Positions 1 to 64,000 of a stretch of DNA of 64,000 nt are shown piece after piece (position 1 is the first letter of the stretch; the number at the start of each line of letters is the position of its first letter). Made by a program: the position numbers and the translations under genes. Origin of the DNA: an uncultured bacterium (lineage in GTDB: Bacteria; Bipolaricaulota; Bipolaricaulia; UBA7950; UBA9294); contig CAIOGO010000008.1 in NCBI GenBank assembly GCA_903857865.1, forward strand, positions 12,292 to 76,291. Direction: 5' to 3'. Below the pieces are notes generated by a model. That model did not search any database. It was not told the DNA's origin and was given only the letters and a program-made list of their open reading frames with translations.

Positions 1-197
1 ATCGGGACCTCGTGCTCGCGTCGCAACGCTGGCTCGCCGGGCAGAGCGAAAAGACGCTCGAGTTGTGGGGTCGGCAGGACGCCGAGGTTTGGCGGCGGTT
101 CGCGGAGTGGTCGCTCATCCATGGGCTCATGCGCCGCGCCATCGACTCGGACGCCGCGTTCACGAATGCGTTCCTTCCGGGAGGGTCTTCCACGTGA
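1..197 (+). CDS. 3' end of upstream gene, possibly the NMT1/SsuA-like substrate-binding component of the adjacent ABC transporter (partial, runs off window)
   Basis: Open frame from the window edge ending ...AAFTNAFLPGGSST. Its TGA (195-197) overlaps the GTG start of the ATPase gene (GTGA). The family call rests on operon context only. Confidence 0.35.
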   Translation, partial: RDLVLASQRWLAGQSEKTLELWGRQDAEVWRRFAEWSLIHGLMRRAIDSDAAFTNAFLPGGSST

Positions 198-922
198 GCG
201 TCATCTCGGCGTGGCACCTCGCGAAGCGGTTCGGCGATCTCGCCGTCCTCGCCGACGTGAGCCTGGCGGTCGCTCGGCGGGATGTCGTCGGCCTCCTTGG
301 TCCCTCGGGATGCGGGAAGACGACGCTCTTGCGCATCCTGCTGGGTCTCGAGACCTACGACAGCGGCGAACTCTCCGCTCCTCCCCTGCATCGCGCCGGT
401 TATCTGCCTCAGGACGCGCTCCTGTTGCCTTGGAAGACGGTCCTCGGCAACGCCGAGCTTCCCCTGCAGATCCAGGGAGTCCCCGCGGCGGAGCGGCGAA
501 GGCGCGTTCGCGACGCACTGCCCGACTTCGGGCTCGAGGAGTTCGCGAGTCTGTACCCGCATGAAATGTCGGGCGGCATGAGGCAGCGGGCCGCCCTCCT
601 GCGTGCTGTCCTCACGGGCAGCGAAGTGCTTGTGCTGGACGAGCCGTTCGGGGCGCTGGACACGCTCACTCGCCACCGACTTCAGGACTGGCTTGCGGAT
701 CTCACGGAACGGCTCGATCGGACGGTCCTGTTCGTGACGCACGATCTGGAGGAGGCCGTTGTGCTCTCCCATCGGGTGGTTGCTCTCTCGGCGCGCCCAG
801 CCGTGGTCCTGGGCGAGGAGTCGGTGGATCTCACGCTTGCCGCGAGGCGCGAGCGACTCGGGCGGGAGTTCCTTGCCGCCCGAGACCGGCTGCTCGCGCT
901 CCTCGAGAGGGCGGATGCGTGA
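194..922 (+). CDS. ABC transporter ATP-binding protein (NitT/TauT, SsuB-like family)
   Basis: Walker A GPSGCGKTT, signature MSGGMRQR, Walker B VLVLDEPFGALD. GTG start at 194 overlaps the upstream stop. Confidence 0.85.
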   Translation: MSVISAWHLAKRFGDLAVLADVSLAVARRDVVGLLGPSGCGKTTLLRILLGLETYDSGELSAPPLHRAGYLPQDALLLPWKTVLGNAELPLQIQGVPAAERRRRVRDALPDFGLEEFASLYPHEMSGGMRQRAALLRAVLTGSEVLVLDEPFGALDTLTRHRLQDWLADLTERLDRTVLFVTHDLEEAVVLSHRVVALSARPAVVLGEESVDLTLAARRERLGREFLAARDRLLALLERADA

Positions 923-1581
923 CGGGAACGAACCCGTTTGAGACGCTGGCCGGCGCGTACGACGCGTGGTTCGACGCGCACCCCCAGGTCTTCGAATCGG
1001 AACTCGAGGCAGTCCGCGCTGTCCTTCCCGAGAGGACGGGCGCGTGGGTTGAGATCGGAGTGGGGACGGGACGCTTCGCGTCGCGTCTAGGAATCGAGAC
1101 GGGGATTGAGCCTGCAGCCTCCATGGGCGCACTCGCACGCCAGCGAGGCGTTCGCGTTCTCGAGGGCACGGCCGAGGATGTTCCTCTTGAAGGCTCGAGC
1201 GTGCAGGCCGCGTTCCTCATCACAACTCTGTGCTTTGTCCGCGACGTCGGCCGGACGTTCTCCGAGATTCGCCGCATCCTCGTGCAGGGCGGCGTGGTCG
1301 TGGTTGCCTTCTTGCCGCGCGGGAGCACCCTCGGCCGCAGGATTCTAGAGGACGGCGGGGGCGACCCGTTCTTTCGTGAGGCCCGTCTCCTCTCCACGGT
1401 CGAGGTTCTCGCCGCGATGGCGCGCGCCGGCCTTCGCGTCGAGCGGATCGTACAGACCGTAACGGATCCTTCCGGTGTGGAGAGGGTCGAGGCGCCATCC
1501 GCCGGGTTCGACCGCGGATCTTTCGTCGTGATCCGCGGCTCCGTGCCGACGAGACGTACGAAGGAGTCCACGCAATCTTGA
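919..1581 (+). CDS. class I SAM-dependent methyltransferase
   Basis: SAM-binding motif VEIGVGTGRF and acidic loop. GTG start in a GTGA overlap with the preceding stop. Confidence 0.7.
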   Translation: MTGTNPFETLAGAYDAWFDAHPQVFESELEAVRAVLPERTGAWVEIGVGTGRFASRLGIETGIEPAASMGALARQRGVRVLEGTAEDVPLEGSSVQAAFLITTLCFVRDVGRTFSEIRRILVQGGVVVVAFLPRGSTLGRRILEDGGGDPFFREARLLSTVEVLAAMARAGLRVERIVQTVTDPSGVERVEAPSAGFDRGSFVVIRGSVPTRRTKESTQS

Positions 1582-1614
1582 CAGGAGGAACCCGTCCTTC
1601 GTAGGATCTTTGCC

Positions 1615-2505
1615 ATGAACGGCGAGAAGTACTTTCTGATCGTCAACTTGATCGCCGGACAAGGCCGCTGCAAGGCGGCCTTTCCTAAGGTCAAGGCGGC
1701 TTTCGAGCGGCGGCACATCGCGTACGACCTCCACTACACGAACGAGCCGATGGAGGCCGTCGACGTGGCCAAGATGGGCATCGAGGCGGGCTTCACGCGC
1801 ATCATCGCAATGGGTGGCGACGGAACGGTCAACGAGGTCGCCAACGGGCTCCTCGGCTCGAGCGCCGCGCTCGGCGTCATTCCCGCCGGCACGGGAAATG
1901 ACTTCGGTCGCATGATGGGTATTCCATCCGACCCTGTTGATGCCGTGCGAATGCTGCCGCAGGGCGTCGAGAGGATGATTGACGTCGGGCGTGTTGCCGA
2001 CGGTCGCTACTTCGTGAACGGCCTTGGGATCGGGATCGATGCGCAAGTCGCGCGCGATGTCCTGGCCATGGAGCGGCTGCGGGGCGCGCCGGCCTACATC
2101 TACGCCGCAGTCAAGGAAGTCTTCCGATTTGAGGCGTTTCCCGTGCGGCTCGAGGGCCAAGGGATCGCCGAGGACTTGCGGTGCATCTCCCTCGGCGTCG
2201 CGAACGGCAGGTACTGCGGTGGAGGCTTCATGCTCGCGCCGCGTGCGACGGTAGACGACGGGCTCATCGATGTCGCGGCGATCGGCGACTTCCCGAAGGT
2301 AGAGCGGTTGTTCCGGCTCCCCCAAGCGCGTGCAGGGAAGCACCTCAAGCTGTCGCAGGTTCGCTACGTCCAGGTCCCTCGCATTACCCTCTCGTCGGAG
2401 GCCAAGCTGATCGCCCACATGGATGGGGAACCGTACGAGGTGCCGCGAGGAGCGTTCTCGGTGGGCGTCGTCCCGAAGGCGTTGCGCGTCCTCGTGCCCG
2501 CCTAG
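1615..2505 (+). CDS. diacylglycerol/lipid kinase family protein (YegS/BmrU-like)
   Basis: Motifs IIAMGGDGTVNEVANGL and PAGTGNDF typical of the DAGK catalytic domain. Confidence 0.85.
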   Translation: MNGEKYFLIVNLIAGQGRCKAAFPKVKAAFERRHIAYDLHYTNEPMEAVDVAKMGIEAGFTRIIAMGGDGTVNEVANGLLGSSAALGVIPAGTGNDFGRMMGIPSDPVDAVRMLPQGVERMIDVGRVADGRYFVNGLGIGIDAQVARDVLAMERLRGAPAYIYAAVKEVFRFEAFPVRLEGQGIAEDLRCISLGVANGRYCGGGFMLAPRATVDDGLIDVAAIGDFPKVERLFRLPQARAGKHLKLSQVRYVQVPRITLSSEAKLIAHMDGEPYEVPRGAFSVGVVPKALRVLVPA

Positions 2506-4247
2506 CGTCGCCCGAACTTCCGGTCCAGTTCGCCGCGATCGAGCGCGAACACGATCGGCCGCCCGTGGGGACAGCTGTAGGGGTTCTCCTGGAGCATCAG
2601 TTGATCGACGAGAGCCTGGGACTCCACGAGCGGGACGCGATCTCCCGCCTTGATCGATGCCGCGCAGGCGAGTTCGCGCAGGATGCTCTCGAACAGCGCG
2701 TCCTCGAGGCTCCCTTCGTCCCGCAAGACGTCGACGAGCGCCTCGACCACGGTCTGGAAGCCGCGCGGCGTTTGTTCGTCGGCCAGCATCTGCGGGTACT
2801 CGCGCAGGAGGAACGTCCCGCCGCCGAATTCCTCAAGAACAACGCCAACTTGGGCAAGCTTCGCCAGCCCGGCACCGAGAATCCCCGCCGACTCGAAGGG
2901 CAGCTCGATCCGTGCGGGGAGCAAGAACAGCTGGCGGACGATGCCGGCCCCCTTGGACTCGCGCCGCAGCCGCTCGTAGAGGATCCGCTCGTGCGCGATA
3001 TGTTGATCGACGATTTCCAGTCCCGCGCCGGTCTCGACCAAGAGATACGTATCGTGCAGCTGGCCGATCACGCGGCGCCCGGACGCAAGGCTCACTTTTC
3101 CCGGCTCTCGCGACGCATGGGCGGTGGAAAGAGAGATCGGCAAATCGAGCGACAGCGAGTGCGCTGACGCGAAGTCCCGCAGGATCCTGGGCTCTTGACC
3201 GAGTGGACCTTGAGCGTCGAGGGCGTCGGCCGCGCCGGCGAGCGGAATCCGGCCGATCATGCTCGGAGAGGCGAGCGCCTGCTGCAGCGAGGCGGCGACC
3301 GCGTCCTGCACTTCGCGTGAGTTGGCGAATCGAACCTCCTCTTTTCGAGGGTGGACGTTGACGTCCACTTGTTCTGGCGGGAGATCGACGCAAAGCACAG
3401 CGATGGGAAAGCTGCCGGCGCGGAGGATGCCGCTGTACGCACCAGAGAGGATGTAGCCAAGTCCGCGATCGATAACGGACCGCCCGTTGACGACGAACAA
3501 CTGGTCGCGCCGATTGCCTCTCTTGACGTCGCGGTGACTGATGCACCCCGAGACGTGGATCGCGCCACGTCGGCCATCGAGTGGGATCATGCCTCGGGCC
3601 ACTTCCGCCCCATACACTTGGCCGACACGCTCGAGCAAGGTTCTCACGGGAGGCGCGGTGAACACTTCGCGGCCGTCGTGGAGGAGGGCGAACCCGACCC
3701 GCGGCGACATGAGAGCGAACCGTTGCACCAGGCGGTTGATGTGCAGCGCTTCCGTGCGCGCTGTTCCCATGAACTTGGCCCGCGCGGGCAGATTGAAGAA
3801 AAGATCCCTCACTTCTACGGACGTCCCCGGCCCGCGAGAGTCGTCCTCCGGCTCCGAGGCGCGGCCGGGCAGGAGGGCCAATCCATACGCTTCCTCGTCG
3901 CCTGCCGCGCGGGAGACCAAGCGAACGTGCGCGACGGCGGCGATGCTTGCCAAGGCCTCTCCCCGGAAGCCCAGCGTGCGCAGAGCTCCCAGATCCTCGA
4001 CGCTTCGGATCTTGCTCGTCGCGTGCCGCTCGCCGCACAGCCGCAGATCTGCGACCGTCATTCCGCTGCCATCGTCGCGCACGACGATCTCGGAGAGCCC
4101 GCCGTCGCGGATCTCGATCTCGATTCGCGCACTCCCCGCGTCGATGGCATTCTCGACGAGTTCCTTCACGACGGAGACCGGACGGTCGATGACCTCCCCG
4201 GCGGCGATCTTCTGGCTAAGCTCTTCCGCGAGACGCTGGATCGGCAT
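2502..4247 (-). CDS. mutL: DNA mismatch repair protein MutL
   Basis: N-terminal GHKL ATPase motifs IAAGEVIDRPVSVVKELVENAIDAG and DDGSGM; C-terminal dimerisation region with CPHGRP. Confidence 0.95.
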   Translation of the reverse strand: MPIQRLAEELSQKIAAGEVIDRPVSVVKELVENAIDAGSARIEIEIRDGGLSEIVVRDDGSGMTVADLRLCGERHATSKIRSVEDLGALRTLGFRGEALASIAAVAHVRLVSRAAGDEEAYGLALLPGRASEPEDDSRGPGTSVEVRDLFFNLPARAKFMGTARTEALHINRLVQRFALMSPRVGFALLHDGREVFTAPPVRTLLERVGQVYGAEVARGMIPLDGRRGAIHVSGCISHRDVKRGNRRDQLFVVNGRSVIDRGLGYILSGAYSGILRAGSFPIAVLCVDLPPEQVDVNVHPRKEEVRFANSREVQDAVAASLQQALASPSMIGRIPLAGAADALDAQGPLGQEPRILRDFASAHSLSLDLPISLSTAHASREPGKVSLASGRRVIGQLHDTYLLVETGAGLEIVDQHIAHERILYERLRRESKGAGIVRQLFLLPARIELPFESAGILGAGLAKLAQVGVVLEEFGGGTFLLREYPQMLADEQTPRGFQTVVEALVDVLRDEGSLEDALFESILRELACAASIKAGDRVPLVESQALVDQLMLQENPYSCPHGRPIVFALDRGELDRKFGRR

Positions 4248-4326
4248 GGGGCAAGGCTACCCCATCGCCTCATGCCCAACAATCGGCGCGCTTGGCCGGC
4301 GCCGGCTGTCCGGCTATCGTAGTCTC

Positions 4327-4785
4327 ATGCACACGGTCAGCAGTCTCCGCAAGGCACTCGGCCTGACGACGACGAACCAGGTCCGCAACCGCATCGAGGC
4401 CGTTCGGGACGTTCTCGAGCCCCATCTGAGGCGGGGTCCCAACAATCAGATCCTGCTTTCGGACGACGGTCTCGCCGTGTTGCGCCAGGTGCAGGAATTG
4501 TACGATTCTGGGTTAACGATGACGGAGGCGAGCGACGTCGTACGAGCTACGGCTCTATATCAGCAGCCTCCAGCAACGAAAGTATCGCCCGGTTTGGCGC
4601 AACACCTGACGATGCCGGGCGAAGGCGGAGGCGCCCCTATGCGTATTCTGCAGGATGAGGTTCGCTTCCTGCGCAACCGGCTTGCCGAACTTGAGGGCGG
4701 CCTCGTGCGCTCGGCTTCGCCCGCGTCGGGTCCAGAGGAGACGCTCTGGTGGATGCCCCTGCGGGAGGATCTCGATGGCGCTTAA
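4327..4785 (+). CDS. hypothetical protein, possible HTH/coiled-coil regulator
   Basis: ATG at 4327 inside a longer spurious ORF. The helix-rich 152 aa end in a leucine-rich coiled-coil-like segment, and the stop overlaps the next start. No confident family. Confidence 0.4.
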   Translation: MHTVSSLRKALGLTTTNQVRNRIEAVRDVLEPHLRRGPNNQILLSDDGLAVLRQVQELYDSGLTMTEASDVVRATALYQQPPATKVSPGLAQHLTMPGEGGGAPMRILQDEVRFLRNRLAELEGGLVRSASPASGPEETLWWMPLREDLDGA

Positions 4786-5548
4786 CCTGCCTGTCCGCGG
4801 CAATGCAAAACTCCAGCAGCTCCTCGAACGCATCAATGCGTCCGAGACGCTCCAGGCCTACTGGGAGGCCTCGAACATCACGGCCATCGGCAGACTCCGG
4901 ATCAACGATCACGGTCCGGTCCACATCAAGATCATGACCAACATCGCGCTCAAGCTCCTTCGCCTCCTCGCGGACGCGCAGGTAACGCCGAGCGTCGTCG
5001 CGGACTACGCCCTCGAGCCCGAGGACGCCGAGGTCGTCGTCGTCCTGGCCTCATGTCTTCACGATGTCGGGCACGCCATCCACCGCCGCGATCACGAGGA
5101 ACTCTCCGTGGTCCTCGCCGCGCCGCTCATCGACAACTTTCTCGCCGGCCTGTATGACGAGCGCACGGGGACGCTCATCAAGGCGGAGACGCTTCACGCT
5201 GTCCTGACGCACCAGCGCGACATCCCGCCGCTCACGCTGGAGGCCGGTGTCGTCAAAGTGGCCGACGCGCTCGACATGGAGGCCGGACGCGCACGCATCC
5301 CGTTCACGACCGGTGGACCGACCATCCACTCCGTGTCCGCCATGGCCATCCGGAAAGTCCGCCTCTCGGCCGGCGAGAAGAAACCGATTCGCATCGCCAT
5401 CCAGATGACGAACTCCGCCGGTATCTATCAGCTCGACAATCTGCTTCGCGAGAAGCTGAAGAACTCGACGCTCGCTCCCTACGTCGAGGTGATCGCGGAG
5501 ATCGCCGGCGAAGAAGAGCGCATCGTCGAGCACTACTCGATCGAGTAA
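4775..5548 (+). CDS. HD-domain metal-dependent phosphohydrolase
   Basis: NDHGPVH and CLHDVGHAIHRRDHE motifs (H...HD...D). ATG 4775 is preceded by GGGAGGA. Confidence 0.75.
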   Translation: MALNLPVRGNAKLQQLLERINASETLQAYWEASNITAIGRLRINDHGPVHIKIMTNIALKLLRLLADAQVTPSVVADYALEPEDAEVVVVLASCLHDVGHAIHRRDHEELSVVLAAPLIDNFLAGLYDERTGTLIKAETLHAVLTHQRDIPPLTLEAGVVKVADALDMEAGRARIPFTTGGPTIHSVSAMAIRKVRLSAGEKKPIRIAIQMTNSAGIYQLDNLLREKLKNSTLAPYVEVIAEIAGEEERIVEHYSIE

Positions 5549-5784
5549 GACGGCCCTAGGGTCGCCTCGGGCGGGTGGAGCGGGCCCCGGGAGGGCCGCG
5601 GCGTGATCGCGCGTCGGGGCGCGGGCGGCACTAGGCTCACGAAGTGCCCAACGGGACGGCGTTCTCGTTCGCTTGGATGTCTCTCGCAACAAAAGTGCCC
5701 TTTTGTTGCGACAGCTGTCTCGCGCCTCGAAGCATGCCGACGATACCTTTCTCGCTGGACTCCCCACTCAAGGGAAGGGATCTC

Positions 5785-6402
5785 ATGCCTCTCGAAATCA
5801 CCTACGAGGACTTCCTGACGCCGAACCAGGTTCGCCACCTCAAGGACTACTGCCGACAGCGGGCCGAGGCGTCGGACACCGAGGATCGCTCCCATCCGGT
5901 TCGCGATTGGGCCATCCTTCACGTCGCGCTCGACACAGGGCTGCGCGTGTCGGAAATCTGCGCACTCACATTGCGGGACGTCATCTTGGATGGCGGACAC
6001 CCTTCGCTCATCGTGCGCGACGGCAAGGGCGGGAAGAAGCGTGGCGTGAAGCTGGGGACCGCTCTGCGCGAACACCTCGTCGCGTTCGTCGCGTGGAAGC
6101 AAGCGAAGGGGGAGACGCTTGCGGCCGACGGTCCTCTGTTCGTCTCCTTGCGTGGCGGCGCCTTGACCCGCACCGCCGTCTATCGCATCTTCCGCACCTA
6201 CGCCGATGCCGTCGCGATCCCCAAGAGATTCTCCATTCACTCGTGCCGGCACACGTACGCGTCCATGTTGTACAGGGCGTCGAACTACAACCTCCGGCTC
6301 GTCCAAAAGCAGCTCGGCCACCGATCCATCCAGACCACACAAATCTATGCCGATGTCCTCGACGAGGACGCCGTCGCCGCCGTGGAGAACCTCCCCCAGT
6401 AG
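5785..6402 (+). CDS. tyrosine recombinase/integrase, catalytic domain only (205 aa)
   Basis: Catalytic residues visible: R (GLRVSE), K (GKGGKKR), HxxR (HSCRHT), H (GHRS), Y (TQIYADV). No N-terminal core-binding domain. Confidence 0.8.
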   Translation: MPLEITYEDFLTPNQVRHLKDYCRQRAEASDTEDRSHPVRDWAILHVALDTGLRVSEICALTLRDVILDGGHPSLIVRDGKGGKKRGVKLGTALREHLVAFVAWKQAKGETLAADGPLFVSLRGGALTRTAVYRIFRTYADAVAIPKRFSIHSCRHTYASMLYRASNYNLRLVQKQLGHRSIQTTQIYADVLDEDAVAAVENLPQ

Positions 6403-6538
6403 AGACGGCCCGAGCTTCTCCTCGGCTCCCCACAGGTTCCTCACACCTGGATTTGCATTTCGCGGCACGCACAAAGACAATCGTGACCCCCTCTCGCACG
6501 CGAACCGAGTCACGTCGGATAGATGAAGGGGGTTCGTC

Positions 6539-8230
6539 ATGCGGATGCGGCTGGGACGATGCGGCGCGCTCATCGTGTGCGCGCTTGCGGTCCTTGGCTT
6601 TGCGCCTTGGGCTTCCGCTCAGCCCGAGATCTCGGCGGAGTTCGGCTTCGATCACCAGCTTGTGCGGTACCGTTTCGCCCCCATTCAAGTCACCCTCAGA
6701 GGCCTGCCGGAGCCCATCGTGGGACATCTCGTCGTGCGGCAGTTCGTCGGGCCCGACCCGTCGACGCCGGTTGCGGTCGAACAGGAGATCGCCTCCGGGC
6801 GCATCCAGAATGGAGTGTATCGAAGCACGCTCCCGACCTTCGATCCCATCCTGCCGGTGATTGTCCAATTGATCGACGAGCAGGGAGACCTCGTCGCGTC
6901 GACGTCCGAGAGCGTTCGCCAGTCCGCGCGTGGGCTTCCGTTCGCCGTTGTCGCCGGTGCGCCCTTCCACGTGGATGACACCGAGGCGATTGTGGATCCG
7001 TCAGAGCTTCCCGCGGATTGGTGGGCCTACGACCCGGTGTCGGTGCTGTGGCTGACGTCGCCACTGACCGCCCACGCAGTTTGGCTCGGACTGGGTGCCT
7101 GGGTCTCTGCCGGAGGCTCCTTGGTGCTCTTCTCCGGCTCGGACTTCTACCAGTGGGACAATCCACTCGCGCGCGAACTCCTGCCGTTCACCGATCCTTC
7201 GCTTCGCGATGATGCAGACAGCGCTTCCCTCCTCATCGGCGGGCCACGCGCCGGCGCGCAGGTGCTGCTGACGAAGCAGGACCAACCCTTCCTCGTCCGG
7301 ATCCCCTACGGGGCGGGGTATGTGTCCCTCGTCACGGGACGATTCCGGGACGTTGACGAGATGGATCTTCGCCGCATCGAGCCTCGGATTCCGACGTCCC
7401 GGCGACTCCTATCTGCCGACGCTCTTTCGGAGGACCTGCTCAACGAGACCCCCGTACTGCGGCCGATGTACGCGTTCGCGCCGCTGGTCGTTGTCGCGGT
7501 TCTTGCCGCGCTGCTTGCGACGCGGCGAAGGTCCGTGCGCCGCGCCAGATCAGCGGCCGTTGTCTTCGTCGCCTCGATCGTCGTTGTCGCCGTCGCGTCC
7601 GGTTTGTATCTAAACCGGCTCGGGCAGATGGCGTATACATACACGATAAAGACGACAGTACACGTCGCTACATCATTCGGATGCAGCACGGTATCGTACG
7701 CTTTCTTTTCTCTCGAGCCGACGCAGATGACGATTCCCCAGGAGAAGGGCGCCTTCCCCGCTCAAGCTCAAGAGGTCCCGTCGGCAAAGAGCGTCTTCTC
7801 GATGCGCAGTGAGACTACGTCGACGACGCTCGACGTCCCGGCGCGGATGCGCCGGTTCATCCGGGGCTGCGATACTCGAGGCGCGGGGTTCCGGCTGGCG
7901 GTGAACGACTCGGTCCGATCGATCCGCGTTGAGCCGCTCGAAGAACGGCAGTTGGTGGCCGCTATGGTCTTCTCGGACGGCTATTTCCATCGGTTCCCGC
8001 TGGACCGCGTCGGGGCCATCGTGAGACTGGACGATCTGACTCGGCTCGGCACGTCGGCCATGACGGCGCCGGAGACCGCGATGTACTCGTGCGTGAGCCA
8101 TTGGATGCCTTCCCTCCCGGGCACGTGGCTCCTCACGCTGTCCGAGACGGGCGAGCTGACCCGAAGCATGGAGATTCCGGAAAAAGTGAGAGTCGTTGAC
8201 GTCGACCTTGTCGAGGGGGTGGCTGAGTGA
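6539..8230 (+). CDS. hypothetical secreted/membrane-anchored protein, first gene of the MoxR-vWA operon
   Basis: Signal peptide MRMRLGRCGALIVCALAVLGFAPWASA, two central TM helices, RBS GAAGGGGG upstream. Confidence 0.55.
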   Translation: MRMRLGRCGALIVCALAVLGFAPWASAQPEISAEFGFDHQLVRYRFAPIQVTLRGLPEPIVGHLVVRQFVGPDPSTPVAVEQEIASGRIQNGVYRSTLPTFDPILPVIVQLIDEQGDLVASTSESVRQSARGLPFAVVAGAPFHVDDTEAIVDPSELPADWWAYDPVSVLWLTSPLTAHAVWLGLGAWVSAGGSLVLFSGSDFYQWDNPLARELLPFTDPSLRDDADSASLLIGGPRAGAQVLLTKQDQPFLVRIPYGAGYVSLVTGRFRDVDEMDLRRIEPRIPTSRRLLSADALSEDLLNETPVLRPMYAFAPLVVVAVLAALLATRRRSVRRARSAAVVFVASIVVVAVASGLYLNRLGQMAYTYTIKTTVHVATSFGCSTVSYAFFSLEPTQMTIPQEKGAFPAQAQEVPSAKSVFSMRSETTSTTLDVPARMRRFIRGCDTRGAGFRLAVNDSVRSIRVEPLEERQLVAAMVFSDGYFHRFPLDRVGAIVRLDDLTRLGTSAMTAPETAMYSCVSHWMPSLPGTWLLTLSETGELTRSMEIPEKVRVVDVDLVEGVAE

Positions 8231-8913
8231 GGCTGCATGACATCTTCTTCTCCCGCGGTGGGCTGGCGTCCCTCATTGCATTGGCTGCTGGGTCGGGCGC
8301 TGTCCTCATCCTCTCGATGCCGTGGGCTGGGAGGGTCGCCGACTTCTTTCGTTTTCCGTGGCGTCCGACTCCGCTTGGCTTCCTGATCGCCATGGGGTTC
8401 TTCGCTGCGGTCCACGCAGTGAATCGAGGCGGGACGGTGGAGCTTCTCCCCAGACTGCAACGCCGGCAGCTCCTATCCCTTCCCTTGCAGGTCGTCTTCG
8501 CGCAACTGCTTGTCGTGCCCTACGTCGTCACCTGCATCGTCCTTACGGCCGGGACCCACGTCTCGACGCTGTGGCTGGCTTGGGCGTACACCGCGGTGGT
8601 CGATTTCGCGCTCTCCGCCGCCGCCTTTCACGTCGGCCTCCACAGCGTTCGCCGCGGAGCGGGCGTGTTTTTCCCCCTTTTCGCTGTTGCCGGTGCAGTG
8701 TTCGGGATTCCCCTTGCGGTCGGGCTGGTCTTCGCCCCGCTGCGTCCGGTCGCCCTTCTGTGCCCGCCGTACGCGATCTTCTCCATGATCACGATGGGGC
8801 TCCATGGCGCAGAGCTGTGGTTCGCTTTCCTCGTCCCTGGCGGACTGGGCACGCTGCTCTTCTTGTGGGGAGTACGTCAGACGGCAAGGAGCATTCATGC
8901 ACAACTTTCGTGA
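8227..8913 (+). CDS. hypothetical polytopic membrane protein
   Basis: GTGA start/stop overlap with the upstream gene. About 6 hydrophobic helices. Confidence 0.5.
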   Translation: MRLHDIFFSRGGLASLIALAAGSGAVLILSMPWAGRVADFFRFPWRPTPLGFLIAMGFFAAVHAVNRGGTVELLPRLQRRQLLSLPLQVVFAQLLVVPYVVTCIVLTAGTHVSTLWLAWAYTAVVDFALSAAAFHVGLHSVRRGAGVFFPLFAVAGAVFGIPLAVGLVFAPLRPVALLCPPYAIFSMITMGLHGAELWFAFLVPGGLGTLLFLWGVRQTARSIHAQLS

Positions 8914-10309
8914 GGTTGTGGATGCCCTGGAGCGCCGCGACGGTCGCCTCCGCGGAATGGTGTCCGCGGGCTGGACTCTTGCTGCCACTGCGTGTCTCGC
9001 GTTCGTGCTGGCGTTGACCTTCACGTTCCTCAGGCGCCCTCTCCCCACATGGACGATGCCTCTGCTTGCCGGCACCGGTCTCCTTGCCGCCACGGCGACC
9101 TTTCTCGTGGGTGCCCACGCGAGACGGCCCCGCTCTCGGCTTCTTCTGGAGGTGGACATCCGCCTCGGACTCGACGCCCGCCTAAGCACGCTCCTCGAAA
9201 TCGAGGAGCATCGGGGCCCGAAAGTCTTCTCTGAACGTCTCTTCCGAGACGTCGTGCGCATCGCGCCAGACTGGAAGCGAGCCCTTCCTATTCCGAGGCG
9301 TCTTCCGTTCCTCGCTGCTGTACCCCTCGCGGTCGTGGCGCTGGCTCTGGCTCTTCCCCTCTTCTCTCCGCACCCCGCGCGCTCGGATGCCCCGGACCTG
9401 CGGCCCGCGCTCTCCGCCGCGATTGCGCCGAGCGCTCCGGATTCCGGCGGCGCTCCCGAGGCCCGCAACGACGACGAGGGGGCGGCCTCCGGCCCTGCGG
9501 CCGCCGGTTCGCCAGCCCCCGCTAGGGCCGCAGCCAGCATGAACCAACGCACGCTGAGCGAGATTCTCTCCGAGCTCCGCCCAGCACTCGCCAGCAGCTC
9601 CGCGGCTTGGGCTCCAGGATCGGACGCAGCGACAGGCCCCGAAAGTGAGGATGCCGGCGCGGCGCTGCACCAGGAACTCGAGAGGCTCCAGAGTCGACTG
9701 GAAGCAGACGGTGAGCCTCCGTCTGCGAAGGAGATCCAGACGCTGCGGGACGCCGCCGCGGCCGCGTCGCCCGATCTTGCCAAGGCGGTCGATGAGGCGG
9801 CGGCGGCTTCAGACGTCGAAGCCTTGCGGCGGACGATCTCGCAGCTTCTTAGCCCATCGGCGTCGCAGGCGGCGCCGACGACCGATGCGACCCGGTCGGA
9901 CGTCCAATCCAACGAGGAGCCCTCCGATTCGACCGACGCGACGACGGACTCGCCTCCATCGCCGGGCACTCTGGAGGACGGCGCGTCATCCGGCGCCTCC
10001 GCGGGTGCAAAGGGGGAGACGAGTCCCTCCGCCGCGATGCCAAACGAGACTCCGATCTTTGATGAGGCCGGCGTCGGGGACGTCGCGCCTGTTGCTGCTC
10101 CCCTCGTCTTTGGCGAGTCCGGGGCCCTCTCCTCGTACATCACGCGCGGCGTCCCCGTCGAACAGGCGTCCGATGCAGCCGGCCAAGCTGCGACGTGGAC
10201 GCTCAATCCCGGCCAAGTTCAATCCCTACTCTCGGCGCGGGATCTGCCTGCGGGCGCCGCCGAGATCATCCGCGACTACTTCCAGCGCATCACGGAGGAA
10301 ACCCCATGA
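8897..10309 (+). CDS. hypothetical membrane protein with long Ala/Ser/Pro/Asp-rich low-complexity region
   Basis: ATG 8897 preceded by AAGGAG. Two N-terminal TM helices. The stop overlaps the moxR ATG (ATGA). Confidence 0.5.
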   Translation: MHNFREVVDALERRDGRLRGMVSAGWTLAATACLAFVLALTFTFLRRPLPTWTMPLLAGTGLLAATATFLVGAHARRPRSRLLLEVDIRLGLDARLSTLLEIEEHRGPKVFSERLFRDVVRIAPDWKRALPIPRRLPFLAAVPLAVVALALALPLFSPHPARSDAPDLRPALSAAIAPSAPDSGGAPEARNDDEGAASGPAAAGSPAPARAAASMNQRTLSEILSELRPALASSSAAWAPGSDAATGPESEDAGAALHQELERLQSRLEADGEPPSAKEIQTLRDAAAAASPDLAKAVDEAAAASDVEALRRTISQLLSPSASQAAPTTDATRSDVQSNEEPSDSTDATTDSPPSPGTLEDGASSGASAGAKGETSPSAAMPNETPIFDEAGVGDVAPVAAPLVFGESGALSSYITRGVPVEQASDAAGQAATWTLNPGQVQSLLSARDLPAGAAEIIRDYFQRITEETP

Positions 10310-11289
10310 CCACCGAAGTCAGCCTGACGAGAGCGTTCGACGCGTTTTCGCGCCTGGAGAAGGCGTTCGGCGAGGTGATCGTCGGTCAGAAGGACGTTAC
10401 CCGCCGCACGCTGATCGCTCTCCTATCCCGCGGCAATGTCCTCCTCGAAGGCGTGCCCGGTCTCGGAAAGACGCTGCTCGTCCGGACGCTATCCCACGCA
10501 CTCGGCCTTCCGTTCTCGCGAATCCAATTCACGCCCGATCTCATGCCGACGGACATCATCGGGACGAACATCATCCGCGAGACGGGGGGCGACAGGCGGT
10601 TCGAGTTCTCTCGCGGCCCGCTGTTCGCCAACATCGTTCTGGCCGATGAGATCAATCGCGCGACGCCGAAGACCCAATCCGCCCTACTCGAGGCCATGGA
10701 AGAGCGCACCATCACCGTCGCGGGGACGACCTATGCGTTGGCTGAGCCGTTCATTGTCCTGGCGACCCAGAACCCCATCGAGATGGAGGGGACGTACCCG
10801 CTTCCCGAGGCGCAGCTGGACCGCTTCATGCTTAAGATCAGCGTCGAGTACCCCTCTCTCGACGAGCTGGTGCGCATTACGACTCTCAACACGGAGGTCG
10901 CGGACATCGTCTTCCCTGCCCCCGTAGCCACCGCGCAGGACATCCTCGACGCACGATCCGTCGTCCGCGATCTCCCGATCGCCGAGGGTCTGCGGGAGTA
11001 CGTCGCCCGACTGGTGCTCGCCACGCACCCGGGCAGCGCGCAAGCGCCGGCGATGGTCCGTGACTTCGTGCAATACGGTGCCAGCCCGCGCGCTGCCATC
11101 GCCATGATTCGGGCCGCCAAGGCCCACGCGTTTCTGTGCGGCGAAGTGCATGTCCGACCCTCCGATATCGAAGCCGTGTTCCTGCCCGCGCTCAACCATC
11201 GAATTATCCTCAACTTCAAAGGCGAGGCCGAAGGTGCGTCGGCGACGGCGATCCTCCGGGACGTCTGGCAGAAGGTGCCGGTACTCTAA
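10306..11289 (+). CDS. MoxR-family AAA+ ATPase
   Basis: Walker A GVPGLGKT, Walker B VLADEINRATPKTQSALLEAMEE, typical MoxR length (327 aa). Confidence 0.9.
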   Translation: MTTEVSLTRAFDAFSRLEKAFGEVIVGQKDVTRRTLIALLSRGNVLLEGVPGLGKTLLVRTLSHALGLPFSRIQFTPDLMPTDIIGTNIIRETGGDRRFEFSRGPLFANIVLADEINRATPKTQSALLEAMEERTITVAGTTYALAEPFIVLATQNPIEMEGTYPLPEAQLDRFMLKISVEYPSLDELVRITTLNTEVADIVFPAPVATAQDILDARSVVRDLPIAEGLREYVARLVLATHPGSAQAPAMVRDFVQYGASPRAAIAMIRAAKAHAFLCGEVHVRPSDIEAVFLPALNHRIILNFKGEAEGASATAILRDVWQKVPVL

Positions 11290-12167
11290 TGCAGCAGCTC
11301 ATCGACGAGGACTTCCTTCGCCGTCTGGCGAACCTGCGCTTCATGTCGCAACGCCGTCAGGGGGGCCGCTTCTCCGGGGGGCACGTCTCCCCTCGAGCCG
11401 GAATGAGCATCGAGTTCGCCGACTACCGTGACTACGTCCCGGGGGACGACCTGCGCTACGTGGACTGGAACATCTACGGGCGCCTCGATCGGCTACTCGT
11501 CAAGACGTTCGTCCAAGAGCTCGACGTCCCCGTCTACTTCCTCGTCGACACGAGCGCCTCGATGCGCCTAGGACAACCGCCAAAGGCCGTCTACGCGTCA
11601 CAGCTCGCCCTCGCGCTGGGGTACCTCGCTCTGCGCAACCTCGATCGGGTCGGGCTGTTCCCGTTCGCGGAACGGCTCGCCGAGTCGGTCCCGCCGCGTC
11701 ACGGCATGGCACAGTTCAGCCGGTTTCTGCGAGCCCTCTCCGGCATCGACCCGCAAGGGCGGACATCCCTGGCGCGGAGCGTCGAGGACTTCCTTTCTCA
11801 GACGCGGGAGACGGGCATCGTCGTCCTGATCAGTGACTTCCTCACATCCGACGATCTCAGGGAACCGCTCGCCCGCCTGTCCTATCGAGGCGACGACATC
11901 GTGGCCATCCAGGTCCTCGATCGCGACGACATCGCGCCAACGCTCACGGGCCCCTTTCGGTTTCAGGACATCGAGACCGACGAACAGACGCTGCTCTCCG
12001 TCGGCCCGGGAACCCTCGAGACGTATCGGACGCGGTTCGCCGACTACGAGGCCGCATTGCACCGTCAACTCGAGAGCCACAAGGCTCCTCTCTTCGTCGT
12101 CACAACGGACCGCCCGCTGGAGAGATTCATCCACGAGGATCTTCGCGCCGGAGGGATTCTCCGATGA
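11289..12167 (+). CDS. DUF58 domain protein (vWA-like MoxR partner)
   Basis: Signature SIEFADYRDYVPGDDLRYVDWN; TAATG overlap with the moxR stop. Confidence 0.9.
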   Translation: MQQLIDEDFLRRLANLRFMSQRRQGGRFSGGHVSPRAGMSIEFADYRDYVPGDDLRYVDWNIYGRLDRLLVKTFVQELDVPVYFLVDTSASMRLGQPPKAVYASQLALALGYLALRNLDRVGLFPFAERLAESVPPRHGMAQFSRFLRALSGIDPQGRTSLARSVEDFLSQTRETGIVVLISDFLTSDDLREPLARLSYRGDDIVAIQVLDRDDIAPTLTGPFRFQDIETDEQTLLSVGPGTLETYRTRFADYEAALHRQLESHKAPLFVVTTDRPLERFIHEDLRAGGILR

Positions 12168-13951
12168 GCTTCGTTCTCCCTGGGGCGCTCTCTCTGCTTG
12201 CCACCGCGCTCATCGTGGTCCTCCTCGCCCTCCTTCGTTCGCGGCAGCGGCGACGAGAGGTCGCAACGTTCTTCATCTGGCGTGAGCTCTGCGACTCGGT
12301 GTCGGCGCGCACCCAGCGGCTTCGGTCCCTCCTCGACCCGCTTGTCATCCTCCAACTCGCAACCCTCATTGTTGCGGTGTTCGCCATCGCGCAGCCTCTG
12401 TGGACGTCGAAGCACTCAGGCTTCGCGAGCCTCGCCATCGTCATCGACGCGAGCGCGAGCATGTCGACGCGCATGGATTCGGGGATCACGCGCTATGAGG
12501 CCGCCGTCCGGCGGGTTGACGAGATTCTCGCCACGTACCCGTCGTCTTCGACTTCGGTCATTCTCTTCTCGAGGAACCCACGGGCGCTCGTCGCCAACGA
12601 GGCGGACAGAACCACTGTCAGCAGAGCTCTTGCCGCCACGTCCCCCGGATGGGAAGGGGATGGCCGACCCGCCGACCTCACGAGCGGGCTCGCGGCTGTG
12701 GGGGGGGCATCGGCCTACGAGCAGATCATCCTTCTCAGCGATCATGCCCCGGACGCCGTGCTTTTCCCGTTGCGCGTCGAGACGTTCTCGGAGGGCAGCG
12801 ACATCGGTATCACCGCGTTCTCGGTTCGCGAGAACCCCGACGGCGCCGGGGTCTCCGCCTTCGCCGAGCTCACCAACGGGTCGGACGAATCGCAGTCCCT
12901 GCGGCTTGAGATCGCCGACGACAGGAGCCGTACGACCATCACGGCCTCCCTCGAGCCTGGCGAGGAGGCCGCGTACGTCATCCCCTTTCCCACGTCGCGC
13001 GGCACGCGCTTCGTAGCGTCCGTCAACGCCAACGATGCGTCCCCCTACGACAACGTTCGATACGCCTCGCTGGAGCGTTCCGGCGGCCTACAGGTTCGCT
13101 GGATTGGCAAGAGCAACCGTTACCTCATGGCCGCACTCGATGCCGCCGCGCCGATCCGCGTCGTAGACGTCCCGCCGGCCGACCTCACCGTCGTCTACGA
13201 TACGGACATCGACGCCTTGCCCGACGGGAACGTGCTCCTGGTCCACAGCGCAGTCCGCGACGTCATCACGATCGGCGACCGTACGATATCGGGCGTTGTC
13301 GCTGCGGTCGCCGACGACCCGCTCCTCAGCGGCATCCACCCGAGCGATATCTACGCAGAGCGGTTGCCCTTGGTGGACATCCTCCTCCCGTCCCTCTCTC
13401 TCCTGTCCGTCGGCGACAGCCCCTTCGCGCTCAGAATTCCTGATCCCGACCGACTCATCGTGGTCCTCCCGTCGGACCTCGTCGCGACGAACCTTCCGAT
13501 CACCGTCGACTTCCCCATTCTCATCTGCAACCTCGTCGCCCGCGTCATGCCCGCGCGGCCTGCGGCAGCGTCTCAGTGGACGCTCGTCGGCGGCCCCGTG
13601 TCTCTCGGATCCGGAGGGCATTCCGTCGAACTGCTCGGACCGGACGGGCGAGCTCTCGAACTCTTGCCCGAACAGCGGACCTTCTTCCCGGACCGTCCCG
13701 GCCAGTACTCGATCCGGATGGGGGGCGAGACGCGCGTCATCTCCGTGAACGTCGATCCAGGTGAGACCCTGAGCTTCGCCGCTGTGACCCCCTCTGCGAC
13801 GACAGAGGCATCGCTTCCGCCCTTGTCCTCCCAACTTCGCGACAGATCGTCGCGCCTGTGGCCTCTTCTCGCCGGCGCCGGCCTCGCGCTGCTCCTCGCC
13901 GAGTCCTTCCTCTACCGGCGCAGCCTGAGCGAACGTGGGAGGATGCAGTGA
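12164..13951 (+). CDS. BatA-like protein (aerotolerance-regulator N-terminal TM domain plus vWA-like domain)
   Basis: N-terminal TM segment followed by ...RREVATFFIW; MIDAS-like DASASMS. ATGA overlap upstream. Confidence 0.75.
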   Translation: MSFVLPGALSLLATALIVVLLALLRSRQRRREVATFFIWRELCDSVSARTQRLRSLLDPLVILQLATLIVAVFAIAQPLWTSKHSGFASLAIVIDASASMSTRMDSGITRYEAAVRRVDEILATYPSSSTSVILFSRNPRALVANEADRTTVSRALAATSPGWEGDGRPADLTSGLAAVGGASAYEQIILLSDHAPDAVLFPLRVETFSEGSDIGITAFSVRENPDGAGVSAFAELTNGSDESQSLRLEIADDRSRTTITASLEPGEEAAYVIPFPTSRGTRFVASVNANDASPYDNVRYASLERSGGLQVRWIGKSNRYLMAALDAAAPIRVVDVPPADLTVVYDTDIDALPDGNVLLVHSAVRDVITIGDRTISGVVAAVADDPLLSGIHPSDIYAERLPLVDILLPSLSLLSVGDSPFALRIPDPDRLIVVLPSDLVATNLPITVDFPILICNLVARVMPARPAAASQWTLVGGPVSLGSGGHSVELLGPDGRALELLPEQRTFFPDRPGQYSIRMGGETRVISVNVDPGETLSFAAVTPSATTEASLPPLSSQLRDRSSRLWPLLAGAGLALLLAESFLYRRSLSERGRMQ

Positions 13952-16440
13952 TCCGGTTCGGGACGCCGCTCGCGCTGCTTGCCGCCCCCGTGGTGCTCGG
14001 GCTCCTCTTCCGATTCGCCCGACGCGGATCGAGCTACCCGCTCTTTCGTGCGCTCGTCGCGCTCCTCTTCGTCGTGGCCATTTCGGATCCGCGCATCGTC
14101 ACCCAAGACTCAACGAACAACGTCCTCTTCCTGGTCGATCGGTCGGCCAGCGTGACGCGCAGCGTCGACGATCGCGACGCTGTCGTTGCCATGGAGGCGA
14201 TCGCGGCGGCGCAGCCGCGCTGGAGCTATGGGGTCGTCGGATTCGCCGAATCCGCGGGCGTAGAGTCGCCGCTCGGGTCCACCCCGGCGCTGCCCCCGCC
14301 TCCCCTGCGCGATTCCGGATCCAACCTGGCGGATGCCGTCGAACTCGCGCTTGCCGCGCTGCCTGCCGGCGAGGCGAACCAGATCGTCCTCCTCTCGGAC
14401 GGCCGTTTCACGTCCGAGGTTGCGGCCGCCGTCGCCGAGGCCCAACTCGCCCGAGTCCCCATCTCCGTCCTGCCCATCGGCGCTCCGCTTCCGGGCGATG
14501 CCCAGGTCGCCGCGGTTGTCGCGCCCGCAGAGTCCGCTGTGGGACGTCCGATCGCGATCGACGTGGAGATTGAATCCGCCGCGCCCGGCGCGGCCTCCCT
14601 CGTCGTTTATCGCAATGGCGATCTCGTCGAGGTGCGTGCTGTGGAGTTGGCCGCGGGTCGGTCGGCGCATCGATTCGTCGACTCGCCACCGGACGCCGGA
14701 TTCTTCGAGTACAAGGTGATCGTCAAGAGGCCCGACGACCCCGTCCTTGAGAACGACGCACGATCGGTTTCCTTGCGGACCGTGAATCATCCTTCCGTCC
14801 TCGTGGTCGATCCTCGCGGCGATTCGGCCGTCCCCGCCCTCCTCCGCGCAATCGACCTCGCCTTCGTCGCTGCACCGCGCGTCCCGCAGCTGACAGCGTT
14901 GGCGGACTATCGACAAGTCATCCTTGCCGGGCAGTCGCTGGCCGACCTGAACGAACGCGAGTCGCAGGATCTCGAGCAGTTCGTCCGCTATCTCGGCGGC
15001 GGCCTCCTTGTCATCCTTGGTGAGCAGGAAGTGCGGGGCTTCTCCACGGGCTCCATCGACGACCTCCTCCCGATCTCGTTCACCGTCCCGGAGGTCGGGC
15101 GTGAACCCAGTCTGGCGATCGTCTACCTGCTCGATCGATCGAGCAGCATGAACGAGCTCGCGGGGCCGAAGACGAAGATCCGTACCCTGCGAGAGGCCAC
15201 CGCGGCCAGCGTCCTCCTGCTGCCGAGCGAGACGCTCGTCGGCATCATCGGCTTCTACGACAGGTACGACTGGGTGTTCCCCCTGCAGCGCCTTGGGGAT
15301 GGGGTTGACGCCTACCGAGCGATCGCCTCGATGGGTGCGTACGGCGGCACCGATGTCTACTATCCGCTCGACGATGCGGTCGATCGTCTCATCCGAACAG
15401 ACTCCCGCGTCAAGCAGATCCTCCTCATTTCCGACGGCCAGACCACGGAGGTCGGTCGAGATTATCCGGGGCTCCTCCGGAAGCTCGACGAGCACCCCGA
15501 CATTACGCTCTCGGCGATCGGCATCTCGTCGAACCCGAACATCCCGTTCCTACGCCGCATGGTGGAGCACGGCCGCGGCGAGCTCTTCCTCTCGAACAGC
15601 TTCGCCACGCTGCCGCAGCTCACCATGCAGGTCACCCAGCGGCTGAGCCGCAGTCGATTCGTGACCGGCGACATCGAGGTCACACCGGCTCCGGGACCGC
15701 TTCTCGACATCGCCGACCTACCCCACCTGCGTGGGTACATCCTCACCTACCCGAGGGCGGAGGCTGCGACTCTGCTCCGGGCCGACGATGATCCCATCTT
15801 CGCCACCTGGCGAATCGGCCTGGGCAGCGTCTCGACGCTCAACGCCGACCTCGGGGGCGCTTGGTCGCCCGACTGGCTCGCGTGGAGCGGCATGGCCGGG
15901 CTGTTCGACCGGTTCCTTCAGACGACGGAGCCTCTCGCAACCGTAGCTACCGGCGTTACGACAACATTGGACGTCGGCCCCGACAGCACCACTCTCTGGA
16001 TCGACGCCCGAAACTCCCGCGGGACGTTCGACAACTTCCTCTCCTTCGCCGGGACGCTGCTTCCAGACGCGGAACCCGTCGCAGCGCGGCAGGCGGCCCC
16101 CGGGTTGTATCAAGCCACGTTCACCACACCCGCGGAGGGAGCGCACGCTATCCTCCTGCAGGAGAAGCGCACAGCACGTTCGTTCTCCCTCCCGGTCTCA
16201 ATCCCCTACTCGAAAGAGTACGACGCGTTCGGCGTGGACGCTCCGGCACTGACCGAAGTGGCCACCGCAACACGCGGTCAGTTCCTCATCGGCGGACAGG
16301 GCCTGATGCCCGTCCGCGCGGCAGGCGGGCGCAGGGACATCGCGCTGTTCCCGTATCTCCTTGGCGTGGCTCTCGGCCTGTTCCTCGTTGACCTCGGTCT
16401 GCGCCTCGTGAGACAGAGATCACGGCCCGCTCCGGATTGA
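13948..16440 (+). CDS. large vWA-domain membrane protein (BatB-like, two vWA domains)
   Basis: GTG 13948 overlaps the upstream stop. DRSASV and DRSSSMN MIDAS motifs; N- and C-terminal TM helices. Confidence 0.8.
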   Translation: MIRFGTPLALLAAPVVLGLLFRFARRGSSYPLFRALVALLFVVAISDPRIVTQDSTNNVLFLVDRSASVTRSVDDRDAVVAMEAIAAAQPRWSYGVVGFAESAGVESPLGSTPALPPPPLRDSGSNLADAVELALAALPAGEANQIVLLSDGRFTSEVAAAVAEAQLARVPISVLPIGAPLPGDAQVAAVVAPAESAVGRPIAIDVEIESAAPGAASLVVYRNGDLVEVRAVELAAGRSAHRFVDSPPDAGFFEYKVIVKRPDDPVLENDARSVSLRTVNHPSVLVVDPRGDSAVPALLRAIDLAFVAAPRVPQLTALADYRQVILAGQSLADLNERESQDLEQFVRYLGGGLLVILGEQEVRGFSTGSIDDLLPISFTVPEVGREPSLAIVYLLDRSSSMNELAGPKTKIRTLREATAASVLLLPSETLVGIIGFYDRYDWVFPLQRLGDGVDAYRAIASMGAYGGTDVYYPLDDAVDRLIRTDSRVKQILLISDGQTTEVGRDYPGLLRKLDEHPDITLSAIGISSNPNIPFLRRMVEHGRGELFLSNSFATLPQLTMQVTQRLSRSRFVTGDIEVTPAPGPLLDIADLPHLRGYILTYPRAEAATLLRADDDPIFATWRIGLGSVSTLNADLGGAWSPDWLAWSGMAGLFDRFLQTTEPLATVATGVTTTLDVGPDSTTLWIDARNSRGTFDNFLSFAGTLLPDAEPVAARQAAPGLYQATFTTPAEGAHAILLQEKRTARSFSLPVSIPYSKEYDAFGVDAPALTEVATATRGQFLIGGQGLMPVRAAGGRRDIALFPYLLGVALGLFLVDLGLRLVRQRSRPAPD

Positions 16441-16465
16441 ACCCTGCAGATCCCATCTCTATAAT
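16437..16465 (+). promoter_or_regulatory. candidate sigma70-type promoter for tRNA-Pro/dnaX
   Basis: TTGAAC (16437-16442), 17-nt spacer, TATAAT (16460-16465). Confidence 0.4.
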
Positions 16466-16472
16466 CGGCGGG

Positions 16473-16584
16473 ACGCGGGGAGCGGCAGAGCGAGGCCCCG
16501 CGAGCGAAGATTGGCGGAGCTAATCTCACGTCCGGGGAGCGGCAGAACGAGCTCCCGCGAGCGAAGATTGGCGGAGCTAGTCGC
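16473..16584 (+). repeat. two tandem 55/57-nt repeats immediately upstream of tRNA-Pro
   Basis: Units 16473-16527 and 16528-16584 share GGGGAGCGGCAGA...CCCGCGAGCGAAGATTGGCGGAGCTA. Each starts with a copy of the tRNA leader plus 5' acceptor (ACGTCCGGGGAG). Confidence 0.85.
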
Positions 16585-16589
16585 ACGTC

Positions 16590-16666
16590 CGGGGAGTGGC
16601 GCAGCCTGGTAGCGCGCCTGCTTTGGGAGCAGGAAGCCGCTGGTTCAAATCCAGTCTCCCCGACCA
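16590..16666 (+). tRNA. tRNA-Pro (anticodon TGG), CCA encoded
   Basis: Cloverleaf folded by hand: acceptor CGGGGAG/CTCCCCG, anticodon loop TTTGGGA, T-loop TTCAAAT, 3' ACCA. Confidence 0.93.
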
Positions 16667-16682
16667 GCAGGGGGTGAGAAGG

Positions 16683-18239
16683 GTGAGTGAGCCGGTCGGA
16701 CGTCTATCTCTGTACCGCCGTTGGAGGCCGCAGCGCTTTGCGGACGTCGTCGGACAAGACGATATTGTGCGTACGCTGCGAAACGCCGTCAGCGCACGCG
16801 ACGCGGCTCATGCCTACCTGTTCGCAGGCGAGCGCGGGATTGGCAAGACCTCGGTCGCCCGCATCCTGTCTCGTGCGGTCAACTGCCTTGCGCCCGCGGA
16901 CGGTGAACCCTGCAATGAATGCGCGAGTTGCCTGACGATTTCCGCCGGCCGCTCCCTCGATATCGTTGAGATCGACGGCGCGTCGAACCGCGGCATCGAC
17001 CACATCCGCAAGCTTCGCGAGGAGGTCTGCTTCGCGCCGACGGACCTCCGAATCAAGGTCTACATCATCGACGAAGTCCACATGCTCACCACCGAGGCGT
17101 TCAACGCCCTTCTCAAGACGCTTGAGGAGCCCCCATCTCACGCGATGTTCGTGTTCGCGACGACGGAGCCGCACAAGCTGCCCCGCACGATCGTATCGCG
17201 CTGTCAGGCGTTCGAATTCCGCCGCCTGTCGGTGAGTGCTATCGATGCGCAACTGAAGCGCATCGCCGCGGCAGAAAACGTCCGGCTCTCGGATGAGGCG
17301 TCTACTCTTCTCGCGCGTCGCGCGAACGGCGGGCTGCGCGACGCTGTGGTCATGCTTGAGCAGGCAGCAACCTACGATCGCGAAGGCATCACGGAGGCTG
17401 CTATCCTTGACATGCTGGGCCTCGCAGCGCGTGAGACCCAGCTAGCGTTCGTCGAGGCGCTTGAGGGTTCGGATCGACGCGCCCTGCTTGAGACCATTGA
17501 CACCCTCGCCGAGCGCGGGAAGGACCTGGAGATCTTCCTCGGCGATGTCGTCCTCTTGCTCCGTGAGCGGATCGCGAACTCCGAGGGCAGCGCCGATCGC
17601 GACGTTGCGCTCGCTCGCGGCCTGTTGGCTGTGCGAGCCGATCTCTTCCGCGCCCTCGACCGACAGATTCGCATGGAGATCGGCGTTCTGGCCCTCGCCG
17701 ACTCTCTCTCGCCGCGGCCGCCCTCCGCCACGTCACCGTCGTCATCCCGCGCCCCGAAAACGTCCACGCCAACGGGCAGGGGGAATCCCTCGACGGTCTC
17801 AACCAAGCCGGCGAGCGAACTCCCGGGAAAGGCGGCAGCTCCTCTCCCCGCGCAGGCGGCGCCCGTCGCGGGACGAGAGGCCCCACCTCTGCTTCCTTCG
17901 GAGATGGCGGCAGCATGGAGCGCCATGCTCCGCGAAGTCGAGCAAGACCGGATTGCCATCGCGGCGTATCTGACCGAGGCAGTCCCCTCGCTTGACGGGA
18001 CGCTCCTCGTCTTGTCCTTTCACCCAGAGCACACGTTCCACAAGGACAGCCTCGAGAAGAACGAGAACATGCAGTACGTCGCCGGGGCCGTGCGCCGCCA
18101 TTTCGGAGACTCGTGGCGAGTCGACGTGCGCTACGACAAGAACGTCGAGCGGAAGGCGCTTCCGCGGGAGCTCCTGTTGGAGAAGGCCCGGCTTGTCTGC
18201 CAAGTCTTCGACGGCCGCATCGTGAAGGAGGCATCGTGA
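16683..18239 (+). CDS. dnaX: DNA polymerase III subunit gamma/tau
   Basis: YRRWRPQRFADVVGQ, Walker A GERGIGKTS, zinc module CNECASC, Walker B IIDEVHMLT. The listed ORF start lies inside the tRNA, so GTG 16683 (or 16674) is used. Confidence 0.9.
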   Translation: MSEPVGRLSLYRRWRPQRFADVVGQDDIVRTLRNAVSARDAAHAYLFAGERGIGKTSVARILSRAVNCLAPADGEPCNECASCLTISAGRSLDIVEIDGASNRGIDHIRKLREEVCFAPTDLRIKVYIIDEVHMLTTEAFNALLKTLEEPPSHAMFVFATTEPHKLPRTIVSRCQAFEFRRLSVSAIDAQLKRIAAAENVRLSDEASTLLARRANGGLRDAVVMLEQAATYDREGITEAAILDMLGLAARETQLAFVEALEGSDRRALLETIDTLAERGKDLEIFLGDVVLLLRERIANSEGSADRDVALARGLLAVRADLFRALDRQIRMEIGVLALADSLSPRPPSATSPSSSRAPKTSTPTGRGNPSTVSTKPASELPGKAAAPLPAQAAPVAGREAPPLLPSEMAAAWSAMLREVEQDRIAIAAYLTEAVPSLDGTLLVLSFHPEHTFHKDSLEKNENMQYVAGAVRRHFGDSWRVDVRYDKNVERKALPRELLLEKARLVCQVFDGRIVKEAS

Positions 18240-18556
18240 AGGGGATCGGGAATCTGGGGGGCCTGATGAAGCAGGCCAAGAAGCTTCAAGAGGACCTCGA
18301 GCGGGCGCAGGTCGAGATTGCCGACCTACGGATTGCCGCGACGGCCGGCGGCGGCATGGTGACGGCCACCGTCACGGGGAAAGGAGATCTGGTGTCGCTC
18401 GCACTGGAACGAGAGGTTGTCGACCCGGCGGACGTTGAGATGCTCTGTGACCTCGTTGTGGCGGCTGTCCAGGAGGCGCAACGCAAGGCACAGCAGGCGG
18501 CGCAGGAGAAGCTCGGCCCTCTGGCACAGGGACTCGGAGGGCTACCTGGTGTGTAG
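18236..18556 (+). CDS. ybaB: YbaB/EbfC family nucleoid-associated protein
   Basis: GNLGGLMKQAKKLQEDLERAQ... followed by GGGMVTATVTGKGD. GTGA overlap with the dnaX stop; conserved dnaX-ybaB synteny. Confidence 0.9.
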   Translation: MKGIGNLGGLMKQAKKLQEDLERAQVEIADLRIAATAGGGMVTATVTGKGDLVSLALEREVVDPADVEMLCDLVVAAVQEAQRKAQQAAQEKLGPLAQGLGGLPGV

Positions 18557-18625
18557 GCAGGATCAGCACTTCCTTGCATGCCCCCATCCGCTCCCGTATA
18601 GTCGGAGGATCCATTTCCGGCGGGG

Positions 18626-19336
18626 GTGACTGTGCTCAGTGAGACCAAGCAGCTCCTGGACCTTCAGCAGGCTGACGTCCGGTTGCTTGACCTCATCGTC
18701 CACCTGGACCGGCTTGCCGACCATCGCTGCCAGCTGGAAGATCGAATCGCCCAGGAGCGAGCGAACGTCGCCTCGCTCCGCGACGCCCTACAGAGATCCG
18801 ACCTCGAAAGCCGGGCGCGCAACCTCGAAGTCGACGAGCTGGACATGCACATCCGCGCGTACCAGGACCGGCTCGACAAGGGCATCATCAGCTTCAAAGA
18901 GATGGAGGACCTGCGCGTGAAGATCGTGAGCGAGAAGGTCCGGATCGGTCGTCTGGAAGATGAGGCGCTTGACCTCATGGCCACGGTCGAGGCGGCGCGC
19001 GCTCATCTTGCGCAGGCACAGTCCGATCTCGTGCCGCGCGAAGAGCATCTGCAGGCCCAAGTCGCCGCCGCTATGCGCGAGACCCGGGAAACGGAAGAAG
19101 GAAGCCTCGCCCAACTCCGAAACGAACGCGTTGCTCTTGCCTCCGCGATGGCACCCTACCTCCTGGCGCAGTATGAGGCTCTGCGTGCCACTCTCTCCAA
19201 CCCCGTCGCCGCCGTCCAGCATGGCACGTGCGGCGGATGCAAGATCCGGGTCAGCGCGAACACCGCGGAACGCGTGCGAGCGGGCAGGGAGATCGTCACG
19301 TGCGAACACTGCTCGCGTATTCTCTTTGTCTTGTAG
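18626..19336 (+). CDS. zinc-ribbon coiled-coil protein (COG1579/DUF164 family)
   Basis: Long coiled coil followed by CGGC...17 residues...CEHC, a C4 ribbon. Confidence 0.8.
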   Translation: MTVLSETKQLLDLQQADVRLLDLIVHLDRLADHRCQLEDRIAQERANVASLRDALQRSDLESRARNLEVDELDMHIRAYQDRLDKGIISFKEMEDLRVKIVSEKVRIGRLEDEALDLMATVEAARAHLAQAQSDLVPREEHLQAQVAAAMRETRETEEGSLAQLRNERVALASAMAPYLLAQYEALRATLSNPVAAVQHGTCGGCKIRVSANTAERVRAGREIVTCEHCSRILFVL

Positions 19337-20016
19337 TTGCCGGTGCGCTTGGGATCTCCTGCGGTGCCTCCGCGACCAGCGTGCCATCTCCGATCGGGAA
19401 CCTCTCGGACTACGGGGCCGTCTTCGACCGCCATGGACGGGATGAAGTCAACGCGTCCATCGCGGAGATCGCCGAGCTTCTGCGGATCGACGTCTATGTT
19501 CTTCTGAGTTGGGAGAGTGCGTATCCCACCGTCGTGCAGCTCGCCGATGCCGTCTTCGGAGCCTGGAATCTGTCGCCGCGCCGTGCCATCCTCGCCGTGT
19601 TCCTGCGCGTCGGCTCGGACTGGACGGCCTCCGTCGTCGCAAGCAGCGGCGTACGCGCGGAGCTCGGTGGGATCGAGCAGCGTCTCGAACAGCGCATGCG
19701 GGACCTTGTCGACCATCGTCGCATCGAGGAGGCCGTCCGCGCGTTGTTCAACGAGCTGCGGGACCTCCCAGCCGCGGTCCGCGCCAGCGCCACGCTGGCG
19801 AAACTGAGGCCGGCGTCGTCGGGCGGCGGTCTGCCCATCGCGATCGCCGTCGGAGCACCCCTTGCCAGCGTCGCCGTCCTTGCGTTCGTCGTTCATCGTC
19901 GAGTGTGTCCGCATTGTGCGGGCATTCTCCGCGTTGAGCGTTCGCGCTTCCGCACCGTGTGCCGTTCACACAGCGTATACTACTGTCGTCGGTGTGGGTA
20001 TCGGCGCGGACGGTAG
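19300..20016 (+). CDS. TPM-domain protein with signal peptide, TM helix and C-terminal zinc ribbon
   Basis: GTG 19300 gives the signal peptide VRTLLAYSLCLVVAGALGISCGASA. TPM-like core (DYGAVFD...IDVYVLL...AILAVFL). C-terminal CPHC...CRRC. Confidence 0.6.
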   Translation: MRTLLAYSLCLVVAGALGISCGASATSVPSPIGNLSDYGAVFDRHGRDEVNASIAEIAELLRIDVYVLLSWESAYPTVVQLADAVFGAWNLSPRRAILAVFLRVGSDWTASVVASSGVRAELGGIEQRLEQRMRDLVDHRRIEEAVRALFNELRDLPAAVRASATLAKLRPASSGGGLPIAIAVGAPLASVAVLAFVVHRRVCPHCAGILRVERSRFRTVCRSHSVYYCRRCGYRRGR

Positions 20017-20357
20017 AGAGAGGGTTAGAGAGACGCTGGCCGGTGGCGAAAGCGCCGGCTGGAGGAAAGTCCGGACTCCGAAGGGCGGACCACTGAGGAA
20101 ATCTCAGCGGGGGTGACCCTCGGGAAAGTGCAACAGAGAGTAGACCGCCGATGGCCCGGCGCAAGCCGGGATCAGGCAAGGGTGAAACGGTGGTGTAAGA
20201 GACCACCAGCGGCCCGGGCGACCGGGTCGGCTCGGCAAACCCTGGTCGGAGCAAGGCCAAGTAGGAAGGCGTCTGAGAACGGCCCGTTCGAGCCTTCGGG
20301 TAGGCCGCACAGATGAATGTCTCTCCGCGACAGAATCCGGCTTATCGACCCTCTCTC
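20016..20357 (+). ncRNA. rnpB: RNase P RNA, bacterial type A
   Basis: Universal blocks GGAGGAAAGTCCGGACTCC, AGTGCAACAGAGAGTAGACCGCCGATGGCC, GGGTGAAACGGTGGTGTAAGAGACCACCAG, ACAGAATCCGGCTTATCG. P1 pairs 20016-20025 with 20348-20357. Confidence 0.92.
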
Positions 20358-20482
20358 GCCCCGCGCCGTGACGCGCCCTCCCGGGATCCAGCGGCCCCAC
20401 AGCGCTGACACAACTGCGGTTGCTGCGTCGTGCAAGCCACCCTATACTTCCCTACGAAACGGATGAGGAGGCGGTGGGGACG

Positions 20483-21154
20483 ATGTTTGACATGACGAGC
20501 CTTGTGATTCTGCTGCCGGCGATCGCTCTCGCGGCCTACGCCCAGTGGAAGGTCCATTCGACGTACAACCGCTACTCGACGGTGGAGGTCTCCCGCCATC
20601 TGAGCGCCGAGGACGCCGCGCGACGCATCCTGACGGCGCAGCACATCGACGGCGTGAGCATTGAGCGCACCGACCGGCGGCTGGGCGATCACTATGACCC
20701 GCGAAAGAAGGTCCTGCGACTGTCGGCGCCGGAGTCGAATTCGATTGCGGCGATCGGCGTGGCCGCCCACGAGGCGGGTCACGCCATGCAACACGCGAAG
20801 AGCTTCGCTCCTCTCGTCCTTCGGACCGCCATCGTCCCGATCGCCAACTTCGGCTCGCAGCTTGCCATTCCCCTGTTCATTCTCGGCATTTTCACGCAGC
20901 TTCCGGTCCTCATGACGGCCGGCATCATCCTCTTCTCGACCGCCGTCCTGTTCACGCTCGTCACGCTGCCCGTCGAGTTTGACGCCAGCCGACGGGCCGT
21001 CCACGCGCTGGAGCAGTCAGGCATGGTGACTGTCGAGGAGCTTGGAGCGGTCAAGGAGGTCCTGCACGCAGCCGCCCTCACGTACGTCGCGGCGGCGGCC
21101 ATGGCCGCACTGCAACTCGTGATGCTCCTCCTGTCGGCGAATCGCCGCCGATGA
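20483..21154 (+). CDS. zinc metallopeptidase, YugP-like (Zn_peptidase_2)
   Basis: N-terminal TM, LGDHYDP, HEAGHAMQH zinc motif, C-terminal TM helices. RBS GAGGAGG upstream of ATG 20483. Confidence 0.85.
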   Translation: MFDMTSLVILLPAIALAAYAQWKVHSTYNRYSTVEVSRHLSAEDAARRILTAQHIDGVSIERTDRRLGDHYDPRKKVLRLSAPESNSIAAIGVAAHEAGHAMQHAKSFAPLVLRTAIVPIANFGSQLAIPLFILGIFTQLPVLMTAGIILFSTAVLFTLVTLPVEFDASRRAVHALEQSGMVTVEELGAVKEVLHAAALTYVAAAAMAALQLVMLLLSANRRR

Positions 21155-21792
21155 AGCTCGCCCCGTCCCTTCTGTCCGCGGACTTCGCGCGTCTCCTCGA
21201 CGAGGCGCTGTCCGTGACGCCGCTCGCTTCACGCCTCCATTGGGACGTGATGGACGGCCACTTCGTCCCCAACCTGACGTTCGGCCCGCCGGTGGTCAAC
21301 GCGCTTCGGCGGCGCCTTGACCTTCCCTTCGAGATCCATCTGATGATCAGCCGCCCGGCGGAGTATGCGCCGCGGTTCGAGGTGCGCCCCGGCGATTGCA
21401 TCATCTTCCACGTCGAAGCCCTCGATTCCGCGGAGCGGGCGATCGCCGCGATCCGCCAAACGGGAGCGTCCGTTGGAGTATCCCTTCGCCCCGGGACGAG
21501 CCTCGAACGCATTGCGCCTCTCCTCGATGACGTCTCCGTCGCCCTCGTGATGAGCGTCGAGCCTGGATTCGGGGGGCAGGCGTTTCGACCGGACGCCCTG
21601 GAACGCATCCGGGATCTGTCTCAGAGGATCGGCGGCCGCGCCGTGGACATTGCCGTGGACGGCGGGATCCACGCCGGAAACGTGGCCGGGGTTGTCGCAG
21701 CGGGCGCTGAGATCATCGTCGCCGGATCCGCCATCTTCGGAGCCGCGGACCGCCTTGGCGCGATGCGCGCCTTCCTGGAGGCGGCACGGTGA
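21151..21792 (+). CDS. rpe: ribulose-phosphate 3-epimerase
   Basis: PSLLSADF, HWDVMDGHFVPN, MSVEPGFGGQ motifs. Confidence 0.92.
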   Translation: MKLAPSLLSADFARLLDEALSVTPLASRLHWDVMDGHFVPNLTFGPPVVNALRRRLDLPFEIHLMISRPAEYAPRFEVRPGDCIIFHVEALDSAERAIAAIRQTGASVGVSLRPGTSLERIAPLLDDVSVALVMSVEPGFGGQAFRPDALERIRDLSQRIGGRAVDIAVDGGIHAGNVAGVVAAGAEIIVAGSAIFGAADRLGAMRAFLEAAR

Positions 21793-22874
21793 GAGACGAC
21801 GAGTTTCTTGCCCTCGCATTGAACCTCGCGGAGATGGGAGAAGGCGACGTCTCCCCGAATCCCCTCGTGGGCGCCGTCGTTGTCCGGGACGGACTCATTG
21901 TCGGTCGCGGCTACCACCGCCGCTTCGGCGGCCCACACGCCGAAGTCTTCGCCCTCGACGAAGCGGCGGAGCGCGCGCGCGGCGCCACAGCCTACGTCAC
22001 TCTCGAGCCGTGCGCTCATTTCGGGAAGACGCCGCCATGCACCGATCGCATGATCCAGGCCGGCATCGCACGCGTTGTCATCGCCGCCGAGGACCCGAAT
22101 CCCCTCGTTTCCGGACGTGGCGTCGCGGCCCTCCGTGCCGCTGGAATCGACGTGGAGGTTGGCCTGTTGCGAGACGTCGCGATGCGCCAGAACGAGATCT
22201 TCTTCAAGTACATCACGACCCGGATCCCGTTCGTCCACCTCAAGCTAGCCACGAGCCTCGATGGTCGCATCGCGACGCGGACGGGAGATGCGCGCTGGAT
22301 CAGCGGCGAGCCGGCCCAGGTCAGGGTTCATCGTTGGCGACGACGTTACGCAGCGATTCTCGTCGGCATCAAGACAGTGCTCACCGATGACCCGGAACTC
22401 ACGGTCCGTCATGTCGTCGGCCGCAATCCCCTGCCGATCATCCTTGACCCGAGCGCGCGGCTTCCGCTCACAGCGCGCCTGCTCGGCGGCGAACGCCGTC
22501 CGATCCTCGCCGCGGCGCGCGTCGATTCGGCCCGGCAGGCAGAGCTCGAGTCGGCCGGCTGCCAGGTCTGGGAACTACCTACCGGGCGAGGCGACGTGGA
22601 CCTCAAGCTCTTGCTCGAACGACTGGGCGAAGCCGGCGTCGATTCCGTCCTCGTCGAGGGGGGCGGAGAGACGGCGGCCGCTTTTCTTGCCGCGGGTCTC
22701 GTCGATCGCGTTTCCTTCGTCATCGCCCCGATCCTCATCGGCGGGCGTGACGCCGTGCCCGCCGTCGGCGGGCTCGGGGCCGAGCGGCTCACGGACGCGC
22801 ACCGGCTGACCGACATCTCGACCGAGTGGGTGGGTTCCGACCTCATCTACTCCGGCCGCGTCGGGCGCGCGTAG
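21789..22874 (+). CDS. ribD: bifunctional riboflavin biosynthesis deaminase/reductase RibD
   Basis: Deaminase zinc motifs HAE and LEPCAHFGKTPPC; C-terminal reductase with LDGRIA and EGGG. Confidence 0.92.
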   Translation: MRDDEFLALALNLAEMGEGDVSPNPLVGAVVVRDGLIVGRGYHRRFGGPHAEVFALDEAAERARGATAYVTLEPCAHFGKTPPCTDRMIQAGIARVVIAAEDPNPLVSGRGVAALRAAGIDVEVGLLRDVAMRQNEIFFKYITTRIPFVHLKLATSLDGRIATRTGDARWISGEPAQVRVHRWRRRYAAILVGIKTVLTDDPELTVRHVVGRNPLPIILDPSARLPLTARLLGGERRPILAAARVDSARQAELESAGCQVWELPTGRGDVDLKLLLERLGEAGVDSVLVEGGGETAAAFLAAGLVDRVSFVIAPILIGGRDAVPAVGGLGAERLTDAHRLTDISTEWVGSDLIYSGRVGRA

Positions 22875-23848
22875 CCGTTCGCCACGAACCAGGCCACGGC
22901 GCTCGCCAAGGCCTCGCGAACTGGGGTCTGGGGCAAGCCCAGCTCGCGGATCGCTTTCTCGGGACTGTAGAACATGGTGTGGCGAGACATGCGGACCGTG
23001 TCGCGCGTCAGCCGCGGCTCTCGCCCTGTGACTCTGCACAGCCATTCGTTGGCTCCTGCAAGCGCCGCGACCGGCGCGTACGGAAGGCGAACCCGTGGCG
23101 CGCTCCGTCCGCTCACCTCGCTCAAGCGGGAGAGGAACTCCTTCAGCGCGAGGTTCTCGCCGCCGAGAATGTACCGCTCCCCGGAGCGCCCCTCCTCGGC
23201 CGCCAGCACGTGCCCGACGGCAACGTCTCGGACGCTGACCACGTTCATCCCTGTGTCCACGTAGGCCGGCATCCGGCCGTTGAGGAAGTCGACGACGACG
23301 CGGCCGGTCGGCGTCGGCTTGACGTCTCCTGGACCGACGGGGAAGGAAGGATTGACGATCACGACGCGCAACCCCCGCCTCGCGAACTCGGCGGCGACTT
23401 GCTCCGCGACGTACTTGCTCCGCTTGTAGGCTCCCACGATCCGTGCCGGATCCATCGGAGTCTCCTCGGTCACGATCTCCCCCCTGCGTGGGACACCGAG
23501 CGCAGCCACCGAGCTCGTGTAGACGACCGTCTCGATCCCCGCGCGTTCGGCGGCGGTGAAGACGTTGCGTGTCCCGACGACGTTGACCGCGTCAAGAAGC
23601 GCCGGATCTGGCACCCAGAACGAGTAGAGGGCGGCCACATGAAACACGCGCTGGCAGCCGCGCATGGCCCGCTCGAGCGAGTCCGCGTCGCGCACGTCCC
23701 CGACGGCGGTCTCGATCTGCAGATCGTGGAGATTGCGGAGATCCGCTCCCGTTCGAACGAGAGCGCGGACGTCGTCACCTCGATCAAGGAGCGCCCGCGC
23801 GACGTGGGAGCCGATGAACCCCGTCGCCCCGGTGACCAGTGACCTCAT
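22847..23848 (-). CDS. NAD-dependent epimerase/dehydratase (HpnA/dihydroflavonol-reductase-like SDR)
   Basis: Rossmann motif VTGATGFIGSHV and YxxxK (YKRSK). ATG 23848 chosen inside a longer ORF. Confidence 0.85.
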   Translation of the reverse strand: MRSLVTGATGFIGSHVARALLDRGDDVRALVRTGADLRNLHDLQIETAVGDVRDADSLERAMRGCQRVFHVAALYSFWVPDPALLDAVNVVGTRNVFTAAERAGIETVVYTSSVAALGVPRRGEIVTEETPMDPARIVGAYKRSKYVAEQVAAEFARRGLRVVIVNPSFPVGPGDVKPTPTGRVVVDFLNGRMPAYVDTGMNVVSVRDVAVGHVLAAEEGRSGERYILGGENLALKEFLSRLSEVSGRSAPRVRLPYAPVAALAGANEWLCRVTGREPRLTRDTVRMSRHTMFYSPEKAIRELGLPQTPVREALASAVAWFVANGYARPTRPE

Positions 23849-23939
23849 CGTATCTTCCTCCGGAAGAGGAAACGCGTCAGACCTCAGGCCCGACGCGCGC
23901 TTGACCCATACAAACCGCGCCAACCGGGGTGGCGCGCTG

Positions 23940-24012
23940 TGGGCGCAGCAGGGCTCGAACCTGCGGCCTCTCGGATGTGACCCGAACGCTCTCCCAGCTG
24001 AGCTATGCGCCC
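23940..24012 (-). tRNA. tRNA-Val (anticodon CAC)
   Basis: Reverse complement folds as GGGCGCA acceptor, D-arm GCTCAGCTGGGAGAGC, anticodon loop GTCACAT, T-arm GCAGGTTCGAGCCCTGC. CCA not encoded. Confidence 0.93.
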
Positions 24013-24028
24013 GCGTGCGCTATTGTAA

Positions 24029-24136
24029 CACGAGTCTCGCCCGAAAGGGAGAGACTCGCAAGCCGCTCGGCGCGACGTGGACTGGGTGGGCCACGAGTCT
24101 CAACCAAGGAAGGAGAGACTCGCAAGCCGCTCGGCG
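24029..24136. repeat. two tandem about 63-nt units, each with an 8-bp hairpin, between rng and tRNA-Val
   Basis: CACGAGTCTC-loop-GAGAGACTCGCAAGCCGCTCGGCG occurs at 24029-24072 and 24092-24136. Confidence 0.7.
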
Positions 24137-24152
24137 TCGCACGCCGAGCGGC
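24126..24152 (-). terminator. GC-rich hairpin directly after the rng stop
   Basis: GCCGCTCGGCG-TCGCA-CGCCGAGCGGC, an 11-bp perfect stem. The downstream T-tract is weak. Confidence 0.35.
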
Positions 24153-24154
24153 CA

Positions 24155-25366
24155 TCAAGCGTCGAACTTCGCGTTCTCCAACATGTCTGACAGACTCTCC
24201 CCGCGCCGCTTGCGTGTGATCTCTACCAGCCCGAGCCCGGTCATGTCGACGAAGTCTGCCGACACGCGATCCTTCTTCAATTCCTCCCGCACCCTGTCGA
24301 TGATTTGCTGCACGTGCTGAGAGTCGTCCATGTCCACGAAGTCGACGACGATGATTCCGCTGATCTGCCGGAGTCGAAGCTGTCGCGCAATCTCCGTCGC
24401 CGCCTCCAGATTCGTGTTAAGGATCGCGGCGGCTTGGTTGCGATGGCGCACGTCGCCGCCGGTGTTGACGTCAATCGCAATCAGAGCCTCGGTCTCGTCA
24501 ATGACAATCGACCCGCCTCCGGCGAGCGCAACGCGCCGCGACAGACTGTCTTGGATCTGGCGGTCGATGTCGTGTTTGGCGAACAACGGCTCCGGCCCCT
24601 TGTGGAGGCGGATCTGCTCCTTGTGCGCCGCCATCTGCATGTACTCCAAGAACGAGTGGATCTTCTCGTAAAAGAAAGGCGAGTCGACCACGACTTCCGC
24701 GATGTCCGGCCCCATCCAGTCGCGCAGAACCGCCTGTACAAGGCCCATCGCCTTGTACAGGAGGCGCGGAGATGTCGCGGTTTTCGCCGCCGCTCCGACG
24801 CGGTCCCAACTCTCCACGAGAAGTCGGTAGTCCCGCTCGAGATCCTCGTCCGTCGCCCATTGAGCCGCCGTGCGGGCGATCATTCCTTCGCCCGGTTTCT
24901 TCAGGGTCCGCGCGAGCCGACGGATTCGTCGCTGGTCTCGTACTGACTCGACGCGACGAGAGACGCCAAGGCGATCCTCCGTCGGAAGGTAGACCCAGAA
25001 CCGCCCGGGAATGCTGATCTTCGTCGTGCCCTGCGGGTTCTTCGTCCCGATGCCATCTCGCCGCACCTGGACCGTAATCATCTGCCCCTGACGCAACAGC
25101 TTACCGACCGGAATCCCCGCCTGCCACGGCTTGAACCCCTTCTCCTCGAGCATGCCGTCGTTCAGCTCGTTGAGAGAAAGGAACAGGCTCTTCCTCTCCC
25201 CAACGTCGACGAACGCCGACCCCATTCCTGGGACCACGTCTTCGATCCGGCCGCGGTAGATGTTGCCCACGAGCTTCTCGTGCGACGGGTGCCCGTAGTA
25301 GATCTCCATGAGCTTCCCGCCTTCGAGAAGCGCGACGCGTGTCCTCTTGTCCCCGTCCTCCGTCAT
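24155..25366 (-). CDS. rng: ribonuclease E/G family endoribonuclease (RNase G-like)
   Basis: S1 region LVGNIYRGRIEDVVPGMGSAFVDVG; catalytic core GGSIVIDETEALIAIDVNTG and IIVVDFVDM. The true start is probably upstream (see findings). Confidence 0.85.
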   Translation of the reverse strand: MTEDGDKRTRVALLEGGKLMEIYYGHPSHEKLVGNIYRGRIEDVVPGMGSAFVDVGERKSLFLSLNELNDGMLEEKGFKPWQAGIPVGKLLRQGQMITVQVRRDGIGTKNPQGTTKISIPGRFWVYLPTEDRLGVSRRVESVRDQRRIRRLARTLKKPGEGMIARTAAQWATDEDLERDYRLLVESWDRVGAAAKTATSPRLLYKAMGLVQAVLRDWMGPDIAEVVVDSPFFYEKIHSFLEYMQMAAHKEQIRLHKGPEPLFAKHDIDRQIQDSLSRRVALAGGGSIVIDETEALIAIDVNTGGDVRHRNQAAAILNTNLEAATEIARQLRLRQISGIIVVDFVDMDDSQHVQQIIDRVREELKKDRVSADFVDMTGLGLVEITRKRRGESLSDMLENAKFDA

Positions 25367-25377
25367 GTCGACGGAGA

Positions 25378-25878
25378 TCAGAATCCTCTTGTCGTCGATT
25401 TGGCCACCTTCTTTCCCTCATCGAGTCCCTTCAGGATGACTGCGAACGGCCGGCCGTCCCGGAAGTCCACGAGATCGGGCGCGATCTCCAGAAGCGGGAT
25501 CAGCGCGAAACGCCGCTCGCACAACCGGGCGTGGGGGATCACCAAGTCGGGCTCCTCCACGCTGAGCTTGGCGTATAGGAGGATGTCGATGTCGAGCGGA
25601 CGCGGCCCGAAGCGGATCCCCGCACGGCGACCGGCCGCCCACTCCGACTCCTTGCAGGCCTCGAGGAGGGAACGGGGCGAGAGCGACAGATCGGCCCGCG
25701 CTACGAGGTTGAGAAACCACGGCTGGTCCTCGACCCCGATCGGTTCCGTCTCGTAGAACGACGACCGGGCCGTCCACTCGACGCCACGTTCCTCGAGCGA
25801 CGAGAGCCCGCCCTCAATCAACTGCCGTCGATCCCCAAGGTTCGATCCGAACAGCAAGTACGCCTCGACCCGATTCAA
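25378..25878 (-). CDS. folK: 2-amino-4-hydroxy-6-hydroxymethyldihydropteridine diphosphokinase
   Basis: AYLLFGSNLGD, YETEPIG, RPLDIDILLY, IPHARLCERRF. TTG 25878 forms a TTGA overlap with the folB stop. Confidence 0.85.
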   Translation of the reverse strand: MNRVEAYLLFGSNLGDRRQLIEGGLSSLEERGVEWTARSSFYETEPIGVEDQPWFLNLVARADLSLSPRSLLEACKESEWAAGRRAGIRFGPRPLDIDILLYAKLSVEEPDLVIPHARLCERRFALIPLLEIAPDLVDFRDGRPFAVILKGLDEGKKVAKSTTRGF

Positions 25879-26264
25879 GTTTGACGTTTGGTCACCACAG
25901 CGAACGAGCATGCCTCGGGTCCCCACTCGGGGAAGGCAAGCTTTCGTATGCAGACTCGTACCTCAAGCAGATGCGGGAACTCCTGCAGCAAGTCGTCGGC
26001 GATCGCCCCGGCGAAGGACTCGATGAGGTGAAAACGTCGCCGCTGGTTCACGCTCCGAATGTGCTGCACGACGGCATCGACATCGAGGGTATCCTGGAGG
26101 TCGTCGCTCCGGACGGCCTCTCCCCAACGCCCCTTCATGTCGACGTCAATCCGAAACCGGCTGCCGCGCTCGTGCTCTTCCTCGTAGACTCCGTGGTGCG
26201 CGTGCAGCTCGATCCCCTCGACACCAAGGCAAACCTCGACGGATGCCTGGCCTTCGTTCTTCAT
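25875..26264 (-). CDS. folB: dihydroneopterin aldolase
   Basis: GVEGIELHAHHGVYEEEHERGSRFRIDV and LIESFAG motifs. ATG 26264 gives a typical 129 aa. Confidence 0.8.
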   Translation of the reverse strand: MKNEGQASVEVCLGVEGIELHAHHGVYEEEHERGSRFRIDVDMKGRWGEAVRSDDLQDTLDVDAVVQHIRSVNQRRRFHLIESFAGAIADDLLQEFPHLLEVRVCIRKLAFPEWGPEACSFAVVTKRQT

Positions 26265-26428
26265 CGCCCGTCGCTTTGCGTCCCCGGGGCTGGAGGAAGA
26301 GGTCACCACGCGGGTGACTTCCGGGATGTCCACAGCACCTCATTTGCAATGCCTCGCGCCTGGCCGGATCGATCCTGCCTCTGGTCGTCCCTGGTCCCTC
26401 CCCGGCACGCACGGTCTTGCATCACTCG

Positions 26429-26791
26429 CTAACCCTTCACGGCCTCTTCCTTCGCCAGCTTCGCGACCTCGGCGAACGTCCCCGGATCGCGGGCCGCGAT
26501 GTCAGCGAGCATCTTGCGATTGATGGCAACGCCTCGCTTCTCCAGGCCGCCCAGGAGCGCCGAGTACGACAGGCCGTTCTGCTTCGCGGCTGCACCGATC
26601 CGCGTGATCCAAAGGCTTCGGAAGTTTCGTTTCTTCAGGCGACGTCCGATGTAGCTGTTCTTCAGGGCCTTCATCACCGCCTGTTTGGCAATCCGGTGCG
26701 ATGTGCCTCGCTTGCCCTTGAAGCCTTTGGCGAGAGTCAGGATCTTCTTGCGACTCTCCTTTCTTTTGTTGCCTCCACGTGCTCGTGGCAT
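26429..26791 (-). CDS. rplT: 50S ribosomal protein L20
   Basis: MPRARGGNKRKESRKKILTLAKGFKG... Confidence 0.97.
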   Translation of the reverse strand: MPRARGGNKRKESRKKILTLAKGFKGKRGTSHRIAKQAVMKALKNSYIGRRLKKRNFRSLWITRIGAAAKQNGLSYSALLGGLEKRGVAINRKMLADIAARDPGTFAEVAKLAKEEAVKG

Positions 26792-26819
26792 GCTCTTCTC
26801 CTTCGCTCCCTCCCGGGGT

Positions 26820-27023
26820 CTACCTCTTCTTCGGCCCGATCATCCGGGTGATCATCTTCTTCAGTCCCCCGGTCACTTCCTTGGCGTTCCTCGCGTGTCG
26901 CTTCGCCTTCGGGCTCTTCTTCACGTTCTTGTGCCAGTAGTTCGACATCACGTGGAAGAGCTTCCCGCTCTTCGACCGCGTGAAGCGCTTCTTTGAAGCG
27001 GAATGCGTTCTCTGCTTCGGCAC
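26820..27023 (-). CDS. rpmI: 50S ribosomal protein L35
   Basis: MPKQRTHSASKKRFTRSKSGKL...; infC-rpmI-rplT synteny. Confidence 0.95.
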   Translation of the reverse strand: MPKQRTHSASKKRFTRSKSGKLFHVMSNYWHKNVKKSPKAKRHARNAKEVTGGLKKMITRMIGPKKR

Positions 27024-27046
27024 GCTGCCTCTCCTCCTCGAGCCGC

Positions 27047-27541
27047 CTACCCCTGCTGCGACGGCACGACCATCATCTGCAGTATCTTGCCCTTGGCCAT
27101 GGGTTGGCCCTCAACGCGGGCTATGTCCTTGACCTCTTCCTCCACGCGGCGCAGGAGCTCGTGCCCCTTGGTGGCGTGGATGATCTCGCGACCTCGGAAG
27201 AAGATGCTGATGCGAACCATATCTCCGTTGGACAAGAACTCGCGAACTCGGTTCAGCTTCGTCTGGAAGTCATGCTCCCCGATCTTGATCGTGAGCTTGA
27301 TCTCCTTCAGCTTTGAGCGGTGCTGTTGTTTGCGCTCCCGCTTCTCCTGCTGGTAGTAGTACTTCCCGAAGTCCACGATCTTGCATACCGGGGGGCTGGC
27401 TTGCGGAGCCACCTCGACCAGGTCCAGTTTCCTTTCCTTGGCGATCGCGATGGCCTTGTCCGTGGCCAGTACGCCCAGGTTCTCGCCATTCTCGTCGATG
27501 ACCCGAACCTCCGGAACGCGGATCCGTTCGTTCACCCGCAT
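27047..27541 (-). CDS. infC: translation initiation factor IF-3
   Basis: NERIRVPEVRVIDENGENLGV, DLVEVAP, KIVDFGKY. Confidence 0.95.
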   Translation of the reverse strand: MRVNERIRVPEVRVIDENGENLGVLATDKAIAIAKERKLDLVEVAPQASPPVCKIVDFGKYYYQQEKRERKQQHRSKLKEIKLTIKIGEHDFQTKLNRVREFLSNGDMVRISIFFRGREIIHATKGHELLRRVEEEVKDIARVEGQPMAKGKILQMMVVPSQQG

Positions 27542-27545
27542 CTTC

Positions 27546-28184
27546 CTACTGTCGATACGAACCTCCTATTCCCTGTGCGCGCTCTCTTCCGCCCGTCCGG
27601 TACAAGCCACGGCTCCGAACATACGCCGCCACGCCTCGCGGAACCCACGACTCGATCGGCTCCCCACTCGCCACCCGCTCTCGCACGAACGACGACGAGA
27701 GGTCGACGGCGGCCATGTCGAGCACATGGATGGTTGCCTCATCGTACGGAGGCCCGCTGAACGACGACAACGGAATCCCCGACCGGGGCGCGACGACAAG
27801 TGGCACAGACCGCAACAGCGCTCTGTATTCCCTCCACGTGTCGATCCCCAGCAATCGGTCGGCTCCCAGGATGAAGCACAGCCCTTCTGGGCTATCATCC
27901 TTCATCGCGCGAATCGTGTCAATGGTGTAGGACGGGCCTTTGCGGTCGATTTCGATCCGCGACGCCGTGAGTCCGCGCCGGCCTCGCACGAGAAGTTGGA
28001 CCATGCGAAACCGATCCTCCTTCGTCTCCGACGGCCCGCCCTTCTGCGGAGGCACGCCGTTTGGGATGAGCACAACCCGGCTGAGCCCGCATTGTCTGAG
28101 CGCTTCCTGCGCTACGAGGAGGTGCGCGCGGTGCGGAGGGTCGAAGGTGCCGCCGAACAGACCGACTCTACGGCGCAAGGTCAA
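27546..28184 (-). CDS. nadD: nicotinate-nucleotide adenylyltransferase
   Basis: GLFGGTFDPPHRAH and SSSFVRERV motifs. Start uncertain (TTG 28184 or 28178; the listed ORF reaches 28229). Confidence 0.85.
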   Translation of the reverse strand: MTLRRRVGLFGGTFDPPHRAHLLVAQEALRQCGLSRVVLIPNGVPPQKGGPSETKEDRFRMVQLLVRGRRGLTASRIEIDRKGPSYTIDTIRAMKDDSPEGLCFILGADRLLGIDTWREYRALLRSVPLVVAPRSGIPLSSFSGPPYDEATIHVLDMAAVDLSSSFVRERVASGEPIESWVPRGVAAYVRSRGLYRTGGRERAQGIGGSYRQ

Positions 28185-29442
28185 TGCGAACCTCGCCAAT
28201 CCGCAGCGGGTCGCCGTCGTGGTAGCCAAGACGGCGAAGCTCCTTCAGCGCCCCCATCCTTTCCAGGCGATCCGCCAGGTACTCGGGCGCGTCCCGTGTG
28301 GACAGTACGAGCTTCCTGGCCGCATTCTCGACTGACCGTCCAGTGACGACGAAGCCATCCGCAGCGCGAGTTACTTCGAAGCCCGTCTCCCCTTCGTAGC
28401 CGTACACGCGACGTCGCGTCGCGGACGGCGCGATGACATCCTTTGACCTCTCCTCCTCCAATGCGCGGAAGGCACGCTGGATGAGCTCGCGCACTCCCCT
28501 CATGGTCGCCACCGAGAGGGGTAGAAGATCAACGCCGGCCGCGGCGAACGTCTCGCGCATCGCGGCGATCGCGTCCTCCTGCAGGAGATCGCACTTGTTG
28601 CCAGCGACGATCTGCGGCCGCTGCGCGAGCGCCGGGTTGAATGCCGCAAGCTCGCCATTGATGCGCGCGAGGTCCTCCAGAGGGGTGCGTCCATCCAGGG
28701 CCGCAAGATCGACGAGATGGATGAGGACCCTCGTCCGTTCGACGTGACGAAGGAATCGGTCGCCGAGTCCCCTCCCCGCGTGCGCACCGTCAATCAGTCC
28801 AGGCACGTCGACAGCGACAAACTGGTGACGCCCATCGACGTCGACGACGCCGAGATTCGGCACGAGAGTTGTGAACGGATAGTCGGCGACCTTGGCGCGC
28901 TTGCCGGAGATCGACGAGATGAGGCTTGACTTCCCGACGTTCGGATAGCCGATGATCCCCACGTCGGCGATCAGCCGTAGCTCGAGCTTCAGCGTCCGCG
29001 CCTCTCCCGGCAGTCCGCGCTCACAGAGGCGCGGCGTCGTCCGCGTAGAACTGGCGAAGCTGGAGTTGCCCCGCCCGCCCTCACCGCCTCGCGCGACAAC
29101 GACCTCGTCGCCTGGCAGCGCAAGGTCGGCGAGCGTCTCGCCCGTCCCCTCGTCGCGTACCACAGTCCCTACGGGGACATGCACGATGCGATCCTCGCCT
29201 CGTGCCCCGGCGCGGTTGTTCGCGCCTCCACTTCCGCCGGCATCGGCAGCGAAGAGCGGTCGATTCCGGAACGAGTAGAGCGTCGACATGCTGGAGGAAG
29301 CCTCGAGAACAACCACGCCACCGGCCGCGCCGTTTCCGCCGTCCGGTCCCCCGAGCGGGTTGTGACGACTGGCAAGGAAGTGAATGACGCCGCCGCCGCC
29401 GCGCCCTCCGCGAACACGAACAGTCGCCTCATCGACGAACAT
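28168..29442 (-). CDS. obgE: GTPase ObgE/CgtA
   Basis: MFVDEATVRVRGGRGGGG Obg fold, G1 GYPNVGKSS, G3 DVPGLI, G4 NKCD, C-terminal OCT domain. Confidence 0.95.
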   Translation of the reverse strand: MFVDEATVRVRGGRGGGGVIHFLASRHNPLGGPDGGNGAAGGVVVLEASSSMSTLYSFRNRPLFAADAGGSGGANNRAGARGEDRIVHVPVGTVVRDEGTGETLADLALPGDEVVVARGGEGGRGNSSFASSTRTTPRLCERGLPGEARTLKLELRLIADVGIIGYPNVGKSSLISSISGKRAKVADYPFTTLVPNLGVVDVDGRHQFVAVDVPGLIDGAHAGRGLGDRFLRHVERTRVLIHLVDLAALDGRTPLEDLARINGELAAFNPALAQRPQIVAGNKCDLLQEDAIAAMRETFAAAGVDLLPLSVATMRGVRELIQRAFRALEEERSKDVIAPSATRRRVYGYEGETGFEVTRAADGFVVTGRSVENAARKLVLSTRDAPEYLADRLERMGALKELRRLGYHDGDPLRIGEVRIDLAP

Positions 29443-29469
29443 CAGGTTGCAGAGCCTTCCTGAGGCAGC

Positions 29470-29730
29470 CTAGTCTCCTGACTCGGCAGGAAGGACATTG
29501 ACGATCGTCTTCCCGCGATTCTCGAAGTGCACGGTGCCGGACACCATGGCGAAGATCGTAAAGTCCCGGCCCAGTCCGACGTTGCGCCCTGGGTAGTACT
29601 TGGTGCCCCGTTGCCGCACGATGATCGAGCCGGCGTTGACCCATTCGCCACCGAATCGCTTCACTCCCAACCGCTGGCCTGGGCTGTCGTGCACGTTCTG
29701 CGTTGAGCCCGTACTTGTCTTGTGCGCCAT
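29470..29730 (-). CDS. rpmA: 50S ribosomal protein L27 (no N-terminal propeptide)
   Basis: [28 protein letters not shown]... Confidence 0.95.
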
Positions 29731-29739
29731 CTCTACTCC

Positions 29740-30066
29740 TTACAGAACCTCGACCCCGACCGTCTCTTCGTGCAAGGTGACGCTCTTCGCGTGGTCGCGT
29801 TCCAGTAGGCGAAACCCAACGACGAGCGTCTCGAGAATCGCGTCGAGCTCTCGGTCCAAGTGCGGGTCTCCCCGATCGACGACGAGTCTCATGTCGGTGC
29901 CGAAGGAACTCTCCACCGAGACGTGGAGGTACTCCTCCAGGCTTGTCGCCACAGCTTCCAGCAGAGTGGAGACCGTCATCCCGAGGGTCGTCACTTGGCG
30001 AATGCCGCGAACGGCAACGCCCATCACACGATTCGTGTCGTCGCGCTGCACGAGGATCTCGCCCAA
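29740..30066 (-). CDS. prp: Prp (DUF464) homologue between rplU and rpmA, catalytic dyad apparently absent
   Basis: Position and size (108 aa) match Prp. The expected GH...C motif region reads GIRQVTTLGMTVSTLLEAV (no His, no Cys). Confidence 0.65.
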   Translation of the reverse strand: MGEILVQRDDTNRVMGVAVRGIRQVTTLGMTVSTLLEAVATSLEEYLHVSVESSFGTDMRLVVDRGDPHLDRELDAILETLVVGFRLLERDHAKSVTLHEETVGVEVL

Positions 30067-30075
30067 CTCGTCTCC

Positions 30076-30399
30076 CTACCCACCGATCGACGTGATCGTC
30101 GTGGTCATGATCCCTTGCCGGTGGCCTTGCTTTCGCCGGTACCCCTTCTTGGGCTTGTACTTGAAGATGATGATCTTCTCTCCGCGCCGGGTACTGCGAA
30201 CCTCGCCCTTCACCGTGACGCCGGAGAGGTAGGGAGTTCCAACCTGGACTCCCTCTTCCGTCACCCAGAGCAGCACCTTGTCGAACTCGACCGTCTGGCC
30301 GACGTCGACGTTCGGCAGGAGTTCGTGCTCCAACTCCATGCCCTGCTCAACCCGGTACTGCCTTCCACACGTCTCGATCACTGCGTACATCGATTTCAC
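30076..30399 (-). CDS. rplU: 50S ribosomal protein L21
   Basis: MYAVIETCGRQYRV...KYKPKKGYRRKQGHRQ. Confidence 0.95.
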   Translation of the reverse strand: MKSMYAVIETCGRQYRVEQGMELEHELLPNVDVGQTVEFDKVLLWVTEEGVQVGTPYLSGVTVKGEVRSTRRGEKIIIFKYKPKKGYRRKQGHRQGIMTTTITSIGG

Positions 30400-30445
30400 C
30401 CCAATCAGGAGCAGATTCTAGCGGTACCGTCTCGACCCTGCAACA

Positions 30446-32428
30446 CTACCTCACCGCACAGCCTGGATCGACGGGCCTGTCCGGCCCAATGAGAGCCGTC
30501 GTCCTTCCCTGCGTCGCCAAGATCATGACCTCCGAGCGCACGCCGCGAATGGCCCGCGGTTCAAGGTTCGCTAGGACGACGACCGACCGCCCAACGAGCG
30601 CCTCCGCCTCGTACGATCCGCGCAGCCCGGCGACGCACGTGCGCACTCCGGTTCCAAGATCCACCGAGAGACGCCACAGCCGCTCGGCGCCTTCGACCGG
30701 CTGCACGTCGCGGACCACGCCAACCCGCAGGTCCAGTCGCTCGAAGTCCTCGTATCGAACAACGTTCGCGGAGTCCGCCGCGATCGGCTCCGACCCAGGT
30801 GCCTGCGGCCCCTGTCCCTCGATCTTCGCCCGAATCTCGGCGATATCGATTCGTTGGAGCAGAATCCGCTCGTCGCGGAGCTTGCGGCCCCCCACGGGAG
30901 TGTCCACGTCCTCCCAGCGCGGCCGCTCGAATCCGAGAACGCGCAGCACCCCGCCAGCGAAGCCGGGAACGTAGGGCAGGAAGAGGATGGCGAGCGTCTT
31001 CGCAATCTCGACGCCTCCAGCCACCGCCGTCGCGTCGTTCGTCGACCACGCCTTCTTTCGCTGCACGTACTCATTGCCGAACACGGCCAAGTCGCACGCT
31101 GCGCGCAACGCTTGTCCGAGCATCCCCTGGTCGATCGCCGTCTCGTACGCCGCCACCACCGCGGCGATCCGCGCCGCAACTTCGGCGTCGGCCGCCGCCG
31201 TCGGAACGACCCCCTCGAACCGCGACTGAACGAACGCGACGACACGGTTGATGAGGTTGGCGACGTTCGATATCAGAATACCGTTGACCGCCTTCTCCAA
31301 CTCCTCCCACGAGAAGTCCACATCCCGCGCCTCGGGTCGGTTGTAGAGCAGGTAGAACCGCCACAACTCGGCATCCATCACCCGCAGCGCATCGTCGCAG
31401 TAGAGACCCACGCCGCGCGTCTTCGAGAAACTCTCCCCGCCGATCCAGTTGAGGTACTCCGTCGCGGCAATCTGATCCGGTAGGTGATAGCCGCCGTTCG
31501 TCGCGGAGAGCAGCGCCGGGAGGATGAGCGAGTGGAACGTGATGTTGTCCTTGCCCATGGTGTAGATCTGATGGACGTCGTCGCCGAACCAGTACCCCCG
31601 CCACTCGCTCCCGCCGCGGAAGTGCTCGATGACGGCCGAGACGTACCCGAGCACCGCCTCGCCCCACACGTAGATGACTTTCCCCTCCGCGCCGTGGAAC
31701 GGTGCGGGGATTCCCCAGTCGATGTCGCGCGTGATGGCCCGCGGGCGCAGCCCGTCGTCGATCATCTGCTGCGTGAACCAGCGCACGTTGCCCTGGAACC
31801 CGCGCGCGGCCACGTACTCGCGCAGAGCAAGGCACAGCTTCGGCAGGTCGAGATACCAATGCCTCGTCCCGCGGAACTCGATCTCCCGCCGACCGCAGAA
31901 GCTGCACACCGGGTTGATCAGCTCCTCGGGCTCAAGCATCGTCCCGCACGCGTCGCACTGATCTCCCAGTGCGTGCCCCGATCCGCAGCGCGGACACGTT
32001 CCGCTGATCAGCCGATCGGCAAGGAACCGCTTGCAGTCCCGGCAGTAGGCGCGGAGCTCCTCCTCCGTGCGGATGTAGCCGTTCTCTTCCATCCGCAGGT
32101 ACGCGTCACGTACGAACGCCGTGTGCGTCTCCGACATGGTCGTCGAGTAGTTGTCGAAGACGATTCCGAACGCGTCGAGGATTCTCTTGATGCCTTCATG
32201 GTTACGCGTCGCCAGCTCGATCGGCGTGACCCCCGCCTTTCGCGCTTCGAACTCGATCCGCGTCCCGTGCGCGTCGGACCCAGAGACATAGAGGACCTCC
32301 CGCCCGCGCAGACGGTAGTAGCGCGCGAAGACGTCGCCCGACAAGAGCGAGCTCACAAGGTTCCCGAGATGCGGAAGCCCGGAAGCATACGGCCAGGCGC
32401 TACAGACGAGCACTCTTCGCTTGTCCAC
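30446..32428 (-). CDS. metG: methionine--tRNA ligase with C-terminal tRNA-binding (Trbp111/EMAP-like) domain
   Basis: HLGN (HIGH-type) motif, zinc knuckles CPRCGS...CDACG, KFSKT (KMSKS-type) motif. C-terminal LDLRVGVV...ERLWRLSVDLG OB fold. Confidence 0.95.
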   Translation of the reverse strand: MDKRRVLVCSAWPYASGLPHLGNLVSSLLSGDVFARYYRLRGREVLYVSGSDAHGTRIEFEARKAGVTPIELATRNHEGIKRILDAFGIVFDNYSTTMSETHTAFVRDAYLRMEENGYIRTEEELRAYCRDCKRFLADRLISGTCPRCGSGHALGDQCDACGTMLEPEELINPVCSFCGRREIEFRGTRHWYLDLPKLCLALREYVAARGFQGNVRWFTQQMIDDGLRPRAITRDIDWGIPAPFHGAEGKVIYVWGEAVLGYVSAVIEHFRGGSEWRGYWFGDDVHQIYTMGKDNITFHSLILPALLSATNGGYHLPDQIAATEYLNWIGGESFSKTRGVGLYCDDALRVMDAELWRFYLLYNRPEARDVDFSWEELEKAVNGILISNVANLINRVVAFVQSRFEGVVPTAAADAEVAARIAAVVAAYETAIDQGMLGQALRAACDLAVFGNEYVQRKKAWSTNDATAVAGGVEIAKTLAILFLPYVPGFAGGVLRVLGFERPRWEDVDTPVGGRKLRDERILLQRIDIAEIRAKIEGQGPQAPGSEPIAADSANVVRYEDFERLDLRVGVVRDVQPVEGAERLWRLSVDLGTGVRTCVAGLRGSYEAEALVGRSVVVLANLEPRAIRGVRSEVMILATQGRTTALIGPDRPVDPGCAVR

Positions 32429-32543
32429 AGAAAGGTTCCCCCTTGCGTGCAGGTCGAGGCGCGATTATAGCGGCCGGATGAGTTGCGGCAAAGGGTGGCG
32501 GGGTTGCGTTCCCGATCCGACCGAGGTATACCTCGATCTCATC

Positions 32544-32855
32544 ATGAACAAGAAAGGGCCTGCGGTGCCGGTGGACGAAGGCACGGTGACGATTCGCGTC
32601 TTTGGGGGATTGCGCGAGCTGACCGGGCGCGCCCCTCTCGCGGTCCCCGTGCGCCAGGCCTCAACGGTCACCGCGCTTCTTTCGTTCCTCGATCGCGAGC
32701 ACGCCAAGCTCGCCGAGGCCTTGCGCAACGGGATTCGCGACGGCTACCTCAACATCCTCGTCAACGGACGCAACGTCCGATTCCTCTCCGAGGGCACAAC
32801 GCCCCTCGCGGACGGCGACACGGTCGCCTTCCTCCCCCCGATCGGCGGCGGGTAG
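32544..32855 (+). CDS. MoaD/ThiS-family ubiquitin-like sulfur carrier (C-terminal GG)
   Basis: VTIRVFGGLRELTG ... DGDTVAFLPPIGGG. Confidence 0.7.
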   Translation: MNKKGPAVPVDEGTVTIRVFGGLRELTGRAPLAVPVRQASTVTALLSFLDREHAKLAEALRNGIRDGYLNILVNGRNVRFLSEGTTPLADGDTVAFLPPIGGG

Positions 32856-32863
32856 GCGACCGG

Positions 32864-35800
32864 CTAGAAGTCGACGGCGACGGTGAGCTCTGCGACCAGC
32901 CCGTGGAAGGCATCGACCGAGGTCTTGATCCCCCCACGATACGCGAGCCCGAGCGAGAGGCTCCACGTCGAGGAGAGCATGACGTCGGTCGAGACTCCCA
33001 CCTGCCAGTTCGCGCTGTCCTTAGCGCTTTCCCGGCGCCAATCCCCCGCGAGATCGGCGCGCAAGACCACCGCGGGGGTTCCCGCAGCCCCGGCGTCTCG
33101 GAGTGCCGGGATCCATGCCGCCAAGACGCTCGTCACGTCTTGCGAGTAGGAGTTGTCGAGCGTCATGTTCATCGATCCGGAATCCTGGAACCGCCCCGTG
33201 ATGGCGAGCGATTCCGACGAGCCGTCCGCACCGGACCACGTGAGCCGACCGTTCACGGAGTGCGTCATCGAGGCCTTCGAACCCTGCCCTTCGACTCGCG
33301 TCACGCTTCGCGCCCCGGTGTAGCTCAACGAAGGCCGCAGCCCCACAATTCCCGAGTAGCTTACGGTGGACGTCAGCTTCTCGGACCACCGCTCGACGGC
33401 CGTCCCAAGGCCGGACACGTCCATCGACGCCACCGTCCGCGTCGTCCACTCGTCCGCCCCGACCCGTACACTGAGCCGTCCCGACAACGCCGTGGCCCCC
33501 TTCTCATGCCCTCCCTCGAGGTTGAACGTCGGCGCCACCGTCCACGCCCCAAGGTCGAACGCGGTCGTGCTGACACCAAGCGTGGCCTTGTGGGCAAAGG
33601 AGGCGGCTGCCGCGGAGAGCGACCGCGACGAGTCGAGCTCGTACGTGCCGGACATCCCCATTCCCAGCGCATCGAGCGACGCCTGCGTGTTCCACGTCCA
33701 GCTCTCGCTGCCCGTCGCTCCCGCGCTGGTGATGCGGACCGGGCGTTGCCAGGAGAACGACGTCCGCACGTCCGGGAGCACGTCGAGGGAGACGTTCGCC
33801 GAGAGCTGCGTCTCGCGCCGCAGCGGTCGTCCAGCATCCCAATAGAAATCCTCTCCCCACGCGATCGACAGGCTGAGCGCATCGTCGAAGAGTTGATGAT
33901 CTACGCCAACATCGTACGAGAGGTCGCGCGATTCGAACCCACGCTCGGCCGCGGCGGTATCCTCGGCCTGGTAGTCGATGACGAGCGAGATCTGAGGGCC
34001 GAACGAGCCTTGGAGTGCGACTCGGCTATCGACCGTCGTTTGGGCATCGTCGGAGTCGATGTCGGACATCTCGTAGCTGTGGTCGAAGGAGATCGTTGCC
34101 GCGGGTCCCACCTCGATCTCCGACGCCACCGACCACCCCCCGGTGTTGTCCCGGCCGCTCGCGTCGATGGCGCGGAACCCCGGAAGGACACGATCCACGC
34201 TCCCGGTGATCGAGAACCCATCGCCCTCATGGTCGAAGGATCCGTGCGCCATCCAGCCGGAGTTCGAGTGCTCCTTGGGCACCGAGTCGGCGTACACGTG
34301 GGGATTCCATGGATCGATCGTCGTCGTCGCCGCGCCGTAGACAACGTCCGCGTCTCCCCGGCGCCACACGAGCAGCTCTCCGTCAAGATTCCCCGCGGAT
34401 GCGACCCACAACGCGCCATCTCCGTAGCGGATCGCGGTGATCGTCCACTCGCCGTAGACGACACTGCCGTCGGAGACGCGCGTCAGCCCCCCCTCGCTGC
34501 CGTAGAAGACATCGCCGTCCGCGCTCTCGACCGCGAGGACGGCCTCCCCGAAGGTGATCCAGCCGGTGCTCGCCCCGCCGGCGAACGTCTGTAGGCCCGA
34601 TTCGCCCGCGGCGTACAGCGTCTCCCCGTCGCTCGCGAGGTCGTTGACCGCCGATCCTGTGCCGCCCACCGGCGAGGCCGCGCCCGTCGACATGTCGACG
34701 CGGACCAGGCCGTCTGTTGTGCCAGCGTAGAGTTCGCCGTCGTGCACGCAGAGCGCCCGAATGCCCTCCAAGAGAGGATCTTGGTACGCGGCCCAAGCCT
34801 CCGGATCGGCCAACTCGTCCACTCCGACGCGGAAGAGGCCGTCGTCCGTCCCGATCCAGAGTGCGTCGTCCACCACAAGCAGGGCGTGCACCGAGACTTC
34901 GAGGAGCCCTTCGTACTCCCCGTAGCTGGACCAGTTCGCTACCTTGTCGAGCGGCGCGACGCCCGTCAGCTGCAGCACGGTCAGCCCGCCTTCGGTTCCG
35001 AAGTAGGCCCGATCGCCATCGATGACGATCGCCCGCACCTCTCGCCCCGACAGGCCGTTCGCGGTGCCGTACGATCGCCAGGTGCCGTCGCTGTACGCGA
35101 CGAATCCCCCGTCGTTCCCGACGAAGGTGTAGTCGTCCGCGACGGCGATCGCATGGACGCGGTTCGGCACCCGCTCCCGCGCGTTGTCGTCGTAGGGGAA
35201 GAGATCGTTCGTGTAGCCCACGTCGAAGTCGGCGTCCAAGTCGGGAAGGGAGATGGTCCCGCTCAATCCGACCACGGTCTGCTCGTTCGGCATGACCTTC
35301 ACGCTCTCCGGGTCTGCCACGGACCCCCGTTCATCCGCGCCGCGAAGCAGATACGCGTCGACCGAGATCGTCTCGCCAAGGGGCACGCTGGCCGTCGCGC
35401 CGTAGAACCCTCGCGTATAGGCCCCTGATCCGCCGCTGTATCGCTCGAACTCCACATCGAGAGAGTCGCTCGGCCCGATCTCGACGAGCAGACCGAGCAT
35501 GCCGATCTCGTAGTCGATCACGTACTCGACATCGCGCGTCAGCACGCGGCCTGCCATCGTCACACGCTCGCTCGCCGGGATGACGGCGGCTCCGAGCAGG
35601 TACGTGCCCCCCGTGACCGCGTACGAAAACGAGACCTGCAGCTGGGCCTCGGCGTCGAGGAAGAAACTGTCGGGAAACGCCACCTCCAGGATCCCCTGAT
35701 CTGCATACACGGTAGTTGCGTAGCCTTCGAGCGCCAGATCGTCCGTCAAAACGAACTCGTCGCCCCCGACGCTCACGGCGACGGAGACCGAGTCCTCCTC

Positions 35801-36799
35801 GATCTTCGTCCGCCCCAAGTCATAGAACCTGCGCCAGCGAAGATCGCTGAGACGGTGCTCCTCGTCGCCGACAGCGAGCACGGCGAATGCCTTGACAGCC
35901 GTCAGGAACTCATCCTCCACGTCGCTCCCCACGACGAACGGGTACGACAGGGTCGACTCCTCGTCGCTCTGGTTGTAGGTTCGGATGGCCTCGCGAATGG
36001 CGTTGCGCACGAGGTTGGTCGGCCTGATCTCAAGGAGAAACGACTGAGATGTCTCCCCGACCACGACGAACTCGTACTCGTCCAGTGTCCTCCCGGCGAA
36101 CGCCGACAAAGCCACTCCGAGCTCGCTCACGCCGTACCGTTCCAGGACACTCGAGAGCTCGGCCGACGCCTCGAGGCGCAACTGGACCTCCGTGAAGCCG
36201 TCGACAAACAGACCCTGTAGCTCGAAGAAACCGAGTCCCGCGAGACTCGACGCGTAAGAGACGTCTTCATCCCCCTCGTTGCCGGCGAACAGACTCTCGT
36301 CGAGCGCCGTCTCGCCGATGAAGCTTCGCGAATCCTGTACCCCCGAAAGGCGCGACGCCATTCCGGCAACGGATCCGCCATCCCACGAGAAGTCGAGCCT
36401 CGCGCCCTTCATCGTGAGGCTGCCGCCAAAGAAGCTCCCCATGCTCGGAGCCGTGAAGTCGCCGAGAACGCCGTGCAGGTTGTCCATGTCCAGGTTGAGC
36501 GAGAGGGACTGGAGGTCGGAAGATTCCTGATCGTCGAAGTGCCCCTCCACGCGGAAGATCGACAGCGCCGTGGCGGTGAAGTCGACGGCCATCGTTTGGT
36601 CGAGCGTCAGTTGGCCCGTCCCGATCGACGCGCCGGCCAGGGCGAGCGCGTCGCCAAAGCCGTACCGCACCGTCCACGTCTTGCGCCCATCAAGTTCCAC
36701 CTTCCAGGACTCCTGGGACGGCGTTTGCTGGCCCGACACGACCGTCCCAACGACCGCGGCGAGGAGCGCCGCCGCAACCCACAGGCTCGTCTTGTTCAT
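32864..36799 (-). CDS. giant (1311 aa) secreted protein: central beta-propeller-like repeats plus probable C-terminal outer-membrane beta-barrel
   Basis: Signal peptide MNKTSLWVAAALLAAVVGTVVSG. Reg_prop-like repeats (GGLTVLQ, LWIGTDDGLFRV, LYAGTTDGLVRV). Alternating-hydrophobic C-terminal third ends in ...VAVDF (terminal Phe). Confidence 0.65.
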   Translation of the reverse strand: MNKTSLWVAAALLAAVVGTVVSGQQTPSQESWKVELDGRKTWTVRYGFGDALALAGASIGTGQLTLDQTMAVDFTATALSIFRVEGHFDDQESSDLQSLSLNLDMDNLHGVLGDFTAPSMGSFFGGSLTMKGARLDFSWDGGSVAGMASRLSGVQDSRSFIGETALDESLFAGNEGDEDVSYASSLAGLGFFELQGLFVDGFTEVQLRLEASAELSSVLERYGVSELGVALSAFAGRTLDEYEFVVVGETSQSFLLEIRPTNLVRNAIREAIRTYNQSDEESTLSYPFVVGSDVEDEFLTAVKAFAVLAVGDEEHRLSDLRWRRFYDLGRTKIEEDSVSVAVSVGGDEFVLTDDLALEGYATTVYADQGILEVAFPDSFFLDAEAQLQVSFSYAVTGGTYLLGAAVIPASERVTMAGRVLTRDVEYVIDYEIGMLGLLVEIGPSDSLDVEFERYSGGSGAYTRGFYGATASVPLGETISVDAYLLRGADERGSVADPESVKVMPNEQTVVGLSGTISLPDLDADFDVGYTNDLFPYDDNARERVPNRVHAIAVADDYTFVGNDGGFVAYSDGTWRSYGTANGLSGREVRAIVIDGDRAYFGTEGGLTVLQLTGVAPLDKVANWSSYGEYEGLLEVSVHALLVVDDALWIGTDDGLFRVGVDELADPEAWAAYQDPLLEGIRALCVHDGELYAGTTDGLVRVDMSTGAASPVGGTGSAVNDLASDGETLYAAGESGLQTFAGGASTGWITFGEAVLAVESADGDVFYGSEGGLTRVSDGSVVYGEWTITAIRYGDGALWVASAGNLDGELLVWRRGDADVVYGAATTTIDPWNPHVYADSVPKEHSNSGWMAHGSFDHEGDGFSITGSVDRVLPGFRAIDASGRDNTGGWSVASEIEVGPAATISFDHSYEMSDIDSDDAQTTVDSRVALQGSFGPQISLVIDYQAEDTAAAERGFESRDLSYDVGVDHQLFDDALSLSIAWGEDFYWDAGRPLRRETQLSANVSLDVLPDVRTSFSWQRPVRITSAGATGSESWTWNTQASLDALGMGMSGTYELDSSRSLSAAAASFAHKATLGVSTTAFDLGAWTVAPTFNLEGGHEKGATALSGRLSVRVGADEWTTRTVASMDVSGLGTAVERWSEKLTSTVSYSGIVGLRPSLSYTGARSVTRVEGQGSKASMTHSVNGRLTWSGADGSSESLAITGRFQDSGSMNMTLDNSYSQDVTSVLAAWIPALRDAGAAGTPAVVLRADLAGDWRRESAKDSANWQVGVSTDVMLSSTWSLSLGLAYRGGIKTSVDAFHGLVAELTVAVDF

Positions 36800-36814
36800 C
36801 TCGTCTCCACTCTT

Positions 36815-37666
36815 CTAGAAGAGAACCTCGAGCGATACACGATGACTCATCCCTAGGTCGGATCGAGCCGAGCACGACCAATCCAACTCGATGCCGGAGA
36901 CCCGCACAGAGAGCCCGAACGTCGGCCCCTGCCCGTCCCAGCCGAGCCGAGCGGCCAGAGCGCCCACCCAGGCTTCCACCCCCCCGACGACGCGCAGAGG
37001 GGCGACAAGAATCCCGCTCACGTCTGCCGTCACGGTCCATGTCAAGCTCTCGAACGGCGACAGCGTCACCGCCGCGCCAACGCGCAGGTCGGAGTCCCAC
37101 GCTTCGGTCTCCCCCTCATCATAGGTCATCGGCGACGATGCCACCGCATCCCACACCGCGCCGACGCGCACGGCCTCGAGATCGAGAAGCAGGGCCGCAT
37201 CGAGAGCCCACCCGTGCCCCGAGAACGGCGTCGCCGTTCGCAAGAACCGCCAGCGCGCTCCCACCGAGACGGGACCGATCGGAACCCCCACCGCCCCGAC
37301 GAGGCATTGCTCCGTGAAGCGGAAACCGGACACGTCCGGACCGATCCACCCCGAATCGACGAACGCCGCCGCCATGCCCACGTACGGGGCCGAGAATGCC
37401 AACGCGCCGTAGCTGACGCCGCCGAACTGGTCGACGTAGAGCGACGCAACGCCCATCTCGCGCACCCACCCGAGCGCCGCCGGGTTGAGCGTCGATGCAG
37501 CCGCGCCGTCGGAAAGCGCCGCCGTCGCCCCGCCGAGGCCGAGCGATCGCGCCGACACGCCGAGCCGGAACAGCGCTCCTACGCCCTCCTCGGCGCCCGC
37601 GCGACCCGCGCCCAGCGACAGACACAGGAGGAGTCCCACGATTCCGCAAGCCCGCGAGGCGCTCAT
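36815..37666 (-). CDS. outer-membrane beta-barrel protein, PorV/UPF0164-like
   Basis: Signal peptide MSASRACGIVGLLLCLSLGAGRAGA. ARSLGLGGATAALSDGAAASTLNPAAL motif. Ends ...VSLEVLF. The ORF extension to 37999 is translated repeat DNA. Confidence 0.6.
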   Translation of the reverse strand: MSASRACGIVGLLLCLSLGAGRAGAEEGVGALFRLGVSARSLGLGGATAALSDGAAASTLNPAALGWVREMGVASLYVDQFGGVSYGALAFSAPYVGMAAAFVDSGWIGPDVSGFRFTEQCLVGAVGVPIGPVSVGARWRFLRTATPFSGHGWALDAALLLDLEAVRVGAVWDAVASSPMTYDEGETEAWDSDLRVGAAVTLSPFESLTWTVTADVSGILVAPLRVVGGVEAWVGALAARLGWDGQGPTFGLSVRVSGIELDWSCSARSDLGMSHRVSLEVLF

Positions 37667-37677
37667 GGGGCCACCAC

Positions 37678-38010
37678 GCCGCGGGCTCTGCCCGCGCCGC
37701 AGGTCACGCTGTCGCGGTCGTGTCCCGCTAACCGATGATTGCGCTTCTCGATAGATGATCATGGTGCAATCACGCCGCGGGCTCTGCCCGCGCCGCAGGG
37801 CAGGCTTTGCCGACGCTGCCCTGCTAACCGGTGATTGCGTTGCTCGACAGGAGATCATGGTGCAATCACGCCGCGGGTCACGCTGTCGCGGTCGTGCCCC
37901 GCTAACCGGTGATTGCGTTGCTCGACAGGAGATCATGGTGCAATCACGCCGCGGGCTCTGCCCGCTTACAGGTGATTGCGTTTCTCGATAGATGATCATG
38001 GTGCAATCAC
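37678..38010. repeat. array of four 39-nt hairpin repeats with modular inter-repeat segments
   Basis: GTGATTGCG..CTCGA.AG..GATCATGGTGCAATCAC at 37735, 37831, 37909 and 37972, with an 8-bp terminal inverted repeat GTGATTGC/GCAATCAC. Inter-repeat segments of 57/57/39/24 nt are built from shared blocks. Confidence 0.9.
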
Positions 38011-40115
38011 CAAGCGTTCTACGTTGGAATTGCCGAGGTCGCTAGAGATCACGTAGAGGTACAGGCCCGCTGCCACGCGCACGCCGCTCGTCGAACGCAG
38101 ATCCCACGTGATCGACGAGCCCGCGACCGCGATCTCGACCTCGAACACCCGCGCTCCCGCCACATCGTAGACGCGCAAGGAGGCTTCTCCCGTTCCTTCA
38201 GGGAGCGTGTACACGAAGGCGGCCTCGTCGATCGCCGGGTTCGCCTCCACCGCGACCGTCGGCCGTGCGCCCGAGGGGGGCGGCGGCTCCGTCGGTTCGA
38301 GGTCAAGCAAGGCGGCCCACACGTCGAGCTTGCCGAACCCCCAGCGGTCGTTCGGCACCGCGCCGGTGTAGTCATCGCGCGTCGCCGTCCTGGTCAAAAG
38401 ATCACGCACATCGCCTGCCGTAAGCAGCGGATCCACGTCGAAGAGAAGCGCGATGGCCCCGGCGACGTGCGGTGACGCCATGCTCGTCCCGCGATGCATC
38501 GCGTGAACCCCATCGGGATGGATGAGGTAGTCGAACGACGCCGCGGCCGACGACAGGGCGGAGCAAATCCACGCGCCCGGCGCTGCGAGATCCGGCTTCG
38601 TCCTCCCGTCGCGCGTCGGCCCCTGACTGGAGAACCCGGACAGGACGCCGAGCGGGTTCTCGTCCGACTCGTCCTGTTCTCCCGCCCGCGACGGCCACGC
38701 GCCCTTCGTGTTGAACGACCCCACCGTGATCGCGCCGCGCGCGTTGCCGGGCTCATCGATCGTCGACGCGGAGTCGCCGCCGACGATGGCCCCCGTATCG
38801 GTCGTGACCCAGCCATCGAAGCGGCCGCCGCCGCTCTCGTCGCGCACGGCAACGCGCCACCGCGTCCTGGACGTCGTACTCGTGATTCGCAAGAACGCCT
38901 CGCGATCCCCATTGTTCGGGTTCACTCCGCCCGAGGCGTTGTCGATGTAGGCGATGCCCTCCGGCGTGGGCACGAAGCCGCTCCCCGTGCCGGTTGACGC
39001 AGACAGCGAGGCGCCCGACGGCGACGCCATACTGATCGAGAATCTGGACGCTCCCGGATACCAGATCTCCATCGTGACCTCGCGAGCCCCGGCCTCGAGC
39101 TCGAAGGTCCGAGTCCCTCCCTGCAGCGATCCGGAGACGTGGATCGCAAGGTCGCCCTCGTTCCCCGCCGAGACGACGATTGCGCGTCCCGCTCCCTGCG
39201 CGAGCTCGTCCAACCCTCGCTCGAACGCCGACGTACCATCGTGCGGACCTTCCTGCCCGCCGAGACTCAGGTTCACGACCGCCGGAAGCCCGCGGCGCTC
39301 CGCCTCGTCGAAGATGTACCCCACGCCTTCAAGAATGTCCGCGGTGTAGAACGTCGTCTTGACGGCAACGATCCACGCTTTGGGAGCGACGCCGCGGAAC
39401 CCGGCCGATGAAGACGAGCCGTCGCCCGCCGCGATGCCCGCGACGTGCGTGCCGTGACCGTCGCGATCCGCCTCGCGCACGACGCCCGTGTCCGGCCCCG
39501 CCCCGCTTGCCAGATCCGCCTCGATGTCGTCTTGGCTGTACGTCGCGCCGAGCAGACCCCACGTTTGATCCCAGAGCGCGAGAACGCGCGACGATTCCTC
39601 CGTCCCGTCTCGGTTCGCGTCGTAGCGGAAGTCGAGGTGTCGAACGTCGATGCCCGTGTCAACGAACCGACAATGACACCTTCCCCCTCCACGGGGGGCG
39701 ACGCCTCGTGAGCGAGATCGGCCCCAACGGCTGGCACGCTTGCGTCGAGGGCGACCCGCGTCCTCCATGACGGCTCCACGTACGCGACGCGGCGATCCTC
39801 GAGGAGGCTCGACAGCTCGGCCCGGGAAACAGTGAGGCTTGCCACCGTCCCGGTAGAGAAGCTGACGGGAACGCCGCCAAGCGCGCCCCCCGACACCGGC
39901 TCCGTGGCGCGGGCAAGCACCTTGACCCGCACCTCGCCCGTCGGGTCGGCCACGACCTGCAAGTCGGCGAGTGCGGCACCCTTCGCCGTCGCCCCGAGGC
40001 CCTCGTCGATCCACGCGGCGAGTGTCGGGTCAAGGCGTGCGACGTCCTGTGCCGACACGGCCGCGGCCAGTCCGACGAAAAGAATCAGAGCGGCCCACGC
40101 CGCTGCGCACTGCAC
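37996..40115 (-). pseudogene. subtilisin-like S8 serine peptidase with C-terminal FlgD-Ig/T9SS-CTD-like sorting domain; reading frame broken about 39661-39668
   Basis: N-terminal part (signal peptide, propeptide, ...GEGVIVG) is in one frame. FVDTGIDVRH (Asp), HGTHVAG (His) and GTSMASPHVAG (Ser) are in another. GGTTCGTT would read GGTTTCGTT if one T were restored. Confidence 0.75.
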
Positions 40116-40369
40116 GCTATTTTCCCCCTCTGAATCAGGCGCGCATTGTACACGACGTCGATTCGGCAACCCAAGAGCCGTCCCGCCTCCGCCCTAGCCG
40201 CGCCGCGGCCGCCGTCCTTTACAGCGCCTTCGTCCCTGTGCTATGATCCGGACGCTGGCGCAGACGGTGCCTGCGCTTCCTGCATCGCGGAGCCCGTGGT
40301 ACCCTCGGCGAAGGATTCGGCCTCACGGAGCCGGGCTCCAAGAGCCAGCCTCGGTGAGGCCCGAGACTC

Positions 40370-40660
40370 ATGACAAACGGTGACAAGGTCGATTCCGAGA
40401 AGAACGACGAGATGCTCGAGCGCTACAAGGCCGCGGTCGAGCGCGCGCTCCCCCGCGTCCCGGTGAAGAACGGCGTGGTCGAGATCGATTCCGTTTGGGT
40501 GGAGACATCGTTGCCGTATGATCTCCTCGAGGCGATCCTTCGTCGGGACGACCTCAAGCTCCCCCCGAATGTCGAGCGCATCCATCTTCGGACGCGCGCT
40601 GAGCAAGGAGAACCCGGTGCCCCAGGCAAGCGGCGCAGAAAGCGTGAAGTTCGGAACTGA
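40370..40660 (+). CDS. small hypothetical ORF (96 aa), doubtful
   Basis: ATG ORF overlapping the likely pgm start by 44 nt; basic tail looks like read-through. No family recognised. Confidence 0.2.
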   Translation: MTNGDKVDSEKNDEMLERYKAAVERALPRVPVKNGVVEIDSVWVETSLPYDLLEAILRRDDLKLPPNVERIHLRTRAEQGEPGAPGKRRRKREVRN

Positions 40661-42080
40661 CGGCTGGCGCGGCATCATCGCCCGCGAGTTCACGTTCGAC
40701 AACGTCGGACGCGTTGCCGACGCCGTCGCCGCGTACCTTCGCGACCCCGAGCGCCGCAAGGGCGCGATCTACACCGACTGGGGCGCCGACTACCGCCCCG
40801 CCGAGCAGGGTGTCGTCATTGGCTACGACACGCGCTTTCTCTCGGAGGAGTTCGCCGTCCACTTCGCGCGGGTCATCCGAGACCGCGGCCTTCCGGTCGC
40901 GGTCAGCGACGCCTTCGTGCCGACCCCGGCCCTCTCGTACGCCGTCGTCGACCGCCGCGCCGCGGTCGGGATCATGATCACGAGCAGTCACAATCCGCCG
41001 ATCTACAACGGGATCAAGATCAAGGCCGAGTACGGCGGCTCGGCGCCGCAGGAAGTCACCAACGCCGTCGAGGCCTTCCTCTCTGCCTCCGGCCCGGCGC
41101 CGCGGTCGGCGCCCAGCGACATCGAGCGCGTCGACCTCCGCACGCCGTACATGAACCGCATCCGCGAACTGATGGATCGCGAGCGCCTCACGTCGTCGCG
41201 CATTCACGCCGTCGTCGACTCGATGTACGGCTCCGCCGCGGGCTACGTGGCGGAACTCCTACGCGAGTCCGGCGTGCCGTACACCCAGATCCGCGGCGCG
41301 CGCGATCCCCTGTTCGGCGGCAAGAAGCCCGAGCCGCTCGAAGAGAACCTCATCCCGCTCCGCGCTGTCCTGCGGTCGCGCGCTGGCAAGCACGAGCGCC
41401 TCATCGGTGTGATCACCGATGGCGACGGGGATCGCATCGCCGCCATGGACGAGAAGGGCGGGTTCATCGACCCGCACGGCACGTACGCGCTCATCCTCCG
41501 CTACCTCGTCGAGGAGCGCGGCCTGCGCGGCGCCGTCGTCGTGTCGTTCAACCTGACCGACCTCGTGCGCCGGATGTGCGCCGCCTACGGCCTCGAGGTC
41601 ATCGAAGTGCCGATCGGGTTCAAGTACGCGGTCGAGCAGATCCTGAAGAAGGATGTCCTGATGGCCGGAGAAGAGAGCGGCAGCCTCGCCCTGCGCGGGC
41701 ACATCCCCGAGCGCGATGGCGTGTTGTGGTCGATCCTTCTATGTGAGATCCTTGCCACCTCGAAGCGGCCGGCGAGCGAGCTCGTCGCCGATCTGCACCG
41801 ACGCTTCGGCCCGCAGGTCGTACGCCGCCGCGACATCGAGATCGAGCGCAGGCTCGAGGTCGTGCAACAGCTCAAGGCGAACCCGCCCGACCGCTTCGGC
41901 GGCGAGCCGGTGCGATCCGTCGAGACGCTCGACGGCCTCAAGCTGCGATTCGAGAAGGGATGGATTCTCTTCCGCGCGTCGGGCACGGAACCGATCCTGC
42001 GCATCTACTGTGAGATGGAAACTGACCAAGCGGTCCGGCGCATGCTGGACGAAGGCGAGCGCTTCGCACGAGGAGTCTAG
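40617..42080 (+). CDS. phosphoglucomutase/phosphomannomutase family protein
   Basis: KFGTDGWRG, active-site TSSHNPPIYNGIK, metal loop TDGDGDR, GEESG. GTG 40617 preceded by AAGGAGAA. Confidence 0.88.
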   Translation: MPQASGAESVKFGTDGWRGIIAREFTFDNVGRVADAVAAYLRDPERRKGAIYTDWGADYRPAEQGVVIGYDTRFLSEEFAVHFARVIRDRGLPVAVSDAFVPTPALSYAVVDRRAAVGIMITSSHNPPIYNGIKIKAEYGGSAPQEVTNAVEAFLSASGPAPRSAPSDIERVDLRTPYMNRIRELMDRERLTSSRIHAVVDSMYGSAAGYVAELLRESGVPYTQIRGARDPLFGGKKPEPLEENLIPLRAVLRSRAGKHERLIGVITDGDGDRIAAMDEKGGFIDPHGTYALILRYLVEERGLRGAVVVSFNLTDLVRRMCAAYGLEVIEVPIGFKYAVEQILKKDVLMAGEESGSLALRGHIPERDGVLWSILLCEILATSKRPASELVADLHRRFGPQVVRRRDIEIERRLEVVQQLKANPPDRFGGEPVRSVETLDGLKLRFEKGWILFRASGTEPILRIYCEMETDQAVRRMLDEGERFARGV

Positions 42081-42083
42081 GCC

Positions 42084-44987
42084 ATGACGGCCCATTCGAT
42101 CGAACCCTATGATTTCAGAGCGATTGAGACGCGTTGGCGCGACACGTGGCGGAAGGGCGGCTACTTCCACGTCGATACGAAGGCGCGCGAGAACACCTTC
42201 TACTACCTGAACATGTTTCCGTACCCGTCGGGGTACCTGCACGTCGGACACGGGCGCAACTACATCATCGGCGACGTCCTCACCCGCTTCTACCGCATGC
42301 GCGGCTACCACATCCTGAACCCGATGGGCTGGGACGCGTTCGGCCTCCCCGCCGAGAACGCGGCCATCGACCGCGGCATCCACCCGCGCGAGTGGACGGT
42401 CAAGAACATCGCCCACGCCAAGGAGCAGTTCCGCGCCTGGGGCATCGAGTACGACTGGGACCGCGAGATCTCGACCTGCGACCCCGACTACTACCGCTGG
42501 ACGCAGTGGCTGTTCCTCGAGCTGTACAAGAAGGGCCTCGCCTACCGCAAGCTGGCGACCGTCAACTACTGCCCGCAGTGCAAGACCGTGCTCGCGAACG
42601 AGCAGGTCGTCGGCGGCGCCTGCGAGCGCTGCGGCACCCCACCCGAGCCGAAGACGCTCGAACAGTGGTTCTTCAAGATCACCGAGTACGCCGACCGCCT
42701 GCTCGACGACCTCGCCAAGCTCGAAAGCTGGCCCGAGAGCGTCAAGAAGATGCAGGAGAACTGGATCGGCAAGAGCGAGGGCGCCGAAGTCGTCTTCAAG
42801 ACCGAGAAGGGCGACGACCTCGTCGTCTTCACGACGCGGCCCGACACCCTGTGGGGTGCGACGTTCATGGTCCTCGCGCCAGAACACGCGCTCGTCGACA
42901 AGTTGGCGACGAAAGAGCAGAAGGCCGAAGTCGCCGCGTACCGCGACCGCGCGATCCGCACCTCCGACATCGACCGCCTCTCCACCGAACGCGACAAGAC
43001 GGGTGTGTTCACCGGCGCCTACGCCGTGAATCCGGCGAACAACGAACGCATCCCCATCTGGATCGCCGACTACGTCCTGATGTCCTACGGCACGGGCGCG
43101 ATCATGGCCGTGCCGGCGCACGACGAGCGCGACTTCGCGTTCGCCCTACGCTACGGCCTCCCGATCCTGCCCGTCATCGAACGCCTCGACCGCCGCGCCC
43201 GCGCTTTCGTGCCGTCGTCGGCCGTCGGCGGCGACTTCGAGAAGGTCGCCCGCGCTGACGAGCTCTCGATCGAGTCTGTCGCCGGGGGCTTCGTCATCGA
43301 CTGCGCCTGGGACAACGTGAACCGCGCCGTCCGCCTCATCCAGACCGCACTTGAACCGAACGGCTGGGCGTCCGTCGTCGGCACGCGGTTCGCGTTTATC
43401 TTCCACGACGCCGTCATCGCCCACGACTCCGCCGCCGCCGACCGCGAGATCGTCGCCCGCTGCGCACTCCTAACGGGGGCGACCTTCAACGCGCGAACGG
43501 CGATGGAGATCCTGACCAAGATCCCCGCCTACGAGGGCCTGCTCTTCCACGCCGGCGTCGGCACGATGCAGCACTCCGGCCGGTTCAGCGGCACGCGCGG
43601 CGACCAAGCCAAGGACATCGTGACCGCGTGGCTCGAGAAGGGGCAGAAGGGCAAGAAGGCCATCACCTATCGCCTGCACGATTGGCTCATCTCGCGCCAA
43701 CGCTACTGGGGCGCGCCGATCCCGATCATCAACTGCAAGAAGTGCGGCGAAGTCCCCGTGCCGGAGAAGGACCTGCCCGTCCTGCTGCCGGATGTTGCAT
43801 TCATTGGGAAAATGGGGCTCGCGGACATCCCCGGCTACGCCGACACGACGTGTCCCAAGTGCGGCGGCAAGGCCAAGCGCGACACCGACACGATGGACAC
43901 GTTCGTCGACTCGTCGTGGTACTACCTGCGGTTCATCAACCCGCACGACGCGCGGCGCGCGTTCGTGCGCGACGACGTCGACCACTGGCTGCCCGTCAAC
44001 CAGTACGTCGGCGGCGTCGAGCACGCGATCCTGCACCTCCTCTACTCGCGTTTCGTCACCAAGGCCCTCTTTGACATGGGCCACGTCGGGTTCGAGGAGC
44101 CGTTCGCCCGCCTGTTCACGCAGGGTATGGTCTGCCACACCGCGTACAAGTGCCCCGAACACGGCTGGCTGTACCCGAAGGAAGTCGCCGACGGCAACCG
44201 CTGCCCGCACTGCCAAAAGCCGCTTGAGAACCCATACTTCTCGATGTCGAAGTCGAAGAAGAACGTCGTCGACCCGTCCGAGATCATCGACCGCGTCGGC
44301 GCCGACACCGAACGGCTGTACACGCTGTTCATGGGTCCGCCCGATCGCGACATCGAGTGGTCGGAGGAAGGCATCCGCGGCTCGTTCCGCTTCCTGAACC
44401 GCGTCTGGGCGCTCGTCGTCGAGGCGACTCCGCGCCTTGCCCCACGGACAGCGGCCGCCGACCCGGCGACCCTCGACGCCGACGGAGCCGCGCTGTGGCG
44501 TCGCGTGCACCGCACGGTGCGCAAGGTGAGCGAGGACATCCAGGATCGCTTCAGCTTCAACACCGCCGTGTCGGCGATCATGGAGTTGACCAACGACCTC
44601 GGCCGCTACCTCGAACGCGAGGACGCCGATCCGGCGCTCCTGCGCGAGGCCGTCGACACGCTGATCCTCATCCTGTCGCCCATCTGCCCATTCCTCGGCG
44701 AGGAGCTGTGGCGCCGCGTCGGGCATGAAGGCTCGCCGCTCGAAGTCGGCTGGCCGCGCTACCGCGTTGACGCCCTTGCGGCCGACACGATCGAGATCCC
44801 GGTGCAGATCAACGGCAAGCTGCGTGCCAAGGTGGCCGTGCCCGCCGAAGTGGCCGCCGACGCCGAGGCGCTCAAGGCCGCCGCGCTCGCCGACCCCGAG
44901 GTCAAGGCGAAGCTCGAAGGCGTCGAGCTCCTCAAAGCCATCGCCGTGCCAAACAAGATGGTCAGCCTCGTCGTCAAGGCGCCATAG
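42084..44987 (+). CDS. leuS: leucine--tRNA ligase (967 aa, carries an extra insertion after the CP1 editing domain)
   Basis: [10 protein letters not shown] (HIGH), CP1 [27 protein letters not shown] (KMSKS). Confidence 0.97.
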
Positions 44988-45368
44988 GCGCTTGAGCTTG
45001 TACGCCAGTCGAGGAGTCGATCGAGAGTGGGCGGAGTTTGGCGATGGGTTGTCGAACGGAGTTGCCACGAACCAGGACGCCGAAGGGACTGAGCGGTCGA
45101 GAAGCGGCCAGGAGCCTGCCGTGAGGACAGAATCGACTGATGAGTCGCGCTTCACCTCCAAGCCCCATCCTGTCGAAGGTGGCTGCGCAGATCAAGCAGC
45201 CCCCTCGGCCCCTCGGCGCGGCGCGTGTGGTCCGCGCCCAGATGCATGCCCTGAAAGGTCAGCGGCCCTGGATTCGAGGAACTGCTCCCCGCCATCTGCC
45301 GCTAGGGGAGCAGCCTTCCTCGATAGGGACGGAGTGATAGGCGAAGCCAACGGCACACCCATGGCCTC

Positions 45369-45401
45369 GCCCCTAGCTGCTGCTCTCACGGAGCAGCAGC
45401 C
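45369..45401. repeat. hairpin repeat copy 1 flanking gmhB
   Basis: GCCCCTAGCTGCTGCTC-TCACG-GAGCAGCAGCC, a 10-bp stem. Near-identical copy at 46107-46137. Confidence 0.75.
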
Positions 45402-45413
45402 AATGACCCAGTC

Positions 45414-46064
45414 ATGAAGCACAACCTTGTTGGAGGCGGTTGCTCCAGAGAAGCAACCGCCTCCGTCCCGGAACACTGCGGCTCCTCGCCCGGGCGGGCC
45501 GCAGTGTTTCTTGACAGGGATGGAGTGCTGAATGACCAAACCGCCTTCGTCAACACGCCCGACGACTTCCGCCTCCTGCCCGGCACAGCCGCTGCCATTC
45601 GTCGCCTGAACGAGGCCGGGATCCCCGTCATCGTCGTCACGAACCAAGGCGGCATCGCGCTCGGCTACCTGACCGAAGACGACCTCGCGGCGATCCACCA
45701 GCGCATGGCCGAGCTGCTCGCAGCAGAGGGAGCACACGTAGACAAGGTCTACTCGTGTCCTTATTACCCGAACGGCACAATCCCCAGATACTCGAAAGAC
45801 TCTCCGGATAGGAAACCGGGCACCGGCATGCTCGAACGCGCCCGCGACGAACTCGGCGTTGACCTGTGCAAGTCGTACCTCGTTGGCGACGCCACGACCG
45901 ACATCCTCGCTGGCAACCGCGCCGGCTGCACCACCATCCTCGTCCAAACTGGCTTTGCCGGGAAGGACGCGAAAGCGCTCGCTGAGCCTGATCACACGGC
46001 CGCGGATCTCGGCGCGGCCGTGGACCTCATTCTCAGCCAACTGCTATCTCAGCGAGCTCGCTGA
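45414..46064 (+). CDS. gmhB: D,D-heptose 1,7-bisphosphate phosphatase (HAD-IIIA, GmhB-like)
   Basis: FLDRDGVLN (motif I), VVTNQGG (motif II), RKPGTGML, VGDATTDILAG. Confidence 0.8.
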   Translation: MKHNLVGGGCSREATASVPEHCGSSPGRAAVFLDRDGVLNDQTAFVNTPDDFRLLPGTAAAIRRLNEAGIPVIVVTNQGGIALGYLTEDDLAAIHQRMAELLAAEGAHVDKVYSCPYYPNGTIPRYSKDSPDRKPGTGMLERARDELGVDLCKSYLVGDATTDILAGNRAGCTTILVQTGFAGKDAKALAEPDHTAADLGAAVDLILSQLLSQRAR

Positions 46065-46106
46065 GCCCAGCCGAAGGCATCCAGCCGCATGTCGTCCACG
46101 CCTTCG

Positions 46107-46137
46107 GCCCTAGCTGCTGCTCCCATGAGCAGCAGCC
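46107..46137. repeat. hairpin repeat copy 2 flanking gmhB
   Basis: GGCCCTAGCTGCTGCTC-CCAT-GAGCAGCAGCC. Confidence 0.75.
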
Positions 46138-46322
46138 GACTACACGGTCGCCGACCTACCTGCCGCCGTCGATCTGATACTCGATCGCCTCGCGCCTGTA
46201 GTCACGTGACGCCGCCAGGTGAAGGCATCCACCCGAACTGCCTTCGCCCCTAGCCGCAACGCCGTAGGCGATGCGGCCCGTTGCGACACTCCGTCGTCAG
46301 CGGGTATCATCCGGTCAACACT

Positions 46323-46395
<73 letters not shown>

Positions 46396-46634
46396 CAACG
46401 CTATTCTGGACGCCGTTCTTGAGCCCTGTTCATGGGGCCTGGAGTCACTTTCCGACGAGCCGCAATGGAGTCAGATGTGGCTGCAGGCTCGGCCGTGGAA
46501 CTCCATCAGCTGCTCTGCACCTTCTCCGCCAGCTGTATCAAGGCTAGACTAACAGTGAGATGGTTCACTTCCGGACGTGAGGGCACATCCGAGACACTTG
46601 GTGCATTAGGTGACTGAGAAGGCCATTGCGACAA

Positions 46635-49600
46635 ATGACGGGCGGCGATGCAAGGGTTGACAGCGTAAGAGCGTTTCGTGCCGGCCACGAGTATCACGAG
46701 GCTTGGACGGTGAGTCTAGCACTGCAGCTCTTGCAGCTCTTGCGGCCGGACGATGACCTTGTCGCGATTGCTGTCGAAGGGCTCTCTCCGGTCGATCAGG
46801 CTCGCGCCTCGGCGCGAGCCATGGAAATAGCGGACCTCACGCTCTACTACGGCGATGGACCGAGCTTCGAGGAGGCTTCGCGCGTCCGCGTTGTTCAGTT
46901 CAAGTACTCCGTAGCCGACAGTGACACGGACTTCCGGGCAAGCCACGCGAAGAAGACTATCGAGAAGTTCGCAGTGACATACCGCGAGGGTCTTGAGAAG
47001 TACGGCGCTTCGGCTGTAGAAGAGAAGCTTGGCTTCCAGCTCATGACGAACCGGCCAATCTACGCACCGCTTCTCCGGGCGGTGGAAGCTATAGCCCAAG
47101 GACTCCCTCGAACAGGAGAGATCGCGGAGCAGGCGAGGCAGTTCAAGGCTCATGCGCAGATGCACGGAGCGGCACTTGCCGCATTCGCCGCGAAGTTCGA
47201 ACTGAGCGGCCGTTCCGGAAGTCTTCAAGGGAAGAAGACGGAGGTCTCAACCTTGCTGGCTGACTGGTCGGCAGCGAGCGGCCAGGACCTCGTCGTCAGG
47301 GCGCGGCTTGGCGACCTGCGGGAGCTGGTTCGGGACAAGGCAGGCGAGAAGGGAGCTCCCCAGAATTGCATCACTCGAACGGACATCCTGGCAGTGCTTG
47401 GGGTGCACGACTCTGATGATATGCTGCCATGCAAGTCGGCACTCTCAGACGTCGGGAGGGTCGTTGAGCGCCAGCAACTCACCGATGCAGTCACTCTGAT
47501 CTCTTCCCTTACGATTCCGCTCGTGATCCACGGATGCGGAGGTATTGGCAAGACCGTGTTCATGTCCAGTCTTGCTGCGAAGCTTGCGGAGCGTGACGAG
47601 GTTCTCTTCTTCGACTGCTTCGGTGGTGGAGCCTATCGCGCCATAGACGAAGCAAGGCATCTGCCGCAGAGCGGTCTCATCCACATCGCGAACACGTTGT
47701 CGTTCCGCGGGTTATGTGAACCAATGCTACCTGGTAGTTCGGATGCGCGTTCGCTCATGCGAACGTTCAAGCGGCGTCTCATCCAGACTATCGCAACGAT
47801 ATCCAGAACGGAACCGGGAAGAGAAGTGATCCTGTTCATCGACGCTGTTGACAACGCTGCAATCGTCGCACAGGAGCGCGGTGACGATTGCTTCCCAGTT
47901 CAGTTGCTCGAGAGCCTCAATGACAAGCCCATCCCAGGTCTGAAAGTCATCGTCTCGTGCAGGACAGAGAACAAGCCCTCGACGTACGCGAGATACCAGG
48001 AATTCGAGTTGCAGCCGTTCACCAGGCTTGAAACGAAAGCATTCTTGCGTGCTCGGCTCAGGACGGTCTCCGAGACGGAGATCAACGTCGCGCAATCGCG
48101 GTCCGGCGGCAATCCGCGTGTACTTGCCCATCTGGCCGCGGGCGAGCGCGGTCTGCTTGATCAGTCTGAGATCGAGAAGAAGGTCGAACTCGACGAGCTC
48201 ATCCAGCAACGGATTGACAACGCGGTCGACACAGCCATCAAACGTGGGTGTACGCAAGGCGACATCAATCGATTCTTGGCAGGACTGGCTGTTCTGCCCC
48301 CGCCCATTCCGCTTGACGAGTGTGCTAGCGCGCTTGGCACTGACGAGAGCGCGGTCAAGAGCTTCGTCTCAGATCTCTTCCCATGGCTGGAGCGATTCGA
48401 CCAAGGCATCATGTTCAAAGACGAGCCCACCGAGACGCTGATTCGCCAGGAGTACGCGTCTTCTCAAGAGCTTCTTCGCCGTGTCGCCGACAACCTGTTC
48501 GCACGCCAAGACGAATCGGTGTATGCAGCTCGTGCTCTTCCAGAACTTCTGTACCGGCTCGATGATGGCAAGAGGCTCTTCAATCTGGCATTCGATGGTC
48601 GGATTCCTGCGGCGATAACAAGCGCGGTAGGCAGGAGGAGCATCCGGTATGCTAGGCTCAGGGCCGCGACACTCCACGCTGCGGAGAAGCGCAATGCTGA
48701 CGGGCTCGTGAAGCTGCTTGTGGAGCTGTCCACGGTCGCCGTCTCTGATCAGCGCGGGGCCACCTACATCCTCGAGCATCCCGATCTCGTCGTGGCCGCT
48801 AGGGACGCTGACGCGATGCGTCGGCTCTTTGAGACGCGCACCGGGTGGCCAGGGGCGCGTCATGCGAGGCTTACGATTGCCAATGCAGTTACCGGCGAAT
48901 TCGAGGAGGCATCGCGCAACGCGTCCGCGGCCAGAGAATGGATCAACCACTACCGCAGTCAACCTGATCACGCAAGACAGAGGAACGATCACGGTCCGGA
49001 ACGCCCGGACATTGCTGCTATACCACTCCTCCTGATCTCGGAGAGCCGTGCGAAGAACGCAGCGAACTTCCTCCGCGGATGGCAGGACTGGTATGCATAC
49101 GAAGTCTGCGAATGCGTATTCGAGTACTCCCGTCTGGCGCAAACGATCGGGACACAGTCGCCCCGCCGATTGTCTCGCTTTGTCGGTGAACTTGAGGGAA
49201 TCGGACCGCTTGCGGCGGCCCTTTCTTTCTCGGAGATCGGAAGGCCAAGACGCAAGGACTTGGTTGAGAAGTTGGCGGGGCTCTGCCGCAAGAGAACGCA
49301 GCTCCGGATCTCGGACAGCTTCGCACACAACGCGAGATACACCCTTCAGGACGGCCTTCGCAAGGCCGCCGCGATGGCCTTGGCGCTGGGGCTTGACGCA
49401 CAGGCGTTGGCAATCGCAACGCGTGCTCCTCATCAACGCCCGCGAGTCTCATCGTACCGCGATGTCTTCTATCATTCGGATGTCTTCCCCTTCCTGTTCC
49501 ACACGGCGCTCGTTGCCGCTGTGAAGGAGCAGCCTCTTCATGAGAAGGACGTCTTGCCTGCGGAGCTTGTGCCAGTCTGCTCTGCAATCCGCAAGAGCCA

Positions 49601-52600
49601 GGCAGGAAGCCAGTTCCGCGCCAAAGCGAAAGCGAGACTGCTCAAGAGCCCACAGAAGCAGCGCGCTGTGGAAGGGCAGGAGCCGCGCGCGCTGAGCTAC
49701 GAGGAACGCCAACAGGCCGAGCATTACCTCGACCACCGCTTGGGACCGCTCCTGGCGATGGCGCGGGCACTGTCGGCCATCCTTGCAGCGTCTTCTGGCG
49801 TAGTCGACAGAGCCTTCTTGGATCTGCTAGGGGTGTGGAAGGATGCTCGAAAGAGCCACGATTCATATCGAAGTGAGAAAGCCAGTCGCTTCTTCGAGAT
49901 GCTTGGCCTCGATGCGGCGCTCTTCGCGTTGTGGGCGCGTGGCGAGATCAGACCGGCATCTGTCGAATGCCTCCTCTCGACGATGCAGGACCAGGACGTT
50001 GGAGTCCAGTATCTCATCCGGCTCGTTTCGATTCTCGCAAGAAGACCTCACTTGCATGGTCTTGCTGGAGAGCTCGCGCTCAAGGCGCGCCAACATGTCG
50101 ACACCGAGCAGGACGTGGATTCCCGCGCATCGCTCTTCGCCAGTCTGGGTCGGGCCATGCTTCCCGCCAGCATTGATGAGGCAGCCACCTACTTCCGCAT
50201 GGGCCTTGAGCAGATGGATGCTATCGGTGCAGGGGACTATCGCTTCGTGCACGAGGTTCTCTCGTTCGCATCTGCGATCAAGGGCGGCGAGCTTGAGGAT
50301 CGTGACGTTCTCACCCTGGAAAGCATCTGTGAGCTCAACATGGGTGAGGAGGCGGAGAAGTTCACCTGGGGAGTGTACGGGCAGGCCATGTCCAAGTGCT
50401 CCGGTCTCAGAGGCCTGGCGACTCTGAGCAGGTGGGACGATCGCTCTCGGATCGCACTTCGCAGTACGCTGCTGCCCTATCTCACTGCACTGGTCGAAGA
50501 TGGAAAGCTTGCACCCGAGGATGCGCTCTCGCTCAATCATCTCGCTGCTCCCGCTGAGTACTGGGATAGCGGAACACGTGAGTTCGCGCGGGCCATCCGG
50601 GGCAAGGCCGGACCTGATCCGGAGGTTGTCTCTGAGCTCATCCAGCAATACGAGAAGAACAACCCAACAGCTCCGTGGGACGAGACCCTCCAGGCTCTTG
50701 CAGCCTTGGCGGAGGAAGCTTTCGGAGCATCTTCTGACACCGTCGGCCACCTCACCGCCGCTAGCGAGCGCTATGGCAGCACTCGTCATACGCTGAACGA
50801 ATACGGAAACTACAGCGGCGAGTCCGCATACAGAGAGCAGATGAGGGAGCGCGCGGACAATGAGCGGCAACAGGATCGCGCCAACGCAGAGAAGATTGGA
50901 GACGACGCCGATCCGACCGACAAGGCCTCGCTCTCTCGCGCAATCAGTGCTCTCAACGGACTGCAGTATGCCTACGACTTCAGGGCCGACTTCTTCTCCT
51001 CGATTCGCACCAGAGTCCCATTTGCCGAACACGCCAGGTACATCCACAACCTCTGCGATCTGGAGCACCTGTCGCTCCACTGGAAGCTGGCGGAGCTAGC
51101 AGAGTGCAAGCAGGGGTGGGGAAGATCCTCTGCTGCTCTCGGTCCGGCCCTACGGAGTGAAGCCATTCCCCTGATCGGGCTCCACGCTGATGACCTTCTG
51201 GGCGAAACTCTCGCCGGTTCGCAGATTGCGGAGATCTCCAACCTGACTGGGACACCAAGTTATGAGCTTGTCCTCGAGCTCATCCGAGTCGCTGCAAGGC
51301 GAAGGAGATCCGTCGCTGGTGCGGTCTGGCTTGCACTCGGCTCGTTTGTCTGTCCCCGTGCGAACGACGGCCAAGCTCGAGTCGCTCTGAGGCGCTTGCT
51401 CGGGAGTGATGCTGCGAAGCTTGCCGAGCGCGGCGCCAGCGAACGTTGCTCGGGTGGGCCTTACCCCACAGGCGACGTGCCGACGGTCGCGGCGGGACTT
51501 GTATGGAGAGCACTTGGGTCACCCTGCGCAGAGACGAGGTGGCACGCTGCCCACAGTGTCCGATGCTTCGCAAGGTTCGGACGATGGGAGGTTGTGGATT
51601 CGCTCGTCCGCCATCTCAACTGTAAAGATGCTGGGCCATTTCAGGCACCCGAACTCGCGTTCTACTATCTGCACGCCAGGCTTTGGCTCCTCATCTCGCT
51701 CGCTCGGACGGCGCTCGATCATCCCGAGGCGATCGCACGCTACAAGGATGACCTCACTTCACTCGTCATGGAAGAGCAATGGCCGCATGTTCTCATGCGC
51801 CACTTCGCCGCACGCGCGCTTCAGTCCTGCATCAATGCTGGAGAACTCACGTTGCCAGAGCCCGAGGAGAGGCAAGTGCGTACGATCGATCTGACGCCGC
51901 ATCCTCATCTGAAGGAGAGTGGGACGGAGCGCACAGATTCGTACCACAGTCGTCCGGATTCGATTCCGAGACCGGCTTTCGAGCTCCATTTCGACTACGA
52001 GTTCCACAAGCTTGATGTAGACAGCCTGGGCCGGGTTTTCGGCAAGTCATGCTGGGAAGTCGCCGATACGATCTCGTCGATCGTTCATCGGCTTGACCCG
52101 GCGGTGTCCAGCATGTACGACGCCGGTGGTCGTGACTCACCGCAGCGATACGGCTACTACGGCTTCGGCACGGAACATCACGGGTACGGCCAACAGCTTG
52201 GTTGGCACGCGCTCTTCATCGCTGCAGGCGAGTTCCTTAGGGCGCTTCCCGTCGTGGATAGTCCGTGGTACAACGAGGACGCCTGGGAGGAGTGGCTCGG
52301 CCGGTATCTTCTCACTCGAGAGGATGGACTCTGGCTTTCGGATGGCACGGACACCCAGCCATTGGATACAGCCAGCACTCTCCTTGAGAAAGGGACGAAG
52401 AGCCTCAAGATCACTGGGGCCCGAAAGAGACTCCTGCAACTAGCCGGAATCGGCGACGCTGTTGGAAAGGAATTGGTCGTCGAGGGGAGGTGGTTCTCTG
52501 CAGACGATATCGGCATCCACATCTCATCAGCGTTGGTTCCCCCAAGCAAGGCCAGGGTGCTTGCGCGAGCGCTGACTCGTGAAGAGCCCGTGATTGTCTG

Positions 52601-53102
52601 GATTCCCGTACTTGATGAATCCGAAAGCGACCTGGGCTACCGACAACAAGAGTACGCACCCTGGATCGTCTGCCCGTCCGGCGTCGCTCGGCTTGACGAA
52701 CACGATCCCTACGGAGCCACCGTTGCGAATCTCAGGCCGCGCCTGGCACGCGAGATCTTGAGCTTGTACTCGCTCAGGAGCCGTGATCCATTCGAGCGAG
52801 TCTGGTCTGACAAGCGAGACGCCGCAATGTTGCGTGCTGACGCATGGGGCCGCGACGAGACGGACGCTCGGCGAAGTCCACATCCAGGGCTACGCCTGAT
52901 CTGTGCCTCTCCTTTGCTCAGGAGGCTACTGACCAAGAGAGATCGGGACTTGCTTCTGCTCATCAAGCTCGAACGCCACGAGAAGAGGCATGGACAAGAC
53001 AGCGAATGGAGCCACACGATCGCCGTAGTTCGCATTGCTAAGACGCTTGACCTTGAGTACTTCGAGGGGCGCACGAACCATGCATACAGACCTGGGCGCT
53101 AG
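46635..53102 (+). CDS. giant STAND NTPase with N-terminal Cap4/DUF4297-like PD-(D/E)xK nuclease domain and about 1600-aa unassigned C-terminal region (Avs/bNACHT-like defence candidate)
   Basis: N-terminus GGDARVDSVRAFRAGHEYHEAW...IAVEGLSPVD...EIADLTLYY...VVQFKYS. Walker A GCGGIGKT (47532-47555), Walker B VILFIDAVD (47826-47852), GGNPRVLAHL. ATG 46635 (TTG 46626 also possible). Confidence 0.8.
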   Translation: MTGGDARVDSVRAFRAGHEYHEAWTVSLALQLLQLLRPDDDLVAIAVEGLSPVDQARASARAMEIADLTLYYGDGPSFEEASRVRVVQFKYSVADSDTDFRASHAKKTIEKFAVTYREGLEKYGASAVEEKLGFQLMTNRPIYAPLLRAVEAIAQGLPRTGEIAEQARQFKAHAQMHGAALAAFAAKFELSGRSGSLQGKKTEVSTLLADWSAASGQDLVVRARLGDLRELVRDKAGEKGAPQNCITRTDILAVLGVHDSDDMLPCKSALSDVGRVVERQQLTDAVTLISSLTIPLVIHGCGGIGKTVFMSSLAAKLAERDEVLFFDCFGGGAYRAIDEARHLPQSGLIHIANTLSFRGLCEPMLPGSSDARSLMRTFKRRLIQTIATISRTEPGREVILFIDAVDNAAIVAQERGDDCFPVQLLESLNDKPIPGLKVIVSCRTENKPSTYARYQEFELQPFTRLETKAFLRARLRTVSETEINVAQSRSGGNPRVLAHLAAGERGLLDQSEIEKKVELDELIQQRIDNAVDTAIKRGCTQGDINRFLAGLAVLPPPIPLDECASALGTDESAVKSFVSDLFPWLERFDQGIMFKDEPTETLIRQEYASSQELLRRVADNLFARQDESVYAARALPELLYRLDDGKRLFNLAFDGRIPAAITSAVGRRSIRYARLRAATLHAAEKRNADGLVKLLVELSTVAVSDQRGATYILEHPDLVVAARDADAMRRLFETRTGWPGARHARLTIANAVTGEFEEASRNASAAREWINHYRSQPDHARQRNDHGPERPDIAAIPLLLISESRAKNAANFLRGWQDWYAYEVCECVFEYSRLAQTIGTQSPRRLSRFVGELEGIGPLAAALSFSEIGRPRRKDLVEKLAGLCRKRTQLRISDSFAHNARYTLQDGLRKAAAMALALGLDAQALAIATRAPHQRPRVSSYRDVFYHSDVFPFLFHTALVAAVKEQPLHEKDVLPAELVPVCSAIRKSQAGSQFRAKAKARLLKSPQKQRAVEGQEPRALSYEERQQAEHYLDHRLGPLLAMARALSAILAASSGVVDRAFLDLLGVWKDARKSHDSYRSEKASRFFEMLGLDAALFALWARGEIRPASVECLLSTMQDQDVGVQYLIRLVSILARRPHLHGLAGELALKARQHVDTEQDVDSRASLFASLGRAMLPASIDEAATYFRMGLEQMDAIGAGDYRFVHEVLSFASAIKGGELEDRDVLTLESICELNMGEEAEKFTWGVYGQAMSKCSGLRGLATLSRWDDRSRIALRSTLLPYLTALVEDGKLAPEDALSLNHLAAPAEYWDSGTREFARAIRGKAGPDPEVVSELIQQYEKNNPTAPWDETLQALAALAEEAFGASSDTVGHLTAASERYGSTRHTLNEYGNYSGESAYREQMRERADNERQQDRANAEKIGDDADPTDKASLSRAISALNGLQYAYDFRADFFSSIRTRVPFAEHARYIHNLCDLEHLSLHWKLAELAECKQGWGRSSAALGPALRSEAIPLIGLHADDLLGETLAGSQIAEISNLTGTPSYELVLELIRVAARRRRSVAGAVWLALGSFVCPRANDGQARVALRRLLGSDAAKLAERGASERCSGGPYPTGDVPTVAAGLVWRALGSPCAETRWHAAHSVRCFARFGRWEVVDSLVRHLNCKDAGPFQAPELAFYYLHARLWLLISLARTALDHPEAIARYKDDLTSLVMEEQWPHVLMRHFAARALQSCINAGELTLPEPEERQVRTIDLTPHPHLKESGTERTDSYHSRPDSIPRPAFELHFDYEFHKLDVDSLGRVFGKSCWEVADTISSIVHRLDPAVSSMYDAGGRDSPQRYGYYGFGTEHHGYGQQLGWHALFIAAGEFLRALPVVDSPWYNEDAWEEWLGRYLLTREDGLWLSDGTDTQPLDTASTLLEKGTKSLKITGARKRLLQLAGIGDAVGKELVVEGRWFSADDIGIHISSALVPPSKARVLARALTREEPVIVWIPVLDESESDLGYRQQEYAPWIVCPSGVARLDEHDPYGATVANLRPRLAREILSLYSLRSRDPFERVWSDKRDAAMLRADAWGRDETDARRSPHPGLRLICASPLLRRLLTKRDRDLLLLIKLERHEKRHGQDSEWSHTIAVVRIAKTLDLEYFEGRTNHAYRPGR

Positions 53103-53314
53103 GCGCGCGCACCGGGCACGGACTGCGGCGAACACCTATGCTTCTTTGTGCTTGCAGTGTGAGGCGCGCCGCTCTGACACGTCAGGCGACGGCTCCCGCT
53201 CGTGGACCAACGCTGCGGTGCGAGCTGAAGCACAGAAGACGTAGACATCGACGCTGTGTTCTCACGATGCCGTGACTGGGAGGCACCCGTCACCACTCTG
53301 CGACGGTCACACGC

Positions 53315-53343
53315 GTTCTCTGATCGGTCCCCCAGGCTCCACA
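53315..53343 (+). repeat. 29-mer tRNA-3'-end-like repeat, copy A
   Basis: GTTCTCTGATCGGTCCCCCAGGCTCCACA, identical at 55793-55821 and 63733-63761. The ending GGCTCCACA matches the tRNA-Ala 3' end. Confidence 0.9.
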
Positions 53344-53444
53344 GGGACCACGGCTTCGCTGTTCTGGTCAGCGCTCTTCACCGCTGTCACCTACTTCCCC
53401 GCAGAGGGGCATCGGCGACAACGTAGACAGAATCCTCACTTCTT

Positions 53445-53461
53445 GGTTCGAGTCCCCTAGG
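53445..53461 (+). repeat. attR-like exact copy of the tRNA-Ala T-arm/acceptor segment
   Basis: GGTTCGAGTCCCCTAGG equals 46374-46390. Confidence 0.9.
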
Positions 53462-53661
53462 GTCGCGTGATGTGCATCACACTCGCTCCCGTAGCTGGAA
53501 TCCCTCCTTCTTCGTTTAACGATGGGCTCGGGGGCAGATCAAGCTGGGCGTAGTCCGGGTCCGTGCCGACGCAGCCTGTCATCTGCTGCAACCTGGGCGC
53601 AACCCCCAAGCGATCCCGATTTCGGATCCACCCTGGAGGTCTCACGGGAGCACGTCGGCGC

Positions 53662-55593
53662 CTACTGCTGCGACAGTGACGCTCTCAACTCCGAAAGGCG
53701 ACCGGTCAGTTCTCGGGCCTTCACAGTGCCGGGCTCATCACCGATGAATCGAGACAGCGCTTGCGCCTGCGCCGCCAAGTCCGAGAGCTTATCCAGCTCA
53801 AGACCTCTTCCCGAGCCAGCCTCGATCCTCCAGCGGATCACGTCACGGACGGAGTTTGACCAGGCGGTGATGTACCCAAGGCGCCGGTAGAGGTCCACCT
53901 GGTCTTCCGAGAGCTGCGCTTTCGTCAGCGCCGGTCTGCTCTCTAGCCGTATGTGCAAGCGCTTGGCATGCTGGCTTCCGAAGTAGTTGTCAGAGAAGTC
54001 GAAGTGCCTCTTGGCTCTCCACAGATGGAAGGCCGCCCAGCACCTAGCAATCCTCCAGACCTGCGTCCACCTTCCCCCGCGCTTGAGCGCCTCATGGAGG
54101 CTCTCTACTGCCTGGGCAGCAAGCAAGTGGAGGTTTCCCGCTGCGCTCGACAGCCGCTTCCTGCGCGGGACGGACTCGGGGCCAAATCCACAAGACCAGC
54201 ATACGACCGAGGCTCCAAGCAGGCGAACCCAGATCCCAAGCCACCGACCGCCAATAGCCGCCATCTGAGTCCACCAGGGGGATCCCCTGTCGGCGGCGCT
54301 ACCGCGCTGGGCCGCGGGTGAACGGACGCGTAGCAGTGACGCCCGTGTCTCGGCGAGACCGAGGCGCGCGCTGCTCAACTCGATCCGCTCTACTGCATCT
54401 TCGGAAGCTCTCAGCGCGGCGGTGTAGCCCTGCTCGGAGAGAGCGAGCGATTGGGCGGTGTGGGATTCGAGGAAGTGAGCTCGCGCCTTCGCTTTCTGAT
54501 ACCAGACCTGGTTTCGCAAGGATGGTCTGTCGTCTGCCATCCCCGCAAGCAGCGCGAGGGCGGCTGAGCCCGCCCCCACGTCAAGCGCTGCCAGACACGC
54601 CCACCTCGCCGCTTCGCCTGGCGGGAATGCACTCGTATCGACTGGCAGACTCCCGCATGGGCGCGCAGAGCTTTGGGAACCCCTTGGTTCCGGCTCCATG
54701 CTGACGGAGGCACGCTGTTCAAGAGAGAGCGTGGCAGACAGTCTCTGGAAGAACGGTACGGCATCTCCACACATGGCCACTGTCGATGGGAAGCCAAGGA
54801 TGCGTCTAGCATCTAGCGAGACGTCTGCATTCTGCCCGTGCAGATTCCAGTAGAAGCGAGACGCGCCCGCCTTAAGCAGCAACGGGCAGATGTCGAAGTC
54901 GAAGCCGCTGTACCCAAAGACGACGACGGTCTTGCCGTGGATGAGCTCTTTCAAGAGATCCCGCTTCCAGGGAGGAAGCGCGCGCTCTGCCGAGAGCGAG
55001 GAGACAACTGTGCGGGGTTCATCGATACTGCCATGGATCTTGAAGAGAGGAGGCAGTGCCGGGGACCATGAGTCGAGCTGTCTCTCCTCGAAGATGCGGG
55101 TGTTCTCCCGCGCAGCTGGCGTCCAGCACTGCTCGATGAGGGTATCATAGTTCGTCGTCACAATGGCCGAGGCAGCAGGCGGAGAAGCCGCAAGGCAACC
55201 TGCAAGCGTCGAGTGTATCTTGTTGCTCGTTCCAGACGCGAGGTTTCGCACCAGGAACTGCTGGACCGGGCCCTCGCCTATCTGGGCATCATAGATGTCC
55301 AGCAAGCCCTCAAGGGGGACACCGTGGACTTGGAGTCGTTCCTGCAAGCCAGGAACGGGAAGCTCGCAGCCTCCGAGCGCGGCAGCAAGGGTCGCTGCAA
55401 GGTCAACGGGAAGTGTCCGGAACGTGTCCGATCCGATGAGCATAGCAGCCAAGCTTCGCCGGAGCTCCTCACCAGTCGGGAGACAGGCCGGCGGAGGCTT
55501 GGAAACACCCGCGCCGATGAAGAACACGAGATCTTGCGGAGGCACCGCAGCGATTTCGTCGACGAGATCAGTGTTACTGGGGTAGTCTGCCAC
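53662..55593 (-). CDS. SIR2_2-domain protein with unassigned alpha-helical C-terminal half (defence-associated sirtuin candidate)
   Basis: LVFFIGAGVS, VTTNYDTLIEQ, LFKIHGSIDEP, VVVFGYSGFDFDI. GTG 55593 lies 5 nt after GGAGG. Confidence 0.8.
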   Translation of the reverse strand: MADYPSNTDLVDEIAAVPPQDLVFFIGAGVSKPPPACLPTGEELRRSLAAMLIGSDTFRTLPVDLAATLAAALGGCELPVPGLQERLQVHGVPLEGLLDIYDAQIGEGPVQQFLVRNLASGTSNKIHSTLAGCLAASPPAASAIVTTNYDTLIEQCWTPAARENTRIFEERQLDSWSPALPPLFKIHGSIDEPRTVVSSLSAERALPPWKRDLLKELIHGKTVVVFGYSGFDFDICPLLLKAGASRFYWNLHGQNADVSLDARRILGFPSTVAMCGDAVPFFQRLSATLSLEQRASVSMEPEPRGSQSSARPCGSLPVDTSAFPPGEAARWACLAALDVGAGSAALALLAGMADDRPSLRNQVWYQKAKARAHFLESHTAQSLALSEQGYTAALRASEDAVERIELSSARLGLAETRASLLRVRSPAAQRGSAADRGSPWWTQMAAIGGRWLGIWVRLLGASVVCWSCGFGPESVPRRKRLSSAAGNLHLLAAQAVESLHEALKRGGRWTQVWRIARCWAAFHLWRAKRHFDFSDNYFGSQHAKRLHIRLESRPALTKAQLSEDQVDLYRRLGYITAWSNSVRDVIRWRIEAGSGRGLELDKLSDLAAQAQALSRFIGDEPGTVKARELTGRLSELRASLSQQ

Positions 55594-55792
55594 ACTCACC
55601 TCCGCCGGGAGACTCCAAGAGGATATCAACCTGATCCCCCAAGACTGAACCGCGGCATCAGGTGAACCTCTCACCTTGACGTACCTACAGCGTGGAGGAG
55701 CCAAGGTGGCCGCATTGTAGATCGGAACGGCGAATGCGGGTCTTGGCTGGCATGATGTGGACCCGGATTACCAGCGAGCGACGGCCACTCGA

Positions 55793-55821
55793 GTTCTCTG
55801 ATCGGTCCCCCAGGCTCCACA
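55793..55821 (+). repeat. 29-mer tRNA-3'-end-like repeat, copy B
   Basis: Identical to 53315-53343. Followed at 55847-55876 by a second repeat type (GTTCTGGTTACAGTCATGCAGGCTCCACAG). Confidence 0.9.
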
Positions 55822-56102
55822 CTACCACTCTGTAGTCAGAACGAAGGTTCTGGTTACAGTCATGCAGGCTCCACAGCCCGTGTATTCTCGTTCCCTTCTG
55901 CCGTTTCCGCCTTCGCGCTAAGGCTGTCAGCCCGTTGTTGGTGGGAACGCTGTGTAGCCGCCAAGGAGATGCGAGCAGTTGCGCTGCCCAGGATCCAGGG
56001 GTTCGCCACGATGCTCGCAGACAAGCAGAATCTCACGGCCCCTCCGCCAACTGGTGATACAACTCTCGGCTCACCCGACTGGCGGCCGTGCAGATTGCCA
56101 GC

Positions 56103-58040
56103 CTAATCTGAGAGGCCAACCCTCCTGAGAAGGTTGGTATACCGAGGATCCGAGCGGACGGAGGCAAGATGGGAGTCCATCTTCATCGACGAGAGCTGGG
56201 GATCGCGTTCAGCGTACGCGCGCTCGAGAAGCTCGAATCCCTCTTCATTCCGACCCAGCGCGAAGTGAAAAAGAGCGACCAAATAGGGCGAGAGCGGTTC
56301 CGTCTTTGCGTGTTCAAGAACCGTGTTCAGCGACGCCTCAATGGCGCCGCTATCCCCCTTGGCTTCCCGGACGGCAGCGAGGCAGAGCTCAAGTTCCGGA
56401 TCGAAAGACCCTGCGAGCTCCCGCGCTCTCTCAAGGTCGGCCTGAGCCAGATCCAGCCGCCCTTGCTGTAGGTAGATCTCCCCACGCCACGCGCGCAGAA
56501 CGCGATTGTCCTCTCCGAGCGCGAGCTGCATGTCGTATTCAGCAAGCGCCAGGTCTAGCTGCCCGGCGCTCTGGTAGGCATTCCCGAGGGCACCGTGCTG
56601 CACGGCGGACAGAGGGTCGAGCGTCTGAGCCGTCATGAGCGCGGCGATTGCCTCATCAGATCGTCCGCACGTGGAAAGATACAGTCCAAGCCAGTGATGG
56701 GCCAGCGCGTAGCTGGGCGAGAGTTCAATCGCCCTGCGCAACTCCCTCTCCACTCCTTCTAGGTCGAACTCCCAAGAGAGGATGCCCGCAAGCGCAACGT
56801 GGGCCTCCGCCAGATTGGGGTCAAGGGTCAGTGCTTCAAGTGCACTCGCCTTCGCCTTGGGAACCACGTCAGCGAGCGCCATGGGTTCGTAGTTGGGCAG
56901 GACCGCGTATGCGATGGATAGCGCCGCGTGGGCTGCAGCGTGCCCGGGGTCGAGCTCGATCGCTCGCTCAAAGCACTCGATAGCGTTGCGGATATTGCCG
57001 GTGGACCTGCGACTCATGAAGCCGCGGCCCTTCAAGTAGGACGCGTAGGCTTCCGGATTCGCTTTCGCCGGCTCGCCGGCCGGCCGCATGGCCCTCGGCA
57101 CGAGCTGGACTTCTAGAGCTGTGGCAACGCTGCGAGCAACCTCACTCTGGACCACGAACACGTCATCCAACGTGCGATCGTACGTCTCCGCCCACAGATG
57201 GGCCTCGCGTGCGACATCGATGAGTTGGAGAGTGATCCGCAGGCGATTCCCCGCTTTGCGGACACTCCCCTCGAGAACCACACCGACGCCCAGCTCGCTG
57301 CCGACCTCCGACACTGCTTTCTTTGCACCGCGGTACTTCATCACCGACGTAAGGGCGATCACCTCGAGTCCGCTTACTCTCGATAGGGTGAAGATCAACT
57401 CCTCGGTCAGCCCGTCGGCGAAGTACTCATCTCCTGGTTCTGGGCTCATGCTCATCAGTGGCAGGACGGCGATGCGGGACGACTCCCCTGCTGGGTGCGC
57501 CGGAGCCTCGTTCCGCATCCAGGGGAGGAGCATCTTGTAGACCTCGATCGAGACCTTCACGTTCTTGAGATCCTTCTTGCCGAGGCTCGCCATGGGGAGG
57601 TCCGTCTTGTTCCAGACTTGGTCGTAGACCTGACGGGAGAGACAGATTCCTCCAGGTTCAGCCAGCGGCTCGATGCGCGAAGTGATGTTCACCCCGTCAC
57701 CGAAGATGTCGCCGCCCCGGTGAACGACATCTCCGAGGTGAATGCCGATACGCAAATGGATGGCGCGGTCAAGAGGGACCGCGCCGTTGCGCTCGTGGAG
57801 GGCCCGCTGGATCTCAACAGCGCAGCGGACAGCCTGAAGGGCGCTGGGGAATTCGACGAGAAACCCGTCTCCTGTGCCTTTCACCTCGCGGCCTTCGTGC
57901 TCGGCGAACAAGGGGCGAAGGAGTCGCGCGTGTTCTTCGAGGAGTGCCAGAGTCAGGGCTTCGTCGGTCTGGGTAAGCGCTGTATACCCGACAACGTCCG
58001 TCAGCATGATAGCTGCAAGCTGTCGAGTGTCCTTGTCCAT
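56103..58040 (-). CDS. class III adenylate/guanylate cyclase fused to a TolB-N-like module and TPR repeats
   Basis: IMLTDVVGYTAL, KGTGDGFLVEF, RIGIHLGDV, GDGVNITSRIE, then TPR-like repeats. ATG 58040 preceded by AAGGAGAG. Confidence 0.88.
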   Translation of the reverse strand: MDKDTRQLAAIMLTDVVGYTALTQTDEALTLALLEEHARLLRPLFAEHEGREVKGTGDGFLVEFPSALQAVRCAVEIQRALHERNGAVPLDRAIHLRIGIHLGDVVHRGGDIFGDGVNITSRIEPLAEPGGICLSRQVYDQVWNKTDLPMASLGKKDLKNVKVSIEVYKMLLPWMRNEAPAHPAGESSRIAVLPLMSMSPEPGDEYFADGLTEELIFTLSRVSGLEVIALTSVMKYRGAKKAVSEVGSELGVGVVLEGSVRKAGNRLRITLQLIDVAREAHLWAETYDRTLDDVFVVQSEVARSVATALEVQLVPRAMRPAGEPAKANPEAYASYLKGRGFMSRRSTGNIRNAIECFERAIELDPGHAAAHAALSIAYAVLPNYEPMALADVVPKAKASALEALTLDPNLAEAHVALAGILSWEFDLEGVERELRRAIELSPSYALAHHWLGLYLSTCGRSDEAIAALMTAQTLDPLSAVQHGALGNAYQSAGQLDLALAEYDMQLALGEDNRVLRAWRGEIYLQQGRLDLAQADLERARELAGSFDPELELCLAAVREAKGDSGAIEASLNTVLEHAKTEPLSPYLVALFHFALGRNEEGFELLERAYAERDPQLSSMKMDSHLASVRSDPRYTNLLRRVGLSD

Positions 58041-58234
58041 GACCTCGCTCTCTCCTTCTTGTCCGGCAGTATGGGATCTCGGGCGTGCCGCGGCAAGTAG
58101 AGACCAGCTCCAGCTCACGCTCCCGCAAAGGAACTGTTGGGGTTGGCAGGAACGAGGTGGGCGCGGACAGCCTATAGTCCCCCAATGAGGAGGCATGACC
58201 TGGCTGGCGCTGCCACCTTGCGATCAGGACGAGA

Positions 58235-58264
58235 GTTCTGCTTGCAGTCATGCAGGTTCCACAG
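58235..58264 (+). repeat. 30-mer repeat related to 55847-55876
   Basis: GTTCTGCTTGCAGTCATGCAGGTTCCACAG, 27/30 identical to the copy at 55847-55876. Confidence 0.8.
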
Positions 58265-58371
58265 AGATTGCTCGTCCTGGTCTGAGTTTCGTCCCTTCGT
58301 CGCAGCCACCCACCGCTCATGTCGGGTGAGTCTTGCGAGTGACCTGCCCTGTACGCTAGCGACCGGTTCGG

Positions 58372-59487
58372 TCACGGGCAGAGGGCGAAGAGCACGTCTC
58401 GCGCGAGCACCATCTGGAAGAGACGCCTCGGCTCATCACCGATGGGTCGGACGGTGAGGGTCAGGTCCGACCCCTCGACGTTCGCTGCGGTCATCGTGAA
58501 GGCGACCTGCGAGTAGGGCTGCCCTCCCTGGGCGCTCGCGCCGAACTCGGCCAGACCTCGCCGGAGAGGAAGATCGGAGTCCGCGGAGGCCGGGTCGAGA
58601 AAGCGCAAGACGAAGGTCCCGACGGGCACATCACCGTCGTAGCGGTACGCCACTCCAAACGCGGTGAAGAAGTGAAGGCCGGCCCGCTCGGCCAGAAGCG
58701 CGTTCAATGCAGCGTACAAACCCTGTGGGTCGCTCGCATGGATGAATGACTGGAGTACAGAGTCGGGGGACAGGATCGAGCAGGCTCCCGGGCCGATCAC
58801 CAGGATCGCCGACGCCACGCCCTGCAGTCGGCCGGTCAGCCCCTGAGCCGCTGCATCCTCGCTCAGAGTCGGGATCTCTCCTCGATAGGCGCTCAACGCC
58901 TCGTCCAGAGCCGCCGCAGACGATGACAGGATGAGCAGCCCGTCCTCGGCCACAACGGCCGTATTGAGGATGGCCAGTTCACTCTTGGCCAGCCATGCTG
59001 CCCCGAAGTCAAGCGGGTGCGAGTAGACCGCCACGCCGTGCGACTCCGTTTGCGTGAACCCGCGCTGCTCGAACAGGGACACGAGTAGGCCAAACTGGAA
59101 CCCAGCAGCGAACTTCAGCACGTAGACAGACATCGCCGTGCCATTTGTGAAGTTGGCCTCCCACTGGAGGTCGCTGCTCCGCCATCCCCAAAGCGCGGCT
59201 TGGTCCGGGTGGTTCGCTCCGAAGGCAGAGGCGGCGGCCTGGCCTCGGCCGAGACTCGTGGTGAGTGCCCTCTCCGCGTCCTCGGGGCTCTGCTGGAAGG
59301 CCGCATCGAACCCAACGTAGCCCTTGAGCACAGTCCAGTCCGTGAAGTAGACGGTCGCTGAGACTGACCCTGCCGGGACGAGCGACAGCACGTCGAGGAG
59401 CGGTGAGGAGTTGGCCACGTCCTCGCCCAGTACGCCGACCGCGCCCGCCGCCACAACGAGGAGCAGGAAGAAGATTGATGCCTTCAT
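58372..59487 (-). CDS. hypothetical secreted protein
   Basis: ATG 59487 preceded by GGAGGTG. Signal peptide MKASIFFLLLVVAAGAVGVLG. No family recognised. Confidence 0.6.
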   Translation of the reverse strand: MKASIFFLLLVVAAGAVGVLGEDVANSSPLLDVLSLVPAGSVSATVYFTDWTVLKGYVGFDAAFQQSPEDAERALTTSLGRGQAAASAFGANHPDQAALWGWRSSDLQWEANFTNGTAMSVYVLKFAAGFQFGLLVSLFEQRGFTQTESHGVAVYSHPLDFGAAWLAKSELAILNTAVVAEDGLLILSSSAAALDEALSAYRGEIPTLSEDAAAQGLTGRLQGVASAILVIGPGACSILSPDSVLQSFIHASDPQGLYAALNALLAERAGLHFFTAFGVAYRYDGDVPVGTFVLRFLDPASADSDLPLRRGLAEFGASAQGGQPYSQVAFTMTAANVEGSDLTLTVRPIGDEPRRLFQMVLARDVLFALCP

Positions 59488-59965
59488 CACACCTCCGTAC
59501 CACTGGCCGACAGCACGCACCATTGGCATCCTCCTCACCACCTGCGACGCTCTCCGGTCACGATCTCTCTCAGGTGCCGCTCTGCTGTGCAGGGCGAATG
59601 CGATCCCACGTTCCGCTGACCTGCCCGCCAGAGCGTCGGATCTCTCGATCCGAGCTGCCCCACCATAAGCACTGCTGGCCAGTCACTGCAAGTGCTGCGC
59701 GTAGCCCGCGTCTGGGCCAGCCGGACACCCTGCTGCATGGCTGAACCCTCTACGCCCGGCAGGTGCGTGACGTCTTGTCGCTGTTGGCGGAAGCTGCTAA
59801 CTTCTCCTGCGACGCGGACCGCACGCGGGGCAGGTCAAGATGGCCTCGATCGTCCAGCTGAGAAGGCCATGAGTTGGTCCGACGGAGAGCGGCTGACGTC
59901 CTCACCAGCGCCGGTGGACAATGGCTCTTGGTGAACTGAGCGAGAGAGGTCATGGAGGACAGCAC

Positions 59966-60742
59966 ATGAAGAAGGTCACTGCGTTCGTTGGAAGCGCCCG
60001 CAAGAAGCACACGCACGACGCCGTCTGCCGGTTCCTGGACCACCTGCAGGCGCGGGGTGACGTCGAGTGCGAGATCGTCGCTCTGAGCGACTACCGGCTC
60101 GAGGTCTGTCGCGGCTGCAAGCTGTGCTTCGAGAAGGGGGAGGAGGCGTGCCCTCTCAAGGACGACCGGGACACGCTCATCGCGAAGATGGTCGCGTCCG
60201 ACGGCGTCGTCTTCGCATCCCCGAACTACCTGTTTCAGGTCTCCGCCATCATGAAGACCTTCCTCGACCGGCTCGCCTTTTTTGCCCATCGCCCGCGCTT
60301 CTTCGGAAAGACCTTCACCAACATCGTCGCCCAAGGGTTCCCCTTCGACAGCAAGATTGGGAAGTATCTGAACTTCGCGGGCGCCTGCCTCGGGTACAAG
60401 ACCGTTGGCGGAAGCCACATCACGGCCCTTGAGCCGATGACGGAGAAGGAGGCGCGAAAGGTCGACAGGGTCCTTGAGAGGCACAGTAGGCGGTTCCACC
60501 AAAGTCTGATGCGGTCGAACCTCCCTGCGCCGTCGTTCGTCATGCTCATTGGTTTCCGGATCGGCCGCACGACGCTGAGGCTCGAGCTGGACGATCGAAA
60601 CTTCGACTACAGGTACTACCGAGACAAGGGTTGGTTCGACTCCGACTACTACTATCCCGTTCGCTTGGGTCCGCTGAAGAAGGCGGCAGGCAGCCTCTTC
60701 GATGCGCTCGGCAGGAGGATGGCGAGAAAGAGAACGGGATGA
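59966..60742 (+). CDS. NAD(P)H-dependent FMN reductase / iron-sulfur flavoprotein-like oxidoreductase
   Basis: MKKVTAFVGSARK flavodoxin-like start, CRGCKLC...C cysteine cluster, VFASPNY. RBS GGAGGA. Confidence 0.75.
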   Translation: MKKVTAFVGSARKKHTHDAVCRFLDHLQARGDVECEIVALSDYRLEVCRGCKLCFEKGEEACPLKDDRDTLIAKMVASDGVVFASPNYLFQVSAIMKTFLDRLAFFAHRPRFFGKTFTNIVAQGFPFDSKIGKYLNFAGACLGYKTVGGSHITALEPMTEKEARKVDRVLERHSRRFHQSLMRSNLPAPSFVMLIGFRIGRTTLRLELDDRNFDYRYYRDKGWFDSDYYYPVRLGPLKKAAGSLFDALGRRMARKRTG

Positions 60743-61203
60743 GGTGAAGAGGGGCGCGATGGGCAGGCCCTGCGATCACGCATCCGAGACCACGCGCCCT
60801 GCCCTCCGAGAGCACGACGACCGCTTTTCGTCGCCGCAATAGAAGCCTTGACCCTCAGGCGTGAACCGGGGAGACGCCGAGTATCGCGGCTCGATCCGCG
60901 CAACCGTGGGACTCTCGTACGACGAGAGCTGGGTTCCCGAGTGGCGCACTCAGTTCTGCGACGTCAGTCTCCCGCGTCCGACATCGACCCGGACGAGACG
61001 CAGACGTTCGAGATGTCGATCCCCGTGCTTCCGCCGGCGGCGATCGAGATTCTCCGACAGCAAGCCGTGCTCTACGGCTATCAGGACCCGGATCACGATC
61101 ACGACTACCACGGGTTGCGCATCCCTGCAGGGACGCGGCACCACTGCACGTTCATGCCGTTCGGCGAGTAGCAGCCGGGCGCTGCTAGCGGGAGCCGTTC
61201 CCA

Positions 61204-61278
61204 GATGCCCGAACTCGGCTGGAAAGCACTTGCTGGGCATGCAAGAGACCAGGGGTTCGAGCTACCCCCTAGGCTCCA
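61204..61278 (+). pseudogene. degenerate tRNA-Ala copy (pseudo-tRNA / old att site)
   Basis: Aligns over nearly the full length of tRNA-Ala. The block GCATGCAAGAGaCCAGGGGTTCGAG is conserved. The acceptor 5' strand is mutated and there is a 2-nt insertion in the T-arm. Confidence 0.65.
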
Positions 61279-61550
61279 CCAAGGCAGAAGCGCGATCCGA
61301 TGGCCGTTCCCGCTTCACACAACGCTGCCTCTGCCTGCGAGTGCCATCGGTTCTGCTGACCAACCCGTCAAGGAGCACCGGACTCCCCCATTCTGAGCTG
61401 CCGGCTCGCGGCAACAGGGGGGGCGCTCCAGATCACCAAGTGCGTTCCTCCTGCTTCGTGCGCGTGGCAGACAGGCGAGCGTTGCGGCAAGACCTGGCCG
61501 GCCAACCCAGGGAGCCTCGAAGACAGGTTGATGGCAGTCTCACGAGTCGC

Positions 61551-63128
61551 CTAGCGTCTCCTCATTGACCGTCGAACCGAGTTCCTAGCTCTGGCCGCCG
61601 TCTTGCCTGGGGCCATCCTTGCTCCTGGGCTTGAAGAAGGCGAGACGGCCCTAATGCCGCGGATCAGGAGTGTCGCGCCGACTCCCAGCAGAAAGGGGAG
61701 GAATGCCAGCAGCAGTCTTTCAAGCCTCAGCATCTGTTCACTCGAGAACACGGCCACGAAGTCCCCCTGCCCTGCGGGCAGGCTGAAATCCAGTCGGTAA
61801 TAGCCGCGCCACGGCGACTCGGCCTCGGGCCCCTCAGCCACGCGACACTGCACTGGCTGGGCCGAGCACATCTGCAATACGTAGTCCGCCGGCACGTAGA
61901 GGAAAAGCGTCAGCGGACTTGCGTTGGCGCGGGCGTCAGGCGGCTGGAGGGAGGGCGAAGCAATCGGCAGTACGAGCCTCGTCTGCGAGAGCGTTGGTCG
62001 CGACAGAGCGGCCTTCCAGATGACCCAGGCAAACCGCTGACAGGGAACGGCCTCGACTGCATCCAGCGGGATGCCAAGCTCGGTAGCGTTCCAGTAGCAC
62101 GACCGCAACGAGAAGTCAGGGTAGAGCGAGAAACACTGTCCAGGAATCTGCCGCCGGGCCATATGCGGCACGACCACGCCTGGCAGAAAGGCTATGAGAG
62201 AGGAACAGGGTGATGGCATCGATGCGACGTTGTCAACACCTATTCCAAGGTCGACGTCAGAGATGCCGGGGCTGAGCACGATGGCTACCGACACCTGCGG
62301 CGCGAGGCCGCAGTCGGTGGCGAAAGACATCCGTGACACCGCGGAGTACGGCGTGCTAGCCGATTTCGGAAACAGGACCAGGACCAGTGCCACGCCAGCG
62401 AGGCCGAGAAGCGCGGCGCCGAGCGAGAACTCCCGCGACGCCGCCACGGCATGCGCGAGCCACTTCCACAGGCGGGCGGGAGTCCAGGGACTTCTCACGC
62501 AGTCCAGAAGCCAGTCATGCAGAACAAGCCACGCTCCGGCCAGTATCGCAGCACCGCTGAGCGTATATGGCAACTGGACATAGGCCTGAGAGGGCAAGTA
62601 GAGCGGCACACCAAGCCCAAACAGAAGGAGCGCACCGATTGGCCTCGCTCTCCAAGCGATGAGCGCACTCAATCCCACGGCCACGCCAATGCCCCAGTCC
62701 GGCAGAGCCATCGGCAGTCCGGGTGACCAGAAGTAGAGACCAGCAACCAGCCAAGCAGCGGAGCATCCATAGAGCAACCCGAACCCCAAGCGGCGTCTCC
62801 AGGCGCGGGGCCTTGTGCGCCTCAGAAGGACCGCCGCCCCGCATGCGACACCGGCGGAAGAGGCAATCCACTGGGGCGAGACCCTCCCCAACAGAGGGGC
62901 GAACACGAGAGCGACTGCTGCAAGCATCCCCCCGCACACGACAGCCGTTCTGAGCGGCCCCCTCACACGTTGAGCACTCGGGGTCGGGGCAGCAATCGCT
63001 GTGAGGAAGAGCAGGCCGAGGCCGCCAACGAATTCGCTACACGACAGGAGGTAGAACGCTACACCAATGCACACGACGATAGATGTAGCGGCCGTCGAGA
63101 TGCCGAGGATCCGCAGAAGACGAGTCAT
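61551..63128 (-). CDS. hypothetical polytopic membrane protein with large non-membrane domain and C-terminal TM anchor
   Basis: ATG 63128. About 9 N-terminal TM helices, a Cys-containing soluble domain of about 200 aa, a final TM helix and a basic tail. Confidence 0.55.
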   Translation of the reverse strand: MTRLLRILGISTAATSIVVCIGVAFYLLSCSEFVGGLGLLFLTAIAAPTPSAQRVRGPLRTAVVCGGMLAAVALVFAPLLGRVSPQWIASSAGVACGAAVLLRRTRPRAWRRRLGFGLLYGCSAAWLVAGLYFWSPGLPMALPDWGIGVAVGLSALIAWRARPIGALLLFGLGVPLYLPSQAYVQLPYTLSGAAILAGAWLVLHDWLLDCVRSPWTPARLWKWLAHAVAASREFSLGAALLGLAGVALVLVLFPKSASTPYSAVSRMSFATDCGLAPQVSVAIVLSPGISDVDLGIGVDNVASMPSPCSSLIAFLPGVVVPHMARRQIPGQCFSLYPDFSLRSCYWNATELGIPLDAVEAVPCQRFAWVIWKAALSRPTLSQTRLVLPIASPSLQPPDARANASPLTLFLYVPADYVLQMCSAQPVQCRVAEGPEAESPWRGYYRLDFSLPAGQGDFVAVFSSEQMLRLERLLLAFLPFLLGVGATLLIRGIRAVSPSSSPGARMAPGKTAARARNSVRRSMRRR

Positions 63129-63375
63129 CGGATGGCGACTCCGTTTCCATTGAGGGGCCGTATCCCTGCCGCAGATCTTTCTCCCAGACTGGTCCGCACC
63201 ACTTGGCCGGCTCGCCAGGGTGCGCGGACAGCGTTCGTCTCGCCTGCTCACATCTCGCCTCTCCTCCACTCTACTGTGACTGCCTCCGCAGGTGAAGGGA
63301 GCCGCGCGACGAAGTCCAGGACGGGCTATCGATCTACCTTCTAGAAGCAAGTTGGAGGAGCTGCTAATCGGGCGG

Positions 63376-63620
63376 TTGATGTGTGGGAGTTCCGAGGACA
63401 CAGTACCTGACTCGTGGGCTTCGGACCTCGTCTCCTCGGGCGGAGAACACGTCCCGTCAGTTGCCTAGGGTCTGCGAGGAAGGACTCACTTCCAAGCGGT
63501 CGGTCAGTGCGCGCGTGCTTCCTGAACTCAATGAACGCGTCTTCCTCCTGAAGCAGGAACGAATGGCGATCTGTGATGTCGGCAAGTATCTCGGGCGGTA
63601 CAGCCAGCAGATCGTCCTTC
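63376..63620 (-). pseudogene. possible remnant of the C-terminus of a RayT/IS200-like (Y1) transposase-family protein
   Basis: FIEFRKHARTDRPLGSESFLADPRQLTGRVLRPRRRGPKP resembles the ...TRTGRPLGS..F...LE...GR.L.P...GPKP tail recalled from that family. No catalytic part is present. Confidence 0.3.
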
Positions 63621-63732
63621 CCGGCGGAAGGGTCGCATCCTACTTCTCTACACCTCCAGGCGACCATGGGTCGCGTTCGCGCTTGTGTGCTGGGAGACGT
63701 GCATTCGTCACCACTCCGCGACGGCCACATGC

Positions 63733-63761
63733 GTTCTCTGATCGGTCCCCCAGGCTCCACA
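63733..63761 (+). repeat. 29-mer tRNA-3'-end-like repeat, copy C
   Basis: Identical to copies A and B. About 27 nt upstream are also shared with copy A (GTCACCACTCyGCGACGGyCACAyGC). A further related site GATCGGTCCCCTAGGGTC lies at 63803-63820. Confidence 0.9.
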
Positions 63762-64000
63762 GCGCCGGGATACCCGTTCCCATCAGAGATGTCTGGTTCT
63801 TAGATCGGTCCCCTAGGGTCTGGGGTCCGTAGATTCCTCGCTATGGAAGGCCGTTCCCTGTAGCTGGCCGGCTCCCCCGGTGACTGCGCACCGAATGAGC
63901 TGGCTTGCAGTCGATGCCTCGAGGGCGGCTTGCCAGGGTTCTCCACATTCCTGACCCGCCTTCCGCACAGGGAAGAGGTAGAACTGCTGCTGTCGCCCCG

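Follow-up and report, generated by a model that had tools for sequence, protein, structure and literature searches.

Our analysis of this stretch of DNA from an uncultured bacterium (64,000 nucleotides, hereafter the window) indicates that its 2155-aa nuclease-STAND protein is quite probably a member of the Avs3 family (AVAST type 3), an antiphage sensor and effector in one protein; it falls in a sister clade of the typed Avs3a proteins and would act without the small protein Avs3b. We favor this assignment because the homology to SeAvs3 is collinear from end to end, because none of the nuclease and Walker residues is lost, and because the gene stands alone in variable, acquired DNA. The reading frame is intact and begins with ATG, and the public gene call agrees with it exactly; a listing of open reading frames extends the same frame to 46626..53102 (+) by way of an alternative TTG start at 46626. 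Table 1 collects the features of the locus.

Table 1. Features of the avs3-like locus; positions are counted from the first nucleotide of the window.
Feature	Position	Strand	Basis or remark
tRNA-Ala (anticodon GGC), insertion hotspot	46323..46396	+	ARAGORN; its 3' 17-20 nt recur downstream
Predicted Avs3-family antiviral STAND gene	46635..53102	+	2155 aa, intact, stop codon included; Avs3a profiles and SeAvs3
N-terminal Cap4-type PD-(D/E)xK nuclease domain, ~residues 1-200	46635..47234	+	SeAvs3 alignment, Foldseek
STAND/NACHT NTPase module, ~residues 270-560	47442..48314	+	Pfam NACHT, Walker motifs
Walker A, GCGGIGKT	47532-47555	+	In NTPase module
Walker B, ILFIDAVD	47829-47852	+	In NTPase module
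GGNPRV	48105-48122	+	In NTPase module
Helical (TPR-like solenoid) sensor part, ~residues 561-1889	48315..52301	+	Profile alignments, DSSP
Beta-strand-rich C-terminal sensor domain, ~residues 1890-2155	52302..53099	+	Strands of the model, Avs3a profile
Right boundary of the Avs3 module, ~55-nt repeat	53289..53343	+	Ends in a 17-nt copy of the tRNA-Ala 3' end (53327-53343)
Second, different tRNA-Ala 3'-end fragment	53445..53464	+	19/20 to 46374-46393

Against the NCBIfam model for Avs3a (NF041816) the protein aligns in three collinear stretches, residues 11-817 to profile positions 1-801 (E 8e-128), residues 1104-1497 to 1047-1425 (E 6e-22), and residues 1611-2124 to 1539-2059 (E 2e-81), and the PADLOC profiles (Avs3a, PDLC02167) give the same collinear picture. 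Each third of the protein matches Avs3a alone, which is the only strong profile match in PADLOC and NCBIfam together; none of the other Avs models in the two collections, those for Avs1, Avs2 and Avs7 included, matches any part of the protein. When the PDB was searched with phmmer, SeAvs3 (8dgc_A) was the sole match at E <= 0.01, with an E-value of 1.7e-128 and again three collinear stretches. A 30-sequence profile of the clade matches SeAvs3 (PDB 8DGC) at E 1e-189 and covers residues 11-821 and 1094-2117, the second of these aligned to SeAvs3 1049-2050. Overall identity to canonical Avs3a is 20-23%, and the score against NF041816 is 791 bits, far short of the equivalog cut-off of 2800 bits. 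Judged by its sequence, the protein is a family-level homologue of Avs3a and not an equivalog by NCBI's criterion. The preliminary description of this gene had set its proposal against an end-to-end match to an already typed Avs subtype; such a match is essentially what we find, although identity is as low as just given and residues 822-1093 are left out of the alignment.

The same description had proposed a Cap4-type PD-(D/E)xK nuclease followed by a STAND/NACHT NTPase and a large sensor, on the logic of antiviral Avs proteins, and both the layout and the logic are borne out. The 2155-aa frame and all the motifs it had quoted were recovered where it had placed them: IAVEGLSPVD at residues 45-54, EIADL at 64-68, VQFKYS at 87-92, GCGGIGKT at 300-307, ILFIDAVDNA at 399-408, and GGNPRVL at 491-497. 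Across 27 sequences sampled from this clade and from canonical Avs3a, ten residues of these motifs never vary: E48, D67, Q88, K90, G303, G305, K306, D403, D406 and R495. From residue 11 onward the N-terminal domain aligns with SeAvs3 from its residue 7 onward, and we propose E48, D67 and Q88-x-K90 as the putative nuclease active site, their SeAvs3 counterparts, counted on the pairwise alignment, being E41, D62, Q82 and K84. A structure model of the nuclease, of low confidence (pLDDT 60), has the topology alpha-beta-beta-beta-alpha-beta. Foldseek ranks 8dgc first for this model (E 3e-10, TMq 0.55); LmuA (9hr5) and Cap4 (6vm6, 6wam) come next, at E ~1e-2 and probability 0.9-0.96, so that the model weakly suggests a fold-level resemblance to Cap4. 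Two of the Pfam families that had been put forward for these domains fared differently in hmmscan of the full 2155-aa protein: NACHT (PF05729) was found over residues 296-474, at 29.8 bits against a gathering cut-off of 26.7, whereas DUF4297 gave no match at E <= 1.

Some 1600 residues of sensor had been described as unassignable, and they looked so because Pfam alone yields a marginal NACHT match and neither DUF4297 nor TPR; we dropped a case for novelty on Pfam alone once the Avs3a profiles and SeAvs3 had matched. Within this region residues 1104-1497 and 1611-2124 follow the Avs3a profiles collinearly, and Foldseek leads to 8dgc as well; outside residues 822-1093, the helical part is homologous to the sensor of SeAvs3. 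The sensor model (AlphaFold2, residues 1000-2155) was made from a shallow alignment of 10 sequences and has pLDDT 62 and pTM 0.33. Foldseek places 8dgc first for it, at E 7.7e-23 over 1168 columns, and generic alpha-solenoids next, at E 1e-4. The global TM of the model to 8dgc is 0.16, but since the model is globally poor, as its pTM indicates, we set TM-scores aside and relied solely on the collinear alignment from Foldseek. By DSSP, residues 1022-1889 of this low-confidence model are all-helical and its strands start at model residue 894, which gives a beta-rich part of ~260 aa from about residue 1890 rather than the mixed alpha/beta final ~450 aa suggested before. The sensor is probably the known Avs3 sensor, and a new ligand-recognition module is not supported.

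How would such a protein act? SeAvs3 is activated by the phage large terminase, tetramerises and degrades double-stranded DNA (PMC13601566). By analogy with SeAvs3 (PDB 8DGC; PMC13601566, PMC12803255), the 2155-aa protein would be an autoinhibited monomer in the uninfected cell. [quoted passage not shown] The assembled Cap4-type nuclease would cut double-stranded DNA indiscriminately, and the infection would be aborted. Terminase sensing by the clade as a whole is, on this analogy, likely.

It could be argued instead that the Avs3b-less clade has been retargeted, keeping the same STAND-driven Cap4-type output while its diverged solenoid reads another phage protein or another feature of the terminase. 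In bins of 100 aa from residue 800 to residue 1600, identity to canonical Avs3a falls to 7-21%, residues 822-1093 are aligned by no profile, and the split between the two clades is deep in the tree; moreover, related Avs families that share the effector and the NTPase do sense other proteins, as Avs7, which combines Cap4 with STAND, senses the major capsid protein (PMC12803255). However, the terminase ATPase domain is bound by the C-terminal sensor, which is common to Avs2 and Avs3 (PMC13601566). Of all parts of the sensor in the 2155-aa protein this one is conserved best (E 2e-81), with 17-34% identity and with W1636, H1718, W1900, D1903, D2024, W2057 and W2071 invariant, and no model of another Avs family in PADLOC or NCBIfam claims any of the sensor. 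We therefore regard retargeting as rather unlikely and prefer an Avs3-type sensor of terminase.

The gene is one of many. Relatives of ~2150 aa each occur in at least 475 of the genome loci scanned (one genome per species), in hosts that range over Pseudomonas, Variovorax, Nitrospira, Acidobacteriota and candidate phyla, and the family counts at least 804 clusters. Public records name them 'NACHT domain-containing protein', 'ATP-binding protein', 'transcriptional regulator' or 'hypothetical', names that stay generic because the proteins lie below the Avs3a equivalog cut-off. The clades also appear to differ in gene content. Avs3b adjoins all 5 canonical-clade genes examined: it lies 3' of avs3a in the Klebsiella and Janthinobacterium plasmids, a two-gene AVAST type III locus according to PGAP, and homologues of it lie 3' of the canonical-clade genes of Priestia, Acinetobacter and Rhodococcus. 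By tblastn and a 5-sequence HMM, Avs3b is absent from the window and from all 80 relative loci searched (L001-L080); a literature search on 'Avs3b' returned nothing relevant. The tree and these searches place the gene in a sister clade of typed Avs3a, a large one without Avs3b. Of the earlier suggestion of a new Avs-like clade, only this weak form survives.

Turning to the genomic setting, the avs3-like gene starts 238 nt 3' of tRNA-Ala(GGC), and G+C drops with it, from 0.67 in the upstream core genes to 0.60 in the gene. The 3' end of the tRNA, an att-like core, is repeated downstream (46381-46397 versus 53327-53343, a 16/17 direct repeat), and the 17-mer of this end, with at most 2 mismatches, is present 4 times in the window, where 0.01 copies would be expected. 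In a related genome the same tRNA is without the avs3-like gene, and cargo differs between related genomes. The tRNA 3'-end repeats, the lower G+C and the related genome without the gene all agree with the earlier placement of the gene in horizontally acquired DNA at a tRNA. The ~55-nt boundary repeat, in which ~38 nt of conserved non-tRNA sequence precede the tRNA-like core, recurs at 55768-55821 and 63707-63761, and the low-GC island therefore reaches at least 63.8 kb. The gene had been called the sole cargo of a tRNA-Ala insertion, which is right for the first repeat-bounded module but not for the island, since the latter continues with further genes. At least three modules, that of Avs3 coming first, make up a cassette array at tRNA-Ala that has no integrase: no tyrosine or serine recombinase domain was found in ORFs of >=180 aa between 46.4 and 63.8 kb (a 17-kb island), nor among the larger ORFs scanned in three related arrays (L091, L093 and L094). 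The repeat is common to related genomes and absent from viral contigs and from other Avs3 loci, so it is a property of the tRNA-Ala hotspot of the host lineage rather than of the gene. We find no support for an integron-like array; an integrase was not found, and gene orientations are mixed.

Across the boundary repeat at 53289-53343 the avs3-like gene is adjoined downstream by a convergent SIR2-domain gene. Two adjacent genes that both look defence-like might form one two-gene system, yet they converge, the boundary repeat puts each in a module of its own, and an all-against-all BLAST of flanking ORFs found a conserved neighbour in 0 of 63 related loci, where integrases and transposases are the commonest neighbours; we consider such a pairing extremely improbable. 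A different doubt is whether we see a relic in decay, or a regulatory or housekeeping STAND ATPase that merely shares Avs3 ancestry, given that relatives carry generic public annotations and that the clade's role in defence is a prediction. A frame intact over 2155 codons, matches to more than 100 relatives that reach 99-100% coverage with 53-66% identity, and the retention of all catalytic residues speak against this very improbable reading, as do the position of the gene in a variable tRNA-linked island beside a SIR2-domain gene and the company of its relatives, which sit next to integrases and transposases rather than within conserved operons. An antiphage Avs3-family protein is thus the reading we retain.

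While no new mechanism is opened by this gene, it is of practical use for annotation: a large and generically named clade of conserved length may, by analogy with SeAvs3, be readable as Avs3-type terminase-sensing immunity. In most lineages the Avs3 core would moreover function as a single gene, a point of relevance to the role of Avs3b. A more speculative and, we think, unlikely proposal is that the ~800-residue solenoid of the Avs3b-less clade recognises a target other than that of SeAvs3 and, separately, that the array arises by site-specific cassette capture with a recombinase encoded elsewhere. If it were true, the target being another phage protein or the terminases of phage groups outside the range of canonical Avs3, the clade would count as an Avs family with a function of its own, widespread among environmental phyla.

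Some islands linked to tRNA genes grow by tandem accretion, as in cis-mobilisable elements and tycheposon-like cargo arrays. The array described here resembles them in that modules lie 3' of a tRNA and are each closed by a direct repeat of its 3' end, and in that cargo is variable; it differs in that an integrase was not found and in the ~38 nt of non-tRNA sequence carried by the repeat. As to the protein, the N-terminal domain shares with Cap4 (the CBASS effector, DUF4297) and with Lamassu LmuA the alpha-beta-beta-beta-alpha-beta PD-(D/E)xK core and the QxK motif, whereas here there is no SAVED/CARF or SMC partner and activation would come, by analogy, from STAND oligomerisation. The tripartite logic of effector, NTPase and sensor is that of Avs1, Avs2 and Avs7, of which Avs1 and Avs2 also sense terminase (PMC12803255, PMC13601566). 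Closest is SeAvs3/Avs3a, from which the protein is set apart by an identity of 20-23%, by its place in a deep sister clade, by a barely alignable central solenoid and by the lack of Avs3b 3' of the gene. With it the protein shares its length class (2155 aa versus 2092 aa), the order of Cap4-type nuclease, STAND NTPase, helical sensor and beta-rich C-terminal sensor, identical nuclease (E, D, QxK) and Walker residues, and collinear homology over ~82% of the Avs3a profile.

Our analysis indicates that the 2155-aa protein encoded in the window is a divergent relative of Avs3, and that the original finding, though real, is largely accounted for by a known family. The product starts at an in-frame ATG (46635), and an identical protein is present in public metagenome assemblies. 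All the sequence motifs quoted in the preliminary description are found in the protein (Table), and the G+C content is 0.60 in the gene vs 0.67 in the leuS and HAD genes upstream. The 17-mer at the 3' end of the tRNA-Ala gene occurs 4 times in the window with at most 2 mismatches, against 0.01 expected. Since the ORF, the motifs, the tRNA-Ala, the copies of its 3' end and the drop in G+C are all seen, the first observation is confirmed.

Table. Features of the Avs3 gene and protein, of the island downstream of tRNA-Ala, and of one repeat-bearing metagenome contig (L094)
Feature	Position	Strand	Remarks
tRNA-Ala(GGC)	46323-46396		238 nt 5' of Avs3 ATG
Long ORF (Avs3)	46626-53102	+	TTG start
tRNA 3'-end copy	53327-53343		16/17; past Avs3 stop codon
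tRNA 3'-end copy, different fragment	53445-53464		19/20; past Avs3 stop codon
Boundary repeat, three copies in window	53289-53343; 55768-55821; 63707-63761		all on same strand
Module 1			Avs3 gene alone
Module 2, SIR2_2-domain ORF alone	53662-55704	-	680 aa, 643 aa in public gene call; Pfam E 2.7e-13
Module 3			~8 kb; next three rows
Adenylate/guanylate cyclase domain and TPR protein	56103-58196	-	697 aa, 645 aa as called
ORFs without family match, beside cyclase-TPR gene	58372-59541; 61551-63401		
FMN-reductase-like gene	59921-60742		
Boundary repeat in L094	~2783, 4200, 7683, 9702, 12389		five copies in 12.8 kb
IAVEGLSPVD	residues 45-54		
EIADL	residues 64-68		
VQFKYS	residues 87-92		
GCGGIGKT	residues 300-307		
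ILFIDAVDNA	residues 399-408		
GGNPRVL	residues 491-497		
Match to Avs3a profile 1-801	residues 11-817		E 8e-128
Match to Avs3a profile 1047-1425	residues 1104-1497		E 6e-22
Match to Avs3a profile 1539-2059	residues 1611-2124		E 2e-81

Pfam by itself sees almost nothing of this protein, finding NACHT just over threshold (29.8 vs 26.7 bits, residues 296-474) and no match for the nuclease or the sensor. At the level of sequence comparison, the family is settled decisively by the defence-specific libraries, with E = 2e-201 for PADLOC Avs3a and E = 2e-237 for NCBIfam NF041816 ('AVAST type 3 anti-phage nuclease/ATPase Avs3a'). When the protein was scanned as three separate pieces (NCBIfam, with PADLOC giving the same picture), Avs3a was the only match of every third, in collinear register. 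Among all PDB sequences the sole match at E <= 0.01 is SeAvs3 (8dgc_A, 2092 aa; E 1.7e-128, three collinear stretches). A 30-member profile of the clade, the sister group of typed Avs3a that contains the window protein, matches SeAvs3 at E 1e-189, pairing residues 11-821 with 7-822 and 1094-2117 with 1049-2050; only residues 822-1093 stay unaligned, opposite an SeAvs3 gap of similar length (823-1048).

Structure models point the same way. The AlphaFold2 model of residues 1000-2155, built on a 10-sequence alignment, is mediocre (pLDDT 62, pTM 0.33), with helices to about residue 1889 and a beta-rich part beyond. Foldseek places 8DGC, the SeAvs3 structure, first (E 7.7e-23, 1168 aligned columns), followed by generic alpha-solenoids at E 1e-4; because the model is poor, the global TM (0.16) carries no meaning and only the local collinear similarity counts. 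The sensor that had been called unassignable is thus an Avs3 sensor, and what was put forward as a possible new kind matches a typed Avs subtype essentially end to end. The nuclease effector assigned to the N-terminus was right, since the model of residues 1-240, although weak (pLDDT 60), follows the alpha-beta-beta-beta-alpha-beta topology of a PD-(D/E)xK core, strands 1-3 carrying E48, D67 and Q88/K90, and since its Foldseek matches are 8DGC (E 3e-10, TMq 0.55), with the Lamassu nuclease LmuA and Cap4 (6vm6, 6wam) next, both at E ~1e-2.

The gene had also been described as the sole cargo of an att-bounded insertion, which holds for module 1 only, the island comprising at least three repeat-delimited modules. 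The right boundary of the Avs3 module is a ~55-nt repeat, GTCACCAC...GCGACGGYCAC..G.GTTCTCTGATCGGTCCCCCAGGCTCCACA, whose last 17 nt mimic the 3' end of tRNA-Ala and whose first ~38 nt are conserved non-tRNA sequence with two GTCAC motifs. The repeat also occurs in 7 metagenome contigs (L089-L095), in two of them downstream of tRNA-Ala(GGC), and it cuts the DNA downstream of this tRNA into cassettes of 1.2-8 kb with mixed gene orientations. One of these contigs, L095 (JGI Ga0105098_10005887), has the same leuS-HAD-tRNA-Ala backbone as window 44103-46401 (nucleotide identity ~82% for leuS and 99% for the tRNA); there a single 1.25-kb zinc-ADH-like (alcohol-dehydrogenase-like) cassette replaces the 9.4 kb with Avs3 and SIR2, and after it comes the junction sequence that is also seen at window 55821 (compared with 55790-55875). 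Viral contigs and the other Avs3 loci lack the repeat, so Avs3 is here one exchangeable unit at a tRNA-Ala hotspot specific to the lineage. No recombinase domain was found in island ORFs of at least 180 aa, and no integrase in the window array or the repeat arrays of the metagenome contigs, where the scan covered the larger ORFs of L091, L093 and L094; the array could represent integrase-less islands accreted in tandem or a cassette-capture site with its recombinase encoded elsewhere.

A second tRNA-3'-like fragment lies 40-120 nt past the main repeat at each module boundary (53445-53464, 55860-55877, 63808-63820), reading GTCCCCTAGGGTC twice and CAGGCTCCACAG once, which points to remnants of older or different att sites. 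The window sequence was also assembled independently in L084 (JGI 3300023311 contig Ga0256681_10003658), which breaks off within the tRNA-Ala gene, 294 nt before the Avs3 gene begins; this fits an assembly break from population heterogeneity at the hotspot. The SIR2_2 ORF has only weak PADLOC matches (ThsA, PDC-S25, SIR2-pAgo-associated; E ~1e-5) and no assigned domain in its C-terminal ~400 aa; it could represent a SIR2 defence gene of an untyped kind. Elsewhere in the clade, a tRNA lies 0.1-1.1 kb from the gene end in L039 (Leu, 14547-14633), L064 (Thr, 14603-14678) and L030 (Phe, 15586-15661); most clade loci lack a nearby tRNA, so a tRNA hotspot is an occasional setting for the gene and no rule.

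In a neighbour-joining tree the clade and canonical Avs3a are parted by a deep split, and two Agrobacterium plasmid proteins group on the window protein's side. In canonical loci a small avs3b overlaps the end of avs3a, and homologues also lie 3' of Avs3a-like genes in Priestia, Acinetobacter and Rhodococcus. Searches with tblastn and a 5-sequence HMM found no Avs3b in the window, in 80 relative loci or beside the Agrobacterium genes. Moreover, the flanking ORFs of 63 clade loci include no conserved neighbour, the largest cluster being integrases (7 loci) and the next transposases; thus the clade is a one-gene system. Relatives (E <= 1e-10) fall into at least 804 clusters when grouped at 90% identity, the best 120 of which are all ~2150 aa with 53-66% identity and 99-100% coverage. 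In a collection with one genome per species, at least 475 stretches encode a relative, and the matches listed include Pseudomonas, Variovorax, Lysobacter, Myxococcus, Leptospira, Nitrospira, Acidobacteriota, Verrucomicrobiota, Planctomycetota and candidate phyla. Insertions probably interrupt the gene in L047, L052 and L080, where the match spans 7.3-9.5 kb vs the usual 6.4 kb; within the L052 gene, on the opposite strand, lies a 91-nt 'tRNA-Ala' called by ARAGORN.

How might such a protein work? SeAvs3 is reported to tetramerise once it has bound the terminase, and its N-terminal Cap4 nuclease is then activated and degrades dsDNA. The protein recognises immutable features of the terminase, among them residues of the active site and the bound ATP; the beta-rich C-terminal sensor, which Avs2 shares, binds the ATPase domain of the terminase, and the nuclease domain is held by the helical region (PMC13601566; PMC12803255). 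In a 27-sequence alignment, 55 columns are invariant in both clades, among them E48, G49, D67, Q88, K90, G303, G305, K306, D403, A404, D406, R495 and a number of Trp, Asp and His residues in the C-terminal part. Along the protein, identity to canonical Avs3a is 21-32% at residues 1-800, 7-21% at 800-1600 and 17-34% at 1600-2100. The main rival reading, to which we give little weight, is that the diverged central solenoid has been retargeted to another ligand. The retained catalytic residues and NTPase motifs, together with a C-terminal sensor that is the best-preserved sensor part, argue instead that the window protein probably follows the SeAvs3 mechanism, in which it would bind terminase, tetramerise and degrade dsDNA through its Cap4-type nuclease, the identity of the trigger being the least secure step.

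What remains of interest is modest, namely a very widespread, poorly annotated sister group of Avs3 that lacks Avs3b and whose central sensor has diverged strongly. Public records name its members only generically because the clade falls below the NCBIfam equivalog cut-off; the window protein scores 791 bits with NF041816, far under the cut-off of 2800. By tblastn, PGAP-annotated avs3a on plasmids of Klebsiella variicola and Janthinobacterium lividum shows 28-30% local identity to it. Overall, in the same 27-sequence alignment, the window protein shares 33-57% identity with members of its own clade and 20-23% with canonical Avs3a proteins.

Follow-up and report, generated by a model that had tools for sequence, protein, structure and literature searches.

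A tRNA-Ala(GGC)-headed array of gene modules in Bipolaricaulota is probably a chromosomal gene-cassette array

Gene modules downstream of tRNA-Ala(GGC)

The window, the whole 64,000-nucleotide stretch of DNA analysed here, carries leuS and a HAD hydrolase gene followed by a tRNA-Ala(GGC) gene (46323-46396, + strand) called by ARAGORN and by Rfam (64.5 bits). The tRNA gene heads an array of gene modules, termed cassettes here, with five sites of a common type that all lie on the + strand between called genes. The tRNA is outside the coordinates considered in the first-pass annotation, so a first module with one NACHT gene (46397-53343) must be added to its list. The SIR2, cyclase-TPR and flavoprotein modules named there were borne out by Pfam, and the ORF read as a transposase remnant (63341-63760) has no Pfam match, which leaves that label unsupported. 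The positions reported for the 29-mers, 30-mers, pseudo-tRNA-Ala and degenerate copy were all confirmed.

Cassette 1 (46397-53282) contains a lone gene for a 2158-aa NACHT/STAND NTPase (46626-53102, + strand; Pfam NACHT). Its GC content is 0.60 compared to 0.658 for the core genome. In the close relative L098 this place is taken by a Zn-ADH cassette, and cassette 1 is missing. Site 1 (53283-53344; nhmmer E=1.2e-14) consists of a left arm (53283-53314) and an exact 29-nt core (53315-53343). A second tRNA-Ala-like fragment, TTCGAGTCCCCTAGGGTC (53447-53466, + strand), is located 104 nt past site 1, and this fragment recurs at a fixed distance of 101-104 nt in 15 other junctions. A structured RNA between the site and the second fragment was considered and found to be unsupported.

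The cargo of cassette 2 is a SIR2_2-domain protein (53662-55704, - strand; PF13289, 2.7e-13), called as a 643-aa gene with its start at 55593. Site 2 (55761-55822) has the exact 29-nt core at 55793-55821 and a left arm unlike that of site 1. Site 3 (55822-55876) is a hairpin-bearing variant that abuts site 2 as an 'empty' 54-nt unit, and the pair of sites is also present in L098 and L113. Cassette 4 encodes an adenylate/guanylate cyclase with TPR repeats (56103-58196, - strand; Pfam) and ends at site 4 (58210-58264), a second copy of the hairpin variant. This cassette (55876-58263) is missing from L098, where a copy of site 3 plus a 23-nt mini-unit is joined to the sequence found after site 4 in the window. 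The cyclase cassette together with one site is a clean insertion relative to L098.

Cassette 5 carries a 389-aa protein without a family match (58372-59541, - strand), whose DNA is 91.5% identical to L098 2890-4149, and an NADPH-dependent FMN reductase (59921-60742, + strand; PF03358, 1e-21). A decayed tRNA-Ala copy (61204-61278, + strand) replaces the site at the junction of cassettes 5 and 6, and a typical post-site flank (..CCGTTCCC..) follows it. Over 41 nt the copy matches the real tRNA at 88% identity; the 5' acceptor strand is gone, the T-loop has an insertion, and the 3' end reads ...CTCCACCA. It was not called by either ARAGORN or Rfam (E<=1). The repeats had been described as lying in the intergenic gaps, which holds for every site and fails for this copy, since it sits within a called 235-aa ORF (60861-61568). 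The ORF has no Pfam match and may be spurious.

The translation of the cassette 6 cargo is a 525-aa predicted membrane protein (61551-63128, - strand). Site 5 (63701-63762) has the exact 29-nt core at 63733-63761. The flank after site 5 recurs behind the tRNA itself in L048 and behind sites in L070, L073 and L099. A degenerate partial core copy, GTTCTTAGATCGGTCCCCTAGGGTC (63796-63820, + strand), is located 35 nt past site 5, within the left end of the next cassette. It shares 84% identity with the 25-nt reference, and it is conserved in L048, L070, L073 and L099.

Anatomy of the sites

The 29-mer GTTCTCTGATCGGTCCCCCAGGCTCCACA occurs in three exact + strand copies, at 53315, 55793 and 63733, with no further copies at <=3 mismatches; the number of matches expected by chance was 0 (100 shuffles). 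Two 30-mers are located at 55847 and 58235. Both repeats are parts of longer units of 55-62 nt. Sites 1, 2 and 5 are 62-nt units, sites 3 and 4 are 55-nt units, and the two kinds are homologous to each other. Each site has a cassette-specific left arm of ~30 nt (TCACCAC...ACGAACGC-like) followed by a nearly invariant core of ~27 nt with the pattern GTTCT-N7-GTC-N3-CAGGCTCCA, abbreviated as GTTCT..GTCCCCCAGGCTCCA. Core subtypes are TACATTCAG, TCTGATCGG and the hairpin type. The left arm travels with the cassette on its left, and the bases after CTCCA travel with the cassette on the right.

The final 15-17 nt of the core are a copy of the tRNA T-stem and acceptor 3' strand. The first-pass annotation had recognised these ends as tRNA-Ala 3' variants, and the comparison with the real tRNA-Ala(GGC) agrees, as 16/17 positions of its 3' end (GTCCCCTAGGCTCCACA) are identical to the site 3' end. 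The single differing position is C in the sites and T in the tRNAs. Among the ~13 tRNA-Ala copies read, only the tRNA of L107 has C, and the others keep the T. The exact 29-mer core is identical in L040, L050, L054, L058, L079, L099 and L113. Its exactness within the window had been taken as a sign of selection or recent activity, and its identity across genomes points to constraint no less than to recent activity.

Folding of the sites was evaluated by several methods. RNAalifold gave 0 kcal/mol for the site consensus on both strands, and DNA folding z-scores for D1 and main-type sites ranged from -0.2 to +2.3, indicating no structure. A TCACCAC-loop hairpin that covaried by eye scored no better than a shuffled-partner control (-2.36 compared to -2.34). 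An attC-like folded site was therefore rejected. The search of Rfam for known RNA families detected the tRNA alone. The only dyad in the core region is GAAC/GTTC at the arm-core boundary, and the core has no clear inverted pair of binding sites around an overlap.

Two functional readings of the motif were also rejected. A coding sequence, for which one frame on the minus strand stays open across the motif, is contradicted by the changes that distinguish the subtypes, which are non-synonymous, span several bases and do not fall at third positions. A 5' leader or promoter for opposite-strand genes is contradicted by the orientation of the cargo, since 95 ORFs share the strand of the sites and 67 lie opposite. 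The leader idea had come from a 'GACAT' (the reverse complement of ATGTC) beside many copies and from the minus-strand genes of the window.

The repeats could instead be a protein-binding, insulator or terminator element, or mere portable homology for RecA-dependent swaps after DNA uptake. In its favour, identity over 27-60 nt can sustain homologous exchange at a low rate, the surroundings of the arrays yielded no dedicated recombinase, and the 13-bp stem of the hairpin variant shows compensatory changes. We consider this explanation unlikely. It leaves unexplained the mimicry of the tRNA-Ala 3' end, the start of arrays at the tRNA and the equivalence of post-tRNA and post-site flanks. The lack of structure in the D1 and main-type sites also counts against it, and the unbiased cargo orientation argues against a promoter, leader or terminator role.

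Related arrays and exchange of cassettes

Dozens of metagenome contigs, as well as Bipolaricaulota MAGs, show the same order of leuS, HAD, tRNA-Ala(GGC) and co-oriented sites spaced ~2 kb apart. Analysis of 73 non-redundant loci containing 171 sites identified co-oriented arrays in 72, with a median spacing of 1.9 kb. The only tRNA found in 76 metagenome loci was tRNA-Ala(GGC), which shares its strand with the sites and stands at the front of the array. It heads arrays in L048, L059, L068, L072, L079, L098, L113, L121 and L125-L128, of which L121 and L125-L128 are Bipolaricaulota MAGs with the array downstream of leuS-HAD. Throughout the sequence examined, every array with its start on the contig begins at tRNA-Ala(GGC). 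L107 has one cassette upstream of its tRNA. Matches in GTDB to Bipolaricaulota and 'Thermotogae' had suggested conservation across distant phyla; this was toned down because LeuRS places the window in Bipolaricaulota and the 'Thermotogae' are unverified MAG names. No true match was found in IMG/VR, among INPHARED phages or among PLSDB plasmids, and a phage or plasmid origin was rejected.

A short, intergenic, repeated unit at which assemblies often break, as at the contig ends of L062, L074 and L109, might be a dispersed MITE/REP-like family that is dense here by chance. This is highly improbable. The other 46 kb of the window contains no site copies, and each GTDB genome that matches the pattern has a single matching stretch. 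The copies are co-oriented, lack terminal inverted repeats and coincide with homology breakpoints. The dispersed repeat that the first-pass annotation considered as a refutation was not what we found, since in all sequence examined the sites occur in co-oriented, tRNA-Ala-linked arrays.

Comparison of arrays places homology breaks at the site 3' ends well above chance. L098, whose leuS flank is 92% identical to that of the window, carries a different set of modules at this locus, and the breakpoints fall at the sites; modules that never vary, the other outcome named as refuting in the first-pass annotation, were not what we found either. The window, L098 and L113 have a common flank (82-92% nucleotide identity) and differing cassettes. 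Inter-locus homology breakpoints fell <=10 nt from a site 3' end in 23 of 162 cases compared to 1.4 expected, and the maximum in 1000 randomisations was 7. In L092, sequence like that of L114 on the left gives way within the core to sequence like that of L104, which makes this locus a mosaic. The flank that follows the tRNA in L048 and L072 is the same as flanks that follow sites elsewhere, which establishes the equivalence of tRNA and site ends. Some differences between the window and L098 fall inside cassettes and not at sites (window 59723 compared to L098 2775), indicating that other processes also act.

Cassettes contain 1-3 cargo genes in either orientation, and their GC content is 0.60-0.64 compared to 0.658 +/- 0.015 for the core genome, with the lowest values beside the tRNA. 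The cargo is hyper-diverse. Pfam assigned 193 families to 136 cargo proteins with none in more than two, and, with regard to replication or packaging modules, no family recurs among the 25 top families listed. Defence-like or accessory cargo includes NACHT, SIR2, cyclase-TPR, AbiE, PycTM, CHAT and Mrr.

Serial integration at one att site was the first interpretation of the repeats. In its developed form, once-autonomous islands of the tycheposon or prophage type accreted in tandem and lost their integrases by decay, and the repeats are attR scars. Tandem islands separated by partial tRNAs are documented for tycheposons, tRNA-Ala(GGC) included. A truncated integrase abuts tRNA-Ala in L119, and a search with this remnant returned only fragments or frameshifted copies elsewhere, not at tRNA-Ala. 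Long tRNA fragments serve as junctions at 61204-61278 of the window and in L129, where one bounds a module after tRNA-Ala. Two relatives, L119 and L129, have no cassette sites within the 7.5-9 kb read after tRNA-Ala, a point against the cassette-array reading. Island accretion is nevertheless quite unlikely. None of the ~170 units keeps an integrase or a recognisable fragment of one, and units have a median size of 1.9 kb, with some being empty units of 54 nt. Decaying scars would not be expected to have a conserved ~30-nt arm and an invariant core, and the ~30 nt upstream of the tRNA-like part are kept across genomes whose LeuRS proteins are only 65-70% identical. The absence of integrases from the cassettes and the conserved non-tRNA arm make a cassette-like array with a tRNA-derived site, the other possibility raised in the first-pass annotation, the better fit.

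Recombination model and comparison with known systems

With lambda Int, P4 Int, XerC, the window recombinase and a serine recombinase as queries, phmmer and hmmsearch were run on the six-frame ORFs of every array locus. No tyrosine recombinase and a single serine recombinase, that of L052, were detected in the ~0.5 Mb of array DNA. The region upstream of the tRNA yielded no recombinase, and the 9 kb past the window did not contain the integrase that had been anticipated beyond 64 kb. A recombinase that is neither carried by the cassettes nor adjoins the array must act in trans. The window's only recombinase gene (5785-6402, + strand) is 40 kb from the array and encodes a 205-aa tyrosine recombinase, conserved in the phylum, with the catalytic domain only (PF00589, 1.9e-31). 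It is Xer-like in NCBIfam at scores far below the cut-offs and scores 71 bits against the integron-integrase model, which has a cut-off of 265. More than 120 homologues with 72-96% identity, nearly all of 202-206 aa, include several from named Bipolaricaulota. This protein is only a candidate for the trans-acting enzyme.

These data are most readily explained by a chromosomal gene-cassette array, which probably arose through site-specific recombination at the tRNA-Ala(GGC) 3' end with the recombinase supplied in trans. The mobile unit would consist of a left end, 1-3 cargo genes, a cassette-specific arm and the invariant core. Recombination between two co-oriented cores would excise the cassette as a circle, and the site on the circle could then recombine with the tRNA 3' end or with any resident core to insert the cassette. 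Insertion at the tRNA would restore the tRNA and displace older cassettes outward. The exchange most likely occurs within AGGCTCCA, the 8 nt located 3' of the C/T-differing position.

A broader proposal is more tentative and falls somewhat short of an even bet. Bipolaricaulota may possess a phylum-wide gene-capture platform that is analogous to integrons and independently built, with tRNA-Ala(GGC) as the primary insertion site. Its sites would be ~60 nt, recognised as double strands and sometimes accompanied by an accessory tRNA-like subsite at ~103 nt, and a core-genome recombinase, possibly the 205-aa enzyme, would act in trans. If the cassette array is confirmed, such arrays would have evolved more than once, with different site chemistry, and would account for the location of much of the accessory and anti-phage gene pool of Bipolaricaulota. 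The signature of tRNA-Ala(GGC) followed by the core pattern could serve to mine cassettes from metagenomes and to seek the recombinase.

The locus accumulates cassettes that lack integrases at a tRNA gene, and its site family is conserved throughout a candidate phylum studied mostly through metagenomes. Unlike MITE/REP elements, the copies in all sequence examined are confined to co-oriented tRNA-linked arrays. Xer-dependent modules, such as IMEX elements and the pdif modules of Acinetobacter, lack a recombinase and are moved by a host tyrosine recombinase acting in trans on short conserved sites. The pdif sites are 28-bp XerC/XerD dyads in alternating orientation around plasmid-borne modules, whereas the sites described here are co-oriented, mimic a tRNA and have no dif-like dyad. 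A dif-type site on which host XerC/D acts comprises 28 bp, with inverted arms of 11 bp on either side of a 6-bp centre. About half of the core positions match E. coli dif by eye, with the dyad absent, and the phylum's own dif may differ. The ssrA-linked islands of Dehalococcoides, a lineage of the uncultured type, are arranged in tandem at one small-RNA gene, whose 3' end is repeated directly at the boundary of every island; each island has a serine recombinase and is much larger than the units here.

The array resembles tycheposons and other tandem tRNA islands, known as 'additive' flexible genomic islands, in its integration at a tRNA 3' end and in its tandem units bounded by direct repeats of that end. 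In both systems newer units are presumed to displace older ones outward. Tycheposons use tRNA-Ala(GGC) as one of seven targets. They have their own tyrosine or large serine recombinase, often carry replication genes and number 1-2 per genome. The units here differ in being integrase-less, ~2 kb and numerous, with a common conserved non-tRNA arm and invariant core. The array differs from integrons in having no intI beside it, a functional tRNA gene in place of attI as the primary site, a site consensus without RYYYAAC/GTTRRRY boxes or attC-like hairpin folding, and cargo genes that point both ways. It resembles sedentary chromosomal integrons in its long co-oriented array of short, mostly 1-2-gene cassettes with very diverse cargo, in the single recombination site per cassette, in cassettes without a recombinase of their own and in a single fixed point of primary insertion at the head. 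Cassette capture has its textbook example in integrons, and integrase-borne accretion has its own in tandem tRNA islands; this locus combines features of both.

Cassette sites and their tRNA-Ala(GGC) anchor

The first-pass annotation had listed three exact 29-mers and two 30-mers as tRNA-Ala-derived repeats, and these are present at 53315, 55793 and 63733 (+) and at 55847 and 58235, respectively. There are no further copies of the 29-mer in the window at ≤3 mismatches, and the chance expectation is likewise none. The degenerate copy it had described is located at 63796-63820, and its pseudo-tRNA-Ala corresponds to a decayed tRNA-Ala copy at ~61204-61278. A called 235-aa ORF without a family hit (60861-61568, +) spans the decayed copy and is probably not a real gene. 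Once extended, the repeats are units of 55-62 nt at 53283-53344, 55761-55822 and 63701-63762, plus a hairpin variant at 55822-55876 and 58210-58264. All five fit the site pattern and have GTTCT-N7-GTC-N3-CAGGYTCCACA in common. A real tRNA-Ala(GGC) lies at 46323-46396, upstream of the interval first annotated and on the same strand as the sites. Its 3' end, GTCCCCTAGGCTCCACA, is one base apart from the ends of the repeats. The core region of the window also encodes tRNA-Pro(TGG) (16590-16666, +), tRNA-Val(CAC) (23939-24012, -) and a class A RNase P RNA (20017-20360, +; 268.6 bits); neither of these tRNAs has a cassette site beside it.

A pattern scan of GTDB, with one genome per species, identified four true relatives, all from MAGs that carry a Bipolaricaulota or Thermotogae label; the remaining 20 matches were attributed to chance. 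The metagenome scan returned 76 contigs, all true members (76/76). A profile search collected 171 sites from 73 non-redundant loci. The family consensus is ..GACAYCCA TCACCAC nnn GC nAC GnAC GAACGC GTTCTACATTCAGTCCCCCAGGCTCCA[C/A]A. Conservation is moderate in the left ~30 nt and almost invariant over the 27 nt core from GTTCT to CTCCA. Successive sites are a median of 1.9 kb apart (interquartile range 1.1-3.1 kb), with extremes of 54 nt and 10 kb. Sites are co-oriented in 72/73 loci; the sole locus with one inverted site, L084 (2664-2724 on +, the other three on -), could reflect an inversion between sites. True matches were absent from IMG/VR, GenBank phages and PLSDB plasmids.

The sites match no Rfam family and are not coding. 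D1 and main-type sites have neither conserved secondary structure on either strand nor attC boxes, which rules out their identity as integron attC. A 13-bp hairpin with compensatory changes is limited to the 55-nt variant. Cargo genes show no orientation bias relative to the sites, evidence against a function as leader, promoter or terminator. A core-like 17-mer, GTTCTACATGCAGTCAC, lies inverted at ~9520-9560 of the compared contig L122, directly beside the 3' end of an apparent tmRNA gene (nhmmer E=0.04), and may be due to chance.

The link between tRNA-Ala and the arrays is systematic. Eight tRNA genes occur in the 76 metagenome loci, all tRNA-Ala(GGC), and each heads an array on the strand shared with its sites. 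The window's LeuRS, encoded a short way upstream, assigns the organism to Candidatus Bipolaricaulota. Contigs with LeuRS homologues 65-87% identical keep the upstream order metS, thiS, S8 peptidase, PGM, leuS, HAD and tRNA-Ala, and the gene content downstream of the tRNA is entirely different in each. Sites follow the tRNA in five of these relatives (L121, L125, L126, L127 and L128) and are absent from the 7.5-9 kb read in L119 and L129. L119 is the closest large-contig relative (LeuRS 87%). Abutting the 3' end of its tRNA-Ala (13657-13731) are the remains of a small tyrosine-recombinase gene (13746-14069, -), which is truncated and frameshifted. A Dam methylase, NOV_C and SNF2 helicase island comes after it, with no sites in the next 9 kb. 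Relatives of this integrase remnant were found in L122-L124 only, as frameshifted copies elsewhere in the genome. L129 carries an AbiEi/AbiEii module (15283-17325) flanked on one side by tRNA-Ala and on the other by ~55 nt that duplicate the tRNA 3' part and end in CCACCA, with no arm-plus-core site. Such a long tRNA fragment makes a junction of a second type, resembling the window pseudo-tRNA.

Cassette content and breakpoints at the core

Window cassettes encode a 2158-aa NACHT NTPase, a SIR2_2 protein, a cyclase-TPR protein, a module of a 389-aa protein of unknown kind with an FMN reductase, and a 525-aa membrane protein; Mrr and a second NACHT lie just past the window. Pfam analysis of 136 non-redundant cargo proteins gave 193 families, each in ≤2 proteins, including Zn-ADH, SDR, GNAT, a beta-lactamase fold, histidine kinases, AbiEi/AbiEii, HNH, WD40, PycTM and CHAT. 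The GC of the window cassettes is 0.60-0.64 versus 0.658 ± 0.015 for the core genome and is lowest adjoining the tRNA, climbing away from it over 46397-64000 (0.600, 0.622, 0.619, 0.640, 0.634). Weak as it is, the gradient fits insertion at the tRNA, which would leave the newest cassette beside it.

Cassettes are polymorphic among relatives. The leuS flanks of the window and contig L098 are 92% identical in nucleotide sequence over 3.9 kb, and their arrays differ. The L098 order is tRNA, Zn-ADH, site, hairpin-variant site, mini-unit and a homologue of window 58251-59723. The window order is tRNA, NACHT, site, SIR2, site, hairpin-variant site, cyclase-TPR, hairpin-variant site and the gene homologous to that of L098; the cyclase cassette, together with one site, is therefore a clean insertion. 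L113 has a third arrangement. Breakpoints fall at the core: across all loci, 23/162 internal homology breakpoints lie ≤10 nt from a site 3' end versus 1.4 expected (maximum of 7 in 1000 randomisations). Locus L092 is a mosaic, its left cassette common to L114 and its right cassette to L104, joined inside the core. The left arm always accompanies the left cassette, and the bases 3' of CTCCA accompany the right one.

The 3' ends of the tRNA and the site are interchangeable crossover points because the sequence directly 3' of the tRNA in L048 is that after the window site ending at 63762, and the post-tRNA sequence in L072 belongs to a common post-site class. One DUF4389 cassette occurs in two settings: upstream of tRNA-Ala in L107 (5740-7737), with a site on its other side, and between two sites in L051 (1524-3848). 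At the single differing position, sites have C and the tRNA has T, which is kept in all but one of ~13 tRNA copies; the exception is the L107 tRNA with the site-type C in its T stem. The retention of T suggests either that exchange with the tRNA happens in the next bases, AGGCTCCA, or that other products are purged by selection.

Sixteen junctions have a second tRNA-Ala-like fragment (GGTTCGAGTCCCCTAGGGTC; also given as TTCGAGTCCCCTAGGGTC), with the palindrome CCCTAGGG inside, at a constant distance of 101-104 nt past the site; among them are window 53447-53466 and loci L039, L050, L051, L054, L059, L070 (twice), L072, L073, L079, L088, L099, L107 and L112. Conservation is poor in the spacer between site and fragment, where no RNA structure was detectable. 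We conjecture that the fragment is an accessory subsite, a role suited by the distance of about ten helical turns.

Recombinases and a proposed mechanism

Recombinases are absent in cis. Sensitive searches covered every six-frame ORF from the window and from the array loci, with lambda Int, P4 Int, XerC, a serine recombinase and a four-sequence profile as queries; they recovered one large serine recombinase (L052), one tyrosine recombinase (window 5785-6402, +) and no others. The latter is a 205-aa catalytic domain encoded 40 kb upstream of the tRNA, Xer-like and far below NCBIfam family cut-offs. Its homologues number >120, share 72-96% identity and are almost all 202-206 aa long; several are named Bipolaricaulota, and the protein is more conserved than LeuRS. 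It may be the lineage dimer-resolution enzyme, the array recombinase, or both. With no array-linked recombinase in cis, the array enzyme would act in trans.

In the proposed mechanism, recombination between two cores would excise a cassette as a circle, which could then integrate either at a resident core or at the 3' end of the tRNA. In the latter case the tRNA would be regenerated, since its last 15-17 nt are duplicated in the core, and older cassettes would be shifted outward. Copies of the tRNA may occasionally be swept into arrays and then decay, as the window copy at 61204-61278 appears to have done.

Comparison with known systems

No account of such arrays in Bipolaricaulota, nor of a comparable tRNA-anchored cassette array lacking integrases, appeared in the full-text literature searched, whose coverage is incomplete. 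The array has the target and the tandem logic of tycheposons and other tRNA islands but lacks the self-encoded integrase that defines them. Of the three integron features examined, the array is missing two, an intI next to it and the sequence and fold of attC, although it functions like an integron.

What the first reader, a model, noticed from the sequence alone, without database searches (positions are those of the whole stretch)
53662..55593. Stand-alone SIR2_2 protein with an unassigned helical C-terminal half
The N-terminal about 300 aa contain all SIR2_2 landmarks (FFIGAGVS, TTNYD with the catalytic Asn, KIHGS with the catalytic His, FGYSGFDFD). These are shared by the NAD+-depleting defence effectors ThsA, DSR1/2, SIR2-HerA and SIR2-pAgo partners. 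The C-terminal about 340 aa are Arg/Ala/Leu/Trp-rich helices with no motif I recognise, and the protein is much shorter than DSR1/DSR2 as I recall them. No TIR, HerA, pAgo or STAND partner lies in the same module. The gene is convergent with the STAND gene but separated from it by the att repeat. It is a candidate single-gene NADase defence with a novel sensor.
Basis: partly seen in the sequence, partly recalled or inferred. Interest (0 to 1): 0.7.

Follow-up and report, generated by a model that had tools for sequence, protein, structure and literature searches.

The report
Rare stand-alone SIR2 defence-like protein
This gene encodes a very rare one-protein candidate immune system: an NAD-destroying SIR2 enzyme fused to a helical domain found nowhere else, sitting in a mobile cassette beside a known antiviral gene. 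It is a new version of a familiar design, not a new kind of system.

Summary
Window 55593..53662 (-) is an intact 643-aa ORF with a GTG start and a GGAGG Shine-Dalgarno. Its N-terminal ~290 aa are a SIR2_2 domain (Pfam 50.8 bits, cut-off 24.5). S31, N148, D150 and H187 are invariant and align with the catalytic residues of ThsA, KomC, SIR2-APAZ and DSR2. The C-terminal 324 aa are all-helical and an orphan. An exhaustive HMM search of 1.84 billion representative proteins found the domain only in about seven ~590-640-aa proteins, always fused to SIR2_2. There is no PDB sequence hit and no significant Foldseek hit; the weak top hits are TPR or designed repeat proteins. No PADLOC model types the protein, and no partner gene is shared across seven contexts. 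The gene is the only long ORF in a 2.4-kb module bounded by att-like repeats that copy the 3' end of the tRNA-Ala gene, next to an Avs3 gene. Two relatives also sit next to tRNA genes. The nearest SIR2 relatives are similar-sized proteins with other tails (TPR_12, FGE-sulfatase). Best reading: a short, DSR-like, single-polypeptide abortive-infection NADase whose helical tail senses or regulates. NADase activity and defence are inferred, not shown. Novelty: new variant of a known kind. Interest is moderate.

The parts
53662..55593 (-). Complete gene: 643-aa SIR2_2 + orphan helical CTD protein (stop codon 53662-53664)
   Evidence: ORF and translation. An identical protein P0001 is on ENA contig L077.
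55599..55603 (-). Shine-Dalgarno GGAGG, 5 nt upstream of the GTG start
   Evidence: Sequence read directly. Homologue N-termini align to this start.
54724..55593 (-). SIR2_2 (NADase-type sirtuin) domain, aa 1-290, including a helical insertion at about aa 40-135
   Evidence: Pfam PF13289 at 50.8 bits. The profile hit to SIR2-APAZ 8jkz spans aa 23-269. Mean identity among distant family pairs is 36%.
55501..55503 (-). Ser31 of the Rossmann G-A-G-V-S motif (equivalent of DSR2 S51)
   Evidence: Invariant in A4. DSR2 residue list from PMC11850899.
55144..55152 (-). Asn148-Tyr-Asp150 of TTNYD: catalytic Asn and Asp (DSR2 N133/D135 equivalents)
   Evidence: Invariant. Aligned to TTNYD/TTNFD of ThsA, KomC and SIR2-APAZ.
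55033..55035 (-). Catalytic His187 of K-I-H-G-S (KomC H146 and DSR2 H171 equivalent)
   Evidence: Invariant. Aligned to the HG of ThsA, KomC and SIR2-APAZ.
54892..54915 (-). GYSGFDFD motif (aa 227-234), family-typical end of the SIR2 core
   Evidence: Invariant G227, Y228, S229, G230, D232, F233, D234.
54637..54723 (-). Unconserved linker, aa 291-319
   Evidence: 16% identity among distant pairs. Low pLDDT.
53665..54636 (-). Orphan all-helical C-terminal domain (CTD), aa 320-643
   Evidence: AF2 model has 16 helices, pLDDT 70.3, pTM 0.62. Real hits in 1.84e9 representative proteins are all fused to SIR2_2 where the N-terminus is present. 0 PDB sequence hits at E<=10. No Foldseek hit at E<=1e-3.
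54004..54399 (-). Variable, indel-rich middle of the CTD (aa 399-530). It contains a conserved hydrophobic helix (about aa 439-467) and a strongly basic stretch (aa 476-530)
   Evidence: 23-26% identity among distant pairs; net charge +4 to +10 for aa 476-530 in all members. Kyte-Doolittle 19-residue maxima of 1.5-2.0 fall in the aligned segment in 4 of the 6 members; in the window protein the maximum (1.84) is at aa 332-350.
53704..54003 (-). Conserved C-terminal module of the CTD (aa 531-630) with invariant F531, DNY, R549, YRRLGY, S579, RD, P621, K625-A626
   Evidence: 37% identity among distant pairs, as high as the SIR2 domain. Invariant columns. The 120-aa fragment P0008 covers exactly this module.
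53283..53344 (+). att-like direct repeat bounding the SIR2 module on the Avs3 side; it ends in a 16/17 copy of the tRNA-Ala 3' end
53445..53464 (+). 20-nt fragment of the tRNA-Ala T-arm/acceptor (19/20 identical)
55761..55822 (+). att-like direct repeat bounding the SIR2 module on the promoter side. A shorter variant follows at 55822-55876, and a third short repeat family has a copy at 55865-55898
46323..46396 (+). tRNA-Ala(GGC) gene, the anchor of the island array in which the SIR2 module lies
   Evidence: ARAGORN and Rfam. L001 has a 95% identical tRNA next to its SIR2 gene.

Best explanation
The gene encodes a self-contained, single-polypeptide anti-mobile-element (abortive-infection type) effector of the defence-associated sirtuin kind. 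The N-terminal SIR2_2 domain is an NAD+ glycohydrolase using S31, N148, D150 and H187, and it is kept inactive in uninfected cells. The C-terminal ~324-aa alpha-helical solenoid, joined by a flexible linker, is its dedicated regulatory or sensor domain. I propose that the two conserved ends of the tail (aa 320-398 and aa 531-630) dock on or transmit to the SIR2 domain and/or mediate oligomerisation. The variable, basic, indel-rich middle (aa 399-530) would contact an infection-derived ligand, either a phage protein or a nucleic acid. Ligand binding would release the SIR2 site, NAD+ would be depleted, and the infected cell would stop supporting phage growth. The gene travels as a one-gene cassette in tRNA-linked islands. 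Shown here: the domain identity and intact catalytic residues, the obligate SIR2-CTD fusion, the absence of a conserved partner, and the island/att context. Inferred: NADase chemistry, the defence role, the tail as sensor, the assignment of roles to tail sub-regions, and the nature of the trigger.
For: SIR2_2 scores above the Pfam cut-off. The catalytic Ser, Asn, Asp and His are invariant across 28-58%-identical members. They align with solved NADase-type SIR2 proteins (ThsA, KomC, SIR2-APAZ, DSR2), whose catalytic set is S51/N133/D135/H171 in DSR2 (PMC11850899). Canonical sirtuin Pfam PF02146 is not hit at E<=1, and there is no conserved CxxC pair. The CTD occurs only fused to SIR2_2 in an exhaustive search. 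No flanking ORF is shared among seven distinct contexts. The window context is a tRNA-Ala island array with lowered GC. Next door is an Avs3 gene (PADLOC E 2.4e-201). The SIR2 gene is the only long ORF between two att-like repeats, and the tRNA 3' 17-mer occurs 4 times against 0.01 expected. L001 has the gene beside the same tRNA-Ala, together with a helicase that partly matches Mokosh MkoA/MkoC and a second SIR2_2 protein. L083 has it beside a tRNA-Gly. L002 has it beside a DUF4365 REase-fold protein. L081 has it near a small terminase. Distribution is extremely patchy: 1 full-length relative in 185,579 species genomes, in an archaeal MAG. The CTD fold is a helical hairpin array whose weak best matches are TPR proteins. 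Sister SIR2 proteins carry TPR_12 or FGE-sulfatase tails of similar size, which is the modular effector-plus-sensor pattern. DSR2 shows that an alpha-solenoid tail can gate a SIR2 NADase through phage-protein binding.
Against: There is no experimental evidence for NADase activity or phage protection in this family. The last 100 residues of the tail are as conserved as the catalytic domain, and the tail is never found with another effector. Both points fit a structural or regulatory scaffold, or a conserved-ligand pocket, better than a fast-evolving phage-protein sensor. Only seven distinct contexts exist, and most are short. One of them (L129) is flanked by redox and ABC-transporter genes with nothing defence-like. 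No integrase is visible in the window. The CTD model has moderate confidence and the full-length model is poor, so nothing is known about the SIR2-CTD interface or oligomeric state. The TPR likeness is not significant at sequence or fold level.
Confidence: 0.6

Rival explanations
1. The SIR2 domain is still an immune effector, but the tail is not a direct phage-protein sensor. It would be an autoinhibition or oligomerisation scaffold, or a pocket for a conserved small molecule or nucleic acid (for example a nucleotide signal, phage DNA/RNA, or a metabolic cue of host takeover).
For: The C-terminal module (aa 531-630) is as conserved as the catalytic domain and carries invariant polar and aromatic motifs: DNY, YRRLGY, RD, P..KA. 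Residues 476-530 are strongly basic in all members. The tail is never recombined with other effectors.
Against: No known ligand-binding domain (SLOG, CNB, SAVED, Macro and the like) is detected by Pfam, PADLOC or PDB searches. No signal-producing partner is conserved next to the gene. Conserved motifs could equally be helix-packing or SIR2-docking residues.
Confidence: 0.2
2. The protein is a protein-modifying sirtuin (deacylase or mono-ADP-ribosyltransferase). It would act on a specific host or invader protein that the helical tail recruits, and would not act as a bulk NAD+ depleter.
For: SIR2-superfamily chemistry allows it (introduction of PMC11850899). A helical-repeat tail could be a substrate-binding platform.
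Against: Pfam's canonical SIR2 family is not hit, and there is no zinc-ribbon Cys4. All significant solved relatives are NADase-type defence SIR2 proteins or FAM118B. Distribution is extremely patchy and island-borne, not housekeeping.
Confidence: 0.12
3. The gene forms a two-gene system with the upstream same-strand adenylate/guanylate cyclase-TPR gene (56103-58196). The cyclase would make a nucleotide signal that the SIR2 tail senses, in a Pycsar/CBASS-like logic.
For: The two genes are adjacent, on the same strand, and in the same island.
Against: They are separated by 509 nt containing att-like repeat copies, which mark a module boundary. The cyclase gene has its own repeat 14 nt upstream of its start. 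None of the six other family contexts has a cyclase. The cyclase has no PADLOC hit, and the SIR2 protein has no cyclic-nucleotide-binding domain.
Confidence: 0.05
4. The gene is a decaying or functionless passenger in an old island scar.
For: No integrase is visible in the island array. The family is extremely rare.
Against: The 643-codon ORF is intact and has a good Shine-Dalgarno. Catalytic and tail motifs are invariant across lineages that share only 28-36% identity, which indicates purifying selection on both halves.
Confidence: 0.03

Closest known systems
DSR2 (defence-associated sirtuin 2, Bacillus subtilis)
   Same: A single polypeptide with an N-terminal SIR2 NADase domain and the same Ser/Asn/Asp/His set. 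It has a helical alpha-solenoid C-terminal region that gates the enzyme and needs no partner gene.
   Different: DSR2 is ~1005 aa with MID and HEAT-like CTD domains; this protein is 643 aa. Sequence similarity is confined to about 95 residues of the SIR2 core (31 bits). No DSR2 chain appears among the 50 Foldseek rows shown for the tail. The trigger (tail tube protein in DSR2) is unknown here.
DSR1
   Same: A single-gene SIR2-N-terminal defence protein with a large uncharacterised C-terminal region.
   Different: The PADLOC Dsr1 profile (1227 positions) matches only aa 143-235, at 11.4 bits. DSR1 is about twice the size.
Thoeris ThsA
   Same: Its SIR2 domain is the closest solved relative (7uxt, E 2.4e-12), with TTNYD and HG aligned.
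   Different: ThsA has a SLOG/STALD signal-binding domain and works with a TIR protein, ThsB. Neither is present here.
SIR2-APAZ of short-pAgo SPARSA systems
   Same: Its SIR2 domain gives the longest alignment (aa 23-269, including the helical insertion), and related PADLOC models give the best scores for most other family members.
   Different: No APAZ region is matched, and no pAgo gene lies nearby in the window or in any homologue locus.
Uncharacterised SIR2_2-TPR_12 and SIR2_2-helical proteins of ~560-690 aa (L007 Acidobacteriota, L014 Promethearchaeia MAG, P0004, L006 Bradyrhizobium stylosanthis, L029 Pyrinomonadaceae)
   Same: They are the nearest SIR2 sequence relatives (23-34% identity over the SIR2 domain among these examples). 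They share the overall size and layout, with a helical-repeat tail.
   Different: Their tails are not detectably homologous to this CTD (hhalign probabilities 0.1-4%). I found no paper using the terms 'SIR2-TPR', 'TPR-SIR2' or 'SIR2 TPR'.
PADLOC candidate single-gene systems PDC-S25 / PDC-S65
   Same: They are SIR2-containing single-gene defence candidates with profiles of about 500-590 positions, and PDC-S25 is the top PADLOC hit of the window protein.
   Different: The match is 22.8 bits over about 55 residues of the SIR2 core only, so this is not a member.

Membership tests
Pfam SIR2_2 (PF13289), NADase-type SIR2 domain | HMM score above the gathering cut-off | tested here: met
   50.8 bits against a cut-off of 24.5, E 2.4e-13. 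All other family members scanned also pass.
Pfam SIR2_2 (PF13289), NADase-type SIR2 domain | Rossmann GxGxS plus catalytic Asn/Asp (TTNYD) and His (HG), aligned with solved NADase SIR2 proteins | tested here: met
   S31, N148, D150 and H187 are invariant. The profile alignment to ThsA, KomC and SIR2-APAZ places them on the catalytic motifs. The DSR2 residue set is from PMC11850899.
Pfam SIR2_2 (PF13289), NADase-type SIR2 domain | NAD+ glycohydrolase activity | not testable with these tools
   Needs an enzyme assay.
DSR2 | ~1000-aa protein with SIR2 + MID + HEAT-like CTD homologous to B. subtilis DSR2 | tested here: not met
   643 aa. Similarity to DSR2 chains is limited to aa 143-237. No DSR2 chain is among the 50 Foldseek rows shown for the tail.
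DSR2 | Activation by phage tail tube protein | not testable with these tools
   Needs co-expression or binding experiments.
DSR1 | Full-length match to the Dsr1 profile | tested here: not met
   11.4 bits, aa 143-235 only, against a 1227-position profile.
Thoeris (ThsA/ThsB) | SLOG/STALD domain C-terminal to SIR2, and an adjacent TIR gene | tested here: not met
   PADLOC ThsA hits cover only profile positions 105-160 (SIR2 part). No TIR appears in the neighbour scans.
SIR2-HerA | Adjacent HerA ATPase gene | tested here: not met
   No HerA appears in the Pfam or PADLOC scans of window neighbours or homologue loci.
SPARSA (SIR2-APAZ + short pAgo) | APAZ region and an adjacent pAgo gene | tested here: not met
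   The Aga_SIR2 models match only the SIR2 part. No pAgo neighbour is present.
Avs5 / SIR2-STAND | STAND NTPase domain in the same polypeptide | tested here: not met
   No P-loop, NACHT or AAA hit in the protein at E<=1. The Avs3 STAND gene is a separate, convergent gene in the adjacent att-bounded module.
Canonical sirtuin deacylases (Pfam SIR2, PF02146) | PF02146 match and a Cys4 zinc ribbon | tested here: not met
   PF02146 is not listed at E<=1. The only CxxC is at aa 465 and is not conserved.
TPR repeat superfamily (for the CTD) | Significant match to TPR sequence models | tested here: not met
   No TPR Pfam family at E<=1. hhalign against TPR_12 tails of sister proteins gives E 0.036 and 0.52.
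TPR repeat superfamily (for the CTD) | TPR-like alpha-solenoid fold | tested here: inconclusive
   The best Foldseek hits are TPR proteins, but at E 6e-3 or worse and TM 0.2-0.38, with a model of pLDDT 70. A TPR_12-rich protein (P0010) hits CTD profile positions 231-281 in 14 stretches. Helices in the second half are 18-35 residues long, longer than canonical TPR helices by my own knowledge.
PADLOC PDC-S25 / PDC-S65 | Full-length profile match | tested here: not met
   22.8 and 18.2 bits. The PDC-S25 match covers ~55 residues of the SIR2 core; the PDC-S65 match covers aa 141-294.

The most novel reading that the evidence does not exclude
The family could be a previously unrecognised class of miniature defence sirtuin, in which an orphan helical domain co-evolved exclusively with SIR2. 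Its invariant C-terminal module (DNY / YRRLGY / RD / P..KA), basic helix and hydrophobic helix would recognise a conserved non-protein cue, such as nucleic acid, a nucleotide-derived signal, or a membrane perturbation, and not a variable phage protein. That would be a new sensing principle for SIR2 effectors. The family would be mobile as a ~2.4-kb one-gene cassette at tRNA genes and shared between bacteria and archaea.
Probability: 0.2. Interest if true: 0.6.

Novelty: new variant of a known kind. Interest (0 to 1): 0.4.

Why it matters
If the protein is active, it would be one of the smallest self-contained SIR2 immune proteins. At 643 aa it is about two-thirds the size of DSR2 and half that of DSR1. 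Its regulatory domain has no relatives outside the family, so it would add a new sensor module to the SIR2 NADase toolkit. It would also be a compact model for studying how a helical tail gates a SIR2 active site. The surrounding array of single-gene modules, each bounded by copies of the tRNA-Ala 3' end (Avs3, this SIR2 gene, a cyclase-TPR gene, and unassigned ORFs), suggests a way to nominate further unknown defence genes. The finding is not a new principle: SIR2 effectors fused to diverse sensors are well known, and many such candidates remain untested.

Tried and rejected
1. Full-length AF2 with only three sequences gave pLDDT 48.7 and was not used for fold search.
2. Word-indexed profile searches with the full-length alignment and the CTD alignment added only one member, P0013.
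3. The metagenome pattern scan with the CTD alignment found nothing. The full-length scan found only SIR2-core relatives. The viral-contig scan gave only SIR2-core partial hits.
4. A PDB profile search with the CTD returned 0 hits at E<=10. Foldseek against PDB and BFVD returned nothing at E<=1e-3.
5. hhalign of the CTD against the tails of the nearest SIR2 relatives (L029, L006, L007, L014) was not significant. A broader homologous 'SIR2-TPR' family therefore could not be established.
6. I looked for a conserved small flanking ORF and rejected it by all-against-all BLASTP of six-frame peptides within +/-800 nt.
7. I considered the cyclase-TPR gene as a partner and rejected it, because of the module boundary and its absence from the other loci.
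8. I considered the ~60-nt repeats as promoters or integron attC sites. I rejected this because their spacing to gene starts is inconsistent (14, 168, 300 nt) and they end in a tRNA-Ala 3' copy. Rfam found only the tRNA.
9. The simple sigma-70 promoter and intrinsic terminator scans found nothing, which is uninformative at this GC content.
10. I considered a transmembrane reading of the helix at about aa 439-467 (KD 1.5-2.0). I judged it unlikely because there are Arg/Lys residues inside it and basic residues on both sides, but no dedicated predictor was available.
11. The organism could not be identified. The gene is absent from the GTDB representative genomes apart from one archaeal MAG relative.
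12. The 389-aa and 616-aa island ORFs gave no informative family or PDB hits.
Full report
**Observation.** Window 55593..53662 (- strand) is an intact ORF of 643 codons. It starts at a GTG with GGAGG five bases upstream. A longer TTG-initiated reading exists, but the N-termini of the homologues align to the GTG start. Pfam SIR2_2 scores 50.8 bits against a cut-off of 24.5. NCBIfam gives nothing. PADLOC gives only weak matches (23 bits or less), all starting in the SIR2 core and none reaching past aa 294: PDC-S25, ThsA, pAgo-associated SIR2, PDC-S65, Dsr1.

**The SIR2 half.** I aligned six full-length family members sharing 28-58% identity. G27, G29, S31, N148, D150, H187 and the GYSG.DFD motif are invariant. 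A profile of that alignment searched against all PDB sequences finds only NADase-type SIR2 proteins and the human SIR2-like protein FAM118B:
- ThsA 7uxt, E 2.4e-12
- KomC, E 8.5e-10
- SIR2-APAZ 8jkz/8in8, E 4.8e-9, covering aa 23-269
- FAM118B, E 3.7e-7
- DSR2 8k98, E 6.5e-7

The printed alignments put the family's TTNYD and K.HG on the TTNYD/TTNFD and HG of those enzymes. DSR2's pocket residues are S51, N133, D135 and H171, and H171A or N133A/H171A abolish NAD+ depletion (PMC11850899). All four equivalents are invariant here. The canonical sirtuin Pfam family is not hit and there is no conserved Cys4 zinc ribbon.

**The C-terminal half.** Residues 320-643 follow an unconserved linker (aa 291-319, 16% identity among distant pairs). 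I ran an exhaustive hmmsearch of a CTD profile against 1.84 billion representative proteins.
- It returned nine hits. Five are real (P0003, P0005, P0006, P0008, P0012). The four full-length ones are 588-640-aa proteins with an N-terminal SIR2_2 domain, and P0008 is a 120-aa fragment of the tail.
- Three hits are tandem-repeat artefacts.
- One is a CHAT-STAND-TPR protein whose TPR_12 repeats hit CTD profile positions 231-281 fourteen times.

Further searches added only P0013/L129 (true ORF 595 aa) and L005 (631 aa, a Methanosarcinales MAG). L005 is the only full-length relative in one genome from each of 185,579 species. Metagenome and viral pattern scans found no more. The tail is therefore an orphan domain that exists only fused to SIR2_2.

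A CTD profile has no PDB sequence hit at E<=10. An AF2 model built on seven sequences (pLDDT 70.3, pTM 0.62) is a stack of 16 helices. Foldseek finds nothing at E<=1e-3 in the PDB or BFVD. The weak leaders (E 6e-3 or worse, TM 0.2-0.38) are TPR proteins such as LGN/Pins, Acl4, APC/C subunits, PEX5 and KLC2, or designed helical repeats. No DSR2 chain is among the 50 rows shown. 'TPR-like alpha-solenoid' is thus a reasonable but unproven label, since no Pfam TPR model matches.

Conservation along the tail is uneven. Identity among distant pairs:
- aa 320-398: 29%
- aa 399-475: 26%
- aa 476-530: 23%
- aa 531-630: 37%, as high as the SIR2 domain (36%)

The last segment carries the invariant residues F531, DNY, R549, YRRLGY, S579, RD, P621 and KA. 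The middle is indel-rich. It contains a hydrophobic helix at about aa 439-467: Kyte-Doolittle maxima of 1.5-2.0 fall in the aligned segment in four of the six members, although the window protein's own maximum is elsewhere. It also contains a stretch (aa 476-530) with net charge +4 to +10 in every member.

**Relatives of the SIR2 domain.** The nearest SIR2 sequences outside the family are mostly 560-690-aa proteins with 300-400-residue tails. Some tails are bona fide TPR_12 (L007 Acidobacteriota, L014 Promethearchaeia MAG, P0004). One is FGE-sulfatase (L039). The rest are unassigned helical regions (L006 Bradyrhizobium stylosanthis, L029 Pyrinomonadaceae, and Chloroflexota loci). None of the four tails tested (L006, L007, L014, L029) is detectably homologous to this CTD. 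This is the pattern of one effector clade carrying interchangeable tail modules. I found no paper using the terms 'SIR2-TPR', 'TPR-SIR2' or 'SIR2 TPR'.

**Context in the window.** Left of 46.3 kb the window is ordinary chromosome at 64-69% GC, with LeuRS, phosphoglucomutase, MetRS, Obg and RNase G. A tRNA-Ala(GGC) gene sits at 46323-46396, and GC drops to about 60-64% to its right.

The 2158-aa STAND gene at 46626-53102 is an Avs3 (PADLOC Avs3a, E 2.4e-201). Direct repeats of about 62 nt lie at 53283-53344, 55761-55822 and 63701-63762, with shorter variants at 55822-55876 and 58210-58264. The three ~62-nt repeats end in GTCCCCCAGGCTCCACA, a 16/17 copy of the last 17 nt of the tRNA-Ala gene; the shorter variants keep only the last ~10 nt. 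That 17-mer occurs four times, all on the + strand and all at or right of the tRNA, against 0.01 expected. Longer tRNA-Ala fragments lie at 53445-53464 and 61221-61281.

I read this as tandem accretion of att-bounded modules at the tRNA:
- Avs3
- the SIR2 gene, the only long ORF between repeats whose starts are 2478 nt apart
- a class III cyclase-TPR gene
- several unassigned ORFs

No integrase is visible in the window.

**Context of homologues.** The contexts are:
- L001 (P0002, 58% identity): the SIR2 gene lies directly beside a 95%-identical tRNA-Ala(GGC). It is followed by an RNase_H_2/SF1 helicase that partly matches Mokosh MkoA/MkoC (133 bits), DnaJ- and ParA-like genes, a copy of the same att-like repeat about 9.6 kb away, and a second, 908-aa SIR2_2 protein.
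- L002 (P0003): a divergent DUF4365 protein with a REase-fold match to a pAgo-associated effector.
- L078 (P0005): an SDH_protease gene.
- L081 (P0006): a small terminase gene nearby.
- L083 (P0012): a tRNA-Gly directly upstream, with 29-nt hairpin-type direct repeats 2442 nt apart (start to start) bracketing the gene.
- L129 (P0013): a singleton among redox and ABC-transporter genes.

All-against-all BLASTP of six-frame peptides within 800 nt of eight of these genes (all contexts known at that point, so excluding L129) found no shared small ORF between different members. The gene is therefore stand-alone, and homologues are not in housekeeping operons.

**Mechanism.** The best-supported reading (confidence about 0.6) is a short, DSR-like, single-polypeptide abortive-infection NADase. 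The SIR2 domain would hydrolyse NAD+ once the helical tail releases it. By analogy with DSR2, where an alpha-solenoid tail captures a phage protein and opens the SIR2 site, the tail would be the sensor or regulator.

From the conservation pattern I propose a division of roles. The conserved ends of the tail would dock on the SIR2 domain or mediate oligomerisation. The variable basic middle would contact the trigger.

What is shown: the domain identity, the intact catalytic residues, the obligate fusion, the absence of a partner, and the island and att context. What is inferred: NADase chemistry, a defence role, tail-mediated sensing, and the nature of the trigger.

The main internal tension is that the last 100 residues are as conserved as the enzyme and the tail is never shuffled to other effectors. 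That fits a scaffold or a conserved-ligand pocket better than an arms-race sensor, so I keep it as the leading rival (0.2). The other rivals are a protein-modifying sirtuin (0.12), a two-gene system with the upstream cyclase-TPR gene (0.05; 509 nt containing att-like repeats separate them, and no cyclase occurs at other loci) and a dead passenger gene (0.03).

**Verdict.** It is a new variant of a known kind: a familiar effector and layout with a novel, orphan regulatory domain, about half to two-thirds the size of DSR1/DSR2, untyped by PADLOC, and extremely rare. A specialist would find it plausible and mildly interesting but not surprising. Interest is 0.4.

Noticed in passing
window 46323-63762 (repeats at 53283-53344, 55761-55822, 55822-55876, 58210-58264, 63701-63762; tRNA fragments at 53445-53464 and 61221-61281): There is a tandem array of att-like direct repeats to the right of tRNA-Ala(GGC). 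The three ~62-nt copies end in a 16/17 copy of the tRNA 3' end (4 matches against 0.01 expected); the shorter variants keep only the last ~10 nt. The repeats split the region into one- to few-gene modules (Avs3, SIR2, cyclase-TPR, others). No integrase is visible. The same repeat bounds an island at the tRNA-Ala of the related locus L001 (10572-10663).
   Followed up: partly
window 46626-53102 (+): A 2158-aa NACHT/STAND protein is typed as Avs3a by PADLOC (E 2.4e-201). The best matched stretch covers only aa 13-821 of the protein (profile positions 6-811 of 2090), so the C-terminal sensor region may be divergent.
   Followed up: no
window 56103-58196 (-): A 697-aa class III adenylate/guanylate cyclase with TPR repeats lies in its own att-bounded module, with a repeat only 14 nt upstream of its start. 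It has no PADLOC hit. It may be another uncharacterised island cargo or defence candidate.
   Followed up: partly
window 58372-59541 (-), 59750-60502 (-), 61551-63401 (-): These island ORFs of 389, 250 and 616 aa have no Pfam, NCBIfam or PADLOC assignment. The 389-aa and 616-aa ORFs were also searched against the PDB, with only a marginal MgtE-like hit for the 616-aa ORF. The 250-aa ORF overlaps, on the opposite strand, an FMN_red ORF (59921-60742, +), so one of the two is probably not a real gene.
   Followed up: partly
window 60861-61568 (+): This 235-aa ORF contains the ~60-nt tRNA-Ala 3' fragment (61221-61281) and has no family hit. It is probably not a real gene.
   Followed up: no
L001 3141-6629 (-) and 12897-13077 (-): At the same tRNA-Ala hotspot in a related organism, the island carries a 1162-aa RNase_H_2 + SF1 helicase that partly matches Mokosh MkoA/MkoC (133 bits), and a second, 908-aa SIR2_2 protein.
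   Followed up: partly
L083 58-132, 169-197 and 2611-2639: The distant family member P0012 sits directly after a tRNA-Gly(CCC). It is bracketed by a 29-nt (97% identical) direct repeat with twin hairpins, 2442 nt apart start to start. That cassette size is close to the 2478-nt spacing in the window.
   Followed up: partly
L039 7665-9392; L007 3687-5675; L014 1953-3833: Sister SIR2_2 proteins carry other C-terminal modules: FGE-sulfatase (Oscillospiraceae MAG) and classic TPR_12 (an Acidobacteriota MAG and a Promethearchaeia/Asgard MAG). Stand-alone SIR2-TPR proteins appear to be undescribed in the searchable literature.
   Followed up: partly
window 54193-54276 (aa 440-467 of the protein): A long hydrophobic helix is conserved in position across the family (Kyte-Doolittle 19-residue mean up to 2.0 in P0005 and P0006). 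It contains Arg/Lys and has basic residues on both sides. Membrane association cannot be excluded with the tools at hand.
   Followed up: partly
L005 522-2417: The only full-length relative among 185,579 species genomes is in a Methanosarcinales archaeon MAG, on a 2.9-kb contig. This suggests cross-domain transfer, if the binning is correct.
   Followed up: no
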